NCBI GenBank assembly: GCA_964622665.1
Contig: CAZUUO010000003.1
Coordinates: forward strand, 1 to 45,448
DNA from: an uncultured Gammaproteobacteria bacterium
Lineage (GTDB): Bacteria > Patescibacteriota > Patescibacteriia > Magasanikbacterales > GCA-002688135
Direction of reading: 5' to 3'
DNA: 45,448 nt
Part shown: positions 1 through 45,448 of the stretch, one piece after another
Position numbering within the stretch: position 1 is the first letter of the stretch
Layout of the letters: every line of letters starts with the position of its first letter
Notes under the pieces: generated by a model
The model's input: the letters and a program-made list of their open reading frames with translations, nothing else
Told to the model about the DNA's origin: nothing
Databases searched by the model: none
Made by a program: the position numbers and the translations under genes

Positions 1-323
1 GCAATATCATCAAGTTTTAATCGATGTCCTAATGATTCTTTTACCTTTGCTAATAAGTCGAGATGCGGAACATGGGTAAATTTTCTTCCTGCGTATTTTT
101 CTAAGATTGGTAAATCAAAGTATATTGAATTAAATCCAATAATACGGTCAGCATTATCAAGAATTGGCCACAAATTATGAAGCTCCTCCTCGCGAAAGCT
201 TGAGTAGGTATCGTCTGCGTAGTTATAGATGCAAACCACTGAAATAGATAGCGCGGTTGGATCACTACTTCCCACCTCTTCAAAGGTATTTTTTGTTTCA
301 ATATCAAATACAATTTCTCCCAT
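1..323 (-). CDS. RNase H-fold (DEDD-type) 3'-5' exonuclease domain protein, N-terminal part only; the gene runs off the left window edge
   Basis: Absent from the ORF track because it has no in-window stop. My translation of the minus strand from ATG at 323..321 gives MGEIVFDIETKNTFEEVGSSDPTALSISVVCIYNYADDTYSSFREEELHNLWPILDNADRIIGFNSIYFDLPILEKYAGRKF... It carries a D-I-E ExoI-like motif and a later N-x3-FD motif. The track ORF 101..313 is in a different frame. Confidence 0.6.
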   Translation of the reverse strand, partial: MGEIVFDIETKNTFEEVGSSDPTALSISVVCIYNYADDTYSSFREEELHNLWPILDNADRIIGFNSIYFDLPILEKYAGRKFTHVPHLDLLAKVKESLGHRLKLDDI

Positions 324-391
324 AGTTGTTACTCGTTAATGTTTTGATTATAACATGGTTTTGTCAGCTGAGGAGTGTATAAACAGGCAAC

Positions 392-420
392 AAAAAAGCC
401 CCACTTTTGCAGGGCTTTTC
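392..420 (-). terminator. Rho-independent terminator after the peroxiredoxin gene
   Basis: The minus strand reads AAAAGCCC-tgcaaaagtg-GGGCTTTTTT, starting 7 nt after the stop at 427. Confidence 0.6.
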
Positions 421-426
421 TTAACA

Positions 427-990
427 CTATTTAACAAATTTTTCGCCTTTTTTCCAATCAAGTCCACAGAGACCTCCACTTTGTAATGCCTCCAAGACGC
501 GTACCGTCTCACTAACACTTCGGCCCACGTTTAAGTCTGAGATGACCATATACTTCAATATGCCATCTGGAGAAATAATGAAGGTGCCCCGGAGCGCCTC
601 ACCATTCTCTTCAATTAGTACCCCGTAGTCACGTGATAATGAGTGAGCGGTGTCTGCAAGAATAGGAAATTTCACTTCTTGCATGTCGCGTTCAAACCAT
701 GCTTTGTGTGCCCACGTTGAATCCGTTGATGCCCCCAATACTACAGCATTTGCATCGGTAAATTCCTGTTCATGAGTTGCAAACCCTTTAATTTCAGTTG
801 GACAAATAAATGTAAAATCGCGAGGGTAGAAAAATAACACTACCCATTTTCCTTTGTAATCCTCAAGAGAAACTTTTTTAAACTCACCTGCTACATATGC
901 ATCAAGCGTAAATGTTGGAGCTTTTTTTCCTACTTGGAGCATTTCACAATTCCCCATTCCACAGCATGATGAAAATTCTTCGTTTTGCAT
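427..990 (-). CDS. Typical 2-Cys peroxiredoxin (AhpC/Prx1 family)
   Basis: Motif FFYPRDFTFICPTEI carries the peroxidatic Cys. C-terminal GGLCGLDW carries the resolving Cys. An alternative start at 942 (MLQVGKKAPTF) would remove a Cys-rich 16-aa extension. Confidence 0.9.
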   Translation of the reverse strand: MQNEEFSSCCGMGNCEMLQVGKKAPTFTLDAYVAGEFKKVSLEDYKGKWVVLFFYPRDFTFICPTEIKGFATHEQEFTDANAVVLGASTDSTWAHKAWFERDMQEVKFPILADTAHSLSRDYGVLIEENGEALRGTFIISPDGILKYMVISDLNVGRSVSETVRVLEALQSGGLCGLDWKKGEKFVK

Positions 991-999
991 ATTTGTTTG

Positions 1000-1596
1000 T
1001 TATATTTGTAATGATGAAACGTGCACAAATTTTTTCTCAACTTTTTCCCAATTTATTGATTGGAGATAATCCATAATATAGGTTTTTCTGTCTGATCCGT
1101 AGTCCATGAAATAAGCATGTTCATACACATCGAGCACGAGTAATGGAATAGTTCCCCACACACCTCCTTGATTATGAGCATCTCCAATAAATAATTTGAG
1201 GCGGTGTTCATGAGTATCAAAACCAAATACCACCCAACCACGAGCTGCCATACCACAACCTAGGAGCATTGCAGTAAAGCGCTCAAAGTTTCCAAATTCT
1301 TTTTCAATTTCTTGCAGGAGTGTGCCTTGTGGTTTTTCGCCATTTCCATCAATAGTATCAAAATAATACTCATGAAGATACACGCCATTTGTTGCAAAGG
1401 TTTCTGCGTCTTTTAAGCTGCGAATTGCACTATAGGTGATGTTTCCTGATGTTGGGTCTACGGTTTGCAATGCTTCCTCAACCTCATTCTTTTTGTTTAC
1501 ATAGCCCACATACAATTTATCCTCGTGGATACCTAGTGCTTTTTCACTTTGTCCCTTTGGTATTGTTGTACGACTAAATTTTTTTGGTGTATACAT
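1000..1596 (-). CDS. Fe/Mn-family superoxide dismutase
   Basis: C-terminal DVYEHAYFMDY matches the D-x-W-E-H-A-Y-Y metal-ligand motif. Upstream His motifs are LGIHEDKLYVGYV and VYLHEYYF. Length of about 198 aa fits the family. Confidence 0.85.
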   Translation of the reverse strand: MYTPKKFSRTTIPKGQSEKALGIHEDKLYVGYVNKKNEVEEALQTVDPTSGNITYSAIRSLKDAETFATNGVYLHEYYFDTIDGNGEKPQGTLLQEIEKEFGNFERFTAMLLGCGMAARGWVVFGFDTHEHRLKLFIGDAHNQGGVWGTIPLLVLDVYEHAYFMDYGSDRKTYIMDYLQSINWEKVEKKFVHVSSLQI

Positions 1597-1607
1597 AATG
1601 TTTTATA

Positions 1608-1835
1608 TTATCTTACTAATCGTTGTGATAACGCTTCCTCATTAAATCCCACTAGAATTTCACCATCAATATCAATTACCGGAACCCCCATCTGACCACT
1701 TTTTTCAATCATTTCTTCTCGTTTTTTTTCATCGTGGGCAACATCATTATCAGTAAAGGCGATGTTGTGTTTCGTGAAATACTCACGCGCTAAATGGCAG
1801 TACGGGCACGTTGGTGTTGAATAGAGTGTTATCAT
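1608..1835 (-). CDS. Glutaredoxin-like protein (CPYC active site, about 75 aa)
   Basis: MITLYSTPTCPYCHLAREYF...GVPVIDIDGEILVGFNEEAL is a classic Grx/NrdH fold signature. I shortened the track ORF 1608..2171 because its upstream part overlaps the DsbB gene and spans a terminator. Confidence 0.8.
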   Translation of the reverse strand: MITLYSTPTCPYCHLAREYFTKHNIAFTDNDVAHDEKKREEMIEKSGQMGVPVIDIDGEILVGFNEEALSQRLVR

Positions 1836-1860
1836 AACAAGCGTCAATAAGACTGTATCT

Positions 1861-1888
1861 ACTATAGCATGGGAAGTCATATCGTCAA
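1861..1888 (-). promoter_or_regulatory. Sigma-70-type promoter for the grx-sod-prx operon
   Basis: The minus strand reads TTGACG-16 nt-TATAGT with TGc immediately upstream (extended -10). It lies about 25 nt upstream of the Grx ATG. Confidence 0.5.
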
Positions 1889-1902
1889 CCTGTTCTGTGA
1901 GT

Positions 1903-1936
1903 AAAAAAACACCCCGATGTCTCGAGGTGTTTTTTA
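1903..1936. terminator. Bidirectional hairpin terminator between the dsbB operon and the grx operon
   Basis: AAAAAAA-CACCCCGA-tgtc-TCGAGGTG-TTTTTT: an 8-bp stem with one mismatch, with A/T runs on both sides. Confidence 0.55.
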
Positions 1937-2059
1937 AGGCTGGCTCGTTATCCAACAGACTTTGTGTCCAAAGTGTTTTGATTGCGGTGCCACTTAAAGC
2001 AATACTTATTATATACCATTTTTTTGCAGATTTGTCAACCTGATTTTGCTGTGTACATC

Positions 2060-2584
2060 TTATGATTTTCTCAGTGAAAGTATAATAGGTGGTAAAAGTA
2101 GCGCAAACACCGTCAATGACATGACGGGAATAGTAATATAGCCGAATGCATATACGTGCCGAATACTGCATGATACGGTGCCAAAGCTATTGCAGAAGGA
2201 ATTTGCTCCTGCTAAGGGAAACCACTGTAACCATGAATTATACAACGCAACAACGAAGCCAACTACCGTTGTAGCGAGTGCTGCAACTGTCCAAATTCGT
2301 TTATTTGTTTTATATGCCACTATGAGCAACACAAGACACGCTGCTAGTACATATCGTTGAATGTAGCACAATATACACGCTTCAAATTGCACGACGTAGG
2401 AATACAGGAAACTGCCCACGAGTCCTCCAATCGCAATAACTATAGCGCTCAAAATTCCCTTTTCTTGTCCCTTAGTAATTAACTTTTGCGCGTGGTCTTT
2501 ATGTAATACCAGATACAATAAACCTAAAAGGATAGCTATGTGTGTTGCAAAAATACTAACTTGAAACAACTGTGAAAGCCACAT
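2060..2584 (-). CDS. Disulfide bond formation protein B, BdbC-like (DsbB family)
   Basis: Polytopic membrane protein. ACILCYIQRY resembles the BdbC motif PCELCWYQRI. A later C-x8-C is followed by FGYITIP, as in BdbC (FGFITIP). The Cys-pair order is DsbB-like, not VKOR-like. Confidence 0.7.
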   Translation of the reverse strand: MWLSQLFQVSIFATHIAILLGLLYLVLHKDHAQKLITKGQEKGILSAIVIAIGGLVGSFLYSYVVQFEACILCYIQRYVLAACLVLLIVAYKTNKRIWTVAALATTVVGFVVALYNSWLQWFPLAGANSFCNSFGTVSCSIRHVYAFGYITIPVMSLTVFALLLPPIILSLRKS

Positions 2585-2590
2585 AAAGAA

Positions 2591-2959
2591 TTATGGTAAG
2601 GTGCAACCTGTTTTCTTAGCTAAATCACTTAAACTTATTTCCCCACTTTCTCTTGATTTATCAGCAAATTCCCAAGTTGGATATCCTTCGATCTTGGCTT
2701 GTTTGCAGACGTCTAATACTCCATTACCACTTGGCGTTGAGCATTCAATATAGGGTAATTTTTTTTGGCTTCTTCCAAAGAGTGCTTTTTGATTTTGGCA
2801 ATGTGGGCACCAGAATGCGCCGTAAAATTTTGCCCCTTTGTCAGTTATACATTGAGCAAAATTGTCCAGCGGTGCGCTTCTTGTGTAATAGTAAACACTT
2901 CCCACAATCAACAGCACTAATGCTGACAAAAAAATCCAGGTATTTTTTTCAAGTTTCAT
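2591..2959 (-). CDS. Membrane-anchored thioredoxin-fold oxidoreductase (CPHC), resembling the Trx-like partner domain of bacterial VKOR
   Basis: N-terminal TM anchor. FYGAFWCPHCQNQKALFG...LPYIECS...GYPTW closely follows my recollection of the Trx-like domain of cyanobacterial VKOR (YGAYWCPHCQDQKELFG...VPYVECS...SYPTW). Confidence 0.7.
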   Translation of the reverse strand: MKLEKNTWIFLSALVLLIVGSVYYYTRSAPLDNFAQCITDKGAKFYGAFWCPHCQNQKALFGRSQKKLPYIECSTPSGNGVLDVCKQAKIEGYPTWEFADKSRESGEISLSDLAKKTGCTLP

Positions 2960-2982
2960 ACATTTATATTAGCTATATCTCC

Positions 2983-3010
2983 AGTATAACACAGCAGCCA
3001 ATCTTGTCAC
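2983..3010 (-). promoter_or_regulatory. Putative sigma-70 promoter for the trx-like/dsbB operon
   Basis: The minus strand reads GTGACA-16 nt-TATACT with TGt upstream (extended -10). Confidence 0.45.
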
Positions 3011-3028
3011 CCACTTCTTTCCCCAATA

Positions 3029-3058
3029 TAAAACACTCCCCTTTTGGGGGAGCGTTTT
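3029..3058. terminator. Hairpin terminator after the giant surface-protein gene
   Basis: CTCCCC-tttt-GGGGGAG flanked by A and T runs, about 30 nt downstream of the stop at 3087. Confidence 0.6.
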
Positions 3059-3086
3059 ACTGGTTGATATTGTATCAAACAATTGA

Positions 3087-6000
3087 CTAGAAGCGTACTG
3101 AACGACCTTCAAGAGGTAATCCGTTTACTTCAGTGAATGTTGTTACACCATCAGTCCAAGTTGCGTAATTTTGACCACCGTTAGCACCAGTTGATAAACC
3201 AACAGTTACACTGTCGTTTACACCAATTGATGAGTCAGATGTGTTCAAGGTTACGTAGAGGTACCATGTACCACCAGCTGAGATTTCCAAATCAGTGAAG
3301 CTAGCTGCAGGGATCTGAGTAGCTACGAAGTTTTGGTTACCGTGGTAGGTAGTTGTTGCTAACAAGTTGGTTGAATCAGTCTTATTTGATGATGCACTTT
3401 CAACTTTATAGACATTCAATGCAGCTGTTGAAGTCAATGAAACACCTGATGATGAAACATTGAAGTTCAAACCTGTCAAAGTTGCCTTGTAGTTTCCTAC
3501 GTTAGCAGTGTTGCTTACTTTGAAGATAGCAACGTTGGTTGCAGTACCACCAGCTGATGCTGATGAAGGAGCCACAAGACCTGCGTCATCGCTGATAGCG
3601 AAGCTGATCTTGGTGCGAACTGCATCCATAACGTTACCCATTAATGGAGATGAAGAAGCACCAGATGATGCACCAATCACCAAACCTGACGTTGTTGAGG
3701 CGTTAGTTGTTGAGATTGAGAAACCTGAGCCCAAACCAATAGCTTCCACAGCATTTTGCACGCCGTTAGTTACCATGTCTGAATCTCCATTGAAGATACC
3801 GAATTTGTGAGTTGAAGATGAAATACCACCTTCTGACCAAGGAGTTAAGTCAGCTTTTGCTGTCAAAACTACACTTTGTCCTTTTGGAATTACGATACCA
3901 CCCGTTGAAAGACCGGTTAAGTCAAACACTGCAACTGGAGTTGTTGTGTTCACTGAGACACCGGCACCAAATGAAGGAACAGTTCCCAATAACGCAGAAC
4001 CATTGTAAAGTTTTACGTTCTTAAGAGTACCTGTTGAAGCAAAAGGATTTGTGGTGTTGGTTGTAATGCTGTTAAGCACGTACAATTTCTTCACCAAAAT
4101 ATCTTCTGCATTTGATTCTTCAGCCATCAAGACTTTCAAGAAGGTTTGGTCGGTTGAACCGAGAACCATTTGAACGTCTGAAGGGGTGTTTGCATCTGCA
4201 GTTACACGCAACATACCACTGGTTGCTACGTAACCTGCTTGTCCAAGAGTTGTTGGAGAAACAGTTGTGGTAGCACCGGTGTTTTTACCGGTAGCAACTA
4301 CTGAGTCTACACTAACAAGTGCAGTACCGTTGATTGCTGATAATGCTGAGCTGGTGCTGCTCAAAAGGTCTGCGTAAACATCAACAACGATTGATTCACC
4401 GACGCCAACTACGAGAGCTGGAGAAACGTTGAATGTCATTGTAGCTGATGGATTTGCCACAGTTGTACCTAATTGAGATGTACCGCGCATTACACGGAAG
4501 TTGTTGAAGTATGATGACAATACATCACTTGTAGTGTTATCACCAACAACGATTGATGAAATTTCTGAAGGTTCAGCACCACCTAAGATGGTGAATGAAG
4601 CGACGCGAACGCCGGTTGCACCCAACACACCCATTGGACGAGCTGATGAATATTCACCAAGAGCTGAGTTCTTAGCAACTGACAAAGTACCTGACGCTAC
4701 TGTTACGGTACGGCCGCTTGTTGCAGCTGTTGAAATAGCAGTAAGTGAAACGATACCTTGAGCATTTGATGAACCTGCGCTCAATGAAATTGCTACGGTG
4801 TCACCAGTTGTTACTGTTGAATCGTTCAAATCAGCGTTCACAGTGAATGGAACAGTTTTACCTGCTTCCACGGTGAATGAGTTGCCGAATGTGAAGGTTT
4901 CAGTGTCAGTACCACCATTACATGTCAAGTTTGTAGCTGTTGAACCAACTTGTGATCCGTCAACTGACAATTTGATGTTTTTGATGACTGTTGAACCGTC
5001 GCCACTAGCACAAGTAACTACTAAGGTTTTGACCTTAACTGCTTCACCTGCAGCCTTCATGTTCCATTTAGCGAGCAACACGTTGGTTGAACTTGCTGGA
5101 ACATTTCCAACTGGAGAATCTGAAGCAATAGTGTTTGTCAAAGTACCGGTGTTAATTGTTGTGTTTGCTGCTGCTTCGGTAACCGCAAATGCTGCGTTAT
5201 CGTCAGCTGCAGGAACTGTCCACACGTTGTAGTTCAAATCCTTTACCATGACATCGTTAGATTCTTGGATTCCGAATTTGAATGTACGATTGGTACCACC
5301 CTTAATATCAGCACGAAGTGCTAATTGGCGTTGGTTACCAGCAATGATCTTGAATCCGCCATCTGTCAAAGTTGAAAGATCAAAATTGAGCTTCTTGTTT
5401 GTCAAAGTTGCGGTTCCAAGGTTTTGGCTACCATACCAGAGTGAGAAGTTTTGGAGGTCACTGTCATTTGTTGAACCAACGTTTGTGATGGTCAATTTGG
5501 TGACAAGCATGTCTTGGCTGTTTGCATCCAAGCGGAACTTCCAAACATCGTAACCATCTTGTGGGTCAACCGTTGTTGTTGCCAAAGGAGCTACGTTCTT
5601 CAAATCAAGGTAAGCAAGATCTGAAACGCCAACTACTGACCAGTTGCTACCAGTTGCCATTCCTGACACTGAAGCAGCGGTTGAAGTTACGTCTGCAGAA
5701 TCAAGTTTCCAACCAACAGTTGTACCTGTTGAAGTTGACTTGTTTACGTCTACAAAGAGTGATACATCAACGTATCCATTAGCTGGAACGGTGACTAAAC
5801 CACCTGTCTTTGTGAATGTAGCAAGACCCTTTGAAACTGAAGTTGATTGACCGATCAATGTCATACCATTGAAAAGGTACATAGCATCGAGGTCTGAATC
5901 AGTTTGGATACCAGTTCGGCGAAGTTTCAAACTGTCAACGCGAATTTCTGATGAACCTGCAGACAAACGGATTGTCAAAACGTTTGCACGTTGACCACCC

Positions 6001-6821
6001 GCATTGTTGCCTGAGTCAGTAAGAACGGTTGGGTTTGTTTTACCTACACCTAAGTCAGCTGGTGACAAAGATACGGTAAGTGAACCTACACCTGATGGAG
6101 TTGTTGGAGGAACAGTGGTTGATGAACCAAGGTTCTTATCAGCTGCAATTGAGGTAGCTGCTGCTTTTTCTGCTTCAGCATTGAAGTCTGAAGTTGAAGC
6201 AACGTCTGCACCCAATGTGTAGTTGGTGAAGAAGCCGTCTGGAATATCATCAATCATTTTGTTCCAGTTAGCACCAAACAAACCTGAAGCTGCTGCTTCA
6301 GTTTTTACCCAGCGAAGTGTACCGTTTTTTGCAACTGCGTATACTTTTGGATCTGAATCAACTTTCACCATGCGTACGCCTGGTTTGTATGTGACGTTGC
6401 CGCCCATAGAAATTTGACCCATGTCTGCTGCTGGAATAATTTTAACTAAACCACCTTCTGATGTTTTCTTCAATTGAGCTGAAGTGTACCATGACAAGAA
6501 AGTTTTTTGTGTTGGGAACACGTAGCGTTTACCATTGAAATAGTAATACACTGCAAATGCTCCTTTTGCATCACTGCGGATCAAGTCTCCGTCTGCCAAT
6601 GAAGCTGCTTGCGCAGTTAAAGGTGCGACGAATGCTGCGACTCCCATTGACCATGCAACGGTTGCAACGACTGTAGCTGCTGTGAATGCTTTTTTTGCTA
6701 AACGCAAAGATTCATTCATAAATTTTATTAACGCTTTGAAATTAGTAATGTACCTAACTTCAGCAGCGCTTCTCCTAAGGTTTATAGGATCGACCTTTCT
6801 GAAGGCTAACTTGACTTCCAT
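3087..6821 (-). CDS. Giant secreted/cell-surface protein (about 1240 aa), S/T/A/V/G-rich, S-layer- or adhesin-like
   Basis: Long uninterrupted ORF with hydrophobic signal/anchor AATVVATVAWSMGVAAFVAPLTAQA. The start is ambiguous. ATG 6821 has GAGGAGA 4 nt upstream. ATG 6719 lies directly before the signal peptide but has no SD. The track start is 6872. A domain shared with the 9255..12056 protein follows the signal peptide, and the remainder looks beta-rich and repetitive. Confidence 0.8.
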   Translation of the reverse strand: MEVKLAFRKVDPINLRRSAAEVRYITNFKALIKFMNESLRLAKKAFTAATVVATVAWSMGVAAFVAPLTAQAASLADGDLIRSDAKGAFAVYYYFNGKRYVFPTQKTFLSWYTSAQLKKTSEGGLVKIIPAADMGQISMGGNVTYKPGVRMVKVDSDPKVYAVAKNGTLRWVKTEAAASGLFGANWNKMIDDIPDGFFTNYTLGADVASTSDFNAEAEKAAATSIAADKNLGSSTTVPPTTPSGVGSLTVSLSPADLGVGKTNPTVLTDSGNNAGGQRANVLTIRLSAGSSEIRVDSLKLRRTGIQTDSDLDAMYLFNGMTLIGQSTSVSKGLATFTKTGGLVTVPANGYVDVSLFVDVNKSTSTGTTVGWKLDSADVTSTAASVSGMATGSNWSVVGVSDLAYLDLKNVAPLATTTVDPQDGYDVWKFRLDANSQDMLVTKLTITNVGSTNDSDLQNFSLWYGSQNLGTATLTNKKLNFDLSTLTDGGFKIIAGNQRQLALRADIKGGTNRTFKFGIQESNDVMVKDLNYNVWTVPAADDNAAFAVTEAAANTTINTGTLTNTIASDSPVGNVPASSTNVLLAKWNMKAAGEAVKVKTLVVTCASGDGSTVIKNIKLSVDGSQVGSTATNLTCNGGTDTETFTFGNSFTVEAGKTVPFTVNADLNDSTVTTGDTVAISLSAGSSNAQGIVSLTAISTAATSGRTVTVASGTLSVAKNSALGEYSSARPMGVLGATGVRVASFTILGGAEPSEISSIVVGDNTTSDVLSSYFNNFRVMRGTSQLGTTVANPSATMTFNVSPALVVGVGESIVVDVYADLLSSTSSALSAINGTALVSVDSVVATGKNTGATTTVSPTTLGQAGYVATSGMLRVTADANTPSDVQMVLGSTDQTFLKVLMAEESNAEDILVKKLYVLNSITTNTTNPFASTGTLKNVKLYNGSALLGTVPSFGAGVSVNTTTPVAVFDLTGLSTGGIVIPKGQSVVLTAKADLTPWSEGGISSSTHKFGIFNGDSDMVTNGVQNAVEAIGLGSGFSISTTNASTTSGLVIGASSGASSSPLMGNVMDAVRTKISFAISDDAGLVAPSSASAGGTATNVAIFKVSNTANVGNYKATLTGLNFNVSSSGVSLTSTAALNVYKVESASSNKTDSTNLLATTTYHGNQNFVATQIPAASFTDLEISAGGTWYLYVTLNTSDSSIGVNDSVTVGLSTGANGGQNYATWTDGVTTFTEVNGLPLEGRSVRF

Positions 6822-6825
6822 TACT

Positions 6826-6895
6826 TCTCCTCTGATTATGAGGAGATGATTATGTAGAAATGTTCTACACACTCACCTCCTCGTACTTGAGGTGG
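6826..6895 (-). promoter_or_regulatory. Three consecutive hairpins in the leader; the last one sequesters the Shine-Dalgarno sequence
   Basis: Minus strand: CACCTC-9 nt-GAGGTG (6894..6874), GTAGAA-cat-TTCTAC (6868..6854), and TCTCCTC-ataatca-GAGGAGA (6846..6826), followed by agta-ATG. Confidence 0.4.
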
Positions 6896-6898
6896 TAC

Positions 6899-8155
6899 TT
6901 ACTGAATTGCTTCAGTAGTTACATTTGCTTTTTCTTGTAACAAAACTTCTTTTGTTCTGTCCTCTTGTTCTATAAGACGTTCGATCGACTCATTTGTTAC
7001 AGTATCGATATCAGACTGCACTTTTACTTTTGGTGTAACATCTAATTCTGGGATTTTTTCAATAGTAGTAGTTCCTACTTTAATTACCGGAATTGTTGTT
7101 GTGCTTACTTTTGGAGTTTCCGTGGTCTGTTGTACGGTGGTTGCGATTTTCTCTGTTTGATTTACCAATACCTGTACTTCTTTAATTTTATTGAGTGCTT
7201 CAGTAAACTTTTCAACTTTCACTTCTTCATTTGCTTGAACTACTGCATCTTTTGCACTTTTTACTTGTTCGGTTATTTTTTTAATTTCTTCTTTATGTTC
7301 AGGTGCACCAACTTCTTTAGTTGAGTTGATCACACTTGAAACAGCTGCATCCAATTGCACTTCAGCGGTTTTTAATTTTTCTTCGATAGTCTGTTTAATT
7401 TCTTTTTGTGACACAATATCTTCAGTAGTTCCTTTTTGTGTTTTAACCATTGTTTCAACGGCCTGCACACTCACTGAATCTACTAAGGCGCGAACTTCGT
7501 GAATTTGTGGCACATCGATAGCGATGTCCGTTGCCTTATTGAGAACCTTCGCAATTTCTTCAGTCTTTGTGTCGATATTACGAGCGACATTGACCACGTC
7601 GGTTGCTACGGTTTCATGAGGAAGTGATTCGAGACCTGATTTTACACTTTTAATTTCATCAGAAAGTCGTTGCACTGTTTTTTCAATGTGTGACTTTGCG
7701 ATGTCTGTTTTTGTATTTGCAAGTCTTACAATTTCATCAGCACGACGTGCTGCAAATTCTGTTCGTAATTTTATTTCTGTTTGTTTATCTCCTGCCAAGG
7801 TTAATTGAACTCTTTCAGAAGCAACTTTTAAATTGTAGAGAGGCTCTCCTGGAATACTGAGTAGCGCTGCGTTTACTGAGGTTACCCATGTTGTAAATGG
7901 TACCAACAATAGTGCAAGTGCTGCTGCAGTTACCCGCATAGTGATCGCATAAGGTCTTCCCCCGAATACATACCATGATAAAAATCCGCGTACTCGGTTT
8001 TTAATTACTTCATCCTTACGTACCGATGAGGCTAACGTATTAGTAATTTGCATTGATAATACTTTCTTACTTTCATTGAGCCACGCCTTATCAACCGCCC
8101 CTGCAAAAGGGTGGTTTTTTAAGTTCTTTAGTTGTGCGTGTAATTCTTTGCTCAC
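6899..8155 (-). CDS. Anti-sigma-factor-like membrane protein with a long extracytoplasmic coiled coil
   Basis: Its start overlaps the sigma gene stop by 4 nt. It has a short cytoplasmic N-terminus, one TM (VTAAALALLLVPFTTWV), then a K/E/T/V-rich helical region. The architecture is typical of partners of small ECF sigmas. The function itself is inferred. Confidence 0.55.
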   Translation of the reverse strand: MSKELHAQLKNLKNHPFAGAVDKAWLNESKKVLSMQITNTLASSVRKDEVIKNRVRGFLSWYVFGGRPYAITMRVTAAALALLLVPFTTWVTSVNAALLSIPGEPLYNLKVASERVQLTLAGDKQTEIKLRTEFAARRADEIVRLANTKTDIAKSHIEKTVQRLSDEIKSVKSGLESLPHETVATDVVNVARNIDTKTEEIAKVLNKATDIAIDVPQIHEVRALVDSVSVQAVETMVKTQKGTTEDIVSQKEIKQTIEEKLKTAEVQLDAAVSSVINSTKEVGAPEHKEEIKKITEQVKSAKDAVVQANEEVKVEKFTEALNKIKEVQVLVNQTEKIATTVQQTTETPKVSTTTIPVIKVGTTTIEKIPELDVTPKVKVQSDIDTVTNESIERLIEQEDRTKEVLLQEKANVTTEAIQ

Positions 8156-8694
8156 AATCTTGGAATTATTTTTTTGAGTGCACTGACGGCTCTATGCAAT
8201 GTTACTCGTGTATTGAGTAATGATTTTCCAGTTACTGTTGATATTTCTTGAAATGAGAGTTCGTTTAAATATCGAAGGACGATAATGTCGCGATATTCTT
8301 CTTTCAAGTTTTTCATTGCTTTTAAAAGAGTGTAGAGATCGGTAGCTGCTGACAATGTCTCGAGAGGTGTCTCTGAAACGAATGTCTGCTCATCAACAAA
8401 TTCAAGGGGAACTGTTGATTTTCTTGCGCGATAGAAATCGATGACACTGTTACGAGCAATTTTGAAAATAAGGGCAGTGAAGCTTCTTATTTCTGTTTTG
8501 CGTTCTCGCAAGTAACTCCATGCCCGTAAAAAGACATCTGATGTTAAATCTTGCGCGTCTGTAACTGAGCCAACTTTGAAGTATATGAAACGATATACGC
8601 GGGGCGCATGAATTTCATATAACTTAGCAAAGCTCTCGGGATCGAGTTCTTCTTGTGCCTTCCGTTCTAATTTTTCTTTATTGACCGTTTCCAC
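8152..8694 (-). CDS. ECF-type RNA polymerase sigma factor (sigma-70 regions 2 and 4)
   Basis: Region 2: RVYRFIYFKVGSVTDAQDLTSDVFLRAW. Region 4 HTH: LSFQEISTVTGKSLLNTRVTLHRAV. GTG start. Confidence 0.85.
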   Translation of the reverse strand: METVNKEKLERKAQEELDPESFAKLYEIHAPRVYRFIYFKVGSVTDAQDLTSDVFLRAWSYLRERKTEIRSFTALIFKIARNSVIDFYRARKSTVPLEFVDEQTFVSETPLETLSAATDLYTLLKAMKNLKEEYRDIIVLRYLNELSFQEISTVTGKSLLNTRVTLHRAVSALKKIIPRL

Positions 8695-8868
8695 ATGTTG
8701 AGACGTATGAGGTGTTACTTTTGTTACACTCTATACTAAATAAATGTAAAATTAGCACTTTTTTATTGACTAAAGTATATCGTTTTTAGGCTTTCCCGTC
8801 AATTCTCCCTTGTATAAATGTCCATGATAACCTATACTTTTATTGCAGCTATAACGTCAAATAACCCT

Positions 8869-9213
8869 ATGAATTCGCTCAATGAACAGCAATTTCAGGA
8901 TATTCCCCTTTCTATCTCAGAATGTGCCAAAATCTTTGGACTTTCCGAGAAAACCGTCCGAAGGGCCGTAAAAGATAGCGAAATACCGTATATGGTAGTA
9001 AAAGGCCGTTATCGTATTCTTTTTGCTGATATGCTTGGTTGGTCACAATTGAGACCCCGCTTACAGCATAGCCGTGATGAACGAGGTGTTGGACAGTATG
9101 TTGTTAAATGGCAAATACCTTCTAAACACTTACCCGTCAAGAAACAAACAACTAAAGAGAGCAGTCAACTTACATTTTTTGATAACACTAACCAGCAACT
9201 TGGTTTCTTCTAA
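8869..9213 (+). CDS. Excisionase/MerR-like helix-turn-helix DNA-binding protein
   Basis: ISECAKIFGLSEKTVRRAVKDSEIPYMVVKGRYRILFADMLGW is the excisionase-family HTH pattern. The start is moved to ATG 8869. The track start is 8818. Confidence 0.6.
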   Translation: MNSLNEQQFQDIPLSISECAKIFGLSEKTVRRAVKDSEIPYMVVKGRYRILFADMLGWSQLRPRLQHSRDERGVGQYVVKWQIPSKHLPVKKQTTKESSQLTFFDNTNQQLGFF

Positions 9214-9216
9214 GCA

Positions 9217-9248
9217 AAAGACGGGGCTTACTACCCCGTCTTTTTTTA
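9217..9248. terminator. Bidirectional rho-independent terminator between convergent genes
   Basis: AGACGGGG-cttacta-CCCCGTCT followed by TTTTTT, with an A-run upstream for the opposite strand. Confidence 0.75.
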
Positions 9249-9254
9249 TACTAC

Positions 9255-12056
9255 TTAATTATTTCCTGGCAATGATTTATCTACTGAGACATTCGTTGCT
9301 GTGTTTTTTGCGTTATAGGGATTAAAGGCACTCGATGAAGTGATATCTGATCCGGTCTTATAATTTACAAAGAATGAATCTGAAATATCTTCAACTTGCG
9401 CAGCCCATGCATAACCATACAAATCTCTTGCCACACTTTCACTTGCAATCCAACGGAGTAATCCATTACTGTCCACTGCGTATACTTTTGGATTATCAAT
9501 GAATTTTACCATCTTACTTCCAGGACGATAGGTGACGTTTCCACCCAGTGGGATGCTTGCTAATGTTGTATCAGCAACGGTAACTACCAACCCCCCTTTG
9601 TTTGTTGCCTTAAGATCAAGTGCTGTATACCAACTTAGAAACACTTTTTGATTTGGGAATGCATAGCGATACCCATTTCTGCCAATGTAGTAAACTGCTG
9701 AATTACCAGCACGCTTAATCAGCATGTGTGGATATACCCCACTTGGAAGTGAGCGAATATCGTTTGGACCCTGAGGATTTGTTGTTTCACTACCCATGGT
9801 GTCTTGTAACGTAATGGTCATGGTTGATACGTCAGTTACTGAACCATTGTCTGACGCAAACATATAGTAGACCGTTTTCAAACCATTACCTGGACTTAGT
9901 TGCCAGTACTTGATGTTTTCAAACCAATCCCATGTTGCATTTGCAAAATCACTGGTATTTGAAACCGCTACTCTGTTTGCCCCAGTTGTACCAAAATATA
10001 ATTGCACATTGCGGTAAATTGCTTTTGATTGTCCATCATTAATGCGCGCATAAGATACCAATGGTTTGTTGACTCCATTACTTACCAATTCAATAGAGTC
10101 ACACATGATACTTGATGTAGCGCCATTATTTGAGTTTCGGTAACGAACACACACATTCTGTAAACCTAATTTTGGTCGTAGGGTGTAGGTTCGTGTTGCG
10201 TAATATTGTTGATATGCACCAGCATCAGAAAGATCTGTGTTTGAACCAATCTGAAACTGATCAGCATTATTCGCAACCGTATCAAGTGTTACATAAATTG
10301 ATGATGCTGTTTGAGCGCCGCCATTGATAATAATGTTACCCGTTGGTGTGCCACTCACAATTGATCCATCAAGAGCTATAGTACCACTCACTACTTGTGA
10401 TAATTTTCCATCATTATTTTTGAATTGCACATACACTCGTTTTGAACCATTTCCGGCAAGCAAATTCCATTGTTTTGAGCTTGCGTATGATTCCCAATAC
10501 GCATCTTTAAAATCACTATAATTTGAAATTGCCATTTGGGTTGCGTTGATTGCACCCAATTGCAAAGTCACTGATTGATTATTTGTTGTTGCGTTACCAC
10601 TATTAATATTAATGTAGGGATTATAGGGTGCTCCATTTACCCCTAGTAATACATTGATAGTATCGCAAGCTACTGGTGAAATTTTTCCTGTTTGTGTGTT
10701 GCGTACTCGCGCACAAACCGTTGCGTATCCATTATTTGGTAACAATGAAATTGACTTTGTACCCCCGATTGCTTCATAACCACTTGCATTGAGCATCTCG
10801 CTATTTTGTGCAAATTGAATTTGATCACCATTGCTGCTATATACTGAAACCGAAACATCAGCTGAATATGTTTCAATAGCGCCACCAGCAATTAAGAGAG
10901 TAACCTGTGGGTCATTTGAACTTGGTGTTCCTTGGGTATAGTAACCAAAAGTGTAATGTGTTCCACTATTTCCTGATAAATACTCGCCAGTTACTGCACG
11001 CGCCGTTACATCGACATTATAGTATTGGCCGTATGTTTGATTGCTTGGATTTATTGTTACAACAGTGTTTCCTTGTGACCAAGAAGTGCTGTATGACACG
11101 TTTGGTGAAATAGAAAATGCGAATGAAGCAACATCAATTGGTTGTGTAAATGTCAAAACAATCGGTGCATTTAAACTGACTGTTGCATTACCCGCAATTG
11201 AACTACTCACGGTGGGGACGCCACCCACGTCAGTGAAGGTTGCATTATATTGTGCGTCCACTGAATTACCAACACTATCCTTGATAGCTGCTCCAGAACG
11301 AGCAAGTACTTGCCACTGTGCGCCACCTAATCCTGATACATTTGATTGATCAATATTGAATAGCAACTCAGAAGATAAAAATCCTGAGCCCACTTGGCTT
11401 GCTACTGATGACAAAGTAATAGTACGTACTACACCACTTGTTGTTGTTGCATACACCAATAAATCTTGATTTGCGGTGCTTGCGCTCGCATACACCGGCT
11501 CATTAAATGTCACCCCCAATTGTGTTGGTACATTACCAGACTTAATAAGACGTGCGCTATTTATACGTGGCGCTGTGGTATCAATTTTAAAATAATCACC
11601 ATACTGACTTTGTCCGTCATTAATATTACTGTACACGCGTGCTGTACCTTCTGAAGTCTTGTTGTTTACGAGGGCACTTATATTAGTGATGGTAATGTTT
11701 TGACCCAAAACACAGCTTTTCTTTACTGTGAAGCGTAATTCTTTTTGCCCGTAAATTTCAACTCGAGGAGGATATAGTAGTGTGGTGTCTGAAATAACCG
11801 TATTTGCCGTTGTTCTATCATCAAAAATCAAACCATTTCCTGCCTGGTTAATACCAACTACTAACGAATCCCCTTCTTTTATTTCACCCGCTGTATTGCA
11901 GCGGAAATTTATCTGAGGAATATCAATTCTACTAGTATTTCCTTTTACATCTCCCACCGCTCCAACTGAAAAGCTGAAAGCAGATGCACTAGAAACTCCG
12001 CTTAACAATGTTACTAACACGAGAGAAACTGTCCCTAATAGATGTTTCGTATTCAT
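9255..12056 (-). CDS. Large secreted surface protein (933 aa) with Ig-like region, four tandem modules and a C-terminal shared domain
   Basis: Signal peptide MNTKHLLGTVSLVLVTLLSGVSSASA, with ATG at 12056. A DTTAPRI segment is typical of SbsA/Big-type Ig-like domains. The C-terminal 129 aa are homologous to the N-terminal domain of the 3087..6821 protein. Confidence 0.8.
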   Translation of the reverse strand: MNTKHLLGTVSLVLVTLLSGVSSASAFSFSVGAVGDVKGNTSRIDIPQINFRCNTAGEIKEGDSLVVGINQAGNGLIFDDRTTANTVISDTTLLYPPRVEIYGQKELRFTVKKSCVLGQNITITNISALVNNKTSEGTARVYSNINDGQSQYGDYFKIDTTAPRINSARLIKSGNVPTQLGVTFNEPVYASASTANQDLLVYATTTSGVVRTITLSSVASQVGSGFLSSELLFNIDQSNVSGLGGAQWQVLARSGAAIKDSVGNSVDAQYNATFTDVGGVPTVSSSIAGNATVSLNAPIVLTFTQPIDVASFAFSISPNVSYSTSWSQGNTVVTINPSNQTYGQYYNVDVTARAVTGEYLSGNSGTHYTFGYYTQGTPSSNDPQVTLLIAGGAIETYSADVSVSVYSSNGDQIQFAQNSEMLNASGYEAIGGTKSISLLPNNGYATVCARVRNTQTGKISPVACDTINVLLGVNGAPYNPYININSGNATTNNQSVTLQLGAINATQMAISNYSDFKDAYWESYASSKQWNLLAGNGSKRVYVQFKNNDGKLSQVVSGTIALDGSIVSGTPTGNIIINGGAQTASSIYVTLDTVANNADQFQIGSNTDLSDAGAYQQYYATRTYTLRPKLGLQNVCVRYRNSNNGATSSIMCDSIELVSNGVNKPLVSYARINDGQSKAIYRNVQLYFGTTGANRVAVSNTSDFANATWDWFENIKYWQLSPGNGLKTVYYMFASDNGSVTDVSTMTITLQDTMGSETTNPQGPNDIRSLPSGVYPHMLIKRAGNSAVYYIGRNGYRYAFPNQKVFLSWYTALDLKATNKGGLVVTVADTTLASIPLGGNVTYRPGSKMVKFIDNPKVYAVDSNGLLRWIASESVARDLYGYAWAAQVEDISDSFFVNYKTGSDITSSSAFNPYNAKNTATNVSVDKSLPGNN
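9804..10913 (-). repeat. Four tandem protein modules of about 90 aa inside the 933-aa surface protein
   Basis: Each module follows the same pattern: I-N-x-G-x4-T-x4-V-x-L, then S-N/D-F/L, then W/Y-x-Y, then L-x4-G-x-K/Q-x-V-x3-F/R-x-N/D-x-G. Example segments: YININSGNATTNNQSVTLQL...KRVYVQFKNNDGKLS and YARINDGQSKAIYRNVQLYF...KTVYYMFASDNGSVT. Confidence 0.6.
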
Positions 12057-12093
12057 ATGATACAAGCCTACCACACTATACTAATTAATAAAA

Positions 12094-12852
12094 TTATTTT
12101 TTTGTTTCTTTATCCACCAATTCACTCTCCCATGCCATCTCAAATACTGCGCGCATGGTTTGTGCTAATTCCTCACTTTCAATAAGCACACCAATCACTT
12201 TTCCTCGAAATGTCATCAGGGCAACTCTATTTTCATAAATAAGCACGTCGCCTGAAAATTGGATTTCTTTACTTTTAATAATTTTTAACTGTGCACTTTT
12301 ACGAGGTTGAATTTTGGGATCTTGTGAAGAGTAAATTGCTTTTCCTTGAATCCCTCGCGAACTGAGCTCGGCTTTAAACGATGCCAACTCTTGGTCACTA
12401 AACATTGTTTTGACTGCATCAACATTTGCAATCTCGTATATTTTCTTAGATTTTGAATTGATTAAATCTTGTAAAATAGTTTGAAAACCTTCTTTACCTT
12501 CAAACATTTTTACAACGGGTCTATCCCCTTTTTGTAGTAAATGGAGTTCAGCAATCGTATCTTCCATTTCTTTCACGCTTTGCTGCATTGATTTCATGCG
12601 ACGTTGCATGAAGAGACGCAGCTGTTCAGGAGATTCCGCACTATACAATGTTTTCTTTCCTTTTTCTACCGTGCTCATCAACCCTTCTTTAGTAAGGTTT
12701 TCGATAATAGTGTACGCTGTCATGCGCGAAACATTTATTTTCTTTGCTAAATCGATTACCGATGATGGACCAATTTCCAAAGAAGCTGCATATAATTTTG
12801 ATGTTGAGTCTGTAAACCCAAACATCTTAAATAGTTGTTCCCAAGATTTCAT
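12094..12852 (-). CDS. TrmB-family transcriptional regulator
   Basis: N-terminal winged HTH: LYAASLEIGPSSVIDLAKKINVSRMTAYTIIENLTKEGLMSTVEKGKKTLY. C-terminal TrmB-like sensor region. Confidence 0.7.
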   Translation of the reverse strand: MKSWEQLFKMFGFTDSTSKLYAASLEIGPSSVIDLAKKINVSRMTAYTIIENLTKEGLMSTVEKGKKTLYSAESPEQLRLFMQRRMKSMQQSVKEMEDTIAELHLLQKGDRPVVKMFEGKEGFQTILQDLINSKSKKIYEIANVDAVKTMFSDQELASFKAELSSRGIQGKAIYSSQDPKIQPRKSAQLKIIKSKEIQFSGDVLIYENRVALMTFRGKVIGVLIESEELAQTMRAVFEMAWESELVDKETKK

Positions 12853-12873
12853 ATGTCATCAGTATATCACAGC

Positions 12874-14112
12874 CTACAGGCTCTTCAAATGGATTGTTTG
12901 CTCATAGAGCTTAATAATACGCGGAATTATTTTGTCCGTATGATATTTTACTTCCGCCGCTAAGCGTGCGTTATTGCCCATCATTCTATTGGCGTCATTT
13001 TGTGCTTTTTGTATTGCAGAAACGTACTCATGAGTTTCAAAATTTTTACAGATGAACCCGGTGTGCCCCTCTTCAATCATTTCTGGAATTCCTCCATTGT
13101 TACTTCCTACAACAGGTAACGAACGCATATAACTTTCAAGAACAACATTAGGGAAATTGTCGAGCAATCGTGAAGGAACGAGAGTCACACAACATGTTTT
13201 TGCAATCTCATCAATTTCATCTTGTGATTTGATGCCATGCACTATAACATTTTTTGTGCGAGTCATTGCAATTTCTTGAGCTATTTTTTCTTTTTCAGTT
13301 CCTCCACCCACCAGGTGAAATATGGTATGCGGCATCGCGCGCGCACACGACAACACCACATCTACCCCTTTTTGATATGAAATACCGCCTACAAATAGGA
13401 CATCGTTTCCTTTACTAGTTATTTTTTTTCTATGCAATACCCAATTTGGAATTACCGTGATATTATTCTCATCTTTTCCCCAATCAACCATTTCTTTTTT
13501 CATGAAATTGCTTGGTGCTATATACGCATCAAAACTATCATACCAACCAAATAATTTTTGAAGATACATTTCAGCAGTTACCACCGATGAAGCGACACGA
13601 GAATTAAATATGCATTTGTTTTTAATTGCTTCGCCAAATCCACCCGTCTTACATTTTCTACAAATTGAATTATTCACATACAAGGCGTGATTAGGACAAA
13701 TGCGTTTGTAATCATGAAGTGTTTGAATAGTTGGTACCCCATGAGCTCGAAGTACCGTTACAATTGATGGTGAAAGGTGATGATAGATATTATGGAGATG
13801 CACGATGTCTGGCTTAAAATCCGCCAGGAGTTTCTTTAGATTTTCTGCGGCATCTTTTGCGTAAATAATATTCTTCGCCTCGCACAATTTTTTCCACGTT
13901 TTTCCTTTCTCTTTAAAAGATGCTTTGTTATTATGTCTTTGAGACACGAAGTATTGTGTAAACCTTTTATCTATCACCACATTATCTTGGTGATGCATAC
14001 CAAAGTACCCCACTTCAATACCCTGTGATTCCAATAATTTCCCTAATTGTATTGCATGAATGTCAGCGCCGCCGTGGGGATACCAAAATTTATTTATGAG
14101 TAACACTTTCAT
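12874..14112 (-). CDS. Glycosyltransferase family 4 (GT-B fold)
   Basis: N-terminal KVLLINKFWYPHGGADIH and C-terminal ESYMRSLPVVGSNNGGIPEMIEEGHTGF (E-x7-E region). It also contains a Cys cluster: CPNH...CRKCKTGG...C. Confidence 0.85.
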   Translation of the reverse strand: MKVLLINKFWYPHGGADIHAIQLGKLLESQGIEVGYFGMHHQDNVVIDKRFTQYFVSQRHNNKASFKEKGKTWKKLCEAKNIIYAKDAAENLKKLLADFKPDIVHLHNIYHHLSPSIVTVLRAHGVPTIQTLHDYKRICPNHALYVNNSICRKCKTGGFGEAIKNKCIFNSRVASSVVTAEMYLQKLFGWYDSFDAYIAPSNFMKKEMVDWGKDENNITVIPNWVLHRKKITSKGNDVLFVGGISYQKGVDVVLSCARAMPHTIFHLVGGGTEKEKIAQEIAMTRTKNVIVHGIKSQDEIDEIAKTCCVTLVPSRLLDNFPNVVLESYMRSLPVVGSNNGGIPEMIEEGHTGFICKNFETHEYVSAIQKAQNDANRMMGNNARLAAEVKYHTDKIIPRIIKLYEQTIHLKSL

Positions 14113-14631
14113 ATGTCGCTTCCTATTTTGTTAATTATTCTTTTTTTAATTGTCATGTACCCTTTTGCGCGTGGCGCTCGTTCACTTGCTCCATGGGTTC
14201 CTACTAAACAATACGACGTAGCTCGTTTGTGTGATCTTCTTCATCTTACCAAATCCGACACCTTTATAGAACTCGGATGTGGGAATGGGCGTGTGTGTAA
14301 TGCTGTGGCACAAACATTTCCTGAGGCACAAATTATTGGTATTGAAATTGCCTGGCCTTTGGCATATATTGCACGATTTCGTGCACGTTCATTGCAAAAT
14401 TGTACTATTATGTGTGCTGACGCACTCACCCATTCATTATCTTCAGCAACGGTTATATATATTTTTGGCATGCCTCATGCGTTGGCGCATACCGTAACCC
14501 AAAAAATACTGACTGAATGTAAGAAAGGAACACGCATTATTTCCTACTCCTTTCGCTTTCACAAACTTCCTCTTGTTGCAACCCACAAACCAGAGGGAAT
14601 GTTGGCCCTCTATGAATACGTTATTTCTTAA
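14113..14631 (+). CDS. Class I SAM-dependent methyltransferase with N-terminal TM helix
   Basis: Motif I FIELGCGNGRV. It is the only plus-strand gene wedged between two minus-strand GT genes. Confidence 0.7.
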   Translation: MSLPILLIILFLIVMYPFARGARSLAPWVPTKQYDVARLCDLLHLTKSDTFIELGCGNGRVCNAVAQTFPEAQIIGIEIAWPLAYIARFRARSLQNCTIMCADALTHSLSSATVIYIFGMPHALAHTVTQKILTECKKGTRIISYSFRFHKLPLVATHKPEGMLALYEYVIS

Positions 14632-15820
14632 GACACACCAACATCTCCTGTTCCAATTCAACAACCGCATGCTCCCACGTATATTCACGTTTTACAAAAT
14701 CGCGTGCACGTCCACCAACACTCGCATCACTTATTTTTTCTTGTAAAAAATTTCGTATACCTTCTTCCATTCCATCAACACTTGCATCTTTAAATAAGAG
14801 GCTCTCATCAACTTGTTCTAGTAATTCTACCGTTGCCCCAATAGGTGTCCCCAGTACTGGCAATCCGCAGGACAATGCTTCAAGTGTTGCTATTCCCAAA
14901 CCCTCGTAAACCTGTGTTGATAGCACAAACACATCCGCAGCTTTATACCACATCGGTAAATCCAGTTCTCGTACTCTTCCAGTTAACAAGATTCTATCTT
15001 GCATCTCCTCTTCTTTTATTTTTCTTTGTAATTCACCGTACAGTGGACCTTCACCAACTAGATACAATCGTGCATCAGGAAAATCAGGTGCCACTCGCGC
15101 AAAACTTTCGACCAGCGGCAACAATCCCATACGAGGAACCAAACGACGAACCGTCAATAACATGGTGCAATCTTCAGGAACTCCTAAGCGTGACCGCATC
15201 AAGGCTTTTGAACGTGAAGGTGCATAGGTTGTTATATCAATCCCCGTGTGAATGCGAGCAACTTTCCCTACAACATTAGGATACAGTGATTCAACTAACC
15301 CTTTTGAGTACTCTGATAATACAACGATACGATCAGATTCCTCGAGGACTTCTTTTTCAATTTTTGCCATGCGACGCAAAAAAATTCCTTTCGCAAAATT
15401 CTTTATGAAACGATATTTCCCCGTCAATCCTTGAAATGAAACTTCTTTAGGAACTGAAGCATGAAATAAATATAGCAGTGGTATCTTGTGAATTAAGGGT
15501 AATGCGGCGAATGCAACTGTTGGCTGATGAGCGACGACGATATCAAACTTTTGGTTATGTAATATTTGCTCTAACACTTTCGGCAACAACCATAAGTCGG
15601 TCACACTTTGTCCTAAAAAAAATGGCCTGCCATTGCCGTAGCGTACCACCACAACTCCTTCAATAGTTTCTTGTTGTGGTAATTCTTTTTTTAACCGTGG
15701 GGCAATTACTGTTACCTGGTGACCTCGTTGCACCAAGTGTTTTGCTTGATCAAACGCAACGCGCGCACTACCACCAACTGAATCAGGAAAAAATTGTTGA
15801 GCTAATACAAGAATGTTCAT
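14621..15820 (-). CDS. Glycosyltransferase family 4
   Basis: NILVLAQQFFPDSVGGSARV plus C-terminal YEGLGIATLEALSCGLPVLGTPIGATVELL. Confidence 0.85.
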   Translation of the reverse strand: MNILVLAQQFFPDSVGGSARVAFDQAKHLVQRGHQVTVIAPRLKKELPQQETIEGVVVVRYGNGRPFFLGQSVTDLWLLPKVLEQILHNQKFDIVVAHQPTVAFAALPLIHKIPLLYLFHASVPKEVSFQGLTGKYRFIKNFAKGIFLRRMAKIEKEVLEESDRIVVLSEYSKGLVESLYPNVVGKVARIHTGIDITTYAPSRSKALMRSRLGVPEDCTMLLTVRRLVPRMGLLPLVESFARVAPDFPDARLYLVGEGPLYGELQRKIKEEEMQDRILLTGRVRELDLPMWYKAADVFVLSTQVYEGLGIATLEALSCGLPVLGTPIGATVELLEQVDESLLFKDASVDGMEEGIRNFLQEKISDASVGGRARDFVKREYTWEHAVVELEQEMLVCLKK

Positions 15821-17226
15821 ATACGATTAAATTTCCAATTTCCATACCACACCACACACGCAAACCCCACCAAAAACCAGAGCTTTGGACTAAAATACGA
15901 CGTGTTGAACATTTGATACACAAAGGTTCCTGTCAACGCCAATACCGCAGTAGCCACCACATCTTTGTAAAAGCCCTCCATTTGTTTGCGATGGGTGAGC
16001 ACTAAATTACTCATGAGGTATCCAAAAAATAATACAAACAAGGCGAGCCCTACGATGCCAGTTTCAAAGAGGAGCTTTTGTATAAAACCATGAGCCTCCA
16101 CCCCACCACCGTACTCAATTTGAAAAACATAACTATTTGAAATGCTTGGTAAAAATGTACCAACACCATTGCCCAAAAATGGTGTTTTGGTGAATTGAAG
16201 TAATGAAATTTTTGTCAGATCAAGCCGTGTTGCTGTTGAGCTCGCCACCAAATCACTGGCCGAAAACACTCCCATATACACACTCATCCCTATGATCCCC
16301 ACAAGAAGCGGCCACCACTCAATAATGCGTTCACGAATATTGCGAGGTTGTAATAATCGATACATGAGAAAACCTTGTACTACTATGGCAATCCACGCCG
16401 TACGTGCAAACGTCAGCAGCGCCGTTGCCAGTATTGCAAATGTAGCAATCACCCACCATTTATGCGTTTGTCCTTGTGTCTGACGGGACATCAACCACGT
16501 AAACGGTGCACTGTATATTAAAATTTCAGCGAGCTGGTTATGATTTGGTCCAATAGGATAAAATTCGCCGAATGGAAACGGTGAAACGCGTCGCCACACT
16601 CCCCAAAAGGGTTCATTAATAAGCAACGATATCGCACCATACACCATAACCATAACACCCACACAACTTATTATTTTTACTATGGTTTCTATATCTTCTT
16701 TTGTCTTTGTCATCCAAAATGGCAATGCAACATATGCCAAATAGGAGAACAATACAAAGCGCACAAAATAATTCAATGATTGTCCAAACCACACGTCAGG
16801 TGCACGAAATACCGTTAAAAAAGCCAATAACAAAAATCCCCCATAAACAGTAATTCCCGGTAGATGCTCTTGAAGGTGATGTTGTAGTGTCTGCGCTTTT
16901 TCTTTTGCAAACATGCTGTAGCCATAGATGAGCAACAATGGTAATGCAATAAAATCAGAGAGTGGTGCATCCCAATTTCCTAAAATCGGAATACTTGCAA
17001 GGAGTGGAATTTCAGAAATAGTCACCGTAATACCAATAAACGGTATCAACGCGACTAGCATAAAAAAAACCGCTTTTGAAAAGCGAGTCATGGTTATTAA
17101 AACAAACAAAAGAAATAAAATGGGGATTGCAATATTTGCATGCAACAGTGAAACAGCCCCCGCTGTTATCGTTAAAATTATTGCAATAATTACCTGTGCA
17201 CCAGATTTCTGTTCTATACGTTCCAT
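15817..17226 (-). CDS. O-antigen ligase / O-oligosaccharyltransferase-like polytopic membrane protein (Wzy_C-like)
   Basis: More than 10 predicted TM segments with a larger loop in the C-terminal half. A 4-nt overlap links it to the GT4 gene. The family call rests on topology and context only. Confidence 0.5.
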   Translation of the reverse strand: MERIEQKSGAQVIIAIILTITAGAVSLLHANIAIPILFLLFVLITMTRFSKAVFFMLVALIPFIGITVTISEIPLLASIPILGNWDAPLSDFIALPLLLIYGYSMFAKEKAQTLQHHLQEHLPGITVYGGFLLLAFLTVFRAPDVWFGQSLNYFVRFVLFSYLAYVALPFWMTKTKEDIETIVKIISCVGVMVMVYGAISLLINEPFWGVWRRVSPFPFGEFYPIGPNHNQLAEILIYSAPFTWLMSRQTQGQTHKWWVIATFAILATALLTFARTAWIAIVVQGFLMYRLLQPRNIRERIIEWWPLLVGIIGMSVYMGVFSASDLVASSTATRLDLTKISLLQFTKTPFLGNGVGTFLPSISNSYVFQIEYGGGVEAHGFIQKLLFETGIVGLALFVLFFGYLMSNLVLTHRKQMEGFYKDVVATAVLALTGTFVYQMFNTSYFSPKLWFLVGFACVVWYGNWKFNRI

Positions 17227-17252
17227 ACAAGCTTAGTATACCAAATGACAAT

Positions 17253-17312
17253 TAAAAAACCGAGGTGTGCATGTGTACAAGCCGTAGCTTAGTTACACAC
17301 ACCCACTCTCGG
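17253..17312 (-). terminator. Long imperfect hairpin plus T-run after the Cys-rich lipoprotein gene
   Basis: The minus strand reads CCGAGAGTGGGTGTGTGTA...TACACATGCACACCTCGG followed by TTTTTT. Confidence 0.5.
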
Positions 17313-17354
17313 ATGTATTCTTATACTTCTTTTAATTTTTAGTTCAGCATTGTT

Positions 17355-19289
17355 CTACGTTCCGCAGCCACCACCGAGGCAGCAATGCAAGTTCGCCTTG
17401 GGGAAGGGTGCCGTCGGCACTCCCACTCCCTCGCGCACCATCGTGCAGAAGATCTGATTCCCGCCGTAGTAGAGCGAATACGAGAGACACTGCGTCTCAT
17501 CGATACTCATACCGTCGGGGTTGGGCGCGATCCAGGTGGTATCGTTTCCTTGCTTTTCGTCGGTGTCAAACTCGACGTTCAGCCAGTAGTTTCCATCGGA
17601 AACTCCACTGACTTCGTAGCTCCACGACCAACCGGTCGCGTCACCCTGCACAGAATTGACTGGCTTGACTGCCGGCCAACCCTTCAAGTTTTCCATGATG
17701 AAGAGATCGGAGGACGGACACAGGCCATTCTCCTCGATCAACAACACAACTTCTCCGGCCGCTGGACTGAAGCTACCTGCTTCATCAGTCAAACCGTCGC
17801 AGTCGTTGTCGACAAGATCTCCCGACCATTCCGGCTGATCCGGGTTGGCCTTGGGGTTCGTGTCGTCGCAGTCGTCGCCCTTGCTACAGAGCTTCCCGAA
17901 GCCGTCCATGTCAGCGTCCTCACAGAGGCCACTGTAGTCACAGTCGGTGTCGACGACGTTGTTGCAATCGTTGTCGACGTTGTCGCCACAGACCTCAGTC
18001 ATCGGCAACTCATCCTCGTAACACGGCCCTTGGTAGGTGCCATCCCAGCAGAACTGGAGTCCTGCGGTACAAGCTCCCACACCAAGCGTCATTGGATCCC
18101 CGCCGTAACACGAAGTGGCGAGCAAGAACTCGTCATTGAGATCTTCGTCCACCAGTGCATCGCAGTCATTGTTGAGACCGTCGCACAGTTCAGGCACTGG
18201 AAGCACCTGACCAACGCATACGTCCCAAATTCCACCAGTGCAGGTCTCGAGACCTGCGTGGCAAGTGCCGACACCTTCAGTGCCGGGAGTACCACTGTAG
18301 CATGACTGGGTCAGCGGATTGCCGTCGAGGCCTTCATCCGTCGTTCCATCACAGTCGTTGTCCTTGGTGTCGCACGTCTCAGGAACCGGAGTTCCCTCCG
18401 TTGCGCCACACTCAGTCGCCGTCGTATCGGCCGTACAGACCATGACACCCGACGACATACACTCGCCAACACCAACTGAGCAGGAGGTTCCCAAGTCGGG
18501 GTATCCCTCGTCGGTCGTTCCATCACAGTCGTTGTCCTTGGTATCGCAGACATCGGTTGATGGCATCACGCTACCCGTGCAGGTCCCGAAGGTTCCTTCG
18601 AAACACGCTTGAGAACCGAGGTGACACTCGCCAACCCCCGCGTTACCAGGCAAACCGCTGTAGCATGACTGGGTCAATGCTCCATTGTTTGTCTGGTTTT
18701 CGTCGGTCGAGCCGTCGCAATCGTTGTCTTTCAAGTCGCAAGACTCGGGAGCAGGAAGGACAGAGCCATTACAGCTCCCCCACACGCCCGCACCACAAAC
18801 CGAAGTACCCACAACACAAGCACCAACACCCTTGGTGACAGCCGGGCCGTCGTAGCACTCTTTCATGAGGCTTTCGTCGGTCGTTCCGTCACAGTTGTTG
18901 TCTTTGTTGTCACAAGACTCGGGTGCTGGGATCACTTCATTGTCGCACCCAGTGTACAAACCACCGATGCAATACTGCTTGCCCTGCACACACATACCAA
19001 CGCCCGATGTTCCCACCGGACCGTTATAACAAAGCGTAAACGCTCCGTCTTCTCCACAGGGTGTTCCCGGAGGACCAGACGTGAGAGAAGCAGAGAACGT
19101 CGCGTTTTGCTTCGCCTCGTCCATGGAGGCATAACTGTTATTCTTTTTTTCTTCAGGTGTTTCGTTCGCACAAGCAACAAACAAAGAAATGAAAACGCTA
19201 AACAAAGCAATATTTTTCATCATCAGCTTGTCGCCGTGCAACGGCGACTTGTTTCCGGGCACCGCCCGGAAACGGGATTGGGTGATCAT
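17355..19289 (-). CDS. Cysteine-rich repeat lipoprotein with MopE-like C-D-x-x-D-N-D-C-D-G-x-x-D-E motifs; GC-rich foreign-looking gene
   Basis: ATG 19289 has GGAGGAG 6 nt upstream. Lipobox LFVAC has its Cys at aa 40. I hand-counted about 49 Cys. Motifs such as CDNKDNNCDGTTDE, CDLKDNDCDGSTDE and CDTKDNDCDGTTDE (twice) alternate with EGF-like G-V-G-x-C segments. Alternative starts are at 19223 and 19220. Confidence 0.8.
   Translation of the reverse strand: MITQSRFRAVPGNKSPLHGDKLMMKNIALFSVFISLFVACANETPEEKKNNSYASMDEAKQNATFSASLTSGPPGTPCGEDGAFTLCYNGPVGTSGVGMCVQGKQYCIGGLYTGCDNEVIPAPESCDNKDNNCDGTTDESLMKECYDGPAVTKGVGACVVGTSVCGAGVWGSCNGSVLPAPESCDLKDNDCDGSTDENQTNNGALTQSCYSGLPGNAGVGECHLGSQACFEGTFGTCTGSVMPSTDVCDTKDNDCDGTTDEGYPDLGTSCSVGVGECMSSGVMVCTADTTATECGATEGTPVPETCDTKDNDCDGTTDEGLDGNPLTQSCYSGTPGTEGVGTCHAGLETCTGGIWDVCVGQVLPVPELCDGLNNDCDALVDEDLNDEFLLATSCYGGDPMTLGVGACTAGLQFCWDGTYQGPCYEDELPMTEVCGDNVDNDCNNVVDTDCDYSGLCEDADMDGFGKLCSKGDDCDDTNPKANPDQPEWSGDLVDNDCDGLTDEAGSFSPAAGEVVLLIEENGLCPSSDLFIMENLKGWPAVKPVNSVQGDATGWSWSYEVSGVSDGNYWLNVEFDTDEKQGNDTTWIAPNPDGMSIDETQCLSYSLYYGGNQIFCTMVREGVGVPTAPFPKANLHCCLGGGCGT
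17781..19058 (-). repeat. Six to seven tandem Cys-rich modules (57-63 aa, about 170-175 nt period)
   Basis: Near-identical DNA segments recur, for example cgttccatcacagtcgttgtccttggt at about 18340 and about 18510. A related pair, ttcgtcggtcg...gtcgcaagactcggg, lies at about 18700 and about 18875. Confidence 0.7.
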
Positions 19290-19366
19290 GGATCACTCCT
19301 CCTCTGTCAAAGAACCCATATCCTGCATGCGTAGGACCATCCCACACCGCACAGACACGTGTGCTG

Positions 19367-19395
19367 AGCCTAGCAGATGACCCCTATTCTGTCAA
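19367..19395 (-). promoter_or_regulatory. Putative promoter of the Cys-rich lipoprotein gene at the AT/GC compositional boundary
   Basis: The minus strand reads TTGACA-17 nt-TAGGCT. The -35 is consensus and the -10 is weak. Confidence 0.35.
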
Positions 19396-19513
19396 CTTTT
19401 TTCATGTTTTTTATAGTTTTTGTTTGATTTTTATAGGTTTTTTTCAAAAAACCCGCTTTTTTACGTTTTATACTACTATAGGAATCTTAATTCTCGCACA
19501 GGCTGAAATCCCG

Positions 19514-20794
19514 TTACTTTACTGAGGAAAATAAGAGATTAGTTGGGCGAATATGCTTTTCATAACTCTCTTGTAACCGTATTTTTTTGTCTTCCTTTGT
19601 TTCTTCTTTGCTTGGTTGAGAAAGGGCAGCCAGAGATCTCACCATCCCCCTTCCCCATGTTTTAATGATGGTGTCTACCGCCATAAAGGCATTTTTTCTT
19701 TTTTCTACTTGTTTTTGATCAACTGAAAATGAGAGTTGGGTATTTTTTATATTTTGCATTTCAGACAATGTTACCCCTGTTGTGCGGTACTCTCTTCCCT
19801 TTTTATACATTTTCGCAAACATTTTTTGTAAGGCAGGAATGAAATCAAGAGGAATATTACTTGCTTGTTCAATATGGATATTTTCAGTGGTGATAATAAA
19901 ATTTTGTGTTTTAAGAAAAATAGCGATAGCGGTTGCTTTCGTGTTATGTAATCGTAACTTGTAGCAAGCGCGTTCTAAATTTACGATACACTGTCGATAC
20001 ACTTCTTGTTCTTGTGTTGTTTTTTCGAAGGTGTGAGATTTTGTAATAGTAAGATAGGAAGTTTTTTTAGTTGTCATCACTTCAAATACTGCAATCCCTT
20101 TTAACTCTTTGTAGGTTGTTAATAGGGGTGCGTCAGCGTGGCGCATAACAAACAACTCTCCACGAGCAATAAAGTCACTCACGGTTTTGATACCAAAACG
20201 TTGTAATAATTTTCTTTGCGCAACGCCGATACCCCACACATTTTCAATGGAAGTCTTTTGGGTCACCACTGCAACATCCTCTGATGAAATCATAACCTTT
20301 CGATTATGTGGTTTGTTATATGAACTTGCAATTTTTGCAAGAGTCTTACTCTTAGCACAACCAACAGACACCGAAATACCTAATGACAATTCGACATCTT
20401 CTTGAATGCACTGTAATAATTTTTCATAACTCATTTCTAGTGTTTGTGGAAGGTCTGTAATATCAGCAAATACTTCATCGATTGAATATTCTTCGACGTC
20501 ACCACAATAACTTTTAACAATATCAAACATTCTTCGTGAAAAAAGATTGTATACTTCAAAATCTGAATTAGTAATAATCGCGTGTGGGCACAATTGTTTC
20601 ACTTCTGCCATTCTCATTCCTCTTTTTACCCCGAATTTTTTTGCCTCATAACTAAATGCTGTTGCAATTCCTTTTTCTCCCCCGCATACAACTGGTTTCC
20701 CTTTCCATTGTGGATGCATTGCTTGTTCACACGATGCAAAGAATGCATCTGCATCAATATGAAGAATAACCCGTGATGAATTTCGAGTGCTCAT
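19514..20794 (-). CDS. dinB: Y-family DNA polymerase (Pol IV/DinB-like)
   Basis: ILHIDADAFFASCEQ, SIDEVFADITD and the little-finger region fit the family. It sits downstream of lexA on the same strand. Confidence 0.85.
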   Translation of the reverse strand: MSTRNSSRVILHIDADAFFASCEQAMHPQWKGKPVVCGGEKGIATAFSYEAKKFGVKRGMRMAEVKQLCPHAIITNSDFEVYNLFSRRMFDIVKSYCGDVEEYSIDEVFADITDLPQTLEMSYEKLLQCIQEDVELSLGISVSVGCAKSKTLAKIASSYNKPHNRKVMISSEDVAVVTQKTSIENVWGIGVAQRKLLQRFGIKTVSDFIARGELFVMRHADAPLLTTYKELKGIAVFEVMTTKKTSYLTITKSHTFEKTTQEQEVYRQCIVNLERACYKLRLHNTKATAIAIFLKTQNFIITTENIHIEQASNIPLDFIPALQKMFAKMYKKGREYRTTGVTLSEMQNIKNTQLSFSVDQKQVEKRKNAFMAVDTIIKTWGRGMVRSLAALSQPSKEETKEDKKIRLQESYEKHIRPTNLLFSSVK

Positions 20795-20826
20795 ATGACA
20801 ATGGTTAGATATATATCCCTATTCTT

Positions 20827-21183
20827 TTATACGGGAACTCCTACTGATTCCATTTCTGCACACAATAATTTGCCAATTTCTTCAGATAATCTTTGCAAGG
20901 TGGCGTATTCGTGTTGTGGAATTTCTTGTTGGGTAAAGAGGAGATACAATAAATACTTTGCTTCTTTCAGTAACCCAAATGATTTTTCAAGATTTTCTTT
21001 TTTAATTGATTCCCTCTGTAATGATACCGCATCGATATACTGTAATATCATGTTGAGTGAACTGGTGCGTAATGTTGATTTTAATTCTGGAATTTCTACA
21101 TTACTTGGTGTTGTGCTCAAGCGAAATATTTGAGCAACGAACTGATGCATACGCGTGCGTAATACGTCTTGAAATTCTGTCAT
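20827..21183 (-). CDS. Small helical protein, possibly four-helix-bundle (Avd / 23S rRNA IVS-protein-like)
   Basis: 118 aa. The helix layout and spacing resemble the S23-IVS/Avd family (LKSTLRTSSLNMILQYIDA...FGLLKEAKYLLYLL...EEIGKLL). This is only a pattern-level impression. Confidence 0.35.
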   Translation of the reverse strand: MTEFQDVLRTRMHQFVAQIFRLSTTPSNVEIPELKSTLRTSSLNMILQYIDAVSLQRESIKKENLEKSFGLLKEAKYLLYLLFTQQEIPQHEYATLQRLSEEIGKLLCAEMESVGVPV

Positions 21184-21191
21184 AAAAAATA

Positions 21192-21773
21192 TTATCGATA
21201 TTTACGAATAACTGCAGTAACTACACCAGCCACTGATAGCGCATTATTAGGAACTATTGGTCGATATTTTCTATTCGCTGGTCGCAACACGACATCTCTT
21301 CCTTTTTTCTCAAAAAACTTCATTGTCCATTCATGATCAACCTCTGCTACGACGATGTCACCATTTCTTGGATTTTTTCCACGTTCGAGAACCACGAAGT
21401 CTCCTGGTTGAATTCCGGCATCTATCATAGAGTCGCCTGAAACTTTCAATAAAAAACTTGCTTGGTGATTGGTAATCAAGAAATCATCGAGACTCACAAT
21501 GTCTGAAATTTCTTCTTCCGCATGTGTTGGGAACCCTGCTTGTACAGTTCCCAAAATTCGCAATCCTTTTTTTAAACCAAGTGGTACTAATTTTCCTTCA
21601 CTATCTTTTTCAATGAGCCGTGCATCAATCATTTTCTGTACTATTTGGAATACTGCATTTTTAGACTTAACTTCAAACAGTTCTAGCATCTCACGATAAC
21701 TCGGTAATCGCTTGTTTGCATCAAGAAACTTTCGAATTACGTTGACGCGTGTATCAAATTGATCGACTGACAT
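21192..21773 (-). CDS. lexA: LexA repressor (winged HTH plus S24 peptidase)
   Basis: Cleavage-site VQAG, catalytic Ser in SGDSM, Lys in TMKFF, and an N-terminal HTH. Confidence 0.9.
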   Translation of the reverse strand: MSVDQFDTRVNVIRKFLDANKRLPSYREMLELFEVKSKNAVFQIVQKMIDARLIEKDSEGKLVPLGLKKGLRILGTVQAGFPTHAEEEISDIVSLDDFLITNHQASFLLKVSGDSMIDAGIQPGDFVVLERGKNPRNGDIVVAEVDHEWTMKFFEKKGRDVVLRPANRKYRPIVPNNALSVAGVVTAVIRKYR

Positions 21774-21805
21774 AATGATTGGCGTTACATGACTCTTACT
21801 CTTTT

Positions 21806-21834
21806 AGTATAGTGAACGAACGTTCATGTGACAA
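21806..21834 (-). promoter_or_regulatory. lexA promoter with an SOS box in the spacer
   Basis: The minus strand reads TTGTCA-17 nt-TATACT. The 17-nt spacer catGAACgttcGTTCac contains a Cheo-type GAAC-N4-GTTC box. Confidence 0.7.
21811..21827. promoter_or_regulatory. SOS (LexA) box copy 1, within the 17-nt direct repeat agtgaacgaacgttcat
   Basis: GAAC at 21814..21817 and GTTC at 21822..21825. This is the palindromic GAAC-N4-GTTC box of the Gram-positive type. Confidence 0.75.
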
Positions 21835-21851
21835 GCGAAGTTGTGTGGATA

Positions 21852-21868
21852 AGTGAACGAACGTTCAT
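21852..21868. promoter_or_regulatory. SOS (LexA) box copy 2, an exact 17-nt repeat of copy 1
   Basis: The identical string agtgaacgaacgttcat lies 41 nt from copy 1. GAAC at 21855..21858 and GTTC at 21863..21866. Confidence 0.7.
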
Positions 21869-21945
21869 AACATTACCGAATATGTATTTTTATTTTTGTT
21901 TTACTGTAACTCGCATACAAAGAGTACTGGGAAAGGCGCCTATGC

Positions 21946-21976
21946 ATAAAAAAATCCCGACTCGAAAGCCGGGATT
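21946..21976 (-). terminator. Rho-independent terminator after ctp
   Basis: The minus strand reads ATCCCGGCT-ttcg-AGTCGGGAT followed by TTTTTTT. Confidence 0.65.
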
Positions 21977-21991
21977 TTACATGGTTTACTA

Positions 21992-23194
21992 CTACTTCAT
22001 TTTTTCTTTAAGCAATTCTATTGCCTTTTCCATTTGCACATCTTTCTTTGGATCATCACCACGTTTTATTTCAACGTCAGGCATCACTCCTTGTTTGTCG
22101 ATTGAACGACCTTTGGGGGTGTACCATTTTGCAATAGTAATCTTGATAGCTGAACCATCTGGAAGTTCTTGCATGGTTTGTACTGAACCTTTGCCAAATG
22201 TTTTATTACCAACAATGGTTGCAACTCCGAAATCTTGTAACGCACCCGCTAAAATTTCACTTGCCGAGGCAGAATACTCATTAACCAATACTACCGTTGG
22301 GACTCCTACCAATCGGGTATCTCCTACTCGATTGTAACTTTCTTCTGTTCCATCACTAAATTTCTCTCGTACAATCACTCCTTCTTTTACCCATTGTGAG
22401 GCTAAGGTGACTGCAGTATCTAAAAATCCACCAGGATTTGAACGTAAATCAATAATATATCCTTTTACTCCTGCTTTTTTTCCTTCATCAAGACTTTCAA
22501 AGAAAAGACGCGCCGTATCACCGCCAAATTGCGCAACCGATAGGGTTTGAATGTTGTTCTCAATTTTTGAGGTTACACTCTTGATATTAATCTCATCTCG
22601 CGTAATTTTATATTCCTTTGGTTCACGTTCTCCTTCTCGAAAAATCGTTAATGAGACTTTGGTTCCTTTTTGACCACGAATTTTATCAACCGCTTCATCA
22701 ACTTTCATTCCTGAGGTATCTACTCCATCAATTTTAATAATATAATCACCAGATTTTAAACCCGCTCGTGCGGCTGGTGTTTCAGGAAGGGTTGCTAAAA
22801 TCATGAGCGCGTCATCCTTCATTTCCAGTTGCGCACCGATACCATAAAATTTTCCCTCCAAACTTGACGCAAACTTTTCTGCTTCTTTTGGTTTAAAAAA
22901 TACTGTGTAGGGATCTCCAATACCTGATACCAATCCTTCTAATGATCCATAAAATAAATCTTTATCAGACAATGGTTTGTCGACGTGGGTATTTTTTAAA
23001 ATGTTCCACACGCGACCATACAAGGTAGTATCAATACTGGGATCAATAACACTTTGCGCAAAAATCTTTTGTAAATTTTCCGGCGTGGTTGCAAAGGCAG
23101 CGTCTACTTTTGCTCGTTCAACATATGAACCCGCAAAAAAACTTGCACCCAACATCAGCATCATCACGACACTATATATTATTTTTTTCTTCAT
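21992..23194 (-). CDS. ctpA: Carboxy-terminal processing peptidase (S41 family) with PDZ domain
   Basis: PDZ segment PAARAGLKSGDYIIKIDG. Catalytic region VLVNEYSASASEILAGALQD...TFGKGSVQ. Confidence 0.9.
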   Translation of the reverse strand: MKKKIIYSVVMMLMLGASFFAGSYVERAKVDAAFATTPENLQKIFAQSVIDPSIDTTLYGRVWNILKNTHVDKPLSDKDLFYGSLEGLVSGIGDPYTVFFKPKEAEKFASSLEGKFYGIGAQLEMKDDALMILATLPETPAARAGLKSGDYIIKIDGVDTSGMKVDEAVDKIRGQKGTKVSLTIFREGEREPKEYKITRDEINIKSVTSKIENNIQTLSVAQFGGDTARLFFESLDEGKKAGVKGYIIDLRSNPGGFLDTAVTLASQWVKEGVIVREKFSDGTEESYNRVGDTRLVGVPTVVLVNEYSASASEILAGALQDFGVATIVGNKTFGKGSVQTMQELPDGSAIKITIAKWYTPKGRSIDKQGVMPDVEIKRGDDPKKDVQMEKAIELLKEKMK

Positions 23195-23733
23195 ACCACA
23201 TCATCGTAGCGTGCATACCATAACTGCAACGCTTTTAACGCTCTATCCAAAATGGTGCGCGTATTTTTATATCCCAAGACTTGACCTGCTTCACTTGCTT
23301 TTACCCATCGAATCGCCGTAATGTACTCTTCTTTTTGTGGTGTTCCTACTTCGTGTGGTTCTGTTTCCATGAGAAAGTAGTGCACCGTTTTTCTAATGCG
23401 TGTTTTGTTTCGTTGAAACCAAAAGACAATGCTTCCCAGTGGTTGTTTCACTTTGATCGCCTGAATTCCCATTTCTTCCCGTGTTTCCCGAATTGCGGCA
23501 TCTACAATTGCCTCGCCTTTTTCTACATGTCCTTTTGCAAAAATCCATTTTTTGTAAGGATCTAAAATAAAACCAATCAATAACTCACCATTCACCACTT
23601 TATATACTACACCGCCTGCCGAAATTTCTCGGCGCAGTGGCATATTGTGATGTTGTTGATTTTGATTGGGATGATTCCCCCCCTTTACGATGTGTTCAAT
23701 TTTTGCGCGTCGTTTCCATTCATTATGATACAT
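23191..23733 (-). CDS. NUDIX hydrolase
   Basis: Nudix box GHVEKGEAIVDAAIRETREEMGI. A shorter start at 23643 (MPLRREISAGGVV) would remove the overlap with murA. Confidence 0.8.
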   Translation of the reverse strand: MYHNEWKRRAKIEHIVKGGNHPNQNQQHHNMPLRREISAGGVVYKVVNGELLIGFILDPYKKWIFAKGHVEKGEAIVDAAIRETREEMGIQAIKVKQPLGSIVFWFQRNKTRIRKTVHYFLMETEPHEVGTPQKEEYITAIRWVKASEAGQVLGYKNTRTILDRALKALQLWYARYDDVV

Positions 23734-24976
23734 ATTCCATGACAGCGCCGAGTTTCGACAACCGTTCCTTAAGTTTGTAATACCCGCGTTCTAAAATTTG
23801 TGCATCAAAAATAGTTGTGGTTCCGTCAGCTAATAAACCCGCAATTACCATTGTTGCACCTGCACGTAAATCAAGAGAACGTACTTCAGTGCCATATAGT
23901 GGCGTTGGGCCACTGATGAGCACACGATGTGGATCACAGACAACCGCATTTGCTCCCATTTTTACCAGTTCATTAATGTAGCCCATGCGTCCTTCAAACA
24001 TCGTATCATGAATAAGTGATGTTCCGGCGCATTGGGTAGCGAGTACCCCAAAAGGAGATTGTAAATCAGTTGGAAATCCTGGGTATGGTTGCGTTTGTAA
24101 TTTAAATGCTTGCAAGGTTCCTGATGGTACGATGGACAAGACATCGCCGCGATATTTGTATGATAATTTCATATCATCCAATATCATATTCATAGCATCA
24201 AAATGTTCTGGCACGACATTATGAATATCAACCGTTCCGCGTGTTGCCGCCACTGCCGCCACAAATGTACCCGTTTCAATTTGATCAGGAATAATAGTGT
24301 GTTCAACACCATGTAATTTGCTGGTGCCTTTGACGTGCATGGTTTCTAAACCAAGTCCTCCAATTTCTACTCCCATTTTTTCAAGCATCTGCGCAACATT
24401 GACCACATGTGGTTCTCGTGCTGACAAATGAATTGTGCTGACTCCTTGTGCACCACTTGCTGCCATCAATGCATTTTCTGTACCCGTCACTGAGAATCGC
24501 GCACTGACTTCATTACCAATTAACTGTTTTGTTTGCACATGAATGCCATCTTGTGTGCGGTTTATTTCACATCCCAATCCTTTAAATACTGCGATGTGCG
24601 CATCGAGAGGACGATTACCAATAATACAACCGCCCGGTTCTGGTAATATCATCTCCTTAAAACGCACCAGCATGGGACCCAACAACAATACTGACGAGCG
24701 AATAGCTTTAACTAATTTCGCGTCGAGTTTTTGTGGATCAATTTTTTTACACGTAATTGCTAGTGTGTTTTCAGTTTGCCATTCTATATGCGCACCCATG
24801 CCTTCCATGATCGATAATAAATTTTTTACATCACCGATTTGTGGCACATTATGGAGTACACAGGTGTCTGTTGTGAGTAACGTTGCTGCAATACAAGGCA
24901 ATGCTGCATTTTTTGCACCATAGACTTCTATTTCACCTTTTAATTTCACCGAACCATTGATTTGTAACGTAGCCAT
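23723..24976 (-). CDS. murA: UDP-N-acetylglucosamine 1-carboxyvinyltransferase
   Basis: Full-length MurA pattern including the active-site loop PGGCIIGNRPLDAHI. Confidence 0.95.
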   Translation of the reverse strand: MATLQINGSVKLKGEIEVYGAKNAALPCIAATLLTTDTCVLHNVPQIGDVKNLLSIMEGMGAHIEWQTENTLAITCKKIDPQKLDAKLVKAIRSSVLLLGPMLVRFKEMILPEPGGCIIGNRPLDAHIAVFKGLGCEINRTQDGIHVQTKQLIGNEVSARFSVTGTENALMAASGAQGVSTIHLSAREPHVVNVAQMLEKMGVEIGGLGLETMHVKGTSKLHGVEHTIIPDQIETGTFVAAVAATRGTVDIHNVVPEHFDAMNMILDDMKLSYKYRGDVLSIVPSGTLQAFKLQTQPYPGFPTDLQSPFGVLATQCAGTSLIHDTMFEGRMGYINELVKMGANAVVCDPHRVLISGPTPLYGTEVRSLDLRAGATMVIAGLLADGTTTIFDAQILERGYYKLKERLSKLGAVMEYVS

Positions 24977-25058
24977 ACAATTGGAAAATACTTATCTAAT
25001 ATGGTATCGTTAATATATATTGCTGTCAAAGTAAAAAATGTTGTAATTATAATCTGAT

Positions 25059-26330
25059 ATGCGTCTTCCACGCTTTGTTTTTCCCCTATTTCTTTTAACA
25101 TTTTTAATCGGCACACCAGCACTTTTGTTATACACAGCAGGTTATTCCTATAATTTTTCAACGCATAAATTAGAACAAGTTGGTTTTTTATTGATTGATG
25201 GAACCCCCAAAGATGCTGATGTGTATCTTTCAAATAAATTAATTGCGCAGCAGATGCCCTTATATGTAAAGCGCGCGATTCCTGATTCCTATGCTATTCG
25301 TATTGAAAAGGAAGGATACGTTCCCTATGAAACCGATGTACGCATTGCCCCTCGTCAAAGTGTCGTTTACTCACCACTCTATTTAATTCGCAAAGAAGTA
25401 CCCCAACAATTGAGCGCATCATTGGGCACGTTATTATATTTTGATGAGCAACGGGGTAATGCCTACTTTGTTTCCACAGCAAACCCTCGTGACGTGCTTG
25501 TGTACCATGTCACCACTTCCGTTACTCAAAAAATTTCGTTACCATTTTCAGTTTCAAATATCACTCCTTTCATTACAGAGCATTCACTCGCCTTTGTCAC
25601 GCCAACTCGTTCTTTTATTCTCAACCTTGAGAACTTTGAAGTGCGTACGATTATTGGAAAGTATACATCACTGGTTGTTTCTAGTAACGACACTATTTTT
25701 GCTATCACCAATCATTCACTCGTTTCCCTTTCTTCTCGCGATGTTGTTACTGTGGTTGATCCTACCACTTCGTTTACAACACTTATTACCGCTCTTGGTA
25801 ATACTGTTGTGGGTATTACATCACAGGGAGACACAAAGGCGTATTTTGATGGAGCTTACCAAACTATCTGTAGCGAATCACTCGGTGAATTACAGGCGCA
25901 GCACATACAGCGTGGTGTTGGATTTGCTTCTGATGCTGATTCTTCTCTCATGGTTACCGGTGAAGGACGTTCTGTTACGTGTGATAATTTTAATGCTCCC
26001 TTTGTTACCTTCCACAACAACAATCTCGTTGTTTCAGATGATGTTAGTGTTTCGTATTTCGACAAGGAACACACGGAACGACCCATCGTGCGTTTGCGTG
26101 CACCCATGACCTACTTTACCGTCATTCCTCAAACTCCCTACTTTGTCTTTGTTTCAAACAAACAACTGTATATATATAATTCTGAGGACACACGCATGAA
26201 ACCATACGTATATCCTTTTGCGATTGCACCGCGCGCATTGTTTCCTTCGCCCGACGGTCGCACCCTATTTATTGACGGCATTGTTGATACTACCGACGGA
26301 TTCTTCTCTCTCACCCTTACCGACGAATAA
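25059..26330 (+). CDS. PEGA-domain membrane-anchored protein
   Basis: N-terminal TM, then DADVYLSNKLIAQQMPLYVKRAIPDSYAIRIEKEGYVPYETDVRI (PEGA motif EKEGY). The remainder looks beta-rich. Confidence 0.6.
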   Translation: MRLPRFVFPLFLLTFLIGTPALLLYTAGYSYNFSTHKLEQVGFLLIDGTPKDADVYLSNKLIAQQMPLYVKRAIPDSYAIRIEKEGYVPYETDVRIAPRQSVVYSPLYLIRKEVPQQLSASLGTLLYFDEQRGNAYFVSTANPRDVLVYHVTTSVTQKISLPFSVSNITPFITEHSLAFVTPTRSFILNLENFEVRTIIGKYTSLVVSSNDTIFAITNHSLVSLSSRDVVTVVDPTTSFTTLITALGNTVVGITSQGDTKAYFDGAYQTICSESLGELQAQHIQRGVGFASDADSSLMVTGEGRSVTCDNFNAPFVTFHNNNLVVSDDVSVSYFDKEHTERPIVRLRAPMTYFTVIPQTPYFVFVSNKQLYIYNSEDTRMKPYVYPFAIAPRALFPSPDGRTLFIDGIVDTTDGFFSLTLTDE

Positions 26331-26360
26331 AAAACTACCAGCACTCCTGGTAGTTTTTAA
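26329..26360. terminator. Perfect bidirectional terminator between convergent genes
   Basis: AAAAA-CTACCAG-cactc-CTGGTAG-TTTTT. Confidence 0.8.
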
Positions 26361-26686
26361 AAATCTCCATATTCAACACGCGGAGTTTTTTCTTCTGTTT
26401 CAACAAACACCTCGCCCGCTTCCTCAAAAATTGCGAGTGACCCTTGTGATTCCTTTCCAAATCCTTTTCCTGTTTTGTGATCAAATTCCCATTTATGATG
26501 GGGGCACACCACTTTACCGTTCTTTATAAACCCCTCACACAACGGCGCATCTGCGTGTACACAATAATTACCAATACAACCCAATTCACCATTCACGCGA
26601 AATACGGCATAGGTTCGTTGTTCAATCAGCACCCCTTTTCCTTTTCCTTCCTCGAAATCACTCGACATTCCTATTTTTATTTTCAT
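26357..26686 (-). CDS. Small Rieske [2Fe-2S] domain protein (NirD-like)
   Basis: C-V-H-x17-C-P-H-H (CVHADAPLCEGFIKNGKVVCPHH). A 4-nt ATGA overlap links it to the upstream nucleotidyltransferase gene. Confidence 0.8.
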   Translation of the reverse strand: MKIKIGMSSDFEEGKGKGVLIEQRTYAVFRVNGELGCIGNYCVHADAPLCEGFIKNGKVVCPHHKWEFDHKTGKGFGKESQGSLAIFEEAGEVFVETEEKTPRVEYGDF

Positions 26687-27774
26687 AATTCAACAACTGA
26701 ATTATCGCCAATCACTAGTTTATGACCGTGAGGTAATGAATCTTGTACTCGTGAAATAGTTGCACCCGCACCAACGATTGAATCTACGACACGAGCGTAT
26801 GCATTAATCTGTGCACCATCTAACACGATAGAATGTTCTATTTCACTGTTGCGAATCGTCACATTATTTCCCAGTGAGGTGTAGGGACCAATATATGAAT
26901 TTTCAATAATACAATTTTCTCCAATTACTACCGGTCCTCGAATTAAGGTCTTCTCACCAATAACGGCGTTTGCACCCACTCGTACTTTTCCTTGTAATTT
27001 TGCTGTTGGATGAATTGTTGCATTACGTGCAACTTCCATTTCATGCTCTGCCAATCCATCCAAAATATATTGATTACCAATGAGTAAATCTTCTGGTTTT
27101 CCCGTATCTTTCCACCATCCTTTAATTTCTTCAAACCCAACGCGTAATCCTTTGTCGATGTAATATTGGTGGATGTCGGTAATTTCATATTCACCGCGCG
27201 CACTTTTTTGCAAACTATCGAGCACTTCGAGTGCGTGATGGTCGTACACATAAATGCCGGTAATAGCAAAATCACTCTTTGGTTCTTTTGGTTTTTCTTC
27301 CACGCGAATAATTTTTCCATCTTTAATTTCGGGTACGCCAAATCGTTCAGGGTCAGGAACTCTTGAGAGCGCTAACATGCAATGAAATTCTTCTTGCTTG
27401 AATTTATTAATGAGCGCGTTTATGTCAGTACCCAAAATATTATCCCCCAGATACATGATAAATGAATCACCTGCACGTAAAAATCCTTCATCGCGAGCAT
27501 TCTTCACCACATGCGCCAAGCCCAATGCACCACCTCGTTGTTCGATATAGGTAATCGTACAATTAAATTTTTCACCATTACCAAAAACTTTTTGTAATTC
27601 TTGTTCACCCTCGTTGACTGAAATACCAATGTCGGTCACTCCCGCATCGACAATTTTTTCAATGGCGTATTGCAACATTGGCTTGTTTGCAAGCGGGATA
27701 GAATGTTTGTTTCGATTCCAGGTGATAGGACGCAACCGTGTTGCACGACCACCCGCAGTAATTAAAGCTTTCAT
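26683..27774 (-). CDS. Sugar-1-phosphate nucleotidylyltransferase, long form with C-terminal left-handed beta-helix (RmlA-long-like)
   Basis: MKALITAGGRATRLRPIT is the G-x-G-t-R-l signature. About 360 aa, with hexapeptide repeats at the C-terminus. Confidence 0.8.
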   Translation of the reverse strand: MKALITAGGRATRLRPITWNRNKHSIPLANKPMLQYAIEKIVDAGVTDIGISVNEGEQELQKVFGNGEKFNCTITYIEQRGGALGLAHVVKNARDEGFLRAGDSFIMYLGDNILGTDINALINKFKQEEFHCMLALSRVPDPERFGVPEIKDGKIIRVEEKPKEPKSDFAITGIYVYDHHALEVLDSLQKSARGEYEITDIHQYYIDKGLRVGFEEIKGWWKDTGKPEDLLIGNQYILDGLAEHEMEVARNATIHPTAKLQGKVRVGANAVIGEKTLIRGPVVIGENCIIENSYIGPYTSLGNNVTIRNSEIEHSIVLDGAQINAYARVVDSIVGAGATISRVQDSLPHGHKLVIGDNSVVEL

Positions 27775-27775
27775 A

Positions 27776-28828
27776 TTAGCGTATGTTTTTTAGTATTGAG
27801 AAATAGACGCGCATGATGGGATTGCCTACGTATCGCAACAACGGATTTTGCACTTCTTGAAAGTCGACTGTTGCAACTAATTTCTCGATAAACTGTGCAT
27901 TCGTTATGGTCCGTTCCGCAAACTGTTCTTTTCGTTTGTGTTGTATTGCCTGCCACGTTTCTTTTTTCAAAAAGTATTGCAATACCGCCAACTTTTGTTT
28001 TCCCCATCCATTTTTTATTGCATATACCCACATTGCCAATTCCATCCCGAGCAATAAGGGAGAACTTGCTATCAATAGTGGTAACGGGAAAAAGGTAAAT
28101 AGTACGAGATATCGATTGCGTTCCATGAAATATATTTGACGTACCGAACGACCAAACTCATATTTATGCGCCACACGTGACGTTGGTACCATGACGATAC
28201 GTTTTCCTCGCATGATGACTTTTAATGATAGCTCCACATCATCATGATACATAAAGTAGGATTCATCACACATCCCTATTTCTTGTGCGGTTTGCACGGT
28301 CATTGCCAGTGCAACACCCGACGCACTCCCAATGTCTACCAATTCTCGTTCTCCTTCTGTATCAAGTTCATTATACCCTACACAAAAACTAAATCCTAAA
28401 AATTGCAAAACATTGCCTCGGGAATTTGATCGTGGTGGGTTGGTATTATATAATAAAACTTTTGATTGTGTGATGCCAATCGTTTTGTCTGACAACGGCG
28501 CAACCAATTCTTTTGCCCAGGTACGTTCAAACACCGTATCCATGTTTGCTAATATCACCACTTCACAACCGTCAGTGATTGCTTGTCGCATTCCAATATT
28601 ATTTGCATGTCCCCATCCATTTCCCTCACTTCCCATTATGGTGGCTTCAGGATATATCGTCGCAATAGTTGTGCGCGTTTGTTCACTCGTGACATTATCA
28701 ACAATATACACGCGGAGCACATCACTGCCTAATGTTTGCAACCGTAAAGAATCTCGACACTGCGCGAGGAATTTTTCTGCGTAATCTTTATAATTAATAA
28801 GAATGACTCCTATCATCATATTCCCCAT
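27776..28828 (-). CDS. Glycosyltransferase family 2
   Basis: GVILINYKDYAEKFLAQCRDSL...VYIVDN, a later DD acidic motif and a C-terminal TM region. Confidence 0.85.
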   Translation of the reverse strand: MGNMMIGVILINYKDYAEKFLAQCRDSLRLQTLGSDVLRVYIVDNVTSEQTRTTIATIYPEATIMGSEGNGWGHANNIGMRQAITDGCEVVILANMDTVFERTWAKELVAPLSDKTIGITQSKVLLYNTNPPRSNSRGNVLQFLGFSFCVGYNELDTEGERELVDIGSASGVALAMTVQTAQEIGMCDESYFMYHDDVELSLKVIMRGKRIVMVPTSRVAHKYEFGRSVRQIYFMERNRYLVLFTFFPLPLLIASSPLLLGMELAMWVYAIKNGWGKQKLAVLQYFLKKETWQAIQHKRKEQFAERTITNAQFIEKLVATVDFQEVQNPLLRYVGNPIMRVYFSILKNIR

Positions 28829-29622
28829 TTCAAAAAATATTTTACCGCACTTTTCACATGCGTCCGTGTCAGTTTATCGAGAAAAAATGCTTTAACACCT
28901 TTAATTTTTGCACTGGCGCGCTGCCATCCGTGACGCAACACAATATCATGTACATAATACACTGATTTATGGTGTGACCAAAATGTTTTACACCAATCAA
29001 TGTCTTCAAAATACATGAAGTACTCATCACTCATATACCCCACACTCGCCAATAACTCACCACGCACCATCATGGCAGATCCCATGAGCGCGTCGACAGG
29101 TTGTGTTCGCGTATGATCAAAATCTTTCATTAAAAAACGATCAATTTCTTTTTGACCCCACACGGTTTTTCCTAAAAAGGTACGGCGTACCAACGGTGTA
29201 TACCATCGAGGGAATCGCCAACAAGAATGTTGTAACGTACCATCGGTATTTAATAATTTTGGTCCCGCAATACCAACTTGGGTATGCGCATCCATAAATG
29301 CAACCAACCGCTCACTCGTACGTTGTTCAAAAAATGTTATGTCTGGATTGATGACTAAATAGTATCGCGATTCAACCGCTTGCAATCCTTTATTTACGCC
29401 AAATCCATACCCACGATTTTCAGAGAGCATGACAGACGTAATCTTGTGTTGTAAGGGAGAACGCGCGATCACTCCTTCAATGCCATCACGTGAATCATTA
29501 TCAACGATAACAATACGCACATCCATGGTGGTGCGTTGCAAATCTTGCTCTATCGATGCTAAACATTCGCGCACATATTCGCGCATCTTATAGTTTACAA
29601 TGACAATTGTCAGATCGATCAT
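28816..29622 (-). CDS. Glycosyltransferase family 2
   Basis: LTIVIVNYKMREYVRECLASI...IVIVDNDSRDG...NRGYGFGVN. Confidence 0.85.
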   Translation of the reverse strand: MIDLTIVIVNYKMREYVRECLASIEQDLQRTTMDVRIVIVDNDSRDGIEGVIARSPLQHKITSVMLSENRGYGFGVNKGLQAVESRYYLVINPDITFFEQRTSERLVAFMDAHTQVGIAGPKLLNTDGTLQHSCWRFPRWYTPLVRRTFLGKTVWGQKEIDRFLMKDFDHTRTQPVDALMGSAMMVRGELLASVGYMSDEYFMYFEDIDWCKTFWSHHKSVYYVHDIVLRHGWQRASAKIKGVKAFFLDKLTRTHVKSAVKYFLKWGI

Positions 29623-30587
29623 AGGGAGTAATGTCTTTTTGCACGATTACGGTACTCCCTCCTTGTACGTACTATTGTAGGCAAAAGTCGCAAAAAGTCA
29701 ATGAACCCTCGCAAAACCTTTGGTTCTTTGAAAAAGAGATAGAAAAATTTCATTTTTTCACTCATGATAACCTGCACACTCCACAATCTATGCAGTGTTA
29801 GTACCGCGAGGTGGTTACGATATGAGTTGGTACGTGACGCGAGACTTCGTGATGATCTGCTCGTATGTGCCGCAATACTACGATCATGAAATGCGCGAGC
29901 TTTAGAAACAACGAGTGCCGAAAATCCAGCTTCATACAAACGGAGTGCCAATTCAACATCTTCTTTATAATTTTGAAAGGTGGGATCAAATAAACTTCCA
30001 CTTGTATGCAGTGCTTTTTGCAAATGTGCAACATTATAAAAGGGACACGTTCCCGAAACACCAAACACTTCTTCATCACATGAAGGTATTGTGGTCTGAC
30101 CGACTCCTATTTCAAAAAATTTTCCCCATTTGTTTGAGGTAATTCCTAGTGAATCAATAACAACATTTTCTGTATGAGGAATTTCTCCTGGATTGTTCCA
30201 TTGTAACAACACACCTGATGCAGCCGCACATTCAGTGTGTTCGTTCATTGCACGCATGACTTCTTCTGCATACGTTTTTTCAATATACAAATCTTGATTC
30301 ACGAGCCACACAAATTGTTCTCCTTTGTGTTCTATTTGTAATTTTCCAAACAATATATTGTGACCTCCGGCAAATCCATGATTTGTTTCTTCAAATATCA
30401 TGTGCGCGTGAGGAAATAATTGGGGAATATGTTTTTGTAAATACTCACGAGTTCCATCGGTTGAACCATTATCAAGAATACGCACCGTGCTTGGTGCTAT
30501 TGTTTGTTGGTGTAAGGAGTTGAGTAATGCGTTGAGATACCGCATACCATTCCAGGTGACCAGATGTAGTGCGTACATATTATCCAA
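29619..30587 (-). CDS. Glycosyltransferase family 2
   Basis: LHLVTWNGMRYLNALLNSL...VRILDNGSTDGT...NHGFAGGHN. Confidence 0.8.
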   Translation of the reverse strand: MDNMYALHLVTWNGMRYLNALLNSLHQQTIAPSTVRILDNGSTDGTREYLQKHIPQLFPHAHMIFEETNHGFAGGHNILFGKLQIEHKGEQFVWLVNQDLYIEKTYAEEVMRAMNEHTECAAASGVLLQWNNPGEIPHTENVVIDSLGITSNKWGKFFEIGVGQTTIPSCDEEVFGVSGTCPFYNVAHLQKALHTSGSLFDPTFQNYKEDVELALRLYEAGFSALVVSKARAFHDRSIAAHTSRSSRSLASRTNSYRNHLAVLTLHRLWSVQVIMSEKMKFFYLFFKEPKVLRGFIDFLRLLPTIVRTRREYRNRAKRHYSL

Positions 30588-31353
30588 AGATCCCGTGTTT
30601 CTTAAAATACTTCATCATTGAACTCACAAACATTTTTTGTTTTTTGAGTGTTGCAACTTGTGCAAATGACTGACCTATCAAATCAATCGCTTTTGTTTTT
30701 GGGGTATACCACACGGTATATCCTGCTTGTTCCATGCGCTTACACATATCAACTTCTTCAAACCACACAAAAAATTGTTCATCAAAATTTCCCACTTTTT
30801 GTAATGCTGATGAACGCATAAAAAAATATGAGCCGCGAATGGATGGTACAGCTTGTTCGCGCGTGTAATCAAAGGTGTGGCATAAATAGGTGTCGAGCAA
30901 TCGGGGAAATAATTTTCCTATCTTACTCACAATTATTGCTTGATCAAACCATGTTGGAAATTTTCGTACATGAGCAATGATTTCTCCTTTTTCATTTACT
31001 AACTGTACACCCAATACTCCAACATGTTCTCGCTGTTCCATTTCGTGCACACTTATGCGCAGCGTATCTTCAAATAATTGCATGTCGGGGTTTAACCACA
31101 ATACAAACCGTGCGTTAACCTGTTGTAACGCTTGATTGACTGCTTTTGACGTACCGACATTTTCAGTATTTTCAATCACCGTAACATCAGGAAATTCTGC
31201 GCGTACCATCGCAACACTGCTATCATGAGAAGCATTATCTACCACGATCACCTTTCGAACAATTTCAGGAGATGACTGTGCCACTGAATGCAAACATGCG
31301 CGAAGTTTATCGCGCACGTTCCATGAAACAATAATGATGGCAACATCGACCAT
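30580..31353 (-). CDS. Glycosyltransferase family 2
   Basis: VAIIIVSWNVRDKLRACLHSV...VIVVDNASHDSS. The start is set to ATG 31353, 4 nt after the upstream stop. The track start is 31410. Confidence 0.8.
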   Translation of the reverse strand: MVDVAIIIVSWNVRDKLRACLHSVAQSSPEIVRKVIVVDNASHDSSVAMVRAEFPDVTVIENTENVGTSKAVNQALQQVNARFVLWLNPDMQLFEDTLRISVHEMEQREHVGVLGVQLVNEKGEIIAHVRKFPTWFDQAIIVSKIGKLFPRLLDTYLCHTFDYTREQAVPSIRGSYFFMRSSALQKVGNFDEQFFVWFEEVDMCKRMEQAGYTVWYTPKTKAIDLIGQSFAQVATLKKQKMFVSSMMKYFKKHGIFG

Positions 31354-31357
31354 ATAC

Positions 31358-33307
31358 TTATGAAAGTTGTCGTTCTTTGAGCGATAACTTTTCAGCAGTA
31401 TCATTAGCAACTTTTTGCATTACGAGTTCAGCAGCTTCACTATGCAAACTCACTTTTAATTGTTGCATAATTTCACGTAATCGATCTTCGATGCGTGGTA
31501 ACACAATTCCTTCACCTGCTAATTTTTCCAATGACAACACACTGTCGATACGTTGTGCTAAGGTCATGCGATTTAATTCTTCTTTGGTAATCATCGCAAT
31601 TTGCATGTCAGGTTTGATAATTTCCTTTAGCATGAGTGCAATTTTGTAAGGAGAGGTAATGCCAGGATTTGCAACATTGTAAATACCGGTCGCTTTTTTC
31701 TCAATCAATTTTTCTGTCACTGCCAATAAATCTTCTACCACCGTACATGAGTTTGGAGTGTCGATAAATTTGGTATAGGTTAACATTTTACTTAATGCAT
31801 TACGGGGTGATAATTTTGCTGTTAACAATTGGCGTGGGCGAAGAATTAATACCGATAATCCTTTTCGTTTTGCGCGATCAAGTAACAAGGTGTCAGCAAA
31901 TACTTTTGTCCATGCATAAAAACACACCGGACTGACTTCATCAGTTTCTTTCCATACCTGACTTTCTGTTTTACTTTCTTGAATACAGCCACTTGAAATG
32001 TGCACCAAGTATAATCCAAATTCTTGACATGCTGCACCAATAGTATCAGCGCCAATAGTGTTGACTGCTAACGTTTCTTGTTGATTGCGTTCACACCAAT
32101 CAATATCAGTTTTTGCAACACAGTTAAGAACGGCACTGAATTTTTTATCTTTCAAACTTTCGCGTACCGCTGCTACATCACGAATATCAACGGTGATAAC
32201 GGTTACCTCATATCCTTTTTGTTCAAAATATTCTTTGTATAATGTTCCCAACATGCCGGCGCCAAAAATAGCGATATGTGCTTTTGGTTCTTCAGGAATA
32301 TGTGGATTGAGCGCTCCATATCGTTGTTCAATATCAGCGATATATTGGGGGTTGTTCGCATACCACATCACGGTTTCACGTAACGCATCACTAAAACGCG
32401 CTCGTGGATAGAGTGGTGAAAATTCTAATTCTTTGTACAATTTTGTTGCATCAAGTGCGTAACGACGATCATGGCCCAAACGATCCGGAACTGTGCGGAT
32501 AAAATCTTTTGGTTTTTGTAAGATGGTTAAAATTTCTTCTGCGATTTCACGGTTTGAGCGTTCATTACCAACGCCGACATTATATACTTCTCCTACTTTT
32601 CCTTTGTGGAGTACGGTATAAATTGCAGCGACATGATCGGTGACATGAATCCAATCACGGACATAAGCGCCATCCCCATACATGGGAATTTTTTTACCTT
32701 TCAATACCATGCTGACCCAGAATGGGATCATTTTTTCAGGAAATTGATGTGATCCAAAATTATTGGTGCATCGCGTAATAACTACCGGCACTTTGTAGGT
32801 TTCAAAATATGCCTTCGCTAATAAATCTGATGAAGCCTTTGATGCTGAGTATGGTGAACTTGGTTGTAACGGTGAGTTTTCTGTAAATCGTTCCTTATTT
32901 TCCAATGTTAACATTCCATATACTTCATCCGTTGAAACATGGACAAACTTTTTTACATTATATCGTTTTGCAGCTTCCAGCATTACTTGGGTGCCCCGCA
33001 CATTAGTCATGACAAAATCCGTTGCAAATCCGTGGATTGAACGATCAACATGAGATTCTGCGGCAGTATGAATAATAACATCGATACTATGATCTTCCAT
33101 GACGCGTGCTACTAATGATTCATCAGTGATTGAACCATGCACAAATACAAAACCTGGTTTACCCATTATCCCATCCAAATTATGCATGTTGCCTGCATAC
33201 GTTAAGGCATCAAGTACCACAATTGTCGCACTCTCTTCACGCTCGCGAATATATTTTACTAAGTGAGAACCAATAAATCCTGCGCCGCCGGTAATAAGAT
33301 AATTCAT
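31358..33307 (-). CDS. Fusion protein: NDP-glucose 4,6-dehydratase (RmlB-like, aa 1-330) plus NRS/ER-like 3,5-epimerase/4-reductase (aa 343-649)
   Basis: N-domain motifs: ITGGAGFIGSH, HVSTDEVYG, YSASKASSD and QFPEKMIP. C-domain motifs: IFGAGMLGT, DIDWCERNQQET, FYAWTK, SPRNALSKMLTYTKFIDTPNSCTVVEDLL and TGIYNVANPG. These resemble plant NRS/ER, from which I recall VDWCESHKVET, FYSKTK, NPRNFITKI..VVDIPNSMT and TGIYNFTNPG. Confidence 0.85.
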   Translation of the reverse strand: MNYLITGGAGFIGSHLVKYIREREESATIVVLDALTYAGNMHNLDGIMGKPGFVFVHGSITDESLVARVMEDHSIDVIIHTAAESHVDRSIHGFATDFVMTNVRGTQVMLEAAKRYNVKKFVHVSTDEVYGMLTLENKERFTENSPLQPSSPYSASKASSDLLAKAYFETYKVPVVITRCTNNFGSHQFPEKMIPFWVSMVLKGKKIPMYGDGAYVRDWIHVTDHVAAIYTVLHKGKVGEVYNVGVGNERSNREIAEEILTILQKPKDFIRTVPDRLGHDRRYALDATKLYKELEFSPLYPRARFSDALRETVMWYANNPQYIADIEQRYGALNPHIPEEPKAHIAIFGAGMLGTLYKEYFEQKGYEVTVITVDIRDVAAVRESLKDKKFSAVLNCVAKTDIDWCERNQQETLAVNTIGADTIGAACQEFGLYLVHISSGCIQESKTESQVWKETDEVSPVCFYAWTKVFADTLLLDRAKRKGLSVLILRPRQLLTAKLSPRNALSKMLTYTKFIDTPNSCTVVEDLLAVTEKLIEKKATGIYNVANPGITSPYKIALMLKEIIKPDMQIAMITKEELNRMTLAQRIDSVLSLEKLAGEGIVLPRIEDRLREIMQQLKVSLHSEAAELVMQKVANDTAEKLSLKERQLS

Positions 33308-33309
33308 AC

Positions 33310-33726
33310 TTATATCGTTAATGCTCCTATAATATGTTCCGCTACATTTTGCACTTGTTGTTCATTTTCGTAATCTTGTCCATGCCAATGTGTAAATCCA
33401 TCTCCTTCAAAACGTGGAATCACATGAACATGTAAGTGAAATACCGCTTGTCCAGCGACAGCACCATTATTTTGCACAATATTATATCCTTCAACTCCCA
33501 ATCCTTTCACAACAGCACGTCCAATTTTCTGAGTCATTTCAAACAATCGATGGATTGTTTCTTTATCCGCTGTTTGTAAATTAGCGATGTGTGTTTTAGG
33601 TACAATAAGTGTGTGACCAGGATTTGTTGGATGGATATCAAGAAAGGCAACCACATATTCATCTTCTGCGATGATGGTTGCGGGAATTTCACGTGCAATT
33701 ATTTTACAGAATAGACAGTCATTCAT
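33310..33726 (-). CDS. HIT-family (histidine triad) nucleotide hydrolase/transferase
   Basis: CLFCKII near the N-terminus and the triad HLHVHVIPR. Confidence 0.9.
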   Translation of the reverse strand: MNDCLFCKIIAREIPATIIAEDEYVVAFLDIHPTNPGHTLIVPKTHIANLQTADKETIHRLFEMTQKIGRAVVKGLGVEGYNIVQNNGAVAGQAVFHLHVHVIPRFEGDGFTHWHGQDYENEQQVQNVAEHIIGALTI

Positions 33727-33917
33727 AGAGGTTTGGTTGTTATGTGCCTAATCAGATGGACACACATTGCAAGAAAGAGCACAAACGTAATCGTGGTAAT
33801 AGGAATCGTAAAACTAAATACACCGTGCCACGAACGTTCTGCTATCATGATGAGAAGTGTAGCCCCCACCAGTAGAGGTAGTATGTGGTGGATAGGGCGG
33901 TCAGTCAAGGGTTTCAT
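33723..33917 (-). CDS. Small two-TM membrane protein (hypothetical)
   Basis: 64 aa with two hydrophobic segments. A 4-nt overlap links it to the HIT gene. Confidence 0.4.
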   Translation of the reverse strand: MKPLTDRPIHHILPLLVGATLLIMIAERSWHGVFSFTIPITTITFVLFLAMCVHLIRHITTKPL

Positions 33918-33928
33918 AGTGTATAACG

Positions 33929-34417
33929 TTATGGTTTACAAGCCGTTTTTCCTCTAATTTCAAAAGAATCTACCCACAATTTCCCTCCCTCATTGTGATA
34001 TGAAACTTGATAGCGCTGGTCCTTTTCATTATACCGAATATTTTCGCCAGATATTTCAATGGTTTTCTTTTGCCAGTTGTCCGCTTTTGGTAATACGACG
34101 TAGGTAAAATCGGTCATCTGTTGTCCAAACTGAAAGCCAAATTCAGTATCAGCCGTACTCTTATACGTTATCATCGCCTCGAGACATCCAAATTTTTTCG
34201 GTGTACGAATATGGTGAAACACTCTTCCCGTCACCTCCATCACAGCACGTCCTTCACGATATGTTTTCACTGCTTGTGTTCCGGGGCGCATCGTCGTACA
34301 AATAGCATTTTGAAATCGAAATTCACAGGCTCCGTGCCATGACGGCCCAAAAAATTGTATGACTGCATACCCCATGCCGAGCACTACACTACTGCGTACC
34401 ACCCACGAAAATTTCAT
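33929..34417 (-). CDS. Hypothetical membrane-anchored/secreted beta-rich protein
   Basis: N-terminal hydrophobic anchor. No motif recognised. It is in an operon position downstream of the GT-C-like gene. Confidence 0.45.
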   Translation of the reverse strand: MKFSWVVRSSVVLGMGYAVIQFFGPSWHGACEFRFQNAICTTMRPGTQAVKTYREGRAVMEVTGRVFHHIRTPKKFGCLEAMITYKSTADTEFGFQFGQQMTDFTYVVLPKADNWQKKTIEISGENIRYNEKDQRYQVSYHNEGGKLWVDSFEIRGKTACKP

Positions 34418-36011
34418 ATAATATCACTGTTTCATCTCGATAGATTTGTTCAAACACCATTTCTTTATCTGATCCTTTTTCTTGCCATGTCCCATTTTTT
34501 TGAAATGCAGCAATGGCATCGCTTTGTTCATACAGCGCAAATACCCGAACTCCTGCTTTTTGTAATGCGGTTATTGACTCCTTCATTTGTGGACTTTCCC
34601 ATGCTTCACTCATTACTCTTCGTTGTGGAAACACCACCTTGTCGAGAGATTTGGTGAGCACTACAGCATCAGAGGGAATATAGTTGAGCGCCACGTTAGT
34701 GCTGGTATCATAGTGCACATGACGTGCAACCATTGCGGTGACTCCATCAGCCCCTCGATACACCACCCGTACACTCGTGATCATCGCCAACACCGCAATT
34801 ACTGAAAATGCCACGAGCACCCATTTTTCATAACGATCTTTTATTGTTTCTAATGCGATGGCAATCAAGGGAAGTAACATGATACTTGCTACCAACCAAT
34901 ACCGCACATAGGAATTGCTGATCGTGACTGCTCCCAACCCCGAATCATTAAACATAAAAATGCCGTAGGCAATCCACTGTGCAACCATCACATACACACA
35001 CACCGCACACAAGCGCACATAGTGCGTGATCACATCGTGCGTTACCTTACGCACATAGCGATAGTACAACACTACCCCCAACCCCCCCGCACCCAATGTC
35101 GCATGTACCCATTGCAATTTTCCAAAATAATTCCACACATTTTTTATCATGTCACTACTGTGACTACCAAACGGTAATGAAATACCTGACGATAAAATCA
35201 TGGAAGTATTGAGTATTTCTAGCGATGGATGCCGTAAAAACCACGTCACAACACCATATCCAAGCACAGTCAACACACCACAGCCCATAAATAATAGTGA
35301 GGCTTTGCGCATTTCTTTGTAATACCCGTACAGATATGCAAGGAGTGGCAACATCCACACGAACTCAATGGGACGGATGAGTACTGCTAATCCAAAACTT
35401 GCGCCCGACAACAGCAACGTCAGACGACGCGCGAATACGGTTTGAGTTTTTTGTAACGCATATGCAGCGCCACACCACGACACTACTAGCAGCATTGCAA
35501 ACGCAATGTTGTTGTGCCATGCACGAAATGAAAAGTAGAGTATGCCCGGCATGATGAGTGATAACGAACCTACCAACCACGATGTTTCTCGTGAAAAATG
35601 TAAGCGCGCAATTGATAATACGGCAATACTCATGATGATTGTGAGGAGTGGTGTGAGCAAAGGTACAACATCAAAGCCTACCGCGCGCGCAAGCAAACCA
35701 TAGATGAGTGACATGCCCCAAAATACCGAATGAGAAACTATCCCTCCATGACTTTCCATGGCACGAGGATGTACTCGATCAAACGCGATTCCGTTGTAGA
35801 GTTCAGTGGTGTGCAGTTGTCCTTGTTCTGCAACCGTATGTGCAAAAAAATTGTTTGCGCGTTCGTCCGGTGACATGAACGAGGTGGTTACCGTTGCAAA
35901 TGACTGCAAAGAAACCCATAAAAATATGAGTACTGAAATTGCGTACCAAAGGACCGGTACGAATTCCCCCCACTTCACTCCTTTTGATTCTCGTGTAACA
36001 ATAAAGGACAC
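34389..36011 (-). CDS. GT-C fold glycosyltransferase-like membrane protein (ArnT/PMT, GT39/83-like)
   Basis: About 12 TM segments. A D-E pair lies in the first extracytoplasmic loop (SPDERANNFFAH) and there is a C-terminal soluble domain. GTG start, and the exact start is uncertain. Confidence 0.55.
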   Translation of the reverse strand: MSFIVTRESKGVKWGEFVPVLWYAISVLIFLWVSLQSFATVTTSFMSPDERANNFFAHTVAEQGQLHTTELYNGIAFDRVHPRAMESHGGIVSHSVFWGMSLIYGLLARAVGFDVVPLLTPLLTIIMSIAVLSIARLHFSRETSWLVGSLSLIMPGILYFSFRAWHNNIAFAMLLVVSWCGAAYALQKTQTVFARRLTLLLSGASFGLAVLIRPIEFVWMLPLLAYLYGYYKEMRKASLLFMGCGVLTVLGYGVVTWFLRHPSLEILNTSMILSSGISLPFGSHSSDMIKNVWNYFGKLQWVHATLGAGGLGVVLYYRYVRKVTHDVITHYVRLCAVCVYVMVAQWIAYGIFMFNDSGLGAVTISNSYVRYWLVASIMLLPLIAIALETIKDRYEKWVLVAFSVIAVLAMITSVRVVYRGADGVTAMVARHVHYDTSTNVALNYIPSDAVVLTKSLDKVVFPQRRVMSEAWESPQMKESITALQKAGVRVFALYEQSDAIAAFQKNGTWQEKGSDKEMVFEQIYRDETVILYEIFVGGTQ

Positions 36012-36014
36012 ACT

Positions 36015-38018
36015 ATGAATATCATGTATATATGTGGAGCACTCGCTGCGGCTCTCTATGGCCTCAACGCACCCTCGCTTTCGTGCCTTTTCTTTATATT
36101 GTATAGTACCGCATCTGCGTCATATTTGGCAATGAAATTTTTTGGCGAGAGAAGTCACTCCTTTTCATGGGGTTTTTTACTGTTTTGCGGCACCTTTTGC
36201 AGTATTGGGACAATACTCTACTACGTATTCTCCTGGAATATCTATACCATCACCGCAACCATGTTTCTCACACCACTTGTCGGTTTATTTTCAAAAGTAC
36301 AAAAAAATGAGTCGCCTGAGGTTCCCTTACTTGATGAAGTTGCTGCTGTTGTTTCCAGCGCCTCACCATTTCACTGGCTCTTTAGTGCGTCTATGTTACT
36401 ATTCGTGTATTACACCGCAACGTTTGCAACCGATAGTTCTGTGCGTACGCCCTTTGAATTATTACCCGCCAAATTTTTCGTGATACTTGGTATCCTTGCT
36501 ACTATATTTTTTTACTATCTCTTTTCACGACTTCGCGATGTAAAACCGTATGTTGCCGGATTATTACTCGTGTCATTTCCATTACTGCTCGGAAGTTTGT
36601 TAGTGCCTCTTGGTTTTGGTTTTGATCCCTTCATTCACATCACAACACAGGAACACATCGCACAATACGGAGAAATTTTACCTAAAACCCCGTACTACCT
36701 TGGTGCCTATATTATTCCAACCACCATTTCAATTCTCTCTCACTCACTTCCCTTTCTTGGTTTTGTTGATCGCTTTATTGCACCACTCCTGTTATCCCTC
36801 GTGGCATTTCTTATTGCGCGATTATACACGAGCTCACCAAAGGCAGCAGTTTTTTCTCTCCTCACTCTCTTTCTATTACCTGTTTCTGCATTTACTATCA
36901 CCACACCGCATGCTCTCGCCGTTTGTTTTGGATTACTTGCTCTTGCTTGTGCCATCAAACAATCACCGATCATCACAACATTTATTTTTGCGGTTACCGC
37001 TTGCTTCATGCATCCACTCGTGGGAGTTGGTGCACTACTCCTTTCACTTATTATTTTCTCAGCTCACCATCGTCAGTATCTTATCGCAGCACTCCTATTA
37101 CCGACACTTGTCCTATATCCTGCACTCCTCTTATCCTGTGTCACCGTGTGTACGATCCCGTCATCAATTGCTGTTCCCACACTTCCTTATTTCACCTCAT
37201 TTGTAGTTTCCTTTGATACCCTCCTTGACGCACTCTACGGAATATTATCCGCAACACCCTTTATAGTACTCACCATTATTATCTGTGCCACGTTTATTAA
37301 ACGCACTACCGAAGAACGACGGATATACTATTTTTTGGGCGGTGGTTTGTTGTGTCTCTTGCTCTCTAGTTTTTTAGTACAAGGTATTTCGCTACAAAAT
37401 GTTATCACCTATGAAGGAGGTGTCTTTGCAACGCGCATGATCACGATTGCCCTTATTTTTACATTCCCTTTTTACGTACAAGGTACTGATACTATATTCA
37501 CCTATGTTGCATCGCAAAAGTTTTTACTGAGAGCTTCGTTTGCTGTTCTCTTTGGTCTCTTGTTTACCGCTTCGGTTTTTTCACTCTATCCTCGTCACAA
37601 CAATGTTGAAATCAGTCGTTTTTACTCGATATCACACAATGACTTCGACGTGGTGACCCGTATTGCTGAAGATGCAGGTACCGCTGAATATACGGTGCTT
37701 GCGCCACAACCAACTTCAACGGCTGCTTTGCGTACGTTTGGATTTACTCATTACCAAAAAACCACCGAAGGAACAAAACAATTTTTTTATCCCATTCCTA
37801 CCGGCGGAACGTTGTACAGTTTTTATTTGAAACTCGTTAATACCGAAATTAATCGTGATACTGTCGCACAAGCAGCACAGTACATGGGAAGCACGCGCGT
37901 ATATGTCGTTATCCCTGCGTATTGGTTTGATAGCGCTCGACTATTTCGTGAACTTAACGCAACTGCGGATGCCGTATTTACCGTCGGCACGACAATGGTT
38001 GGTGTCTATCAATGGTAA
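36015..38018 (+). CDS. Large polytopic membrane protein with C-terminal soluble domain (possible GT-C-like; function unknown)
   Basis: 667 aa with 14 or more hydrophobic segments. I found no STT3 WWDYG motif. Confidence 0.5.
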   Translation: MNIMYICGALAAALYGLNAPSLSCLFFILYSTASASYLAMKFFGERSHSFSWGFLLFCGTFCSIGTILYYVFSWNIYTITATMFLTPLVGLFSKVQKNESPEVPLLDEVAAVVSSASPFHWLFSASMLLFVYYTATFATDSSVRTPFELLPAKFFVILGILATIFFYYLFSRLRDVKPYVAGLLLVSFPLLLGSLLVPLGFGFDPFIHITTQEHIAQYGEILPKTPYYLGAYIIPTTISILSHSLPFLGFVDRFIAPLLLSLVAFLIARLYTSSPKAAVFSLLTLFLLPVSAFTITTPHALAVCFGLLALACAIKQSPIITTFIFAVTACFMHPLVGVGALLLSLIIFSAHHRQYLIAALLLPTLVLYPALLLSCVTVCTIPSSIAVPTLPYFTSFVVSFDTLLDALYGILSATPFIVLTIIICATFIKRTTEERRIYYFLGGGLLCLLLSSFLVQGISLQNVITYEGGVFATRMITIALIFTFPFYVQGTDTIFTYVASQKFLLRASFAVLFGLLFTASVFSLYPRHNNVEISRFYSISHNDFDVVTRIAEDAGTAEYTVLAPQPTSTAALRTFGFTHYQKTTEGTKQFFYPIPTGGTLYSFYLKLVNTEINRDTVAQAAQYMGSTRVYVVIPAYWFDSARLFRELNATADAVFTVGTTMVGVYQW

Positions 38019-38019
38019 T

Positions 38020-39099
38020 TTACCCGCGAGGTCGTTTATCATGCAGACACAATCTCACATCTTGCAGACGCGAGATAACTTCATGTAACGCGTTTTCTAA
38101 ACCTTCTTGTGTTGGGGTAAACAGTATATCGTCAGCAAACAATAATTCAGGTATTCCTCCAATATTACTTGCACACACCAGCATCCCCTCACGATGCGCC
38201 TCTCCAATCACGCGGGGCGCATTTTCATATACGACACTCGGCACAACAAGCACATCAGCAGTTTTCATGATGCGGGCTACTTCTTCACCACTTACTTTTC
38301 CTACCAACGTAACGTTTGCTGGCGCAGTGTGTTGTATGTTTTCCAAAAAATTTCCTTCACCAACTATGGTTGCTCGATGTTGTGGAAATTTTTTCATTGC
38401 TTCTAATAACAAATCAACACCTTTATGTTTTTCTCCCTGACCAACAAACAACAGATGCACGGAGTCATGATAGGTAATAGGACGGGGATGATAGGTTTGT
38501 TCTGGAATCATCACCTTTTTTTGTGCCTTCGCAAAAAATCCGTATCGCTCATGCAAACGTGCTACATATTGCGATAAAAAAATAACTTGTTGTACGGGCG
38601 CAAAACAAAACCGCATCCACGCACGATATACCGTTGCACTCACGCGTTGTACCGCGTCCTCATGACCAAACCAAATTAAACCACTTCCCTCTACCAGTTG
38701 TACATCGTGTACCACATGAACATGGGGCACGCGCGCAGCCCAAATTCCCCACGGAATCATCATGCCAATCCCTTTCAGATTGTGCGTAATCACCTGCTCG
38801 TAATTTTGTTTTGCAAGCAGTCGATACACAAACCACGCACTGCGCACCGACATCATATCAATCACATGAAACACCGCGCGGGCTATTACTGATTTTGAGG
38901 TGATATCTCCGTAAAAAAAGATGTTGTGTGTTTGAAAGGCGACCTCTTCTCTTGTGATCTTCGTTTTTTCTCGACTTGCCGACAACACCGTCACGTCATG
39001 CCCCTGCGCCCGCAAACGAGCAACGTCAACAGTGGCAAACTTTTCAGCGCCGCCCTTTGCCTCCTTCCCATAGAGATTTGAAATGACGAGTATTTTCAT
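38020..39099 (-). CDS. Glycosyltransferase family 4
   Basis: MKILVISNLYGKEAKGGAEKF and C-terminal VVPSVVYENAPRVIGEAHREGMLVCASNIGGIPELL. The start is set to ATG 39099. The track start is 39150. Confidence 0.85.
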   Translation of the reverse strand: MKILVISNLYGKEAKGGAEKFATVDVARLRAQGHDVTVLSASREKTKITREEVAFQTHNIFFYGDITSKSVIARAVFHVIDMMSVRSAWFVYRLLAKQNYEQVITHNLKGIGMMIPWGIWAARVPHVHVVHDVQLVEGSGLIWFGHEDAVQRVSATVYRAWMRFCFAPVQQVIFLSQYVARLHERYGFFAKAQKKVMIPEQTYHPRPITYHDSVHLLFVGQGEKHKGVDLLLEAMKKFPQHRATIVGEGNFLENIQHTAPANVTLVGKVSGEEVARIMKTADVLVVPSVVYENAPRVIGEAHREGMLVCASNIGGIPELLFADDILFTPTQEGLENALHEVISRLQDVRLCLHDKRPRG

Positions 39100-39200
39100 G
39101 GTTTGACTATACGGTTTTTTTGAGGTTTTGTCACCTTTTTTGTTATCCACTCCCTGTCCACTTCATCCTTTGCGCTAACTTGCTAGGATAGGGGTAATCT

Positions 39201-40736
39201 ATGGCTGATCATATCAAAGTCCCACCCCACAATCTTGAAGCCGAGAAATCACTCTTGGGCAGTATTTTGATTGATGCCAATGCTTTCATTAAAGTTGGTG
39301 ACCAAATCCAATCCGAAGATTTTTATCTTGATGTCCATCGCATTATTTTTACGGTCATGGTGGAGTTATTCTCTCGTCATCAACCGATCGATGTTCTCAC
39401 CCTCTCCAACCGTCTTGAAGAATTGGAACGTCTCCAATCTATTGGTGGCCGCAGTTATTTGGTTGAATTGGGTAACTCTGTTTCTAGTTCCTCCCACATC
39501 ATCCACTATGCATCAATTATCAAAAAGAAAGCGACGTTGCGCCGTTTGTTGAGCGCCTCAGCTGAAATCACTGAATTAAGTTTCAATGAAGAGGAAGATA
39601 TCGACATTATTATTGATCGAGCTGAACAAACACTCTTTTCAGTTTCTTCACAAGGAACCAACAAAACATTTGTCCCGCTCACCAGCATGTTGTCTGAAGC
39701 GTTTGAACGCATTGATGAACTACACCGTGATAAAGGAAAAACACGTGGCGTACCTTCGGGATTTACCGGGCTTGATTCACTGCTTGGTGGATTTCAAAAA
39801 TCTGATTTGATTATTTTAGCTGCTCGTCCATCAGTGGGTAAAACTGCGTTTGTGCTGGACGTTGCGCGCCAAGCTGCCGTGCGTTCCAAATTACCCGTTG
39901 CTCTTTTTTCATTGGAAATGGCCAAGGAACAACTCGTTGATCGTATGATTTCTAGTGAGGCTAATGTTGATCTATGGAAAATGCGTAGCGGACGACTCTC
40001 TGATCAAGGTGAGGTTGATGATTTCACCCGTATTGGTCACGCGCTCGGCGTGCTTGCTGAAGCACCCATTTTTATTGATGATACCCCAGCAACAACCGTG
40101 ACCCAAATTAGAACCAAAGCACGTCGTCTCCAAACAGAACACGGTCTTGGCATGATTATCATTGATTACTTACAACTCATTGATTCAAAAACGAGTGTGG
40201 AAAATCGTGTGCAAGAAATTTCTCAAATTTCACGCTCCTTAAAAATGATCGCCCGTGAATTAAACATTCCCGTGATCGCATTGTCACAGTTGTCACGTAC
40301 TGTTGAAATGACCAAACCGGCTATTCCTCGTTTGTCACACTTGCGTGATTCAGGTTCTATTGAGCAGGATGCTGATATCGTTGTCTTTTTGTATCGTAAA
40401 GCTGCCGACCGCAACTATCGCCTTGAAGATATTCCCCCTGAAGAACGAAACCTCGCTGAAGTCCACATCGCAAAACACAGAAACGGTCCAACGGGTGTGG
40501 TAAAACTATTTTTTGATGCAGCACGCGTGAGTTTTCGTAATTTGGAAAATCATTACGGTGAAAATGGTGGAGCACAAAAATCTCCGCCACCTGCCGCCAA
40601 CCGTCCACAAGCTCCCGCACAACCAAATCAATTCGCACAAAAACCACGTCCGGTATATGGCGTTCCTCGCCCGAGTGCCCCCACTACTACCGGTACACCG
40701 TCGGCACCGAAAGCACCACCGATTCCTCCGATGTAA
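39201..40736 (+). CDS. dnaB: Replicative DNA helicase DnaB with a 59-aa Pro-rich C-terminal tail
   Basis: N-terminal PPHNLEAEKSLLGSIL, Walker A ARPSVGKT, IIIDYLQL and SQLSR motifs. Confidence 0.95.
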   Translation: MADHIKVPPHNLEAEKSLLGSILIDANAFIKVGDQIQSEDFYLDVHRIIFTVMVELFSRHQPIDVLTLSNRLEELERLQSIGGRSYLVELGNSVSSSSHIIHYASIIKKKATLRRLLSASAEITELSFNEEEDIDIIIDRAEQTLFSVSSQGTNKTFVPLTSMLSEAFERIDELHRDKGKTRGVPSGFTGLDSLLGGFQKSDLIILAARPSVGKTAFVLDVARQAAVRSKLPVALFSLEMAKEQLVDRMISSEANVDLWKMRSGRLSDQGEVDDFTRIGHALGVLAEAPIFIDDTPATTVTQIRTKARRLQTEHGLGMIIIDYLQLIDSKTSVENRVQEISQISRSLKMIARELNIPVIALSQLSRTVEMTKPAIPRLSHLRDSGSIEQDADIVVFLYRKAADRNYRLEDIPPEERNLAEVHIAKHRNGPTGVVKLFFDAARVSFRNLENHYGENGGAQKSPPPAANRPQAPAQPNQFAQKPRPVYGVPRPSAPTTTGTPSAPKAPPIPPM

Positions 40737-40801
40737 TAAAAGTTTTCCGTTGACGTTTCCCCTCACATTTCTTACGCTATAACTACCTAACTAATACCTA
40801 T

Positions 40802-41128
40802 ATGTTTAACAAACTCAAACAATTCAAAGACATGGCATCGATGGCAAAAAAGGCTCAAGAATTACAATCGATGTTATCACAAGAAAAAGTTGTTGGTTCA
40901 GCACAGGGTGACAAAATCACCGTTACTATTAATGGTAATTTTGGATGTGAAGGAGTGCACATTGATGCACCATTACTCAGTGCCGACAATCAACGCAAAG
41001 TTGAAGATGGTGTCAAAGAAGCAATCACTGACGCGGTCAAAAAAATCCAAGGAGTGATGGCTGCAAAAATGAAATCACAAATGGGTGACATGGATTTTTC
41101 AAAACTCATGGGTGGTGAACAACAATAA
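40802..41128 (+). CDS. ybaB: YbaB/EbfC-family nucleoid-associated protein
   Basis: 108 aa. The MAKKAQELQSML...V.G....GDKITVTING pattern fits, as does the conserved ybaB-recR gene order. Confidence 0.9.
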   Translation: MFNKLKQFKDMASMAKKAQELQSMLSQEKVVGSAQGDKITVTINGNFGCEGVHIDAPLLSADNQRKVEDGVKEAITDAVKKIQGVMAAKMKSQMGDMDFSKLMGGEQQ

Positions 41129-41130
41129 GT

Positions 41131-41721
41131 ATGTTTCCAAGCGCACTCAAACATTTGATCGATGCGTTTGGCAAGATAAACGGTGTTGGACCAAAAACGG
41201 CATTACGATATGCGCTCCACACCGCTTATTTTAATCGTCACGATGGTGCCGCACTCTTACGCGCATTACAAGAAGTACAAAACACCTTACATGATTGTAC
41301 GGTGTGTTTTACGATTGCTGATGCACAGTTGTGTCACATTTGTGCGGCAACGACGCGTAACAAAAGTATCGTGTGTGTGGTTGCGTCTCCTCAAGAGGTG
41401 GAAACAATTGAAAAAGCGGGAACTTATGAAGGGGTGTACCATGTACTGCAAGGTCTCTTGAGTCAGGCCGAAGGTATTGATGTTGCAGATATTAAAATAG
41501 CAGAATTGGAAAAGCGGATTGCTGCGGGAGGAATTTCTGAAATTATTTTGGCGATGTCGCCGACCGTTGAAGGTGAAATTACTGCACATTATTTACAAAA
41601 AAAGTTGAAAGGTTTAGTGAAAATTTCTCGTATTGCGCGAGGTTTACCGATGGGTTCGTTGCTTGAGTATATGGATGACGCGACGATTGCCGAAGCGTTG
41701 CGTGACCGAAAAGTTTCATAA
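41131..41721 (+). CDS. recR: Recombination protein RecR
   Basis: HhH segment INGVGPKTALRYA, Cys4 zinc finger CTVCFTI...CHIC, and a Toprim domain. Confidence 0.95.
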   Translation: MFPSALKHLIDAFGKINGVGPKTALRYALHTAYFNRHDGAALLRALQEVQNTLHDCTVCFTIADAQLCHICAATTRNKSIVCVVASPQEVETIEKAGTYEGVYHVLQGLLSQAEGIDVADIKIAELEKRIAAGGISEIILAMSPTVEGEITAHYLQKKLKGLVKISRIARGLPMGSLLEYMDDATIAEALRDRKVS

Positions 41722-41727
41722 AAAGAA

Positions 41728-41769
41728 AAAGACTTCACGTAAACCCGTAGGTTAGTCGTGAAGTCTTTT
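41728..41769. terminator. Bidirectional terminator shared by recR (+) and the GC-rich orphan gene (-)
   Basis: AAA-GACTTCACG-17 nt-CGTGAAGTC-TTTT, with a T-run on the opposite strand as well. Confidence 0.75.
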
Positions 41770-41901
41770 GACAACTGTCGCTGGAAAGACAAGGAAGGGG
41801 GAGGGACGCGTGTTGACACATCCCTTCAAACGTGGAGCGTTAACTCCATGTTGAGCACTCAGAGGATCTGAGCACTCACCCCTCCCTCAGCGAGGCGGTT
41901 G

Positions 41902-42783
41902 TTAGACCGACTCGACGCTGCGGGGGGTGCGCTTGGTGGGCTTCTTGTTGCCGAGACCTCCGAGAAGGCTCGTCACCTGGGCCGTGTCTTCGGCGGAGAG
42001 CACAGGCTCGGTGGGGCGGGTCTTGCGACCGTTCCCGTCGTTGCCCATCGCTGCTACACCGAGGCCACCGAGCAGGTTGCCCATGCTGTGGGTGATCTTG
42101 CGATCGTTTTCACGCATGGCGTTCTGCTGCGCGAGGCGCTCCGTGTCGAGACGGTGGAAGTGCATACGCAGCTTCCACTCGACCTCCAACTCCGAGAAGA
42201 TCTCGGCGAACACGAACGTGAACGGCTTCGTGGCCTGCTTCGCGAGCCGATCGGCCTTGGCGGCGTCGGACCCCCGGAGACGTGCACGAAGTTCCTCGTC
42301 CATGTCCTTGTCGTCGTCATCCGCGTCGTTGTTGCCGAACCCCTTGCTGAGGAGCTGCTTCGCGTACTGCGTACGGAGAGCCTTTGCGTGGGCGGAGCCC
42401 AACGCGTACTTGCTCAGCTCCTTGACCAGCGCCCCGACCAGGGTCGACTCGACGGCCTTGTACTCCGTCGCGGACTTCTTGTCCTCGTCGAGGCCCTTGA
42501 ACACACCGACAGTGATGGCAGCTGCGTTCGCGAGCCGCCAGTCGTTGGCCTCCATGAGCTTGTGGCCGAGGATGAAGAGGTTGGCCGCGTTGGCCTCATC
42601 CCCACCGAGGGCCGGGATCACCTTGAGGGCTTCACAGTACTTGATGGCGCGTGTAGCCTTGGTCTCGGAGATCGTGACGACCTCCTGCTCCCTACCGAAG
42701 CGGACGAACTGGTAGGTGCCGTTCTTCAGGTTGTCGATGGTCTGCGTGGCGAAGACGGAACGGAAGTTGATCTCGTTGCTCAT
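41902..42783 (-). CDS. Orphan 293-aa protein of unknown function, GC3-saturated foreign-looking gene
   Basis: ATG 42783 is preceded by GGAG plus 7 nt. The product starts MSNEINFRSVFATQTIDNLKNGTYQFVRFGREQ... It has an acidic patch NNDADDDDKDMDEE and a Gly-rich basic tail with LLGGLG twice. Third codon positions are almost all G/C. I trimmed 54 codons of leader from the track ORF 41902..42945. Confidence 0.7.
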   Translation of the reverse strand: MSNEINFRSVFATQTIDNLKNGTYQFVRFGREQEVVTISETKATRAIKYCEALKVIPALGGDEANAANLFILGHKLMEANDWRLANAAAITVGVFKGLDEDKKSATEYKAVESTLVGALVKELSKYALGSAHAKALRTQYAKQLLSKGFGNNDADDDDKDMDEELRARLRGSDAAKADRLAKQATKPFTFVFAEIFSELEVEWKLRMHFHRLDTERLAQQNAMRENDRKITHSMGNLLGGLGVAAMGNDGNGRKTRPTEPVLSAEDTAQVTSLLGGLGNKKPTKRTPRSVESV

Positions 42784-42989
42784 GTGTTTTCTCCGTGTGC
42801 GGGTGGCAATCGATGCCCCCGCGTCGTCGTTTGGGAGAGCGCTTGGGCAACCACACCATTGTGGATGACCCTGTGTGCGAACTCCCTCTAGTCTCTGAAC
42901 TTCTACAGTGCAAGAGCGCATTACTTTCCCGTAACGCACTCTCACGATTCGATCGTCTTGTCCTTTTTCATCGTTTTCAGGCGATGAGT

Positions 42990-43154
42990 TTAAGAACTTG
43001 ATAATCTTTGGTCAACAACTCGCTTATTTCTTTCACTCTCGCTTACCGCAAGAATGAAAGACGTGGGCGTGATGCTGACCGTTAAATCGCTACCTTGAAG
43101 CGCAATACATTGTGCACCAAGGTAGAACGAGTGCGTTACTTCTTTTCTTTCCAT
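42990..43154 (-). CDS. Candidate 54-aa small ORF inside the long leader (very uncertain)
   Basis: My own translation: MERKEVTHSFYLGAQCIALQGSDLTVSITPTSFILAVSESERNKRVVDQRLSSS. There is no Shine-Dalgarno sequence upstream, and it is below the ORF-track length cutoff. Confidence 0.2.
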   Translation of the reverse strand: MERKEVTHSFYLGAQCIALQGSDLTVSITPTSFILAVSESERNKRVVDQRLSSS

Positions 43155-43220
43155 TACAGTTGTTAATGTTCTCGATTAAGTAGGCGTTGTTTCTCTTGCC
43201 TCATCTCATCGTAACGTCGT

Positions 43221-43249
43221 AGTATAGCATGGTTGTCAGATTTTGTCAA
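43221..43249 (-). promoter_or_regulatory. Near-consensus sigma-70 promoter with extended -10, driving the leader and the GC-rich gene
   Basis: The minus strand reads TTGACA-17 nt-TATACT, preceded by TGc. This is the best promoter match I found in the window. Confidence 0.6.
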
Positions 43250-43364
43250 GCATCTTTCCATCACTTTTCTTATTTTTTGCTTATTTTAGATGTTTTTATT
43301 GGTAGTATTCTGTATACTCTTCACTATACAAATACAGCTTTCCCTATATTTTATGGGCTTTTTA

Positions 43365-43670
43365 CTAGTTTTCCCCTACCCCACTCTCAGACAAATCCTG
43401 CCATTGTGGGTTTTTTTCCTCGATTATCTTTACCTGCCACTCTTTTCTCCAGTCTTTTAACTGTTTAACACGGCGTAGTGCATCACTTGAGTTTCCATAT
43501 TCTTCACAGTGCACCAATACCGTGATCCCTTGTTTTTTAGTGTAACCGTTGGACATCTTATCAGCATGTTCAGCAATTCTTCGTTTAATATTGGTTGTAA
43601 CACCCATATATAAAGGTCCCTGTTTTTTGGAAGCGAGGATATAGACCCGATATTGTTTAGATTTTTTCAT
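43365..43670 (-). CDS. Small stand-alone GIY-YIG nuclease-domain protein (UPF0213/URI-like)
   Basis: YRVYILASKKQGPLYMGVTTNIKRRIAEH is the GIY...YMG...R..EH pattern. The start is set to ATG 43670. The track start 43733 is a GTG that lies inside the upstream terminator. Confidence 0.85.
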   Translation of the reverse strand: MKKSKQYRVYILASKKQGPLYMGVTTNIKRRIAEHADKMSNGYTKKQGITVLVHCEEYGNSSDALRRVKQLKDWRKEWQVKIIEEKNPQWQDLSESGVGEN

Positions 43671-43696
43671 ATGGTTGGAGTATAGCACAAGAATGT

Positions 43697-43728
43697 AAAA
43701 AACAAGATCCCGGCACGGAGGCCGGGAT
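43697..43728 (-). terminator. Rho-independent terminator after the second sigma/anti-sigma pair
   Basis: The minus strand reads ATCCCGGC-ctccgt-GCCGGGAT (perfect 8 bp), followed by cttgTTTTTT. Confidence 0.75.
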
Positions 43729-43743
43729 AACACCTATGTAAAA

Positions 43744-44490
43744 CTACTCACCACGTTCTGCTGCTTGTTTTAAATCCTCTCGTCTCTGTTCTTCTTCCTG
43801 TTTTTTGTTTTCTCGCACTTGTTCGTCACGTTTTTTTAGTTGCTCACGAACTTGCTCATCATGTTTCTGTTTCTCTTCACGAAGTTGTTCATCGTGCTTC
43901 TCTGTCTGTTCCTTCTCTTGTTCCTGTATTTTTTCTTCACGTTCTTGCAGCTTTTTCTCCTGCTCTTCTAGTTTTTCAATTTTTTCTTTTTTGATTTCTA
44001 TCTGTTTCTTGCGGGCTTCACGCAACAGTTGTGCAGCATCATCTTCCCCTTCACGTTCCAATACTTCAATTTTCTTTTCAATTTTTTCTTCTTGTTTATG
44101 TAATGCTTCCCGCGCTTTTTCAAGATGTTCTTTTGTTGTTTCTTTGTTCTCTTCTACTCGTTGCAACTCTTGCGTGCGTTTTTCTAATAACTTCTTTTGA
44201 TACGCCGCGCGCGCAGCTTCTTTAATCAACAATTTTTCTTTCATTGGTTCCAAAATGTTCATCTTAATAGGATACGTAATATCCCCCGGCAAACTTTGTT
44301 CAGCTGCGTATGCAACCGGTGTTACCACCAACATTCCTACCACTAAACTTGCCATCGCAAAACGCACTACATAGTGATTATTTTTTGCAGTCATATTCAT
44401 ATTTGTTTTTTGTACGATTCCCTGCCACACCTGTTTTCGCTCTTGCGGTGTCATGTGATAGCGGGATAATATTTTTTTAATTTTTTTCAT
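43744..44490 (-). CDS. Anti-sigma-factor-like membrane protein with K/E-rich coiled coil
   Basis: A 4-nt overlap links it to the sigma gene. It has one TM (FAMASLVVGMLVVTPVAYA), then a highly charged helical region with K[HR]DEQ[LV]RE repeats. Confidence 0.5.
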   Translation of the reverse strand: MKKIKKILSRYHMTPQERKQVWQGIVQKTNMNMTAKNNHYVVRFAMASLVVGMLVVTPVAYAAEQSLPGDITYPIKMNILEPMKEKLLIKEAARAAYQKKLLEKRTQELQRVEENKETTKEHLEKAREALHKQEEKIEKKIEVLEREGEDDAAQLLREARKKQIEIKKEKIEKLEEQEKKLQEREEKIQEQEKEQTEKHDEQLREEKQKHDEQVREQLKKRDEQVRENKKQEEEQRREDLKQAAERGE

Positions 44491-45005
44491 AGTGTATTTG
44501 ATTCCTGCTTTTCATACATCTCTTTCAACTGTTTCATGCCGCGGTGTAGTCTCACCGATACGACATTTGCGGTGAGCCCCAACATGTGTGCAATTTCTCG
44601 GGGCGATAACTCATCGAGTACCGATAGTGTTATAACCTCTCGATATACTGCATCAAGTTTAGCTAATATCGTATGTACTGTGTGTAATTGTGCAGCATCA
44701 TCAGCTCGTAATGCAGAAGCCTCATCAAATCCTTCATCGTGCAAATCATCCAGCGACTCTGACTTTTTCTTTTTTATCTCGTCACGCCAGATATTGAGTG
44801 CACTCGTATATAATAACGACTTGATATTAGTAAAGTCATTTGTTTTGGTGAGATGGACGTAAACTTTTACAAATGCACTTTGTACGACATCAAGTGCAGT
44901 ATCACGCGAAGCACCTCGCGCAACCAGGGAACGAAAAATCCCCTCGCTGTGGTTACGATATAATGCTTGAATTTCTTCCTCTCTTGTTTTGGTAAACCAA
45001 CTCAT
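44487..45005 (-). CDS. ECF-type RNA polymerase sigma factor (second copy)
   Basis: Region 2: GIFRSLVARGASRDTALDVVQSAFVKVY. Region 4: LSPREIAHMLGLTANVVSVRLHRGM. ATG at 45005. The track start 45011 is a GTG two codons upstream. Confidence 0.85.
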   Translation of the reverse strand: MSWFTKTREEEIQALYRNHSEGIFRSLVARGASRDTALDVVQSAFVKVYVHLTKTNDFTNIKSLLYTSALNIWRDEIKKKKSESLDDLHDEGFDEASALRADDAAQLHTVHTILAKLDAVYREVITLSVLDELSPREIAHMLGLTANVVSVRLHRGMKQLKEMYEKQESNTL

Positions 45006-45041
45006 AAGCACATGAGTATAACGAATGAGAACGGTATTTTC

Positions 45042-45448
45042 TTACGCAAGCGCTTGATAGGTCGCGATAATGGCTGCTGTTTCCGCTTTTAAGATTGAGG
45101 AAGTTAACCCAAATTCACGTGCGTGGGCTTTGTGGGCATAGGCTACTTCTTCATCAGTAAATCCACCTTCAGGACCAATAATAATCAGTACGTCGTTGTT
45201 GTTTGGGTGCAATGATGTTGTTGCGTGGGGCACTCCCATCCAAATCTCGGCGGCACCAATTTCTAAAACTTCTTTCAATGTTTGTGGTTTTTCAATAATA
45301 GGAAGGTGTATTTGTTCACTTTGCTCAATAGCTTCTCGTGCAATGTCACGCAATCGTTCTAATCGCAATTCTTTCTTAATGGTACGCGCTGTAATGAGGG
45401 GGATGATGCGTGATACCCCGAGTTCGCTTGCTTTAGAAACCACCAACT
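45042..45448 (-). CDS. rsmE: 16S rRNA (uracil1498-N3)-methyltransferase RsmE, C-terminal part; the gene start lies beyond the right window edge
   Basis: KASELGVSRIIPL and IIIGPEGGFTDEEV...GLTSSILKAETAAI are RsmE signatures. The reading frame is open to the window end. Confidence 0.85.
   Translation of the reverse strand, partial: LVVSKASELGVSRIIPLITARTIKKELRLERLRDIAREAIEQSEQIHLPIIEKPQTLKEVLEIGAAEIWMGVPHATTSLHPNNNDVLIIIGPEGGFTDEEVAYAHKAHAREFGLTSSILKAETAAIIATYQALA

Follow-up and report, generated by a model that had tools for sequence, protein, structure and literature searches.

Analysis of a 45,448-nucleotide stretch of DNA (the window) revealed a single lipoprotein gene whose GC-rich codon usage is maintained. 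The protein is a further example of a known repeat family, and the interest of the finding lies in the conservation of its codon anomaly. GC-rich genes in low-GC genomes are usually read as products of horizontal gene transfer (HGT), and they are sometimes trimmed from MAGs as contamination. For the window gene we consider the HGT reading of the GC-richness to be wrong, since the unusual composition has been inherited, is shared by the orthologues and is confined to the coding sequence. The host, which had been taken from the letters alone for a bacterium with a reduced genome, is indeed of the CPR type.

Composition and expression signals of the gene

The ORF call places the lipoprotein CDS at 17355..19289 on the minus strand (stop codon included; 644 aa), with a GC of 0.56 and a GC3 of 0.64. 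The GC of positions 17355-19395 is 0.558, compared with 0.406 in the remaining window when both GC-rich islands are left out. The sequence-only reading had thus recognised a real anomaly, but its values were somewhat off, since "about 60%" was slightly too high for the gene and "35-40%" slightly too low for the genome. The rise in GC spans from ~17340 to ~19390 at 100-nt resolution, with sharp boundaries, and the GC3 is 0.639, whereas the 39 other window genes average 0.332 (sd 0.045, range 0.22-0.44), giving a z of 6.9. A purely amino-acid-driven GC content was ruled out, because GC3 and synonymous choice were shifted within nearly every amino acid. Across nearly all amino acids, codons ending in C or G are used in preference to those ending in A. 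In 4-fold boxes the A-ending codons are depleted while the T-ending codons are unchanged, every 2-fold family uses NNC more than NNU, and AAG, GAG and CAG are favoured over their A-ending counterparts. The amino-acid composition of the GC3-rich genes is also GC-shifted, and their raised GC1 and GC2 would also fit a long history of GC pressure or a foreign origin. A second and stronger GC-rich island, absent from the earlier reading, lies at ~41800-42950 of the window; it is a candidate for another case of the conserved anomaly and has 2 homologues only, each on a contig of ~1 kb.

Upstream of the gene, a promoter-like element is found at 19367..19395 (minus strand), consisting of the -35 box TTGACA (19390-19395), a 17-nt spacer and a weak -10 box TAGGCT (19367-19372). 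Its position is conserved in loci L001 (TAGTCT) and L002 (TAGAGT). The -10 box matches the consensus at 3/6 bases, and the element fell under the threshold of the consensus promoter scan, so that the gene's supposed own promoter is supported by the TTGACA box and the conserved position and weakened by the -10 box. The 5' leader (19290..19366, minus strand) is also GC-rich (0.55). It contains a 5'-proximal hairpin (~19317-19359), which is followed by UUCUUUGACA and then by the Shine-Dalgarno sequence GAGGAGG (19298-19304, minus strand). The leaders of L001, L002, L003, L004 and L007 likewise show a 5'-proximal hairpin and then a YCTTTGACAA-like motif, and the stem sequences differ. The idea that the GC-rich stretches contain a non-coding RNA or riboswitch was rejected, as Rfam gave no match at gathering score across the window and none at E<=1 for the leaders of both GC-rich stretches, and the folding z-scores of the whole leaders were not significant. 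At the other end, an intrinsic terminator at 17254..17312 (minus strand) comprises a long GC-rich hairpin followed by UUUUUU (-32.6 kcal/mol, z=-5.3); 0/200 shuffles fold as stably, and the earlier claim that the gene has its own terminator is well founded.

Architecture of the lipoprotein and its locus

The gene encodes a predicted MopE-type Cys-rich repeat surface lipoprotein. In the Pfam scan, PF11617 (Cu-binding_MopE) was matched in 7 stretches with 109 bits (cut-off 27, E=1.2e-31). Together with the invariant Cys of the lipobox, this bears out the family assignment made from the letters, and the 49 Cys counted at that time are exact. Based on the orthologue alignment, a basic N-terminal extension (aa 1-22, shared with L001) and the signal peptide with its lipobox (aa 23-40) occupy 19170..19289. 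They are followed by a low-complexity linker of low pLDDT in the AF2 model (aa 41-77, 19059..19169), by seven Cys-rich modules with a period of 58-64 aa located by Pfam and regex (aa 78-505, 17775..19058), and by a C-terminal domain with the strands of a beta-sandwich in the AF2 model and a weak, putative Ig-like character from Big_7/Big_3_3-type repeat similarity (aa 506-644, 17358..17774, GC3 0.71), all on the minus strand. Within the lipobox (...SLFVAC), Cys40 is invariant in 8/8 orthologues, with A/S/G at -1 and a hydrophobic stretch before it, which supports the LFVAC lipobox proposed earlier. Neither lgt nor lspA was found among the ~30 window proteins scanned against Pfam.

Each module contains a GVGxCxxGxxxC hairpin followed by the PF11617 motif C-D-x-x-D-N-D-C-D-G-x-x-D-E, in agreement with the tandem modules of two combined motif types that had been described. 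The regex matches were six C-D-x-K-D-N-D-C-D-G-x-x-D-E-type motifs and five G-V-G-x-C-x-x-G-x-x-x-C hairpins, and a canonical PF11617 copy lies at aa 473-503, beyond the six regex motifs. The description of the hairpins as EGF-like reflected a mere resemblance, as EGF Pfam models gave no match at E<=1 in the lipoprotein. PF11617 was the only family reported for the protein, and no Pfam S-layer family was matched. The modules are colinear among the orthologues, and most of them have pLDDT values of 70-82 in the AF2 model, which is mediocre as a whole (pLDDT 61) and reaches 50-70 in the C-terminal beta-sandwich. When the C-terminal domain was searched against 1.84 billion representatives, the sole full-domain match was the orthologue P0013 (E=3.9e-17), and the remaining matches were weak and partial, to the Ig-repeat proteins P0123-P0125. 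P0123 shows weak repeated Big_7/Big_3_3 similarity (E=5e-10), and Pfam gave no Big_7/Big_3_3 match in the C-terminal domain of the window protein. Foldseek against the PDB returned no fold match at E<0.1, and no PDB chain matched the orthologue profile at E<=0.01, so that sequence offers no connection to MopE of Methylococcus, whose copper site has been solved. The acidic D-x-D-N-D-C-D-G-x-x-D-E motif resembles a Ca2+ site. Judged from this architecture, the protein would be exported and lipid-anchored via Cys40, and its seven disulfide-rich MopE-type modules, probably stabilised by Ca2+, would form an extended stalk bearing the Ig-like beta-sandwich as a distal tip. We infer that such a design may be adhesin-like or surface-layer-like.

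The genes downstream of the lipoprotein gene were assigned by Pfam to a Wzy_C O-antigen-ligase-like membrane protein (15817-17226, minus strand), a GT4 (14621-15820, minus strand), a methyltransferase (14113-14631, plus strand) and another GT4 (12874-14112, minus strand), and this block (12874..17226) has normal GC3 values of 0.31-0.37. Around the lipoprotein gene as a whole, Pfam identified DinB, a LexA-like S24 peptidase and glycan genes. The gene order of lipoprotein, Wzy_C, GT4, methyltransferase and GT4 is repeated in L002, L003, L004/L005 and L007. The lipoprotein is best read as a putative member of an envelope-glycan locus. From the conserved adjacency, it is plausible that the module of Wzy_C, two GT4 and methyltransferase glycosylates the lipoprotein or builds its matrix, although the strong terminator standing between the lipoprotein gene and Wzy_C counts against a functional link.

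Descent of the gene and maintenance of its codon anomaly

The gene had been proposed to be an acquired single-gene island, encoding a repeat lipoprotein that would be unexpected in reduced low-GC genomes. Both proposals are contradicted by its relatives among the Patescibacteria/CPR. The best full-length matches, P0002 (63% identity), P0013 (49%), P0028 (41%) and P0038 (40%), with coverage of 94-100%, are syntenic orthologues on related contigs of 42-47% GC, and their GC3 is equally raised. This is the outcome that the sequence-only reading had itself named as refuting an acquired island. Syntenic orthologues were found in L001-L005 and L007-L010 and a partial copy in L006. Wherever the region is assembled in a close relative (L001-L004, the partial copy in L006, and L007-L010), the gene is found upstream of Wzy_C, so that a survey of sister genomes, which had been suggested as a check, gives no patchy absence. 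The junction between the lipoprotein gene and Wzy_C is seen in at least 7 independent assemblies, and the upstream junction differs among relatives. Because the relatives carry it in a matching position and with a matching GC-rich codon usage, the gene is not a recent foreign insertion.

A recent single-gene transfer from a high-GC (Myxococcota-like) donor, with its foreign composition still intact, would account for the sharp compositional boundaries and for a GC3 lying 6.9 sd above that of the other window genes. The repeat family is abundant in genomes of 68-70% GC, where repeat-only matches reach 45-47% identity; the top ones, P0004 and P0005, lie on contigs of 68-70% GC. The named matches are mostly from Myxococcota, and the repeat type is common in such high-GC genomes, as the sequence-only reading had said. 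We nevertheless regard a recent transfer as highly improbable. First, the orthologues of the same composition occur in synteny in related low-GC genomes. Second, the lipoprotein co-diverges with the adjacent low-GC Wzy_C, their pairwise identities co-varying with near-equal values (r=0.98 over 21 pairs, in a comparison of pairwise distances and not of full trees). Third, synonymous sites are saturated between the orthologues, and the GC3 of 0.64 is far below a donor-like 0.9+. Finally, the promoter and leader are common to the orthologues, and the gene shows no mobility marks, with no tRNA genes in the window, no direct or inverted (att-like) repeats flanking the gene and no mobility genes among its neighbours. 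The co-divergence with Wzy_C, the saturated synonymous sites and the lack of mobility marks indicate an inherited gene with a maintained anomaly. Based on these observations, we suggest, with a little better than even confidence, that this envelope gene of a Patescibacteria bacterium has descended vertically, is conserved across its clade and has codons under class-specific selection.

The GC3 of the orthologues is 0.57-0.64, compared with 0.28-0.46 in their neighbours. When orthologues are compared at 4-fold sites, the third base is identical in 0.30-0.37 of cases, compared with a chance expectation of 0.25-0.28; since these sites are near saturation, the anomaly is at equilibrium. In 20/38 Wzy_C loci of CPR MAGs, Wzy_C is preceded on its own strand by a Cys-rich gene, and the GC3 of this gene is above the locus median in 20/20 cases (0.49-0.92 vs 0.23-0.77). 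Other CPR genes for lipoproteins or secreted proteins reach GC3 values of up to 0.98. In the independent locus L044, four secreted/lipoprotein genes have GC3 values of 0.79-0.83, compared with 0.45-0.48 for trigger factor and ProRS. Among loci picked by Wzy_C adjacency, the ORFs with a lipobox, as defined by a crude regex, showed a median excess GC3 of +0.24 (n=18), compared with 0.00 for the others (n=341; p=6e-9).

The GC excess is confined largely to coding sequence. Where GC3-rich genes adjoin, the spacers between them are near or below the overall GC of the locus, with values of 0.47-0.48 in L041, where the genes are at ~0.6-0.7, and of 0.42-0.45 in L015. AT-rich 5' leaders are seen in L003, L004 and L007, and the 3' UTR of the window gene has a GC of 0.36, but its own GC-rich 5' leader makes the confinement imperfect here. 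As the anomaly is shared by the orthologues and the class, lies within coding sequence and has outlasted the saturation of synonymous sites, a class-specific force on the translated sequence must maintain it.

Properties of the repeats themselves were rejected as the source. A GC-richness intrinsic to MopE repeats does not fit DPANN archaeon MopE genes, which are at background, or non-MopE CPR lipoprotein genes, which are GC3-rich. Homogenisation of the internal repeats by concerted evolution or gene conversion was rejected because the DNA repeats inside the gene are old and diverged (62-81% identity over 31-61 nt), TRF found no tandem repeats in the gene and the modules are colinear; as a source of GC, gene conversion is further contradicted by the non-repeat C-terminal domain, which has the highest GC3 (0.71).

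A MopE-repeat gene may instead have been transferred long ago from a GC-rich lineage into an ancestor of this particular CPR clade and then have descended vertically, with the GC excess as a fading legacy. In line with this, the repeat-region identity to proteins of 70%-GC genomes (45-47%) is about that to distant CPR orthologues (41-44%), and the amino-acid composition is GC-shifted too. However, such a legacy should fade at the synonymous rate, and the excess persists at a protein identity of 21-35% (a value that depends on the alignment), as in L009 (0.58 vs 0.44) and L010 (0.87 vs 0.59). It is largest in the most distant loci, such as L015 (0.82 vs 0.25-0.30) and L024 (0.81 vs 0.23). GC in the spacers among GC3-rich genes is near background while their GC3 is not, and non-MopE lipoproteins likewise show the excess. 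We therefore consider a fading ancient legacy unlikely.

It is quite unlikely, in our judgement, that the gene is a recombination hot spot of a variable surface antigen, kept GC-rich by gBGC or by repeated allelic or xenologous replacement out of a pool of GC-rich alleles. In its favour, codons ending in G and in C are both raised in nearly all amino acids, the upstream junction varies among relatives, and the Cys-rich surface proteins of Peribacteria are reported to vary between strains (PMC4736985). On the other hand, the enrichment ends at the gene ends and the spacers within clusters are near background GC; the depletion of A-ending codons with unchanged T-ending codons in 4-fold boxes is an asymmetry unlike gBGC; the co-divergence with Wzy_C speaks against replacement between lineages; and the internal repeats show no recent homogenisation. 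Furthermore, a published survey covering 145 bacterial species explained the association of recombination with GC by selection and not by gBGC (PMC11879095).

Ordinary translational optimisation would require a top-expressed, S-layer-like surface protein whose GC-ending codons are the optimal codons of the genome. The consensus -35 box, the strong Shine-Dalgarno sequence, the strong terminator and the 5'-terminal hairpin, of a kind that stabilises mRNAs, are consistent with high expression, as is the use of NNC over NNU in all 2-fold families. However, the usually abundant AhpC and SOD of the window and trigger factor of L044 show no GC3 shift from background, indicating that GC-ending codons are not generic optimal codons; ribosomal-protein and EF-Tu genes were found in none of the loci examined. 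In an Akashi-type test, GC-ending codons were not enriched at conserved residues, giving no accuracy signal. A preference for AAG, GAG and CAG and a GC3 of up to 0.98 are also atypical of the optimal codons of low-GC bacteria and of slow growers. Taken together, ordinary optimisation seems rather unlikely.

For the class-specific force itself, selection tied to the expression or export of surface lipoproteins, acting via mRNA stability or translation speed, would be the most likely candidate. We tentatively propose, as a possibility that we rate well below even, that Patescibacteria keep a GC-ending "codon dialect" for exported surface lipoproteins, coding-confined, vertically inherited and held at its own equilibrium against AT pressure, as part of a surface programme for host contact. 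Such a dialect would amount to a programme based on translation speed, mRNA stability or tRNA gating and would hold across class-level divergence, and the window lipoprotein gene would be one conserved member of it. In the part of the literature covered, we found no description of GC-rich codon usage in CPR surface genes.

Comparison with known systems

If the anomaly is genome-wide, it would mark the CPR surface-lipoprotein class, the likeliest host-attachment proteins, and the puzzle would be which force holds a GC3 of 0.6-0.98 in single genes of AT-drifting, slow-growing symbionts. Caution would then be needed with composition-based HGT calls and with bin cleaning in CPR lineages. For horizontally gained GC islands, a model of amelioration was reportedly put forward by Lawrence and Ochman. 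The window gene shares with compositional HGT islands its sharp single-gene deviation in GC and codon usage. Unlike them, it also occurs in sister genomes and diverges in step with its neighbour; it bears no marks of mobility, and no amelioration is seen although its synonymous sites are saturated.

S-layer and surface glycoprotein genes can be paired with O-oligosaccharyltransferases of the Wzy_C type, such as WsaB and PglL. Similarly, the window gene for an exported protein adjoins a Wzy_C protein, two GT4 and a methyltransferase, and its expression signals comprise a putatively strong promoter, a long leader with structure and a terminator of its own. The difference is that the window protein would be a lipoprotein of Cys-knot-like modules. 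In Streptomyces, TTA codons and bldA define a regulon by codon. The CPR lipoproteins resemble it as a functional gene class marked by codons that are rare elsewhere in the genome, but they are shifted across the whole CDS and not at one codon, and the window holds no tRNA genes. We know of no dedicated tRNA for the GC3-rich CPR lipoprotein class.

The PF11617 proteins of Myxococcota contain the same repeat, with 45-47% identity in the repeat region to proteins of 68-70% GC genomes, and are likewise secreted, multi-module and Cys-rich. The CPR family differs in its lipobox anchor, in a putatively Ig-like C-terminal domain specific to it and in its fixed place beside Wzy_C. In addition, the Myxococcota genes match the composition of their own genome, whereas the CPR gene deviates from its genome. 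Cys-rich extracellular proteins resembling Myxococcus repeats have already been reported from CPR Peribacteria (PMC4736985). The large Ca. Peribacter riflensis proteins (Anantharaman et al. 2016, PMC4736985) resemble the window protein in their CPR host, signal peptides and high Cys content, but they average 1655 aa, and the 58% GC of their genome would hide a compositional contrast. Searching that text (PMC4736985) gave no mention of GC-rich codon usage. In the Peribacteraceae locus L013, a Cys-rich gene lies upstream of Wzy_C with a GC3 of 0.80 vs 0.61.

Architecture and composition of the MopE-repeat lipoprotein gene

The lipoprotein ORF lies at 17355..19289 on the minus strand and comprises 644 codons. 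The sole Pfam family reported for its product was PF11617 (Cu-binding_MopE), with 109 bits (cut-off 27) and 7 stretches, and the NCBIfam scan of the protein gave no match. The protein contains 49 Cys residues, six motifs of the C-D-x-K-D-N-D-C-D-G-x-x-D-E type and five G-V-G-x-C-x-x-G-x-x-x-C hairpins, with a module period of 58-64 aa. The N-terminus begins with a 22-residue basic extension, which is conserved with the relative's locus L001, followed by a signal peptide and the lipobox ...SLFVAC, and the lipobox Cys40 is invariant across eight full-length orthologues. In the AlphaFold model (mean pLDDT 61; modules 70-82, C-terminus 50-70), residues 506-644 are beta-rich. Foldseek against the PDB and a profile search of PDB sequences with the lipoprotein gave no significant match. 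When the C-terminal domain alone was searched against 1.84 billion representatives, we found one full-domain match, the orthologue P0013; Big_7/Big_3_3 Ig-repeat proteins also gave matches, which were weak and repeated. The domain, motif and model evidence therefore describes a lipid-anchored protein in which a linker leads to a stalk of seven Cys-rich modules with an Ig-like tip; this architecture suggests an adhesin-like or surface-layer role. The MopE-type, lipobox-bearing, Cys-rich identity claimed in the sequence-only reading is thus borne out. The protein can be added to the MopE-related Cys-rich repeat proteins as a new member, and belongs with the cysteine-rich extracellular proteins of CPR Peribacteria, which are already noted in an earlier report (PMC4736985).

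The compositional observation was also confirmed. Sliding-window analysis at 100-nt resolution showed that GC steps from about 0.37 to a plateau of 0.55-0.63 at about 17340 and back down at about 19390; the interval delimited earlier has a GC of 0.558, compared with 0.406 in the window minus both GC-rich stretches. The GC at third codon positions (GC3) is 0.639, while the 39 other window genes have a mean of 0.332 (sd 0.045, max 0.44; z=6.9). Compared with these genes, synonymous preference is reversed within almost every amino acid (AAG 0.75 vs 0.20, GAC 0.69 vs 0.27, TTC 0.75 vs 0.21, CAG 0.69 vs 0.20) and A-ending codons are strongly depleted (A3 0.12 vs 0.34), while T-ending codons of 4-fold boxes show no change. 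The GC3 values and the synonymous choice rule out an amino-acid effect as the cause of the GC excess; amino-acid composition is shifted toward GC too in the GC3-rich genes (the lipoprotein gene and those of L044, an unrelated Patescibacteria locus). The repeats (GC3 0.63) and the non-repeat C-terminal domain (GC3 0.71) share this elevation. MopE-repeat genes on an Aenigmarchaeota contig have background GC3, and therefore the repeat itself is ruled out as the source of GC-richness. The lipoprotein gene is overlapped by a 306-aa antisense ORF at 17385-18305 (+) and by a number of shorter ones; these are an expected by-product of stop-codon-poor GC-rich sequence and give no evidence of a gene.

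Relatives, synteny and vertical inheritance

The sequence-only reading had further interpreted the gene as an acquired single-gene island, and this part of it did not hold. The best full-length matches, P0002, P0013, P0028 and P0038 (63%, 49%, 41% and 40% identity; coverage 94-100%), lie in contigs of 42-47% GC and are all GC3-rich themselves, with 0.57-0.64 vs 0.28-0.46 in most neighbours (L002 has values up to 0.51), so that the closest relatives are low-GC genomes with a gene of equal composition, the very result that the sequence-only reading had given as refuting it. The window and the orthologue contigs have a common gene order of lipoprotein, Wzy_C (469-470 aa), GT4, a ~175-aa gene and GT4. 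When we compared seven genomes pair by pair, the lipoprotein and the low-GC Wzy_C beside it showed nearly equal identities, correlated at r=0.98; therefore the two genes diverged together. No tRNA gene was found in the window, no repeats were found flanking the lipoprotein gene, and there were no mobility genes among its annotated neighbours.

The expected abundance of this repeat type in high-GC Myxococcota was verified: named matches were mostly Myxococcota, and the repeat-only top matches P0004 and P0005, in 68-70% GC genomes, have a GC3 of about 0.9, the same as their neighbours. An ancient inter-phylum transfer may have occurred, but it cannot account for the present-day composition. Between orthologue pairs, third-base identity at 4-fold sites of identical residues is 0.30-0.37, where 0.25-0.28 would be expected; synonymous sites are saturated or nearly so.

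When GTDB species genomes were scanned with the neighbouring Wzy_C protein, 38 loci were obtained, and all named loci among them are Patescibacteria/CPR MAGs (Parcubacteria ARS125, Magasanikbacteria, Uhrbacteria, Falkowbacteria, Peribacteraceae). Many loci (L006, L008-L011, L014-L017 and others) come from TPA MAG records titled 'uncultured Gammaproteobacteria bacterium', with chromosomes of 1.2-1.3 Mb and synteny and sequence in common with Parcubacteria and Magasanikbacteria MAGs; the title looks like a placeholder or misassignment.

The upstream junction of the lipoprotein gene differs among relatives. In the window (19514-21773), DinB (IMS) adjoins it, with a 118-aa ORF and a LexA-like S24 peptidase further upstream. 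In L003 (1-9875) and L004 (1-9800), eight genes lie between DinB and the lipoprotein gene, including sigma-70, a dehydrogenase, a TPP enzyme, GFO_IDH, NrdD, NrdG and purA, and in L002 RsmH is upstream. The purA gene (adenylosuccinate synthase; L003 8595-9875, L004 8526-9800), which directly precedes the lipoprotein gene, is slightly GC-richer than its neighbours (GC 0.49-0.53, GC3 0.44-0.49).

GC3 excess in surface-lipoprotein genes and its maintaining force

A same-strand Cys-rich gene lies upstream of Wzy_C in 20 of the 38 loci, and its GC3 is above the locus median in 20/20 (for example 0.82 vs 0.25-0.30 in L015, 0.81 vs 0.23 in L024, 0.92 vs 0.39-0.40 in L029 and 0.78 vs 0.28 in L043). Lipoproteins without high Cys at the same position show an equal excess (L038 0.98 and L041 0.93, vs 0.48); these two are 88% identical and their Wzy_C proteins 92% identical. 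In L044, four secreted or lipoprotein genes have a GC3 of 0.79-0.83, compared with only 0.45-0.57 in trigger factor, ProRS and sugar-nucleotide enzymes. When a crude lipobox regex was applied over all loci, a biased sample that makes the statistic preliminary, the median GC3 excess was +0.24 in lipobox ORFs (n=18) vs 0.00 in others (n=341; Mann-Whitney p=6e-9). CPR genomes with a median GC3 of 0.27-0.48 also contain runs of two to five adjacent GC3-rich genes (0.5-0.93): L015 823-9537, L041 931-9563, L029 5512-8110, L035 4886-9522, and L044 7844-13282 and 16878-17642. In most products of these runs the N-terminus is a signal peptide or lipobox, and almost none of the products has a Pfam match.

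Between adjacent GC3-rich genes, spacer GC is close to that of the whole locus or lower (L041 0.47-0.48, with coding sequence about 0.6-0.7 and locus 0.53; L015 0.42-0.45, locus 0.45). Leaders in L003, L004 and L007 are AT-rich, and the window 3' UTR has a GC of 0.36; the exception is the 5' leader of the window lipoprotein gene (0.55). This gene-by-gene enrichment of coding sequence with native spacers argues against block transfer, regional GC-biased gene conversion and transcription-linked mutation as sources of the excess, and argues for a force on the translated sequence. Generic translational optimisation is not supported, since AhpC, SOD and trigger factor have codon usage at background. 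In an Akashi-type test, GC-ending codons were not in excess at conserved residues. We regard selection tied to how surface lipoproteins are expressed or exported as the most likely maintaining force, with belief and doubt in about equal measure; it would act via mRNA stability or translation speed. The GC3 excess of surface-lipoprotein genes is real, conserved and coding-confined, and it is the remaining, testable puzzle. In the incomplete literature collection searched, we found no report of such genes as a compositionally distinct, vertically inherited CPR class.

Two large window genes, 3087-6872 (-; 1261 aa, no Pfam match) and 9255-12074 (-; 939 aa, weak Big_5 match, signal-like N-terminus), have raised GC2 (0.45-0.49) and normal GC3 (0.28-0.33). 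Their size and composition suggest export; if this holds for both, some exported proteins of this genome lack the GC3 shift.

In a subset of the CPR loci (L016, L022, L023, L026, L027, L033, L034 and L042), the gene directly upstream of Wzy_C has normal GC3 and carries a radical-SAM-like motif (LPIDCVLAVTYRCNSRCTMCDIW); in L016, L022, L023, L027 and L034 this gene separates Wzy_C from a short Cys-rich GC3-rich gene. This neighbour hints at possible post-translational modification of the Cys-rich product.

Expression signals and a second GC-rich stretch

Upstream of the lipoprotein gene, a promoter-like TTGACA-17-TAGGCT was read from the sequence at 19367-19395; a consensus promoter scan did not report it, the -10 box being too weak, and the same TTGACA-17-nt arrangement was found in L001 and L002. 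The start ATG at 19289 (minus strand) has a Shine-Dalgarno GAGGAGG, and the stop codon is followed by an intrinsic terminator at about 17254-17312, made up of a long hairpin and then a U-tract (-32.6 kcal/mol, z=-5.3). A 5'-proximal hairpin opens the 65-150 nt leaders of six orthologues (window 19290-19366, L001, L002, L003, L004 and L007), with stem sequences varying by lineage, and is followed in all six by a single-stranded YCTTTGACAA-like motif. Rfam gave no match in the window, including this leader, and whole-leader folding was not significant. Hairpin and motif may stabilise the mRNA as a 5' stem-loop or serve as a site for a regulator. Promoter, hairpin, Shine-Dalgarno and terminator are circumstantially consistent with a heavily expressed, stable mRNA.

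The second GC-rich stretch, 41800-42950, contains a minus-strand ORF of 293 aa (41902-42783) and is stronger than the first (GC 0.62-0.66, GC3 0.87, z=12), with 100% use of AAG, AAC, TTC, ATC, TAC and CAG. Its product has no signal peptide, and Pfam and PHROG scans gave no match. A search of 5.8 billion proteins found only two homologues, each on a contig of about 1 kb; the one in L047 has a GC3 of 0.87 and lies behind an AT-rich upstream region. An Rfam search of the leader (42784-42960, minus strand) gave no match at E<=1. This leader of about 170 nt is conserved with L047 350-524, although the proteins are just 48% identical, and the shared blocks include AATCGTGAGAGTG, CTCTTGCA and GCTCTCCCAA.CGAC..GCGGGG.CATCGA.TG.CACCCGCAC.CGGAGA. 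The leader is possibly an unknown cis-regulatory RNA. The L047 gene has a TTGACA-17-TATACT promoter some 430 nt ahead of its start.

What the first reader, a model, noticed from the sequence alone, without database searches (positions are those of the whole stretch)
31358..33307. Plant-RHM-like fusion: 4,6-dehydratase fused to an NRS/ER-type epimerase-reductase, with no rmlC nearby
One 649-aa ORF joins a canonical RmlB-type dehydratase to a C-terminal SDR. The dehydratase carries GGAGFIGSH, STDEVYG and YSASK.

The diagnostic stretches of the SDR match my recollection of plant NRS/ER and the C-terminal domain of RHM proteins, rather than bacterial RmlD:
- DIDWCERNQQET
- SSGCIQE
- FYAWTK
- SPRNALSKMLTYTKFIDTPNSCTVVEDLL
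- TGIYNVANPG

RmlD has DKAE, STDYVF and NDQ.G.PT at the corresponding positions. NRS/ER enzymes carry out both 3,5-epimerisation and 4-reduction. That would explain why the operon has a nucleotidyltransferase and this fusion but no cupin-type RmlC. To my knowledge the fused dehydratase plus epimerase-reductase architecture is characteristic of plants and fungi, not bacteria.
Basis: partly seen in the sequence, partly recalled or inferred. Interest (0 to 1): 0.65.

Follow-up and report, generated by a model that had tools for sequence, protein, structure and literature searches.

The report
Bacterial one-protein rhamnose synthase fusion
A tiny uncultured bacterium (Patescibacteria) has fused the first enzyme of rhamnose-sugar synthesis to a "plant/giant-virus-type" enzyme that probably does the last two steps alone, showing that this supposedly eukaryotic enzyme type is in fact common in uncultured prokaryotes and has been fused independently of plants.

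Summary
A 649-aa ORF (31358-33307, minus strand) joins a bona fide dTDP-glucose 4,6-dehydratase (TIGR01181, 450 bits, cut-off 365) to an SDR domain of the NRS/ER / Mimivirus L780 type, not RmlD.

The evidence for the NRS/ER type:
- The best solved matches are Arabidopsis NRS/ER and L780.
- The mutagenesis-verified epimerisation pair is present (Cys441 and Lys507). RmlD has Tyr and Thr at these positions.
- A fully supported tree branch separates the domain from RmlD.

The fusion is not an assembly artefact. Independent metagenomes carry it with up to 99 substitutions, no indels, and 36 of 39 listed changes at third codon positions.

The 45-kb contig has no RmlC. Neither do the ±10 kb flanks of 46 related Patescibacteria loci. 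The operon's nucleotidyltransferase is long-form RmlA, so the likely product is dTDP-L-rhamnose made without RmlC. That activity is inferred, not shown.

- The fusion is not plant-derived. Its N-domain is bacterial RmlB-like, its C-domain lies in a Patescibacteria clade, and an AU test rejects union with the eukaryote/virus clade (p = 0.004).
- It is not unique. More than 120 clusters of standalone homologs lie next to rmlB in Patescibacteria, and about 20 clusters are fused.

The parts
31358..33307 (-). 649-aa fusion ORF: RmlB-type 4,6-dehydratase plus NRS/ER-type 3,5-epimerase/4-reductase (P0001)
   Evidence: The ORF and its translation come, and the domain assignments. Fused homologs are listed. 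Independent assemblies show no indel across it.
32333..33307 (-). N-domain, aa 1-325: dTDP-glucose 4,6-dehydratase. It has the GGAGFIGSH NAD site, the T126-D127-E128 triad and Y153/K157.
   Evidence: It matches TIGR01181 at 450 bits, above the 365 cut-off. The motif positions were located. It is 52-55% identical to standalone bacterial RmlB.
32276..32332 (-). Linker, aa 326-344 (…ALNPHIPEEPKAH…). The NPHI motif is conserved among group-A fusions.
   Evidence: The conservation is visible in the alignment. Contigs from runs X2 and X3 cross this stretch with 0 gaps.
31457..32275 (-). C-domain, aa 345-617: NRS/ER / L780-type SDR. It has the G349xG351xxG354 Rossmann motif, the triad S439/Y464/K468, and the epimerisation pair C441 (codon 31985-31987) and K507 (codon 31787-31789).
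   Evidence: PF04321 matches at 1e-46. The PDB ranking is and the residue mapping to 4qqr and 7jid. The AF2 model has pLDDT 93, and its best fold matches are 7jid and 4qqr.
31361..31456 (-). C-terminal tail, aa 618-649: a predicted long helix. It is absent from the aligned part of NRS/ER and L780 and is conserved in Patescibacteria homologs.
   Evidence: The model shows a helix at model residues 286-310 with falling pLDDT. Standalone homologs cover 96-98% of the query including this tail. See also the alignment.
33310..33726 (-). HIT/HinT-like gene, 138 aa. Its stop lies 2 nt before the fusion start. It is syntenic with rmlB in 23 of 46 related loci.
   Evidence: PF01230 matches at 4.5e-32 and NF045834 scores 115 bits. 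The junction sequence was read and the synteny counted.
30580..31353 (-). GT2 glycosyltransferase 1. The likely ATG at 31353 lies 4 nt after the fusion stop.
   Evidence: PF00535 matches at 4e-21. There is a weak hit to the TIGR01556 rhamnosyltransferase subfamily, 52 bits against a 200 cut-off. Start candidates were listed.
29619..30587 (-). GT2 glycosyltransferase 2
   Evidence: PF00535 matches at 4.6e-13.
28816..29622 (-). GT2 glycosyltransferase 3
   Evidence: PF00535 matches at 4.1e-15. TIGR01556 scores 50 bits, below its cut-off.
27776..28828 (-). GT2 glycosyltransferase 4
   Evidence: PF00535 matches at 1.1e-8. TIGR01556 scores 42 bits, below its cut-off.
26683..27774 (-). Long-form glucose-1-phosphate thymidylyltransferase (RmlA with a C-terminal left-handed beta-helix)
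   Evidence: It matches the TIGR01208 rmlA_long equivalog at 401.5 bits, above the 320 cut-off. PF00483 plus Hexapep also match.
26357..26686 (-). Rieske [2Fe-2S] ferredoxin, 109 aa. It overlaps the rmlA stop by 4 nt. Whether it belongs to the pathway is unknown.
   Evidence: PF00355 matches at 1.5e-17.

Best explanation
The ORF encodes a genuine two-domain enzyme of a Patescibacteria (CPR) bacterium.

Proposed mechanism:
1. The operon's long-form RmlA makes dTDP-D-glucose.
2. The N-terminal domain is an RmlB-type, NAD-dependent dTDP-glucose 4,6-dehydratase. It makes dTDP-4-keto-6-deoxy-D-glucose.
3. The C-terminal domain is an SDR of the NRS/ER (UER1) / Mimivirus L780 type. Cys441 and Lys507 act as the acid/base pair that epimerises C3 and C5 of the 4-keto intermediate.
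4. The Ser439/Tyr464/Lys468 triad then reduces C4 with NAD(P)H.

One polypeptide thus converts dTDP-glucose to dTDP-L-rhamnose without a cupin RmlC. The four GT2 enzymes downstream probably use the product for a surface glycan.

Origin: the fusion arose inside Patescibacteria from the adjacent gene pair rmlB plus a standalone NRS/ER-type gene, which is the common arrangement there. It arose independently of plant RHM.

Shown: the architecture, the family assignment, the catalytic residues, the reality of the fusion, the gene context, the absence of RmlC from the contig and from related loci, and the phylogenetic independence.

Inferred: the bifunctional activity, the L-rhamnose stereochemistry, the dTDP specificity, and the absence of RmlC from the rest of the genome.
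For: Family assignment:
- The N-domain passes the TIGR01181 equivalog cut-off.
- The best solved matches of the C-domain are 4qqr NRS/ER (2.9e-30) and 7jid L780 (5.7e-24), ahead of all RmlD structures, best 9e-16.
- The AF2 model (pLDDT 93.2) matches 7jid and 4qqr first.

Catalytic residues:
- Query C441 aligns with At C115 and L780 chain C111, which is native Cys108.
- Query K507 aligns with At K183 and L780 chain K178, which is native Lys175.
- RmlD references have Tyr and Thr at these positions.
- Cys108 and Lys175 of L780 are catalytic by mutagenesis, and L780 accepts dTDP substrates (PMC9614988).
- The pair is conserved in 116 and 115 of 118 standalone Patescibacteria homologs.

Phylogeny:
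- The split between RmlD and NRS/ER-like proteins has 100/100 support.
- The query lies in a 42-row Patescibacteria clade with 99/94 support.

Context:
- The operon has an rmlA_long equivalog.
- No RmlC is found in the contig or in the ±10 kb flanks of 46 related loci. The probe control was positive.
- 28 loci have a separate rmlB directly upstream, and 6 have the two genes fused.

Reality of the fusion and selection on it:
- Contigs from X2 and X3 show 0 gaps.
- 36 of 39 listed substitutions fall at codon position 3.
- 99 nucleotide changes give only 12 amino-acid changes.

Organism: the named best hits of the window's DnaB are all Patescibacteria, Uhrbacteria or Magasanikbacteria.
Against: - No biochemical data exist for any prokaryotic member.
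- Sequence alone cannot fix the product stereochemistry.
- The fold search barely separates NRS/ER from RmlD (TM 0.88 against 0.87).
- The domain still matches the PF04321 and TIGR01214 families, the latter below its cut-off.
- A sister group of fusions (group B) has Tyr in place of the Cys, so the Cys is not indispensable in every relative.
- The residue aligned to Arg45 of NRS/ER and Arg36 of L780 is Asp374. Cofactor use may therefore differ from NADPH-dependent L780.
- The GT2 hits to the rhamnosyltransferase subfamily are far below the cut-off.
- At least one CPR genome is reported to have all four of rmlA-D (PMC5220378).
- The rest of this genome could not be searched for RmlC.
Confidence: 0.7

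Rival explanations
1. The C-domain epimerises and reduces but gives another product. It could yield dTDP-6-deoxy-L-talose (the opposite face at C4) or act as a mono-epimerase/reductase, like the Megavirus Mg535 3-epimerase/4-reductase. The operon would then make a 6-deoxyhexose other than L-rhamnose.
For: - Sequence cannot fix stereochemistry.
- The review PMC9614988 describes an RmlD-like viral enzyme with only C3 epimerase activity.
- The query's clade is distinct from the characterised NRS/ER and L780 clade and only 25-30% identical to it.
- The GT2 matches to rhamnosyltransferases are weak.
Against: - Both residues of the verified 3,5-epimerisation pair are conserved.
- Every characterised member of the Cys/Lys family makes NDP-L-rhamnose (PMC9614988, PMC6556577).
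- The rmlA-rmlB context is the classic rhamnose context.
Confidence: 0.13
2. The C-domain is only a 4-ketoreductase, like Fcd or a quinovose-type reductase. RmlB plus this reductase would make dTDP-D-fucose or dTDP-D-quinovose, which would also explain why there is no RmlC.
For: - No RmlC is found in the contig or in related loci.
- The domain belongs to the RmlD_sub_bind superfamily.
- Group-B relatives lack the Cys.
Against: - Conservation of Cys441 and Lys507 (116 and 115 of 118 homologs) would be unexplained for a plain reductase.
- The domain sits on the NRS/ER side of a split from RmlD reductases with 100/100 support.
Confidence: 0.1
3. The pathway is conventional. A separate RmlC is encoded on another contig, and the C-domain works as an RmlD-like reductase.
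For: - The whole genome could not be searched.
- One Parcubacterium is reported to have rmlABCD (PMC5220378).
Against: - 0 of 46 related species-level loci have RmlC within 10 kb, whereas the archaeal RmlD-type control locus has it adjacent.
- The C-domain fails the rmlD equivalog cut-off and lacks the STDYVF and NDQxGxPT motifs.
Confidence: 0.05
4. The fusion is an assembly or frameshift artefact that merges two adjacent genes.
For: In most related genomes the two genes are adjacent but separate. A single lost stop codon or an indel could mimic a fusion.
Against: - Independent assemblies from other studies cross the junction with 85-99 substitutions and 0 gaps. No indel is seen in any of the four runs.
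- The substitutions are biased to third codon positions.
- About 20 fused clusters at 40-90% identity share the conserved NPHI linker.
- Six species-level genomes carry the fused form.
Confidence: 0.01

Closest known systems
Arabidopsis NRS/ER (UER1, PDB 4qqr) and Mimivirus L780 UDP-L-rhamnose synthase (PDB 7jid)
   Same: - They are the best sequence matches and the best fold matches.
- They share the same SDR triad and the same Cys/Lys epimerisation pair.
- They fall on the same side of the RmlD split.
- Both replace RmlC plus RmlD with one active site. L780 also accepts dTDP substrates (PMC9614988).
   Different: - Identity is only 25-30%.
- The query belongs to a separate, well-supported prokaryotic clade.
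- It has an extra C-terminal helix of about 30 aa.
- Asp374 sits where NRS/ER and L780 have Arg.
- The gene context is dTDP (rmlA_long), not UDP.
- It is fused to a dehydratase.
- No prokaryotic member has been characterised.
Plant RHM1-3 (trifunctional UDP-L-rhamnose synthase), represented here by P0236 from Phlomoides rotata
   Same: It has the same domain order, with the 4,6-dehydratase N-terminal and the 3,5-epimerase/4-reductase C-terminal, and a similar length (649 against 675 aa). The predicted overall chemistry is the same.
   Different: - The fusion is independent. The C-domain lies in a different clade, and the AU test rejects joining them (p = 0.004).
- The N-domain is 41% identical to the RHM N-domain but 52-55% identical to bacterial RmlB.
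- The substrate is probably dTDP-linked.
Bacterial RmlB + RmlC + RmlD pathway, and ordinary RmlB-RmlD fusions such as P0036
   Same: - The N-domain is a full RmlB equivalog.
- The operon has RmlA.
- The C-domain shares the RmlD_sub_bind fold.
   Different: - There is no RmlC.
- The C-domain fails the rmlD equivalog cut-off.
- It has SSGC in place of STDY, RNALSK in place of the RmlD loop, and NSCT in place of GTPT.
- P0036 shows what a true RmlB-RmlD fusion looks like: it has STDYVFDG.
GDP-L-fucose synthase (GMER/WcaG/Fcl)
   Same: It follows the same logic. One SDR active site performs 3,5-epimerisation and 4-reduction of a 4-keto-6-deoxy sugar nucleotide using a Cys-based acid/base pair. It was the model used to identify Cys108 and Lys175 in L780 (PMC9614988).
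   Different: - It belongs to a different family. NF047922 matches only the N-domain, weakly.
- Its substrate is GDP-mannose-derived.
- Its second catalytic residue is His rather than Lys (from established knowledge).

Membership tests
dTDP-glucose 4,6-dehydratase (RmlB, TIGR01181) | Whole-domain score above the curated equivalog cut-off | tested here: met
   The score is 450.1 bits against a cut-off of 365.1, over residues 3-323.
dTDP-glucose 4,6-dehydratase (RmlB, TIGR01181) | GxxGxxG NAD site, catalytic Thr-Asp-Glu, and Tyr-x-x-x-Lys | tested here: met
   GGAGFIGSH lies at 7-15, S-T126-D127-E128 at 125-131, and Y153..K157 is present. All are invariant in alignment A1.
NRS/ER (UER1) / L780-type 3,5-epimerase/4-reductase | Closer in sequence to characterised NRS/ER and L780 than to RmlD | tested here: met
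   4qqr scores 2.9e-30 and 7jid 5.7e-24, against 9.3e-16 for the best RmlD. The domain falls on the NRS/ER side of a branch with 100/100 support.
NRS/ER (UER1) / L780-type 3,5-epimerase/4-reductase | Catalytic acid/base pair Cys (L780 Cys108, At Cys115) and Lys (L780 Lys175, At Lys183) | tested here: met
   C441 and K507 align to these residues, while RmlD references have Tyr and Thr. The role of the pair is documented in PMC9614988.
NRS/ER (UER1) / L780-type 3,5-epimerase/4-reductase | SDR Ser/Thr-Tyr-Lys triad for 4-keto reduction | tested here: met
   S439, Y464 and K468 align to At T113, Y144 and K148.
NRS/ER (UER1) / L780-type 3,5-epimerase/4-reductase | Demonstrated bifunctional activity giving NDP-beta-L-rhamnose | not testable with these tools
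   This requires an enzyme assay. It is inferred from the residues and from the absence of RmlC.
NRS/ER (UER1) / L780-type 3,5-epimerase/4-reductase | Preference for UDP-linked substrate | tested here: inconclusive
   The context points to dTDP, because the operon has the rmlA_long equivalog and a TIGR01181 N-domain. L780 accepts both nucleotides (PMC9614988).
dTDP-4-dehydrorhamnose reductase (RmlD, TIGR01214) | Score above the equivalog cut-off | tested here: not met
   The score is 149.6 bits against a cut-off of 224.05.
dTDP-4-dehydrorhamnose reductase (RmlD, TIGR01214) | STDYVF and (N/H)DQxGxPT motifs | tested here: not met
   The query has SSGCIQ and TPNSCT at these positions, while the RmlD references carry the motifs.
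Plant/nematode bi-domain RHM | Dehydratase N-terminal and epimerase-reductase C-terminal in one polypeptide | tested here: met
   The fusion is verified as real.
Plant/nematode bi-domain RHM | Common descent with eukaryotic RHM (orthology) | tested here: not met
   The eukaryote/virus clade (100/99 support) is separate from the query's clade. The AU test rejects joining them (ΔlnL 131, p = 0.0038). The N-domain is nearer to bacterial RmlB.

The most novel reading that the evidence does not exclude
The bifunctional NRS/ER-type 3,5-epimerase/4-reductase is originally a prokaryotic invention. It replaces RmlC plus RmlD across much of Patescibacteria and occurs in other uncultured bacteria and archaea. 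On this reading, the eukaryotic and giant-virus NRS/ER and RHM enzymes descend from one prokaryotic donor lineage, and the RHM-like dehydratase-ER fusion evolved independently at least twice, once in eukaryotes and once or more in Patescibacteria. This would answer the question left open by Yin et al. 2011 (PMC3220709), who could not say where the 3,5-epimerase-4-reductase gene came from. It would also define an RmlC-independent bacterial route to dTDP-L-rhamnose.
Probability: 0.45. Interest if true: 0.65.

Novelty: new variant of a known kind. Interest (0 to 1): 0.55.

Why it matters
Textbooks and recent surveys treat rhamnose activation as a clean split. Bacteria and archaea use RmlB, RmlC and RmlD. 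Plants, algae, fungi and giant viruses use NRS/ER or RHM (PMC6556577; bioRxiv 10.1101/854612).

In 2011 only four bacterial homologs of the RHM C-domain were known. The fusion was assigned to early eukaryotes, and the origin of the epimerase-reductase was left open (PMC3220709).

The data here change that picture:
- The NRS/ER type is abundant in uncultured prokaryotes. It usually sits next to rmlB, with no RmlC nearby.
- Patescibacteria have independently made RHM-like fusions.

If confirmed biochemically, this would do three things:
- Add an RmlC-independent bacterial route to dTDP-L-rhamnose.
- Correct pathway-completeness calls for CPR genomes. Their rhamnose pathway would currently look "incomplete", and NCBI names these genes only "sugar nucleotide-binding protein".
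- Provide a compact single-polypeptide catalyst for dTDP-rhamnose synthesis.

RmlC is also discussed as an antibacterial target, so organisms that bypass it are relevant background.

Tried and rejected
- **Whole-genome RmlC search.** I substituted tblastn and Pfam scans of the contig and of 46 related loci.
- **Exact look-up of the protein's contigs.** The look-up of encoding contigs for P0001 found no record.
- **Fold search as a discriminator.** It ranks L780 and NRS/ER first, but RmlD follows within 0.01 TM units. The fold alone does not decide the question.
- **Counting fusion events inside Patescibacteria.** The tree needs 5 changes, but the AU test does not reject a single origin (p = 0.39). 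The number remains 1 to 5.
- **Literature searches for a prior description.** Searches for a bacterial RmlB-NRS/ER fusion, using terms such as RmlBD, RmlB-RmlD and trifunctional, returned only rmlBDAC operon names. Two searches failed on term syntax, as did one paper query.
- **Cofactor preference.** I considered reading it from Asp374, which aligns with Arg in NRS/ER and L780. I left it as a low-confidence remark only.
- **Full-length AF2 model.** I considered one to look for substrate channelling and did not run it. The tool returns no inter-domain confidence that would make the result interpretable.
Full report
**1. Observation**

The ORF at 31358-33307 is real and lies on the minus strand. 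It encodes 649 aa, kept as P0001.

Pfam and NCBIfam resolve two SDR domains:
- Residues 3-323 pass the equivalog cut-off for dTDP-glucose 4,6-dehydratase (TIGR01181, 450 bits, cut-off 365).
- Residues 345-617 match the RmlD substrate-binding family (PF04321, 1e-46). They fall below the rmlD equivalog cut-off (TIGR01214, 149.6 against 224).

**2. Surroundings**

The gene sits in a tightly packed minus-strand operon:
- A HIT/HinT-like gene (33310-33726), whose stop lies 2 nt before the fusion's ATG.
- The fusion itself.
- Four GT2 glycosyltransferases. The first probably starts 4 nt after the fusion's stop.
- A long-form glucose-1-phosphate thymidylyltransferase (TIGR01208 equivalog, 401 bits, cut-off 320).
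- A small Rieske ferredoxin.

Three of the GT2 proteins hit the rhamnosyltransferase subfamily only weakly.

The window is a whole 45,448-bp NCBI contig. The named best hits of its DnaB are all Patescibacteria, Uhrbacteria or Magasanikbacteria at 60-68% identity. The host is therefore a CPR bacterium, and the source appears to be a wastewater metagenome.

**3. No RmlC in reach**

- tblastn with three RmlC domains, taken from RmlB-RmlC fusion proteins returned, found nothing in the window (best E = 1.3).
- The same probes found nothing in the ±10 kb flanks of 46 related bacterial loci.
- They did detect an RmlC at E = 2e-21 next to an archaeal RmlD-like gene (L047), so the probe works.
- Pfam scans of 40 ORFs of the window show no PF00908 or other cupin.

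**4. The C-domain is NRS/ER-type, not RmlD**

(a) Among solved structures it matches Arabidopsis NRS/ER (4qqr, 2.9e-30) and Mimivirus L780 UDP-L-rhamnose synthase (7jid, 5.7e-24). The best RmlD follows at 9e-16.

(b) Residue mapping:
- Cys441 aligns with At Cys115 and L780 chain Cys111, which is native Cys108.
- Lys507 aligns with At Lys183 and L780 chain Lys178, which is native Lys175.
- Ser439, Tyr464 and Lys468 align with the SDR triad.
- RmlD references have Tyr and Thr at the first two positions.

According to the review PMC9614988, Cys108 and Lys175 of L780 were identified as the key catalytic residues and confirmed by mutagenesis. [quoted passage not shown]

(c) In maximum-likelihood trees, seven RmlD references are separated from all NRS/ER-like sequences by a branch with 100/100 support.

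(d) An AlphaFold model of the domain (pLDDT 93.2) finds 7jid and 4qqr as its best fold matches. RmlD structures follow so closely that the fold alone is not discriminating.

**5. The fusion is real**

About 20 protein clusters at 40-90% identity share the architecture, and the group-A fusions share a conserved NPHI linker.

Contigs from public runs were laid on the locus:
- An assembly from a different study (X2) covers all 2.1 kb with 99 substitutions and no gap.
- Another (X3) crosses the domain junction with 85 substitutions and no gap.
- No indel was reported in any of the four runs.

Of the 39 listed substitutions, 36 fall on third codon positions. The X2 variant differs at only 12 of 649 residues. 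No catalytic residue changes in any strain. The frame is therefore translated and under purifying selection across both domains.

**6. What it came from**

The C-domain's closest relatives are more than 120 clusters of standalone 301-333-aa proteins. They are 53-63% identical over 96-98% of its length. They come mostly from Patescibacteria, and NCBI calls them "sugar nucleotide-binding protein", while JGI sometimes calls them "3,5-epimerase/4-reductase".

Across 46 species-level Patescibacteria loci:
- 28 have a separate rmlB directly upstream on the same strand. One more has it 1.1 kb upstream.
- 6 have the two genes fused in one ORF.
- 23 have the HIT gene upstream.
- 22 have the long rmlA downstream.

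The Cys and Lys pair is present in 116 and 115 of 118 standalone homologs.

In the careful tree, the query lies in a 7-member all-fused clade (99/90 support). That clade sits inside a 42-member Patescibacteria clade (99/94) that mixes fused and standalone forms. The fused state needs 5 changes on the tree, but a single origin is not rejected (AU p = 0.39).

A second set of fusions, group B, carries Tyr in place of the catalytic Cys.

**7. Relation to plant RHM**

Thirteen sequences form their own clade with 100/99 support: Arabidopsis NRS/ER, a plant RHM (P0236, Phlomoides rotata), L780 and related long or short proteins. This clade lies in the other half of the tree.

It is nested among ~280-aa standalone proteins. 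The genomic contexts I sampled for those were prokaryotic:
- An archaeal ribosomal-protein operon (P0142).
- Bacterial contigs (P0167, P0285, P0179, P0162).
- P0285 sits in an NTP-transferase, RmlB, NRS/ER-like operon without RmlC.

Forcing the Patescibacteria fusions and the eukaryote/virus clade together costs 131 log-likelihood units and is rejected (p-AU = 0.0038).

The N-domain is 52-55% identical to standalone bacterial RmlB. It is only 36-41% identical to the dehydratase halves of the RHM-type proteins.

The architecture is therefore RHM-like by convergence.

Caveats:
- The tree samples the 150 representatives most similar to my query, so eukaryotes are under-sampled.
- The root rests on RmlD.
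- The prokaryotic origin of the "other" sequences was verified for only five of them.

**8. Mechanism proposed**

1. RmlA(long) makes dTDP-glucose.
2. The N-domain dehydrates it to dTDP-4-keto-6-deoxy-D-glucose.
3. In the C-domain, Cys441 and Lys507 epimerise C3 and C5.
4. The Ser/Tyr/Lys triad reduces C4.
5. The product is dTDP-L-rhamnose, which the downstream GT2 enzymes use.

Steps 1 and 2 rest on equivalog-level matches. Steps 3 to 5 are inferred from conserved, mutagenesis-validated residues in characterised homologs and from the absence of RmlC.

The rivals cannot be excluded without an assay. They are a different stereochemical outcome, a plain reductase making a D-6-deoxyhexose, or an RmlC elsewhere in the genome.

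**9. Novelty**

- Yin et al. 2011 (PMC3220709) found only four bacterial homologs of the RHM C-domain. They placed bi-domain RHM only in plants and nematodes, assigned the fusion to early eukaryotes, and left the origin of the epimerase-reductase open.
- A 2019 survey found the udp (Ugd/Uger) pathway only in eukaryotes and Mimivirus (bioRxiv 10.1101/854612).
- Wagstaff et al. 2019 treat NRS/ER and RHM as the "plant-like" route (PMC6556577).
- My searches of the held library found no description of a bacterial RmlB-NRS/ER fusion or of prokaryotic NRS/ER-type enzymes. Subscription journals are not covered.
- The proteins themselves are already in public databases under generic names.

I therefore class this as a new variant of a known kind, and as one instance of a widespread, overlooked prokaryotic family. 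It is not a categorically new system.

**10. Earlier scan notes**

- Note e1-4586157 describes the same fusion in another genome, also without rfbC. Its quoted linker and Rossmann sequence match P0004 in my alignment.
- Note e1-4470744 reads the surrounding 36 kb as a surface-glycoprotein glycosylation region, which fits the GT-rich context.
- Note e1-1310468 reports an rmlA-rmlD-rmlB operon without rmlC in another genome. It may be a standalone case of the same family, and I did not test it.

Noticed in passing
window 33310-33726 (-); L002-L046: A HIT/HinT-like gene lies 2 nt upstream of the fusion. The same gene sits directly upstream of rmlB in 23 of 46 Patescibacteria loci. This conserved synteny suggests an unexplained role in the nucleotide-sugar pathway.
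   Followed up: partly
P0013-P0020, P0136; loci L039, L040: A second set of RmlB-ER fusions ('group B', 640-724 aa, with a longer linker) has Tyr in place of the catalytic Cys (STGYVHHS) but keeps the Lys (HPKNVLAK). Whether these proteins still epimerise is unknown.
   Followed up: partly
P0012 (1016 aa, Logan contig of 6.7 kb): This protein has the same fusion, but with an intein-like insert of about 365 aa (PF05204 homing endonuclease). The insert splits the catalytic S|TDEVYG motif of the dehydratase domain (…LQVS|C … CGN|TDEVYG…).
   Followed up: partly
P0022 (883 aa, JGI contig of 3.3 kb): This is a triple fusion, in the order dehydratase, NRS/ER-like domain, NTP-transferase. It would put all activities from glucose-1-phosphate to NDP-rhamnose in one polypeptide.
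   Followed up: partly
P0256, P0206, P0220, P0266 (eukaryote/virus NRS/ER clade): Several members of this clade are unusual:
- P0256 is named as a Chlamydiota MAG protein, yet it groups next to plant NRS/ER.
- P0206 and P0220 are reversed-order fusions, with the ER domain N-terminal and the dehydratase C-terminal.
- P0266 is an RmlC-NRS/ER-SDR triple protein on a 90-kb contig.
   Followed up: no
window 26357-26686 (-): A 109-aa Rieske [2Fe-2S] ferredoxin overlaps the stop of rmlA by 4 nt, which suggests translational coupling. No partner oxygenase is evident nearby.
   Followed up: no
window 427-2959 (-): A cluster of redox-defence genes lies here: AhpC/peroxiredoxin, Fe/Mn superoxide dismutase, a glutaredoxin-domain protein, DsbB and a thioredoxin-like protein. 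This is notable in a Patescibacteria genome.
   Followed up: no
window 19514-21773 (-): UmuC-like (IMS) and UmuD/LexA-like (S24) genes flank a small ORF at 20827-21183. That ORF has weak matches to 23S_rRNA_IVP and bAvd-like families, both below their cut-offs.
   Followed up: no
L001, L003, L004, L006, L009, L011 and others: Many TPA metagenome-assembled records titled 'uncultured Gammaproteobacteria bacterium' carry Patescibacteria-type gene neighbourhoods. One is a 0.93-Mb chromosome (OZ246400.1). The organism names look like placeholders or mislabels.
   Followed up: no
L048 (Logan SRR16110253 contig): A standalone NRS/ER-type gene (P0142) lies beside an RmlB-like SDR and a GT2. It is immediately upstream of an archaeal ribosomal-protein operon (L3-L4-L23-L2-S19-L22-S3-L29-SUI1-RNase P p29-S17-L14-L24-S4e-L5). 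The family therefore also occurs in archaea.
   Followed up: partly

Follow-up and report, generated by a model that had tools for sequence, protein, structure and literature searches.

We analysed a 45,448-nt stretch of DNA (the window) from a sparsely sampled, AT-rich bacterial lineage whose RecR has its best GTDB match at 34% identity and is at most 50% identical to that of named relatives. Between recR and a gene for a GIY-YIG protein lies a minus-strand cassette of about 1.5 kb, made up of a predicted promoter, a structured leader of about 430 nt, a single ORF, a 3'UTR that folds as a four-way junction, and a terminator (Table 1). The window also encodes an anti-sigma factor with DUF5667, a domain whose known occurrence hints at a Patescibacteria/CPR affinity, and we detected no tRNA or tmRNA genes in it. 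A second copy of the UTRs was not seen within the 45 kb and no ORF-derived fragments appeared in protein searches; the cassette is probably single-copy.

Table 1. Features of the cassette and its upstream region, with window positions; minus-strand elements are read from high to low coordinates.
Feature	Position	Strand	Basis and remarks
Whole cassette	43249-41720	-	promoter to terminator
Palindrome TGTATAC-N6-TATACA, possibly an operator	43311-43330		upstream of the -35; partly kept in L002, L009, L011
Predicted sigma-70-type promoter	43221-43249	-	TTGACA, 17-nt spacer, TATACT, TG extended -10
Distal leader, AT-rich	43084-43214	-	GC 0.36; 92-94% identity to L002, L007, L009, L011
Distal-leader 5' hairpin	43211-43173	-	MFE folds of three transcripts
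Predicted panhandle, 5' arm	43164-43139	-	MFE folds of three transcripts
Switch segment 1	43139-43129	-	within distal leader
Distal-leader hairpin CTACCTTG...CAAGGTAG	43125-43090	-	MFE folds of three transcripts
Middle leader, variable	42953-43083	-	not alignable to L002, L007, L009; homologous in L011
Proximal leader, GC-rich	42784-42952	-	GC 0.56; RNAalifold, 35 pairs, 8 with compensatory changes
Switch segments 2 and 3	42943-42931, 42924-42912	-	proximal leader
Proximal-leader hairpins	42871-42845, 42822-42799	-	second just upstream of the ribosome-binding site
Shine-Dalgarno GGAG	42794-42791	-	proximal leader
Hypervariable GC3-saturated ORF, 293 codons	41902-42783	-	dN/dS, codon counts, translation
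3'UTR four-way junction	41793-41888	-	RNAalifold, four sequences, 77 pairs, 11 with compensatory changes; inverted repeat I9
Junction parts	stem 41888-41873 with 41805-41793; hairpins 41877-41853, 41852-41828, 41825-41802	-	
Predicted panhandle, 3' arm	41771-41797	-	pairs with the 5' arm; inverted repeats I8, I14
Intrinsic terminator, 13-bp stem then TTTTTCTTTTT	41720-41769	-	inverted repeat I6, 100% complementary; kept in L007, L009, L010

Searches of about 15 billion proteins recovered a family of six members, each inside this cassette, and no homologue outside it; the related sequences are labelled here with L and a number. L010 carries the ORF, the terminator and a convergent recR (RecR 92% identical to that of the window; recR dS 0.71), and L011 carries the anti-sigma gene, the GIY-YIG gene (89% identical), the promoter and the leader. 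The recR and GIY-YIG junctions thus recur in independent contigs of diverged relatives, in agreement with an earlier claim, made from the sequence alone (the sequence-only reading), that they are not chimeric. Relatives did not present the empty site, with recR directly beside the GIY-YIG gene, which that reading had proposed looking for: the cassette adjoins recR in L010, and in L011 it adjoins the GIY-YIG gene. In L002, L007 and L009, too, an AT-rich leader gives way to a GC-rich ORF; the contexts of L007 and L009 are flanked by REP elements, unlike the window. An exact match across the junction from recR to the 3'UTR, reaching about window position 41834, was present in L005, which may derive from the window's own population. 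In L004, a relative at 62% identity, the orphan genes that flank recR are unrelated to the cassette family. The short homologue contigs (1-1.8 kb) had suggested a small replicon, a possibility we rejected because recR contigs from the same runs are equally short, L005 is covered 1.6x, and the promoter, recR or the GIY-YIG gene is present on several of the contigs.

The ORF differs sharply in base composition from the rest of the window. Its GC content is 0.629, against 0.406 ± 0.025 in other 882-nt windows (z = 9), and its third-position GC (GC3) is 0.871, against 0.332 ± 0.046 in 33 host genes (z = 11.6), confirming the strong excess first noticed by eye. Codon counts likewise bore out that Lys, Phe, Asn and Tyr are written solely with G/C-ending codons (AAG 24 to AAA 0, TTC 12 to TTT 0, AAC 16 to AAT 0 and TAC 5 to TAT 0), and the same holds for Ile, Gln and His (ATC 9 to 0, CAG 9 to 0 and CAC 5 to 0). 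Host genes prefer AAA (0.80), TTT (0.78), AAT (0.64) and TAT (0.65), and the AhpC, SOD and YbaB genes of the window use these A/T-ending host codons. The bias had also been described as unique in the window, which did not hold up, since a gene for a MopE-repeat lipoprotein at 17355-19289 (minus strand) has a GC content of 0.56 and a GC3 of 0.64 (z = 6.6).

Codon-position GC in the window ORF is 0.61, 0.41 and 0.87, and across the alleles first (0.61) and second positions (0.41-0.43) lie above host values of about 0.50 and 0.37. GC declines with distance from the ORF, from 0.63 within it to 0.56 in the adjacent UTRs and 0.36-0.43 in the distal leader. All six alleles have a GC3 of 0.84-0.88 despite mutually saturated synonymous sites, and alleles without detectable nucleotide similarity use the same codon set. 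Third positions follow the order C > G > T >> A in every allele (about 0.50, 0.30, 0.12 and 0.04); at four-fold sites A3 is 0.03-0.05 and T3 0.10-0.14, with the T3 of the window allele mostly in CGT and GGT, and AAG outnumbers AAA by about 155 to 2 when the six are pooled. On the coding strand C and G are balanced (0.32 and 0.31 in the window ORF; 0.29-0.33 and 0.31-0.34 across alleles), and A accounts for 0.21-0.23. An outgroup-based comparison of AT-to-GC with GC-to-AT substitutions is not valid for this family, because the outgroup is saturated and is itself 87% G/C at third positions.

Patterns of substitution and homology show that the ORF is coding in its annotated frame. In two independent close pairs, dN/dS was lowest in that frame (0.20-0.24), intermediate (0.39-0.50) in the antisense frame that has third codon positions in common with it, and above 1 in the other four, and the value of about 0.2 indicates that close allele pairs are under purifying selection. 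Full-length protein homology was also found between alleles without detectable nucleotide similarity. The codon-aligned antisense frame is free of stops in six of six alleles, but we rejected it as a gene, as the absence of TTA, CTA and TCA codons accounts for its openness and its dN/dS exceeds 1.

The product (293 aa, 32.3 kDa, pI 8.8) contains both features pointed out in the sequence-only reading, namely an acidic patch and a duplicated LLGGLG, and its status there as an orphan of no recognised family stands. Scans against Pfam, PHROGs, NCBIfam and PADLOC and sequence and profile searches of PDB returned nothing significant; PADLOC hits to Cas13-ApeA (E = 0.0025) and HEC-01B (E = 0.019) each occurred in one member only and were treated as noise. 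No homologue was found by protein-profile search of GTDB genomes, IMG/VR and JGI metagenomes or by tblastn against phages (INPHARED) and plasmids (PLSDB), the cassette's UTR patterns were absent from viral contigs, and a search of the literature turned up no report of such a GC-rich, hypervariable gene from Patescibacteria. An AlphaFold2 model from three sequences was unusable (pLDDT 44), and one from six was mediocre (pLDDT 61.5, pTM 0.55) and gave no Foldseek match at E < 1 in PDB or BFVD. We found no signal peptide, transmembrane segment or lipobox (no 19-residue stretch scores 1.5 or more on the Kyte-Doolittle scale, and the N-terminus is not signal-like), so a role as a surface antigen is not supported, though the product may conceivably be exported by an unconventional route. 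It is probably a soluble, basic protein of about 32 kDa, in which an alpha/beta domain at the N-terminus would be followed by an acidic linker, a helix of about 55 residues and a Gly-rich basic tail. The extreme divergence between alleles marks it as a likely player in molecular conflict; such a role, against a phage or a partner cell, is our guess.

The promoter, which is predicted to be active, matches the consensus at 11 of 12 positions plus the TG and is kept in L002, L007, L009 and L011. The strong promoter proposed earlier therefore stands as a near-consensus prediction, while its adjacency to the gene does not: it sits about 430 nt upstream of the ATG. In the leader, the pairing of switch segment 2 with segment 1, a predicted alternative to its pairing with segment 3, covaries in L009, and in the other clade the middle leader is swapped for a segment with a REP-like palindrome (from REP pattern counts). 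We rejected a conserved leader peptide, as a 54-codon ORF at 42990-43154 shifts frame in that clade. Minimum-free-energy folds of the window, L007 and L009 transcripts all contain a predicted panhandle between the 5' and 3' ends, whose 3' arm is the best duplex partner along the entire transcript (dG -25.4, -21.7 and -25.1 kcal/mol, against medians of -7 to -9) and shows one compensatory change, from A-U to G-C. The ORF itself shows a weak excess of folding over its synonymously shuffled versions (z = -1.3 to -2.4). Downstream, the terminator lies 5 nt past the recR stop on the plus strand and had been taken for a bidirectional one common to both genes; it belongs instead to the conserved cassette and has its T-run on the minus strand, and L010 has an extra hairpin before recR. 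Rfam 15 gave no match to the leader or 3'UTR of the window at gathering score, the sole match up to E = 10 in 41600-43500 being a chance-level Dianthovirus element (score 11 bits, gathering threshold 100), and there were no matches in L007, L009, L010 or L011.

Hypervariability within the family is confined to the ORF. L002, L007, L009 and L010 have UTR identities of 94-97% and ORF amino-acid identities of 30-34%, with the L009-L010 ORF pair at 83%; identity falls to 23-34% in the ORF body, while the promoter, leader, last 20 or so codons, 3'UTR and terminator are conserved. Sliding identity between L007 and L009 drops from 96-100% in the leader to about 40% across the ORF and returns to 96-98% over the 3' end, and the change from about 40% to 96-100% is abrupt at the ORF ends. 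The L009-L010 ORF alignment is a patchwork of blocks at 95-98% and 68-76%, which points to recombination between alleles. ORF dS for this pair is 0.59 against a recR dS of 0.11 between L006 and L010, where L006 is linked to L009 only by a common sequencing run. The sister runs DRR685411 and DRR685412 carry different allele classes with leaders 95% identical.

Taken together, we favour with moderate confidence the reading that the cassette is a resident, hypervariable and recombining locus whose GC richness is kept at equilibrium in place. The uniform GC3 of six saturated alleles, the conserved locus and the lack of any outside homologue in the databases searched mark the high GC as a maintained property of the locus and not a donor's leftover, and the cassette between recR and the GIY-YIG gene, which occupies the same locus in diverged relatives, is best read as vertically inherited. 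The alleles would be old or fast-diverging variants. Homologous recombination, with the conserved ends as anchors, would exchange them and make them mosaic, and diversifying or frequency-dependent selection would maintain their diversity. A GC3 of about 0.87 would represent an equilibrium, most likely due to GC-biased gene conversion where recombination is especially frequent; selection may act instead or in addition, favouring a strongly folded mRNA poor in A and U and free of A-ending codons as far as possible. We know of no bacterial precedent for GC-biased conversion of 54 GC3 points, and because such conversion predicts C3 close to G3 and A3 close to T3, the observed C3 > G3 and T3 > A3 count against it. 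Recombining bacterial genes do tend toward higher GC3 (PMC4450053). The near-consensus promoter, 5' leader, 3' junction and panhandle may together yield an abundant, long-lived mRNA, which the two alternative leader pairings may regulate.

The composition could instead reflect codon-level selection rather than a GC bias, an explanation that we think unlikely. A-ending codons require tRNAs whose first anticodon base is U (UNN), on which the remaining proteome relies, and selection against these codons could insulate translation of the ORF, for example during starvation or anticodon-nuclease attack. The shortage of A relative to T at four-fold sites, the near absence of AAA and the one codon set across alleles without nucleotide similarity all fit, as does the use of AAA, GAA and CAA by host genes expected to be highly expressed. 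Against it, first and second positions and the adjacent non-coding UTRs are also raised in GC, which suggests a regional GC pressure.

Repeated import of GC-rich alleles from an unsampled GC-rich pool (phage, plasmid or episymbiont partner), each replacing the resident through the conserved ends, appears less likely still. It would account for the abrupt identity change at the ORF ends, for a composition like that of high-GC bacteria and for the REP-flanked contexts of L007 and L009, but the donor would have to share UTRs and termini that are AT-rich and host-like distally. Nothing related turned up among 15 billion proteins, IMG/VR, INPHARED phages or PLSDB plasmids, and high-GC bacteria are among the best-sampled organisms.

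More speculative, and in our judgement highly improbable, is that the cassette is a whole-gene diversity generator working via its own RNA, or, less exotically, a gene written in codons the host avoids. In the former case the structured ends and panhandle would mark the transcript for error-prone, GC-biased RNA-templated copying, with the copy recombined back through the conserved ends, which would jointly explain the ORF-confined hypervariability, the non-host composition and the conserved termini; in the latter, translation of the gene would continue even with UNN-anticodon tRNAs out of action. An RNA-level element in the strict sense, in which an error-prone reverse transcriptase or RNA polymerase copies the transcript and recombination of the copy diversifies the ORF, we regard as scarcely credible. 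The constant termini around a hypervariable core, the predicted panhandle and the non-host composition agree with it and the mosaic blocks could be conversion tracts, but we found no reverse transcriptase or RNA-dependent polymerase in the window, there is neither an adenine-specific mutation pattern nor a template repeat, the chromosomal position is fixed, promoter and terminator are ordinary, and the element is absent from viral contigs.

The sequence-only reading had interpreted the gene as a recently acquired, unameliorated single-gene island, a view we now consider very unlikely. The composition is indeed extremely atypical, the gene is an orphan, and, as the MopE-repeat lipoprotein gene demonstrates, this genome does hold compositionally odd genes. 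The same cassette nevertheless occupies the same locus in relatives out to a recR dS of about 0.7, GC3 is retained in all six mutually saturated alleles, no donor homologue was found anywhere we searched, no integrase, transposase or reverse-transcriptase Pfam family matched any of the 34 larger window ORFs scanned, and no flanking direct repeats were found. An assembly chimera, or a chance ORF within a structured RNA rich in GC, can practically be dismissed: GC-rich sequence does leave frames open, as the stop-free antisense frame illustrates, but both junctions recur in other projects' contigs (L010, L011), three further relatives show the leader-ORF switch, and codon-position GC, the dN/dS minimum in the annotated frame and protein homology between alleles without nucleotide similarity all speak for a coding gene.

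If the cassette is a resident locus, it bears on how atypical composition is interpreted, since such composition is routinely read as recent transfer; with a GC3 54 points above the genome and long-term residence through saturating divergence, it would be a clean counter-example to amelioration-based dating. It also offers a natural test case for local GC upkeep in bacteria, whether by biased gene conversion, mRNA-level selection or tRNA-use selection. Additionally, it adds a new orphan protein family from a barely sampled lineage and new conserved mRNA structures, all of them predicted: the switch in the leader, the four-way junction of the 3'UTR and the panhandle that joins the two ends.

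Several known systems resemble parts of this cassette. An acquired ORFan islet likewise has atypical composition, no homologues and a single gene, but here the same locus is found in diverged relatives, amelioration has not occurred despite saturation, and we found no donor lineage, mobility genes or target-site repeats. Unlike in an integron cassette, no tyrosine recombinase was found in the window scan, and the alleles are homologous and carry their own leader. As in diversity-generating retroelements, one gene is diversified amid constant surroundings; those elements, however, vary a region of about 100 nt where the cassette varies the whole ORF, and we saw no reverse transcriptase in the window, no template repeat and no depletion of A.

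Replacement-type hypervariable loci include the flagellin central domain, the Clostridioides difficile S-layer cassette and O-antigen loci. The cassette shares with them a constant chromosomal position, conserved flanks and termini, an unalignable core and a mosaic profile, but it consists of one small gene whose conserved UTRs are long and structured, its product lacks a signal peptide and any other recognisable export signal, and its GC is far raised where replacement-type islands are usually GC-poor or unremarkable. Stabilised bacterial mRNAs, such as those with ompA-type 5' stem-loops, the cry-gene 3' retroregulator or long S-layer leaders, resemble the cassette in their strong promoter (predicted here), in a long structured leader that opens with a hairpin and in stable stem-loops ahead of the terminator; the cassette differs in its predicted panhandle around the whole mRNA, its 3' four-way junction and its alternative leader pairings, for none of which Rfam gave a match. 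For the composition, the nearest parallel we found is Borrelia vls, a hypervariable locus whose G+C is also held above that of its genome (49% in a 28.6% genome, across species), which its authors credit to the needs of gene conversion (PMC11499132). That system comprises an expression site with silent cassette arrays and a GC skew of 0.52 with G-runs, and encodes a lipoprotein (PMC11499132), whereas the cassette has no silent copies visible in the 45-kb window, nearly equal C and G on the coding strand and no lipobox, and its excess GC is concentrated at third codon positions.

The reading frame at 41902-42783 (-) departs sharply from its surroundings, with a GC content of 0.629 against 0.406 ± 0.025 in 882-nt windows elsewhere (z = 9; G+C of the whole window, 41.8%) and a GC3 of 0.871 against 0.332 ± 0.046 in 33 host genes (z = 11.6). 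First, second and third codon positions have GC of 0.61, 0.41 and 0.87. The sequence-only reading had Lys encoded only by AAG, Phe by TTC, Asn by AAC and Tyr by TAC, which codon counts showed to be exact (AAG 24/AAA 0, TTC 12/TTT 0, AAC 16/AAT 0, TAC 5/TAT 0); ATC (9/0), CAG (9/0) and CAC (5/0) are equally one-sided, and host preference is reversed (e.g., AAA 0.80, TTT 0.78). Its claim that no other gene in the window shares the bias did not hold, as the gene at 17355-19289 (-) is GC-rich too (GC 0.56, GC3 0.64, z = 6.6). The 644-aa product of that gene resembles a lipoprotein and contains CDxxDNDCDGxTDE repeats of the MopE-type Cys-rich kind (Pfam Cu-binding_MopE); the neighboring genes (19514-20794 and 21192-21773) encode a Y-family DNA polymerase (IMS) and a peptidase of the S24 (LexA/UmuD-like) family.

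We found that the GC-rich frame is genuinely protein-coding and encodes an orphan. In the annotated frame dN/dS is 0.24 and 0.20 for two independent close allele pairs, and it exceeds 1 in four of the five other frames; the antisense frame sharing third positions lies at 0.39-0.50, a range that fits a by-product. The codon-aligned antisense frame (+ strand ORF 41899-42891; dN/dS >1) lacks stops in all six alleles because the codons TTA, CTA and TCA are never used, and is most likely a side effect of avoiding UA and A3. As had been proposed, the product belongs to no recognizable family: sequence or profile searches of Pfam, PHROGs, NCBIfam, PADLOC and PDB returned nothing significant, and Foldseek with the predicted model against PDB and BFVD gave no match at E < 1. 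The AlphaFold2 model, built on six sequences (pLDDT 61.5, pTM 0.55), places an alpha/beta domain at the N-terminus (residues 1-146) and a helix at 188-243, with a disordered acidic linker between them; the tail, Gly-rich and basic, is also disordered. Searching 5.8 billion clustered proteins, plus an exhaustive profile search covering ~15 billion proteins through 1.84 billion representatives, recovered five relatives; no homologue came from GTDB species genomes, IMG/VR, JGI metagenomes, INPHARED phages or PLSDB plasmids. Molecular masses across the family are 32-33.5 kDa and pI values 8.7-9.0, hydrophobic segments are absent, and conserved N-terminal residues, a KP-x-T-x-x-x-AE...W motif and a C-terminal KPAR...R(P)SV(D/E) tail frame a variable body. 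The product is a basic, soluble protein of 32 kDa, largely helical and conserved at both termini, and both the protein family and the RNA structures described below are new.

The relatives' contigs have far more in common with the window than this frame, extending to a whole cassette between recR and a GIY-YIG gene (see table). Contig L010 carries the ORF, 3'UTR, terminator and convergent recR (RecR 92% identical to the window's; recR dS 0.71), and L011 carries anti-sigma, GIY-YIG (89% identical), promoter and a window-type leader, so the flank junctions recur and do not indicate a chimeric assembly. The recR-to-3'UTR junction is also matched exactly by L005 over 113 nt. Its RecR (L005 633-1223 versus window 41131-41721) has ~4 residue differences (pS 0.00, pN 0.007) at 1.6x coverage, probably sequencing error in a near-identical strain; because there are no synonymous recR differences, L005 may come from the window's own population, and it counts for little as independent evidence. 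In the more distant L004 (62% RecR identity), the neighborhood differs and no family member is present; therefore, the family is either confined to a narrow clade or unrecognizably diverged outside it. At 4443-5369 (-), L004 encodes an orphan of 308 aa, Pro-rich in its N-terminal part, that separates dnaB from ybaB; in the window these two genes are just 65 nt apart. By hhalign this orphan has no relationship to the GC-rich family (probability 0.1%). The window ORFs scanned had no match to mobility-gene families, and relatives at host-like GC were not seen (GC3 0.84-0.88 in six of six alleles, codon preferences alike). On these comparisons we read the locus as neither a chimera nor a recent insertion: the sequence-only description was largely right, and its interpretation as a recently acquired foreign gene, with the cassette in relatives and no donor homologue or mobility-gene match, largely wrong.

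Features of the cassette, its relatives and other window genes (window coordinates unless a contig is named)
Feature	Location	Strand	Remark
Promoter TTGACA-17-TATACT, extended -10 TG	43249-43221	-	11/12 consensus positions matched
AT-rich distal leader	43214-43084	-	92-94% identity to L002, L007, L009, L011
Variable middle leader	43083-42953	-	REP-like palindrome inserted here in the other clade (L002, L007, L009 type)
GC-rich proximal leader	42952-42784	-	hairpins; compensatory changes in 8/35 predicted pairs
ORF	41902-42783	-	293 aa
3'UTR	41888-41793	-	fold: outer stem around three hairpins
Terminator	41769-41720	-	
Relative P0001	L001		76% identity to window
Relative P0002	L002		48% identity to window
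Relative P0123	L007, L008		31% identity to window
Relative P0124	L009		23% identity to window
Relative P0126	L010		25% identity to window
REP-like palindrome copies	L002 297-316; L006 5-24, 1079-1098, 1129-1148; L007 259-278, 1687-1706; L009 365-384		
ORF without Pfam match	3087-6872	-	1261 aa
ORF without Pfam match	9255-12074	-	939 aa
ORF without Pfam match	25059-26330	+	423 aa
ORF without Pfam match	34389-36011	-	540 aa
ORF without Pfam match	36015-38018	+	667 aa

Among L002, L007, L009 and L010, the 5' region (~520 nt) and 3' region (~260-320 nt) are 94-97% identical, and the ORFs share 30-34% protein identity with no detectable nucleotide similarity, except for L009-L010 (83%). Sliding identity between L007 and L009 is 96-100% in the leader, ~40% in the ORF and 96-98% at the 3' end. 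In the window-L010 comparison the UTRs have diverged by 13-18% versus a pS of 0.46, roughly a third of the synonymous rate; on this scale, 3-5% divergence of the UTRs places these hosts at dS ~0.1-0.2, in agreement with recR dS between L010 and L006 (0.11), a recR contig from the same sequencing run as L009. At such distances ordinary proteins are >97% identical. The L009-L010 ORF pair (dS 0.59, dN 0.12) is a mosaic of 95-98% and 68-76% blocks, a pattern pointing to recombination between diverged alleles.

Regional GC pressure, such as GC-biased gene conversion at a recombination hot spot, is the favored explanation for the high GC. It fits the raised GC1 (0.61) and GC2 (0.41-0.43) of the gene versus the host (~0.50 and 0.37), the GC of 0.56 in the adjoining non-coding UTRs and the decay to 0.36-0.43 in the distal leader. 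Raised GC3 is known for recombining bacterial genes (PMC4450053), and in Borrelia, whose genome is 28.6% G+C, the vls cassettes stay at 49% (PMC11499132). Purely biased conversion sits poorly with the asymmetry of third positions, where C exceeds G and T is about three times A (four-fold sites in six alleles: A ~0.04, C ~0.5, G ~0.3, T ~0.12). It is also weakened by an effect size for which we know of no bacterial precedent. Because third positions are so skewed and codons ending in A are almost wholly avoided, added codon-level selection is suggested. Candidate forms are the shunning of codons decoded by tRNAs whose first anticodon position is U, and a preference for A/U-poor mRNA, for which the odds ratio of the UA dinucleotide is 0.25-0.38. 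ORF folding relative to synonymous shuffles shows a weak excess (z = -1.3 to -2.4, four alleles), and a polarized substitution test gave no separation of the candidate causes. Host translational selection is unlikely, since AhpC, SOD and YbaB, normally well expressed, use the host's A/T-ending codons (AAA:AAG 13 to 1 or 13 to 2 each). A foreign origin of the composition is unsupported, with no donor homologue and a cassette resident in relatives.

The cassette looks built for strong, stable expression; no Rfam family matches any part of it. Compensatory changes occur at 11 of 77 predicted pairs in the 3'UTR and terminator, among four sequences only. A stretch close to the 5' end (43164-43139) has its complement at 41797-41771, just upstream of the terminator, and this panhandle appears in the minimum-free-energy folds of the full window, L007 and L009 transcripts, whose ORFs lack nucleotide similarity. 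No other part of the ~1.5-kb RNA forms as stable a duplex with the 5' segment as the panhandle arm does (dG -22 to -25 kcal/mol, against a median of -7 to -9), and one A-U to G-C compensatory change supports it. In the leader, 42943-42931 can pair alternatively with 43139-43129 (1:2) or 42924-42912 (2:3), which are mutually exclusive; covariation of both pairings in the other clade suggests a regulatory switch, attenuator- or riboswitch-like, with no ligand or leader peptide evident. A palindrome, TGTATAC-N6-TATACA (43311-43330), lies ~60 nt upstream of the cassette -35, is partly conserved in relatives and may be an operator. A REP-/MITE-like palindrome, (GTC)ATTCCCG-N6-CGGGAAT(C), is scattered in the related clade, with copies inside the cassette leader and downstream of recR among them, and has zero copies in the entire 45-kb window.

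Elsewhere in the window, DnaB (39201-40736, +) ends in ~60 extra residues enriched in Pro, Ala and Gln (…PPAANRPQAPAQPNQ…PPIPPM), a C-terminal extension that replicative helicases do not usually have; L004 DnaB is of similar length (510 aa). Five large ORFs have no Pfam match at E <= 1e-5, and the lineage is rich in orphan proteins.

From extreme allelic divergence between conserved ends, we infer a pattern of diversifying or frequency-dependent selection. Conflict with a phage or partner cell is the likeliest class of function, and only a tentative one. A classical surface antigen is argued against because the product lacks a recognizable export signal. The gene runs against the usual reading of atypical composition as a sign of recent transfer, which makes it more interesting than a foreign gene would be. 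The locus does not qualify as an integron cassette by the defining tests, and unlike a diversity-generating retroelement it has no reverse transcriptase or template repeat that we could find. It differs from a recent genomic island in its presence in relatives and its lack of a donor or mobility-gene match. It resembles vls in holding elevated GC and departs from a vls-type system in having no GC skew and no silent cassettes seen in the 45-kb window. Overall, it behaves like a replacement-type hypervariable locus.

Follow-up and report, generated by a model that had tools for sequence, protein, structure and literature searches.

In attenuators of the trp type, four segments of the leader pair either as 1:2 and 3:4 or as 2:3. 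The mRNAs of the hok family take up metastable folds, and long-range pairings between their 5' and 3' parts gate activation by processing. The antigenic-variation sites of the vlsE type in Borrelia hold a GC-rich variable cassette between conserved flanks in an AT-rich genome, an arrangement that the locus described here resembles. This locus lies on the minus strand of the 45,448-nucleotide stretch of DNA that was analysed (the window), and all features are on that strand unless otherwise indicated. A leader of about 430 nt precedes an orphan gene, and a previous sequence-only reading had proposed that this leader contains three related 11-mers (X, X' and X'') able to form competing helices. 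The leader failed the tests for every specific RNA family considered. We infer that it functions as a new, uncharacterised cis-acting RNA with a riboswitch-like architecture.

Upstream of the leader, on the same strand, are rsmE and genes for an ECF sigma factor, a coiled-coil protein and a small GIY-YIG protein; recR, ybaB and dnaB lie downstream in convergent orientation. With a DUF5667 protein, many glycosyltransferases and large ORFs without a family, the window looks like part of a candidate-phyla-radiation (CPR) genome. Its recR had no close relative among the GTDB species representatives (best 34% identical). Samples that contain the organism include SRR12487046 and ERZ4216102. Related loci were drawn from contigs of protein relatives, from contigs of GIY-YIG relatives and from one metagenome match to the H2 hairpin of the leader, and eight leader-bearing metagenome loci were obtained, all with the same gene order. 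Their leaders were of four versions, namely A (the window), B (L003, L006 and L007), C (L002, L011/L012 and L013) and D (L004 and L015). Locus L017 was 100% identical to the window and L016 differed at one leader position, and the junctions between AT-rich and GC-rich DNA are therefore not assembly artefacts. An assembly chimera was also rejected on finding identical junctions in independent ENA and Logan assemblies. A second GC-rich island of the window, holding a MopE-like gene, was considered as a further site of the same leader and was discarded, as the leader of that gene is short and unrelated.

A near-consensus promoter had been reported about 430 nt upstream of the ATG at 42783, and it was found exactly there. 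It consists of TTGACA (43249..43244), a 17-nt spacer and TGcTATACT (43229..43221), and scored 11/12 as a sigma-70 promoter with an extended -10 TG (43221..43249). The -35 hexamer, the TG and the -10 hexamer were unchanged in all of the eight related loci that include them, and the spacer differed. An A-tract-rich stretch abutting the -35 hexamer (43250..43302) was nearly invariant across lineages, and its position and composition suggest an UP element. About 100 bp upstream of the start is a dyad, TGTATAGT-N4-AGTATACA (43311..43330), which may act as an operator. Its half-sites were kept in all seven loci that reach that far and its central 4 nt differed; the left half-site was TGTACAGT in two of the seven, and across lineages the dyad is written TGTAYAGT-N4-AGTATACA, with a variable centre. 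Conservation extended over about 110 bp of untranscribed DNA upstream of the promoter, and part of the high conservation could stem from a constraint at the DNA level or from recombinational spread. The sole proximal promoter-like site (43015..42987) scored 9/12 and lies in a central part of the leader that is not conserved. The best reading of the sequence is, as had been suggested, a long leader transcribed from the distal promoter, and a very strong, conserved sigma-70 promoter is predicted to drive both the leader and the orphan gene. Being of consensus type, this promoter is expected to function in E. coli.

The whole leader (42784..43220), with a predicted transcription start near 43215, had a minimum free energy of -158.5 kcal/mol, compared with -114 kcal/mol for shuffled sequences (z = -9.0). 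The plus strand of the same region gave z = -6.8, and the homologous leaders of other lineages gave z = -8.2, -7.8 and -6.9. The invariant 5' domain (43087..43220) comprises the 5'-terminal segment W (CGUUAC, 43216..43211), the predicted hairpins P1/P1a (43211..43173) and P2 (43168..43152), an A/G-rich linker, X and the hairpin H2. H2 (CUACCUUGG...UCAAGGUAG, or UACCUUG...CAAGGUA, 43125..43090) was identical in every lineage and was present in all minimum-free-energy folds. It is followed by one or more variable arms (42949..43086), made up in the window of a long hairpin (43080..43010) and a second hairpin (43006..42951). The two additional hairpins described from the sequence, H2 and CAUCG-8 nt-CGAUG (at about 42985..42968), were both located. 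The sequence of the variable arm is replaced from lineage to lineage with its hairpin character retained; there were many compensatory changes between the window and L006, and in versions C and D the arm contains REP-like hairpins of a kind found in abundance elsewhere in the respective genomes.

Downstream of the X':X'' hairpin (42910..42945), two further hairpins precede the start codon. The first, Pa (42833..42886), is a GGGAG...CUCCC stem with an inner CCAC/GUGG stem, seen in the RNAalifold consensus with compensatory C-G/U-A pairs, and the second, Pb (GCGGGGGCA...UGCCACCCGC, 42799..42822), lies just upstream of the Shine-Dalgarno sequence (SD) and is conserved, with an A-U/G-C compensatory pair. 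The SD itself (GGAG, 42791..42794), 7 nt before the ATG at 42783, was conserved in all lineages. Every version of the leader followed a common plan of P1/P1a, P2, X, H2, one or two variable hairpins, X':X'', Pa and Pb. A longer ORF from an in-frame GTG at 42945 was rejected, since stop codons break the extension in other lineages. A scan with the 4227 models of Rfam 15 gave no match in the window at gathering thresholds, none in the leader even at E <= 10 and none at E <= 1 in four homologous loci, in agreement with the initial impression that no known riboswitch consensus is present. Searches with the H2 hairpin sequence returned no match in viral contigs, none in genome contigs and one in metagenome contigs, and the 45 kb window held no second copy of the invariant 5' part.

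The three 11-mers were exactly where they had been placed, X (GUAACGCACUC) at 43139..43129, X' at 42941..42931 and X'' at 42924..42914, and no other site in the window matched GTAAYGCRCTC exactly; when one-mismatch sites were counted, the number was 7 against 1.9 expected. X is the 5' strand of a long-range helix with X', about 190 nt downstream, and the perfect complementarity claimed for the two was borne out over 11 bp as an inverted repeat. When the leader was shuffled 1000 times, 12 of the shuffled sequences had a perfect inverted repeat of 11 nt or more. X' also pairs with X'' in a local hairpin, which has the GGGAAA loop originally described and turned out to be longer than the 11 bp with two G-U pairs assigned to it, with 15 bp and four G-U pairs, two of which are inside the 11-mers. 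The strand specificity claimed for this hairpin was upheld, the X':X'' duplex having -21.9 kcal/mol as minus-strand RNA versus -11.1 kcal/mol on the opposite strand. Both X and X'' can, in addition, form weak pairings with W (-5 to -9 kcal/mol), and the four segments can therefore swap partners.

Covariation in homologous leaders had been named as the check on the competing helices, and it was assessed by explicit duplex tables, since MAFFT misaligns the X elements. In versions A and B, X is GUAACGCACUC, X' is GAGUGCGUUAC and X'' is GUAAUGCGCUC; in version C, they are GUAGCAGCACUC, GAGUGUUGCUAC and GUAGCCCACUC (GUAGCCCGCUC in L011/L012), respectively. Version D has the X of version C (GUAGCAGCACUC) and minor variants of X' and X''. 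All three elements thus differ between A/B and C/D, and the complementarity of both X:X' and X':X'' is retained. Native X:X' duplexes had -19 to -21 kcal/mol versus -12 to -16 kcal/mol for cross-lineage combinations. Native X':X'' duplexes had -18 to -22 kcal/mol, and three of the four cross-lineage pairings were weaker by 2.5 to 4.5 kcal/mol. In the X':X'' stem the lower 9 bp were conserved with a G/A change opposite U, and the upper stem was replaced compensatorily. The new G-U pairs of the second lineage again pair only on minus-strand RNA, and it is because of such pairs that both helices are weaker on the opposite strand. The covariation of the X elements comprises two major lineages plus minor variants, that is, few independent events; the comparison showed an invariant 5' domain and a covarying closing helix, X:X', and with four leader lineages its statistical power is low.

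The conservation of the leader exceeded that of its surroundings. Between the window and L006 the first 134 nt of the leader were 100% identical, compared with 75-89% for the flanking coding sequences (flank dS 0.45-1.1); between the window and L004 the values were 92% and 69-74%, with saturated flank dS. The few substitutions in the 5' domain were in predicted loops or shifted a bulged A along helix P1. As the conserved 134 nt include stretches predicted to be unpaired, a sequence-specific function is indicated, and not stability alone. In our best explanation the leader is an RNA of several structured domains on which purifying selection acts strongly. This conservation at the nucleotide level also provides a handle for finding further examples and for experiments. 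The modules of the leader were mosaic between lineages. Leaders C1, C2 and C3 shared about 99% identity as far as a point just beyond X'', whereas their genes were only about 30% identical, with saturated dS, which indicates that recombination has exchanged the alleles and that a breakpoint lies within the 3' part of the leader.

The orphan gene (41902..42783) encodes a protein of 293 aa. Its minus-strand frame is coding, with pS > pN and a dN/dS of 0.2-0.4 for close pairs. It lies in an island of 63% GC in a window of about 40% GC, and its GC3 was 0.87, compared with 0.28-0.39 (about 0.33) for seven neighbours and 0.64 for the MopE-like gene; values of 0.81-0.89 were obtained for all alleles. 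Amino-acid identity between alleles ranged from 78% down to 23%, behind near-identical leaders, and the protein evolves about 10 times faster than its neighbours. The protein had no significant match in Pfam, PHROGs, PADLOC, NCBIfam or PDB sequences and only five relatives in protein collections, and tblastn and blastn searches with the ORF against phage and plasmid collections found no match. AlphaFold2 gave an unusable model from three sequences (pLDDT 44) and a model of pLDDT 70 from five, for which a Foldseek search of PDB and BFVD returned nothing better than E = 0.025, with TM < 0.25. The protein lacked a signal peptide, and a literature search on hypervariable GC-rich genes of CPR bacteria found nothing relevant. 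The gene caller had picked the opposite strand in L015 and L017, and the window's own protein was missing from the collection; the rarity of the family is therefore partly an annotation artefact, and protein databases under-count it. High GC3, fast evolution, exchange between near-identical leaders and systematic wrong-strand calls make this an unusual orphan gene. Two other explanations of the GC-rich ORF were set aside, namely a structured RNA (the coding region had a z of only -1.8) and adenine mutagenesis of the type seen with DGRs (the sense strand has A > T). The gene is followed by a structured 3' UTR (41720..41901, z = -8.8), with a multi-hairpin junction (41888..41793) and a canonical intrinsic terminator (41769..41720) common to the orphan gene and the convergent recR, and this 3' UTR was 77-84% identical in L011, L013 and L014.

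Either X:X' or X':X'' was forced in silico in seven leaders and the total energies were compared. In all seven, where the totals were about -155 kcal/mol, the difference between the two folds was between -6.6 and +3.2 kcal/mol. The window preferred X':X'', L006 was balanced, and versions C and D preferred X:X'. W, X, X' and X'' are predicted to form four segments with alternative pairings, as in an attenuator of the trp type, and in some lineages the freed CUCUUGC is predicted to pair with GCAAGAG of the 5' domain. The invariance of the promoter, the conservation of 134 nt, the covariation of the X elements and the near-isoenergetic folds together argue for a genuine 5' UTR that is functional and structured and has a riboswitch-like architecture. 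The anatomy of the transcription unit, its conservation, its predicted structure and the covariation of both helices were demonstrated by comparison of the loci, and the region is very probably a functional, transcribed and structured RNA of some kind.

The search for an output gave negative results for the classical devices. The leader contained no terminator-like site, and the X':X'' hairpin is followed by CACUGUAGAAG in place of a U-run. In six leaders, the unpaired probability of the SD and AUG did not differ between the two states, which gives no platform for masking of the SD. The SD was 0.3-0.6 unpaired and outside the competing helices, unlike that of an RNA thermometer (ROSE, fourU), in which the SD or the AUG is held in a weak hairpin. 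Masking of the start region by X was dismissed as that pairing occurs only in lineages A and B, and the accessibility of the 5' end showed a weak and inconsistent trend with the fold state. No conserved leader peptide was found: a 54-codon ORF across X (43154..42990) has no SD, and in lineage C it is shifted in frame and ends after 20 codons, and a short ORF at leader position 18 has lost its AUG in L004. Of the suggestion that the leader is a riboswitch, attenuator or thermometer, what stood was the presence of competing helices; the terminator, conserved leader peptide and SD masking by which such elements act were all absent. A switch is plausible, and its output does not appear, from the modelled folds, to involve SD masking or intrinsic termination.

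Since no terminator, no SD masking and no conserved leader peptide were found in the leader, the best explanation, which we favour tentatively, is a bistable regulatory leader that shifts the fate of the mRNA in response to a signal. In a first fold, X:X' would close a three-way junction holding H2 and the insertion-tolerant variable arm, and this junction of X:X', H2 and variable arm would be the presumed sensor. In a second fold, X' would pair with the adjacent X'' in the local 15-bp hairpin, and the junction would open. A trans factor (a metabolite, a protein or an RNA) may shift the equilibrium between the two, and the output might be on processing, stability or elongation of the mRNA. If the two-state model is true, the leader would represent a class of large cis-acting RNA switch that is new, in an uncultured lineage about which little is known. 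As the read-out is neither of the two textbook types, it could point to an under-explored control of mRNA fate.

The alternative that survives best is that a constitutive structural leader, together with the structured 3' UTR, shields the mRNA and allows it to be expressed at a very high level; X:X' and X':X'' would then be redundant pairings, or stages that follow one another during co-transcriptional folding, and not a regulated switch. The very strong promoter with its UP-like tract, the high degree of structure in both UTRs (z = -9.0 and -8.8), the position of Pb directly upstream of the SD and the lack of a terminator or SD-masking platform in the leader would all be expected of such a leader. 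It leaves unexplained the near-invariance, over 134 nt and at dS >= 0.5, of linkers and loops predicted to be single-stranded, and also the three-way covariation that keeps exclusive helices near-isoenergetic in all lineages. On this balance we consider a purely constitutive leader rather unlikely.

A separate functional RNA may instead reside in the invariant 5' part, as a small RNA derived from the 5' UTR or as the partner of a protein complex; it would be processed out of the transcript, and the gene would merely share its promoter. The rRNA-like conservation of the first 134 nt and H2, with the rest of the leader and the gene diverging or being exchanged, fits such an RNA, as do the mosaic breakpoints downstream of the invariant part. 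Nevertheless, H2 is followed only by CGAUUU and not by a terminator, the covarying X:X' helix joins the 5' part and the remaining leader in one structure, and the 5' part had neither an Rfam match nor a second copy in the window; a separate RNA is accordingly doubtful.

It was also considered that X, X', X'' and the hairpins are sites of recombination or cassette exchange at the DNA level (attC-like, or an expression site of the kind known from antigenic variation), marking the border between a constant flank and an exchangeable GC-rich cassette, and that their concerted changes result from templated repair of quasi-palindromes. The breakpoint seen in leaders C1-C3 (about 99% identical leaders, about 30% identical genes) adjoins the hairpin, and the leader modules are mosaic with REP-like insertions in the variable arm, as might be expected at such sites. 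Against this, the helices pair well only as minus-strand RNA on account of their G-U positions, the eight loci included no inverted or deleted variant, and homologous recombination in the conserved flanks accounts for the mosaic without special sites. Moreover, the window ORFs that were scanned included no integrase, recombinase or reverse transcriptase and gave no RVT Pfam match, and no GTTRRRY core site was seen, all of which makes DNA-level sites improbable. The sequence GTCTAAC at the stop codon resembles an integron R'' site (RYYYAAC), and no GTTRRRY partner was found by eye; an integron cassette with attC was rejected, there being no tyrosine recombinase among the scanned ORFs.

A broader reading joins the leader, the exchangeable GC3-rich cassette and the structured 3' UTR into an expression site that swaps or diversifies alleles of an abundant protein, for which we see only a slim chance. 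That the X'/X'' hairpin region marks or even guides the border of exchange within such a site is similarly hard to credit, and we give as little weight to allele replacement with an RNA or hairpin component in a CPR-like lineage that lacks a known recombinase or reverse transcriptase. The neighbouring GIY-YIG gene had raised a group I intron as a candidate, and this was rejected, as there was no Rfam match and no split host gene, and the promoter separates the GIY-YIG gene from the structured RNA. A retron-like msr-msd, with X:X' as a1/a2, H2 as the msr hairpin, the variable hairpin as msd and a reverse transcriptase encoded elsewhere, is barely credible: the order of inverted repeat, conserved hairpin, variable long hairpin and inverted repeat fits, as does the G directly after X in all lineages, but no reverse transcriptase was called in any related locus and the 45 kb window contained no RT-like ORF with YxDD, RT motifs are missing from the downstream ORF, and the stretches of about 75 nt that precede X and of 130 nt of conserved structure that follow X' lie outside retron anatomy.

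The locus can be set beside several described systems. As in a retron msr-msd, inverted repeats of 11-12 bp (X:X') surround a conserved hairpin and a variable long one, but the present locus lacks a reverse transcriptase gene and has extra conserved domains on both sides. The vlsE site of Borrelia differs in that no silent cassettes were seen in the window here, in that the variation here is between diverged genomes and not within a clone, and in the lack of a signal peptide in the orphan protein. The 5' UTR stabilisers of ompA, the S-layer gene slpA and cry of Bacillus thuringiensis (STAB-SD) share with this leader a strong promoter, an SD-adjacent hairpin and a structured 3' end before the terminator, whereas the leader described here is far longer, is constrained in sequence in its unpaired parts and has competing helices held by covariation. 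In the hok mRNAs, as here, long-range helices and local ones exclude each other, and the present leader could likewise act through processing or stability and not termination, although its gene encodes a protein of 293 aa and not a small toxin. Attenuators of the trp type are matched by the choice between W:X plus X':X'' and X:X' (plus W:X''), yet this leader lacks a conserved leader peptide, and the hairpin corresponding to 3:4 has no U-tract. Riboswitches differ in that the present leader, at about 430 nt, is much larger than usual, matched 0 of 4227 Rfam models, lacks a terminator or SD-sequestering platform and precedes an orphan gene. With the three-way-junction riboswitches of the purine and TPP type it nevertheless shares a position in the 5' leader and a closing helix, X:X', around the junction; as in riboswitches, X' serves both as the 3' strand of that helix and as one arm of an alternative local hairpin, X':X'', and a conserved core is accompanied by helices that covary among the four leader lineages.

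The orphan gene downstream of the leader (41902..42783, minus strand) encodes 293 amino acids and has a GC content at third codon positions (GC3) of 0.87, against 0.28-0.39 in seven neighbouring genes. In related genomes, the alleles found at this locus were only 23-78% identical, all were GC3-rich, and near-identical leaders preceded the exchanged alleles. One idea for the origin of the GC3-rich composition is a recombination hotspot with biased gene conversion.

This GC-rich gene was called on the wrong strand by gene callers (ORFs of 287 and 330 aa), with calls or frames at 1621-2484 in the related locus L015, at 3484-4476 in L017 (a contig identical to the window) and at 41899..42891 on the plus strand of the window. 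The protein collection lacked the true product of the window's gene. For these reasons, searches at the protein level under-count the orphan family. On the minus strand, the reading frame is also open upstream of the ATG (42784..42945), back to a GTG at 42945, which would give an ORF of 347 aa. This extension was rejected because it is interrupted by stop codons in two of the leader lineages (B and C).

A dyad, TGTATAGT-N4-AGTATACA, was located on the minus strand at 43311..43330, about 100 bp upstream of the predicted transcription start. In all lineages its half-sites were kept and its centre varied, a typical signature that makes the dyad a candidate operator. The stretch between it and the -35 hexamer was nearly invariant and rich in A-tracts.

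The 3' UTR of the orphan gene (41720..41901, minus strand) was predicted to fold as strongly as the leader (z = -8.8 relative to shuffled sequence). It consists of a multi-hairpin junction followed by a canonical terminator common to the convergent recR; in related loci it was 77-84% identical and carried an extra hairpin. Sequence directly upstream of the SD, in the area of hairpin Pb (42807..42829), and the 3'-terminal codons of the ORF (41913..41935) show 74% complementarity over 23 nt. The two could form a long-range 5'-3' pairing, but the complementarity may reflect chance, the sequence being GC-rich.

REP-like hairpins of one family, such as CGTCATCCCGGCCTACGAGCCGGGATC and GATCCCGCATCAAGTGCGGGATGACG, were grouped around small GIY-YIG genes, two of which were found in L015. 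They occurred at 43707..43728 in the window, at 4680-4900 in L004, and at 930-1160 and 2840-3540 in L015. They were also present within the leader in L002, L004, L011, L013 and L015, copies having inserted into its variable arm in lineages C and D.

A second GC-rich island (17355..19289, minus strand; ~57% GC, GC3 0.64) codes for a cysteine-rich repeat lipoprotein of 644 aa that contains metal-binding motifs of the MopE type. The island has its own TTGACA promoter and a short leader, unrelated to that of the orphan gene. Unusually for this helicase, the DnaB encoded at 39201..40736 (plus strand) ends at its C terminus in a proline-rich tail of ~60 residues.
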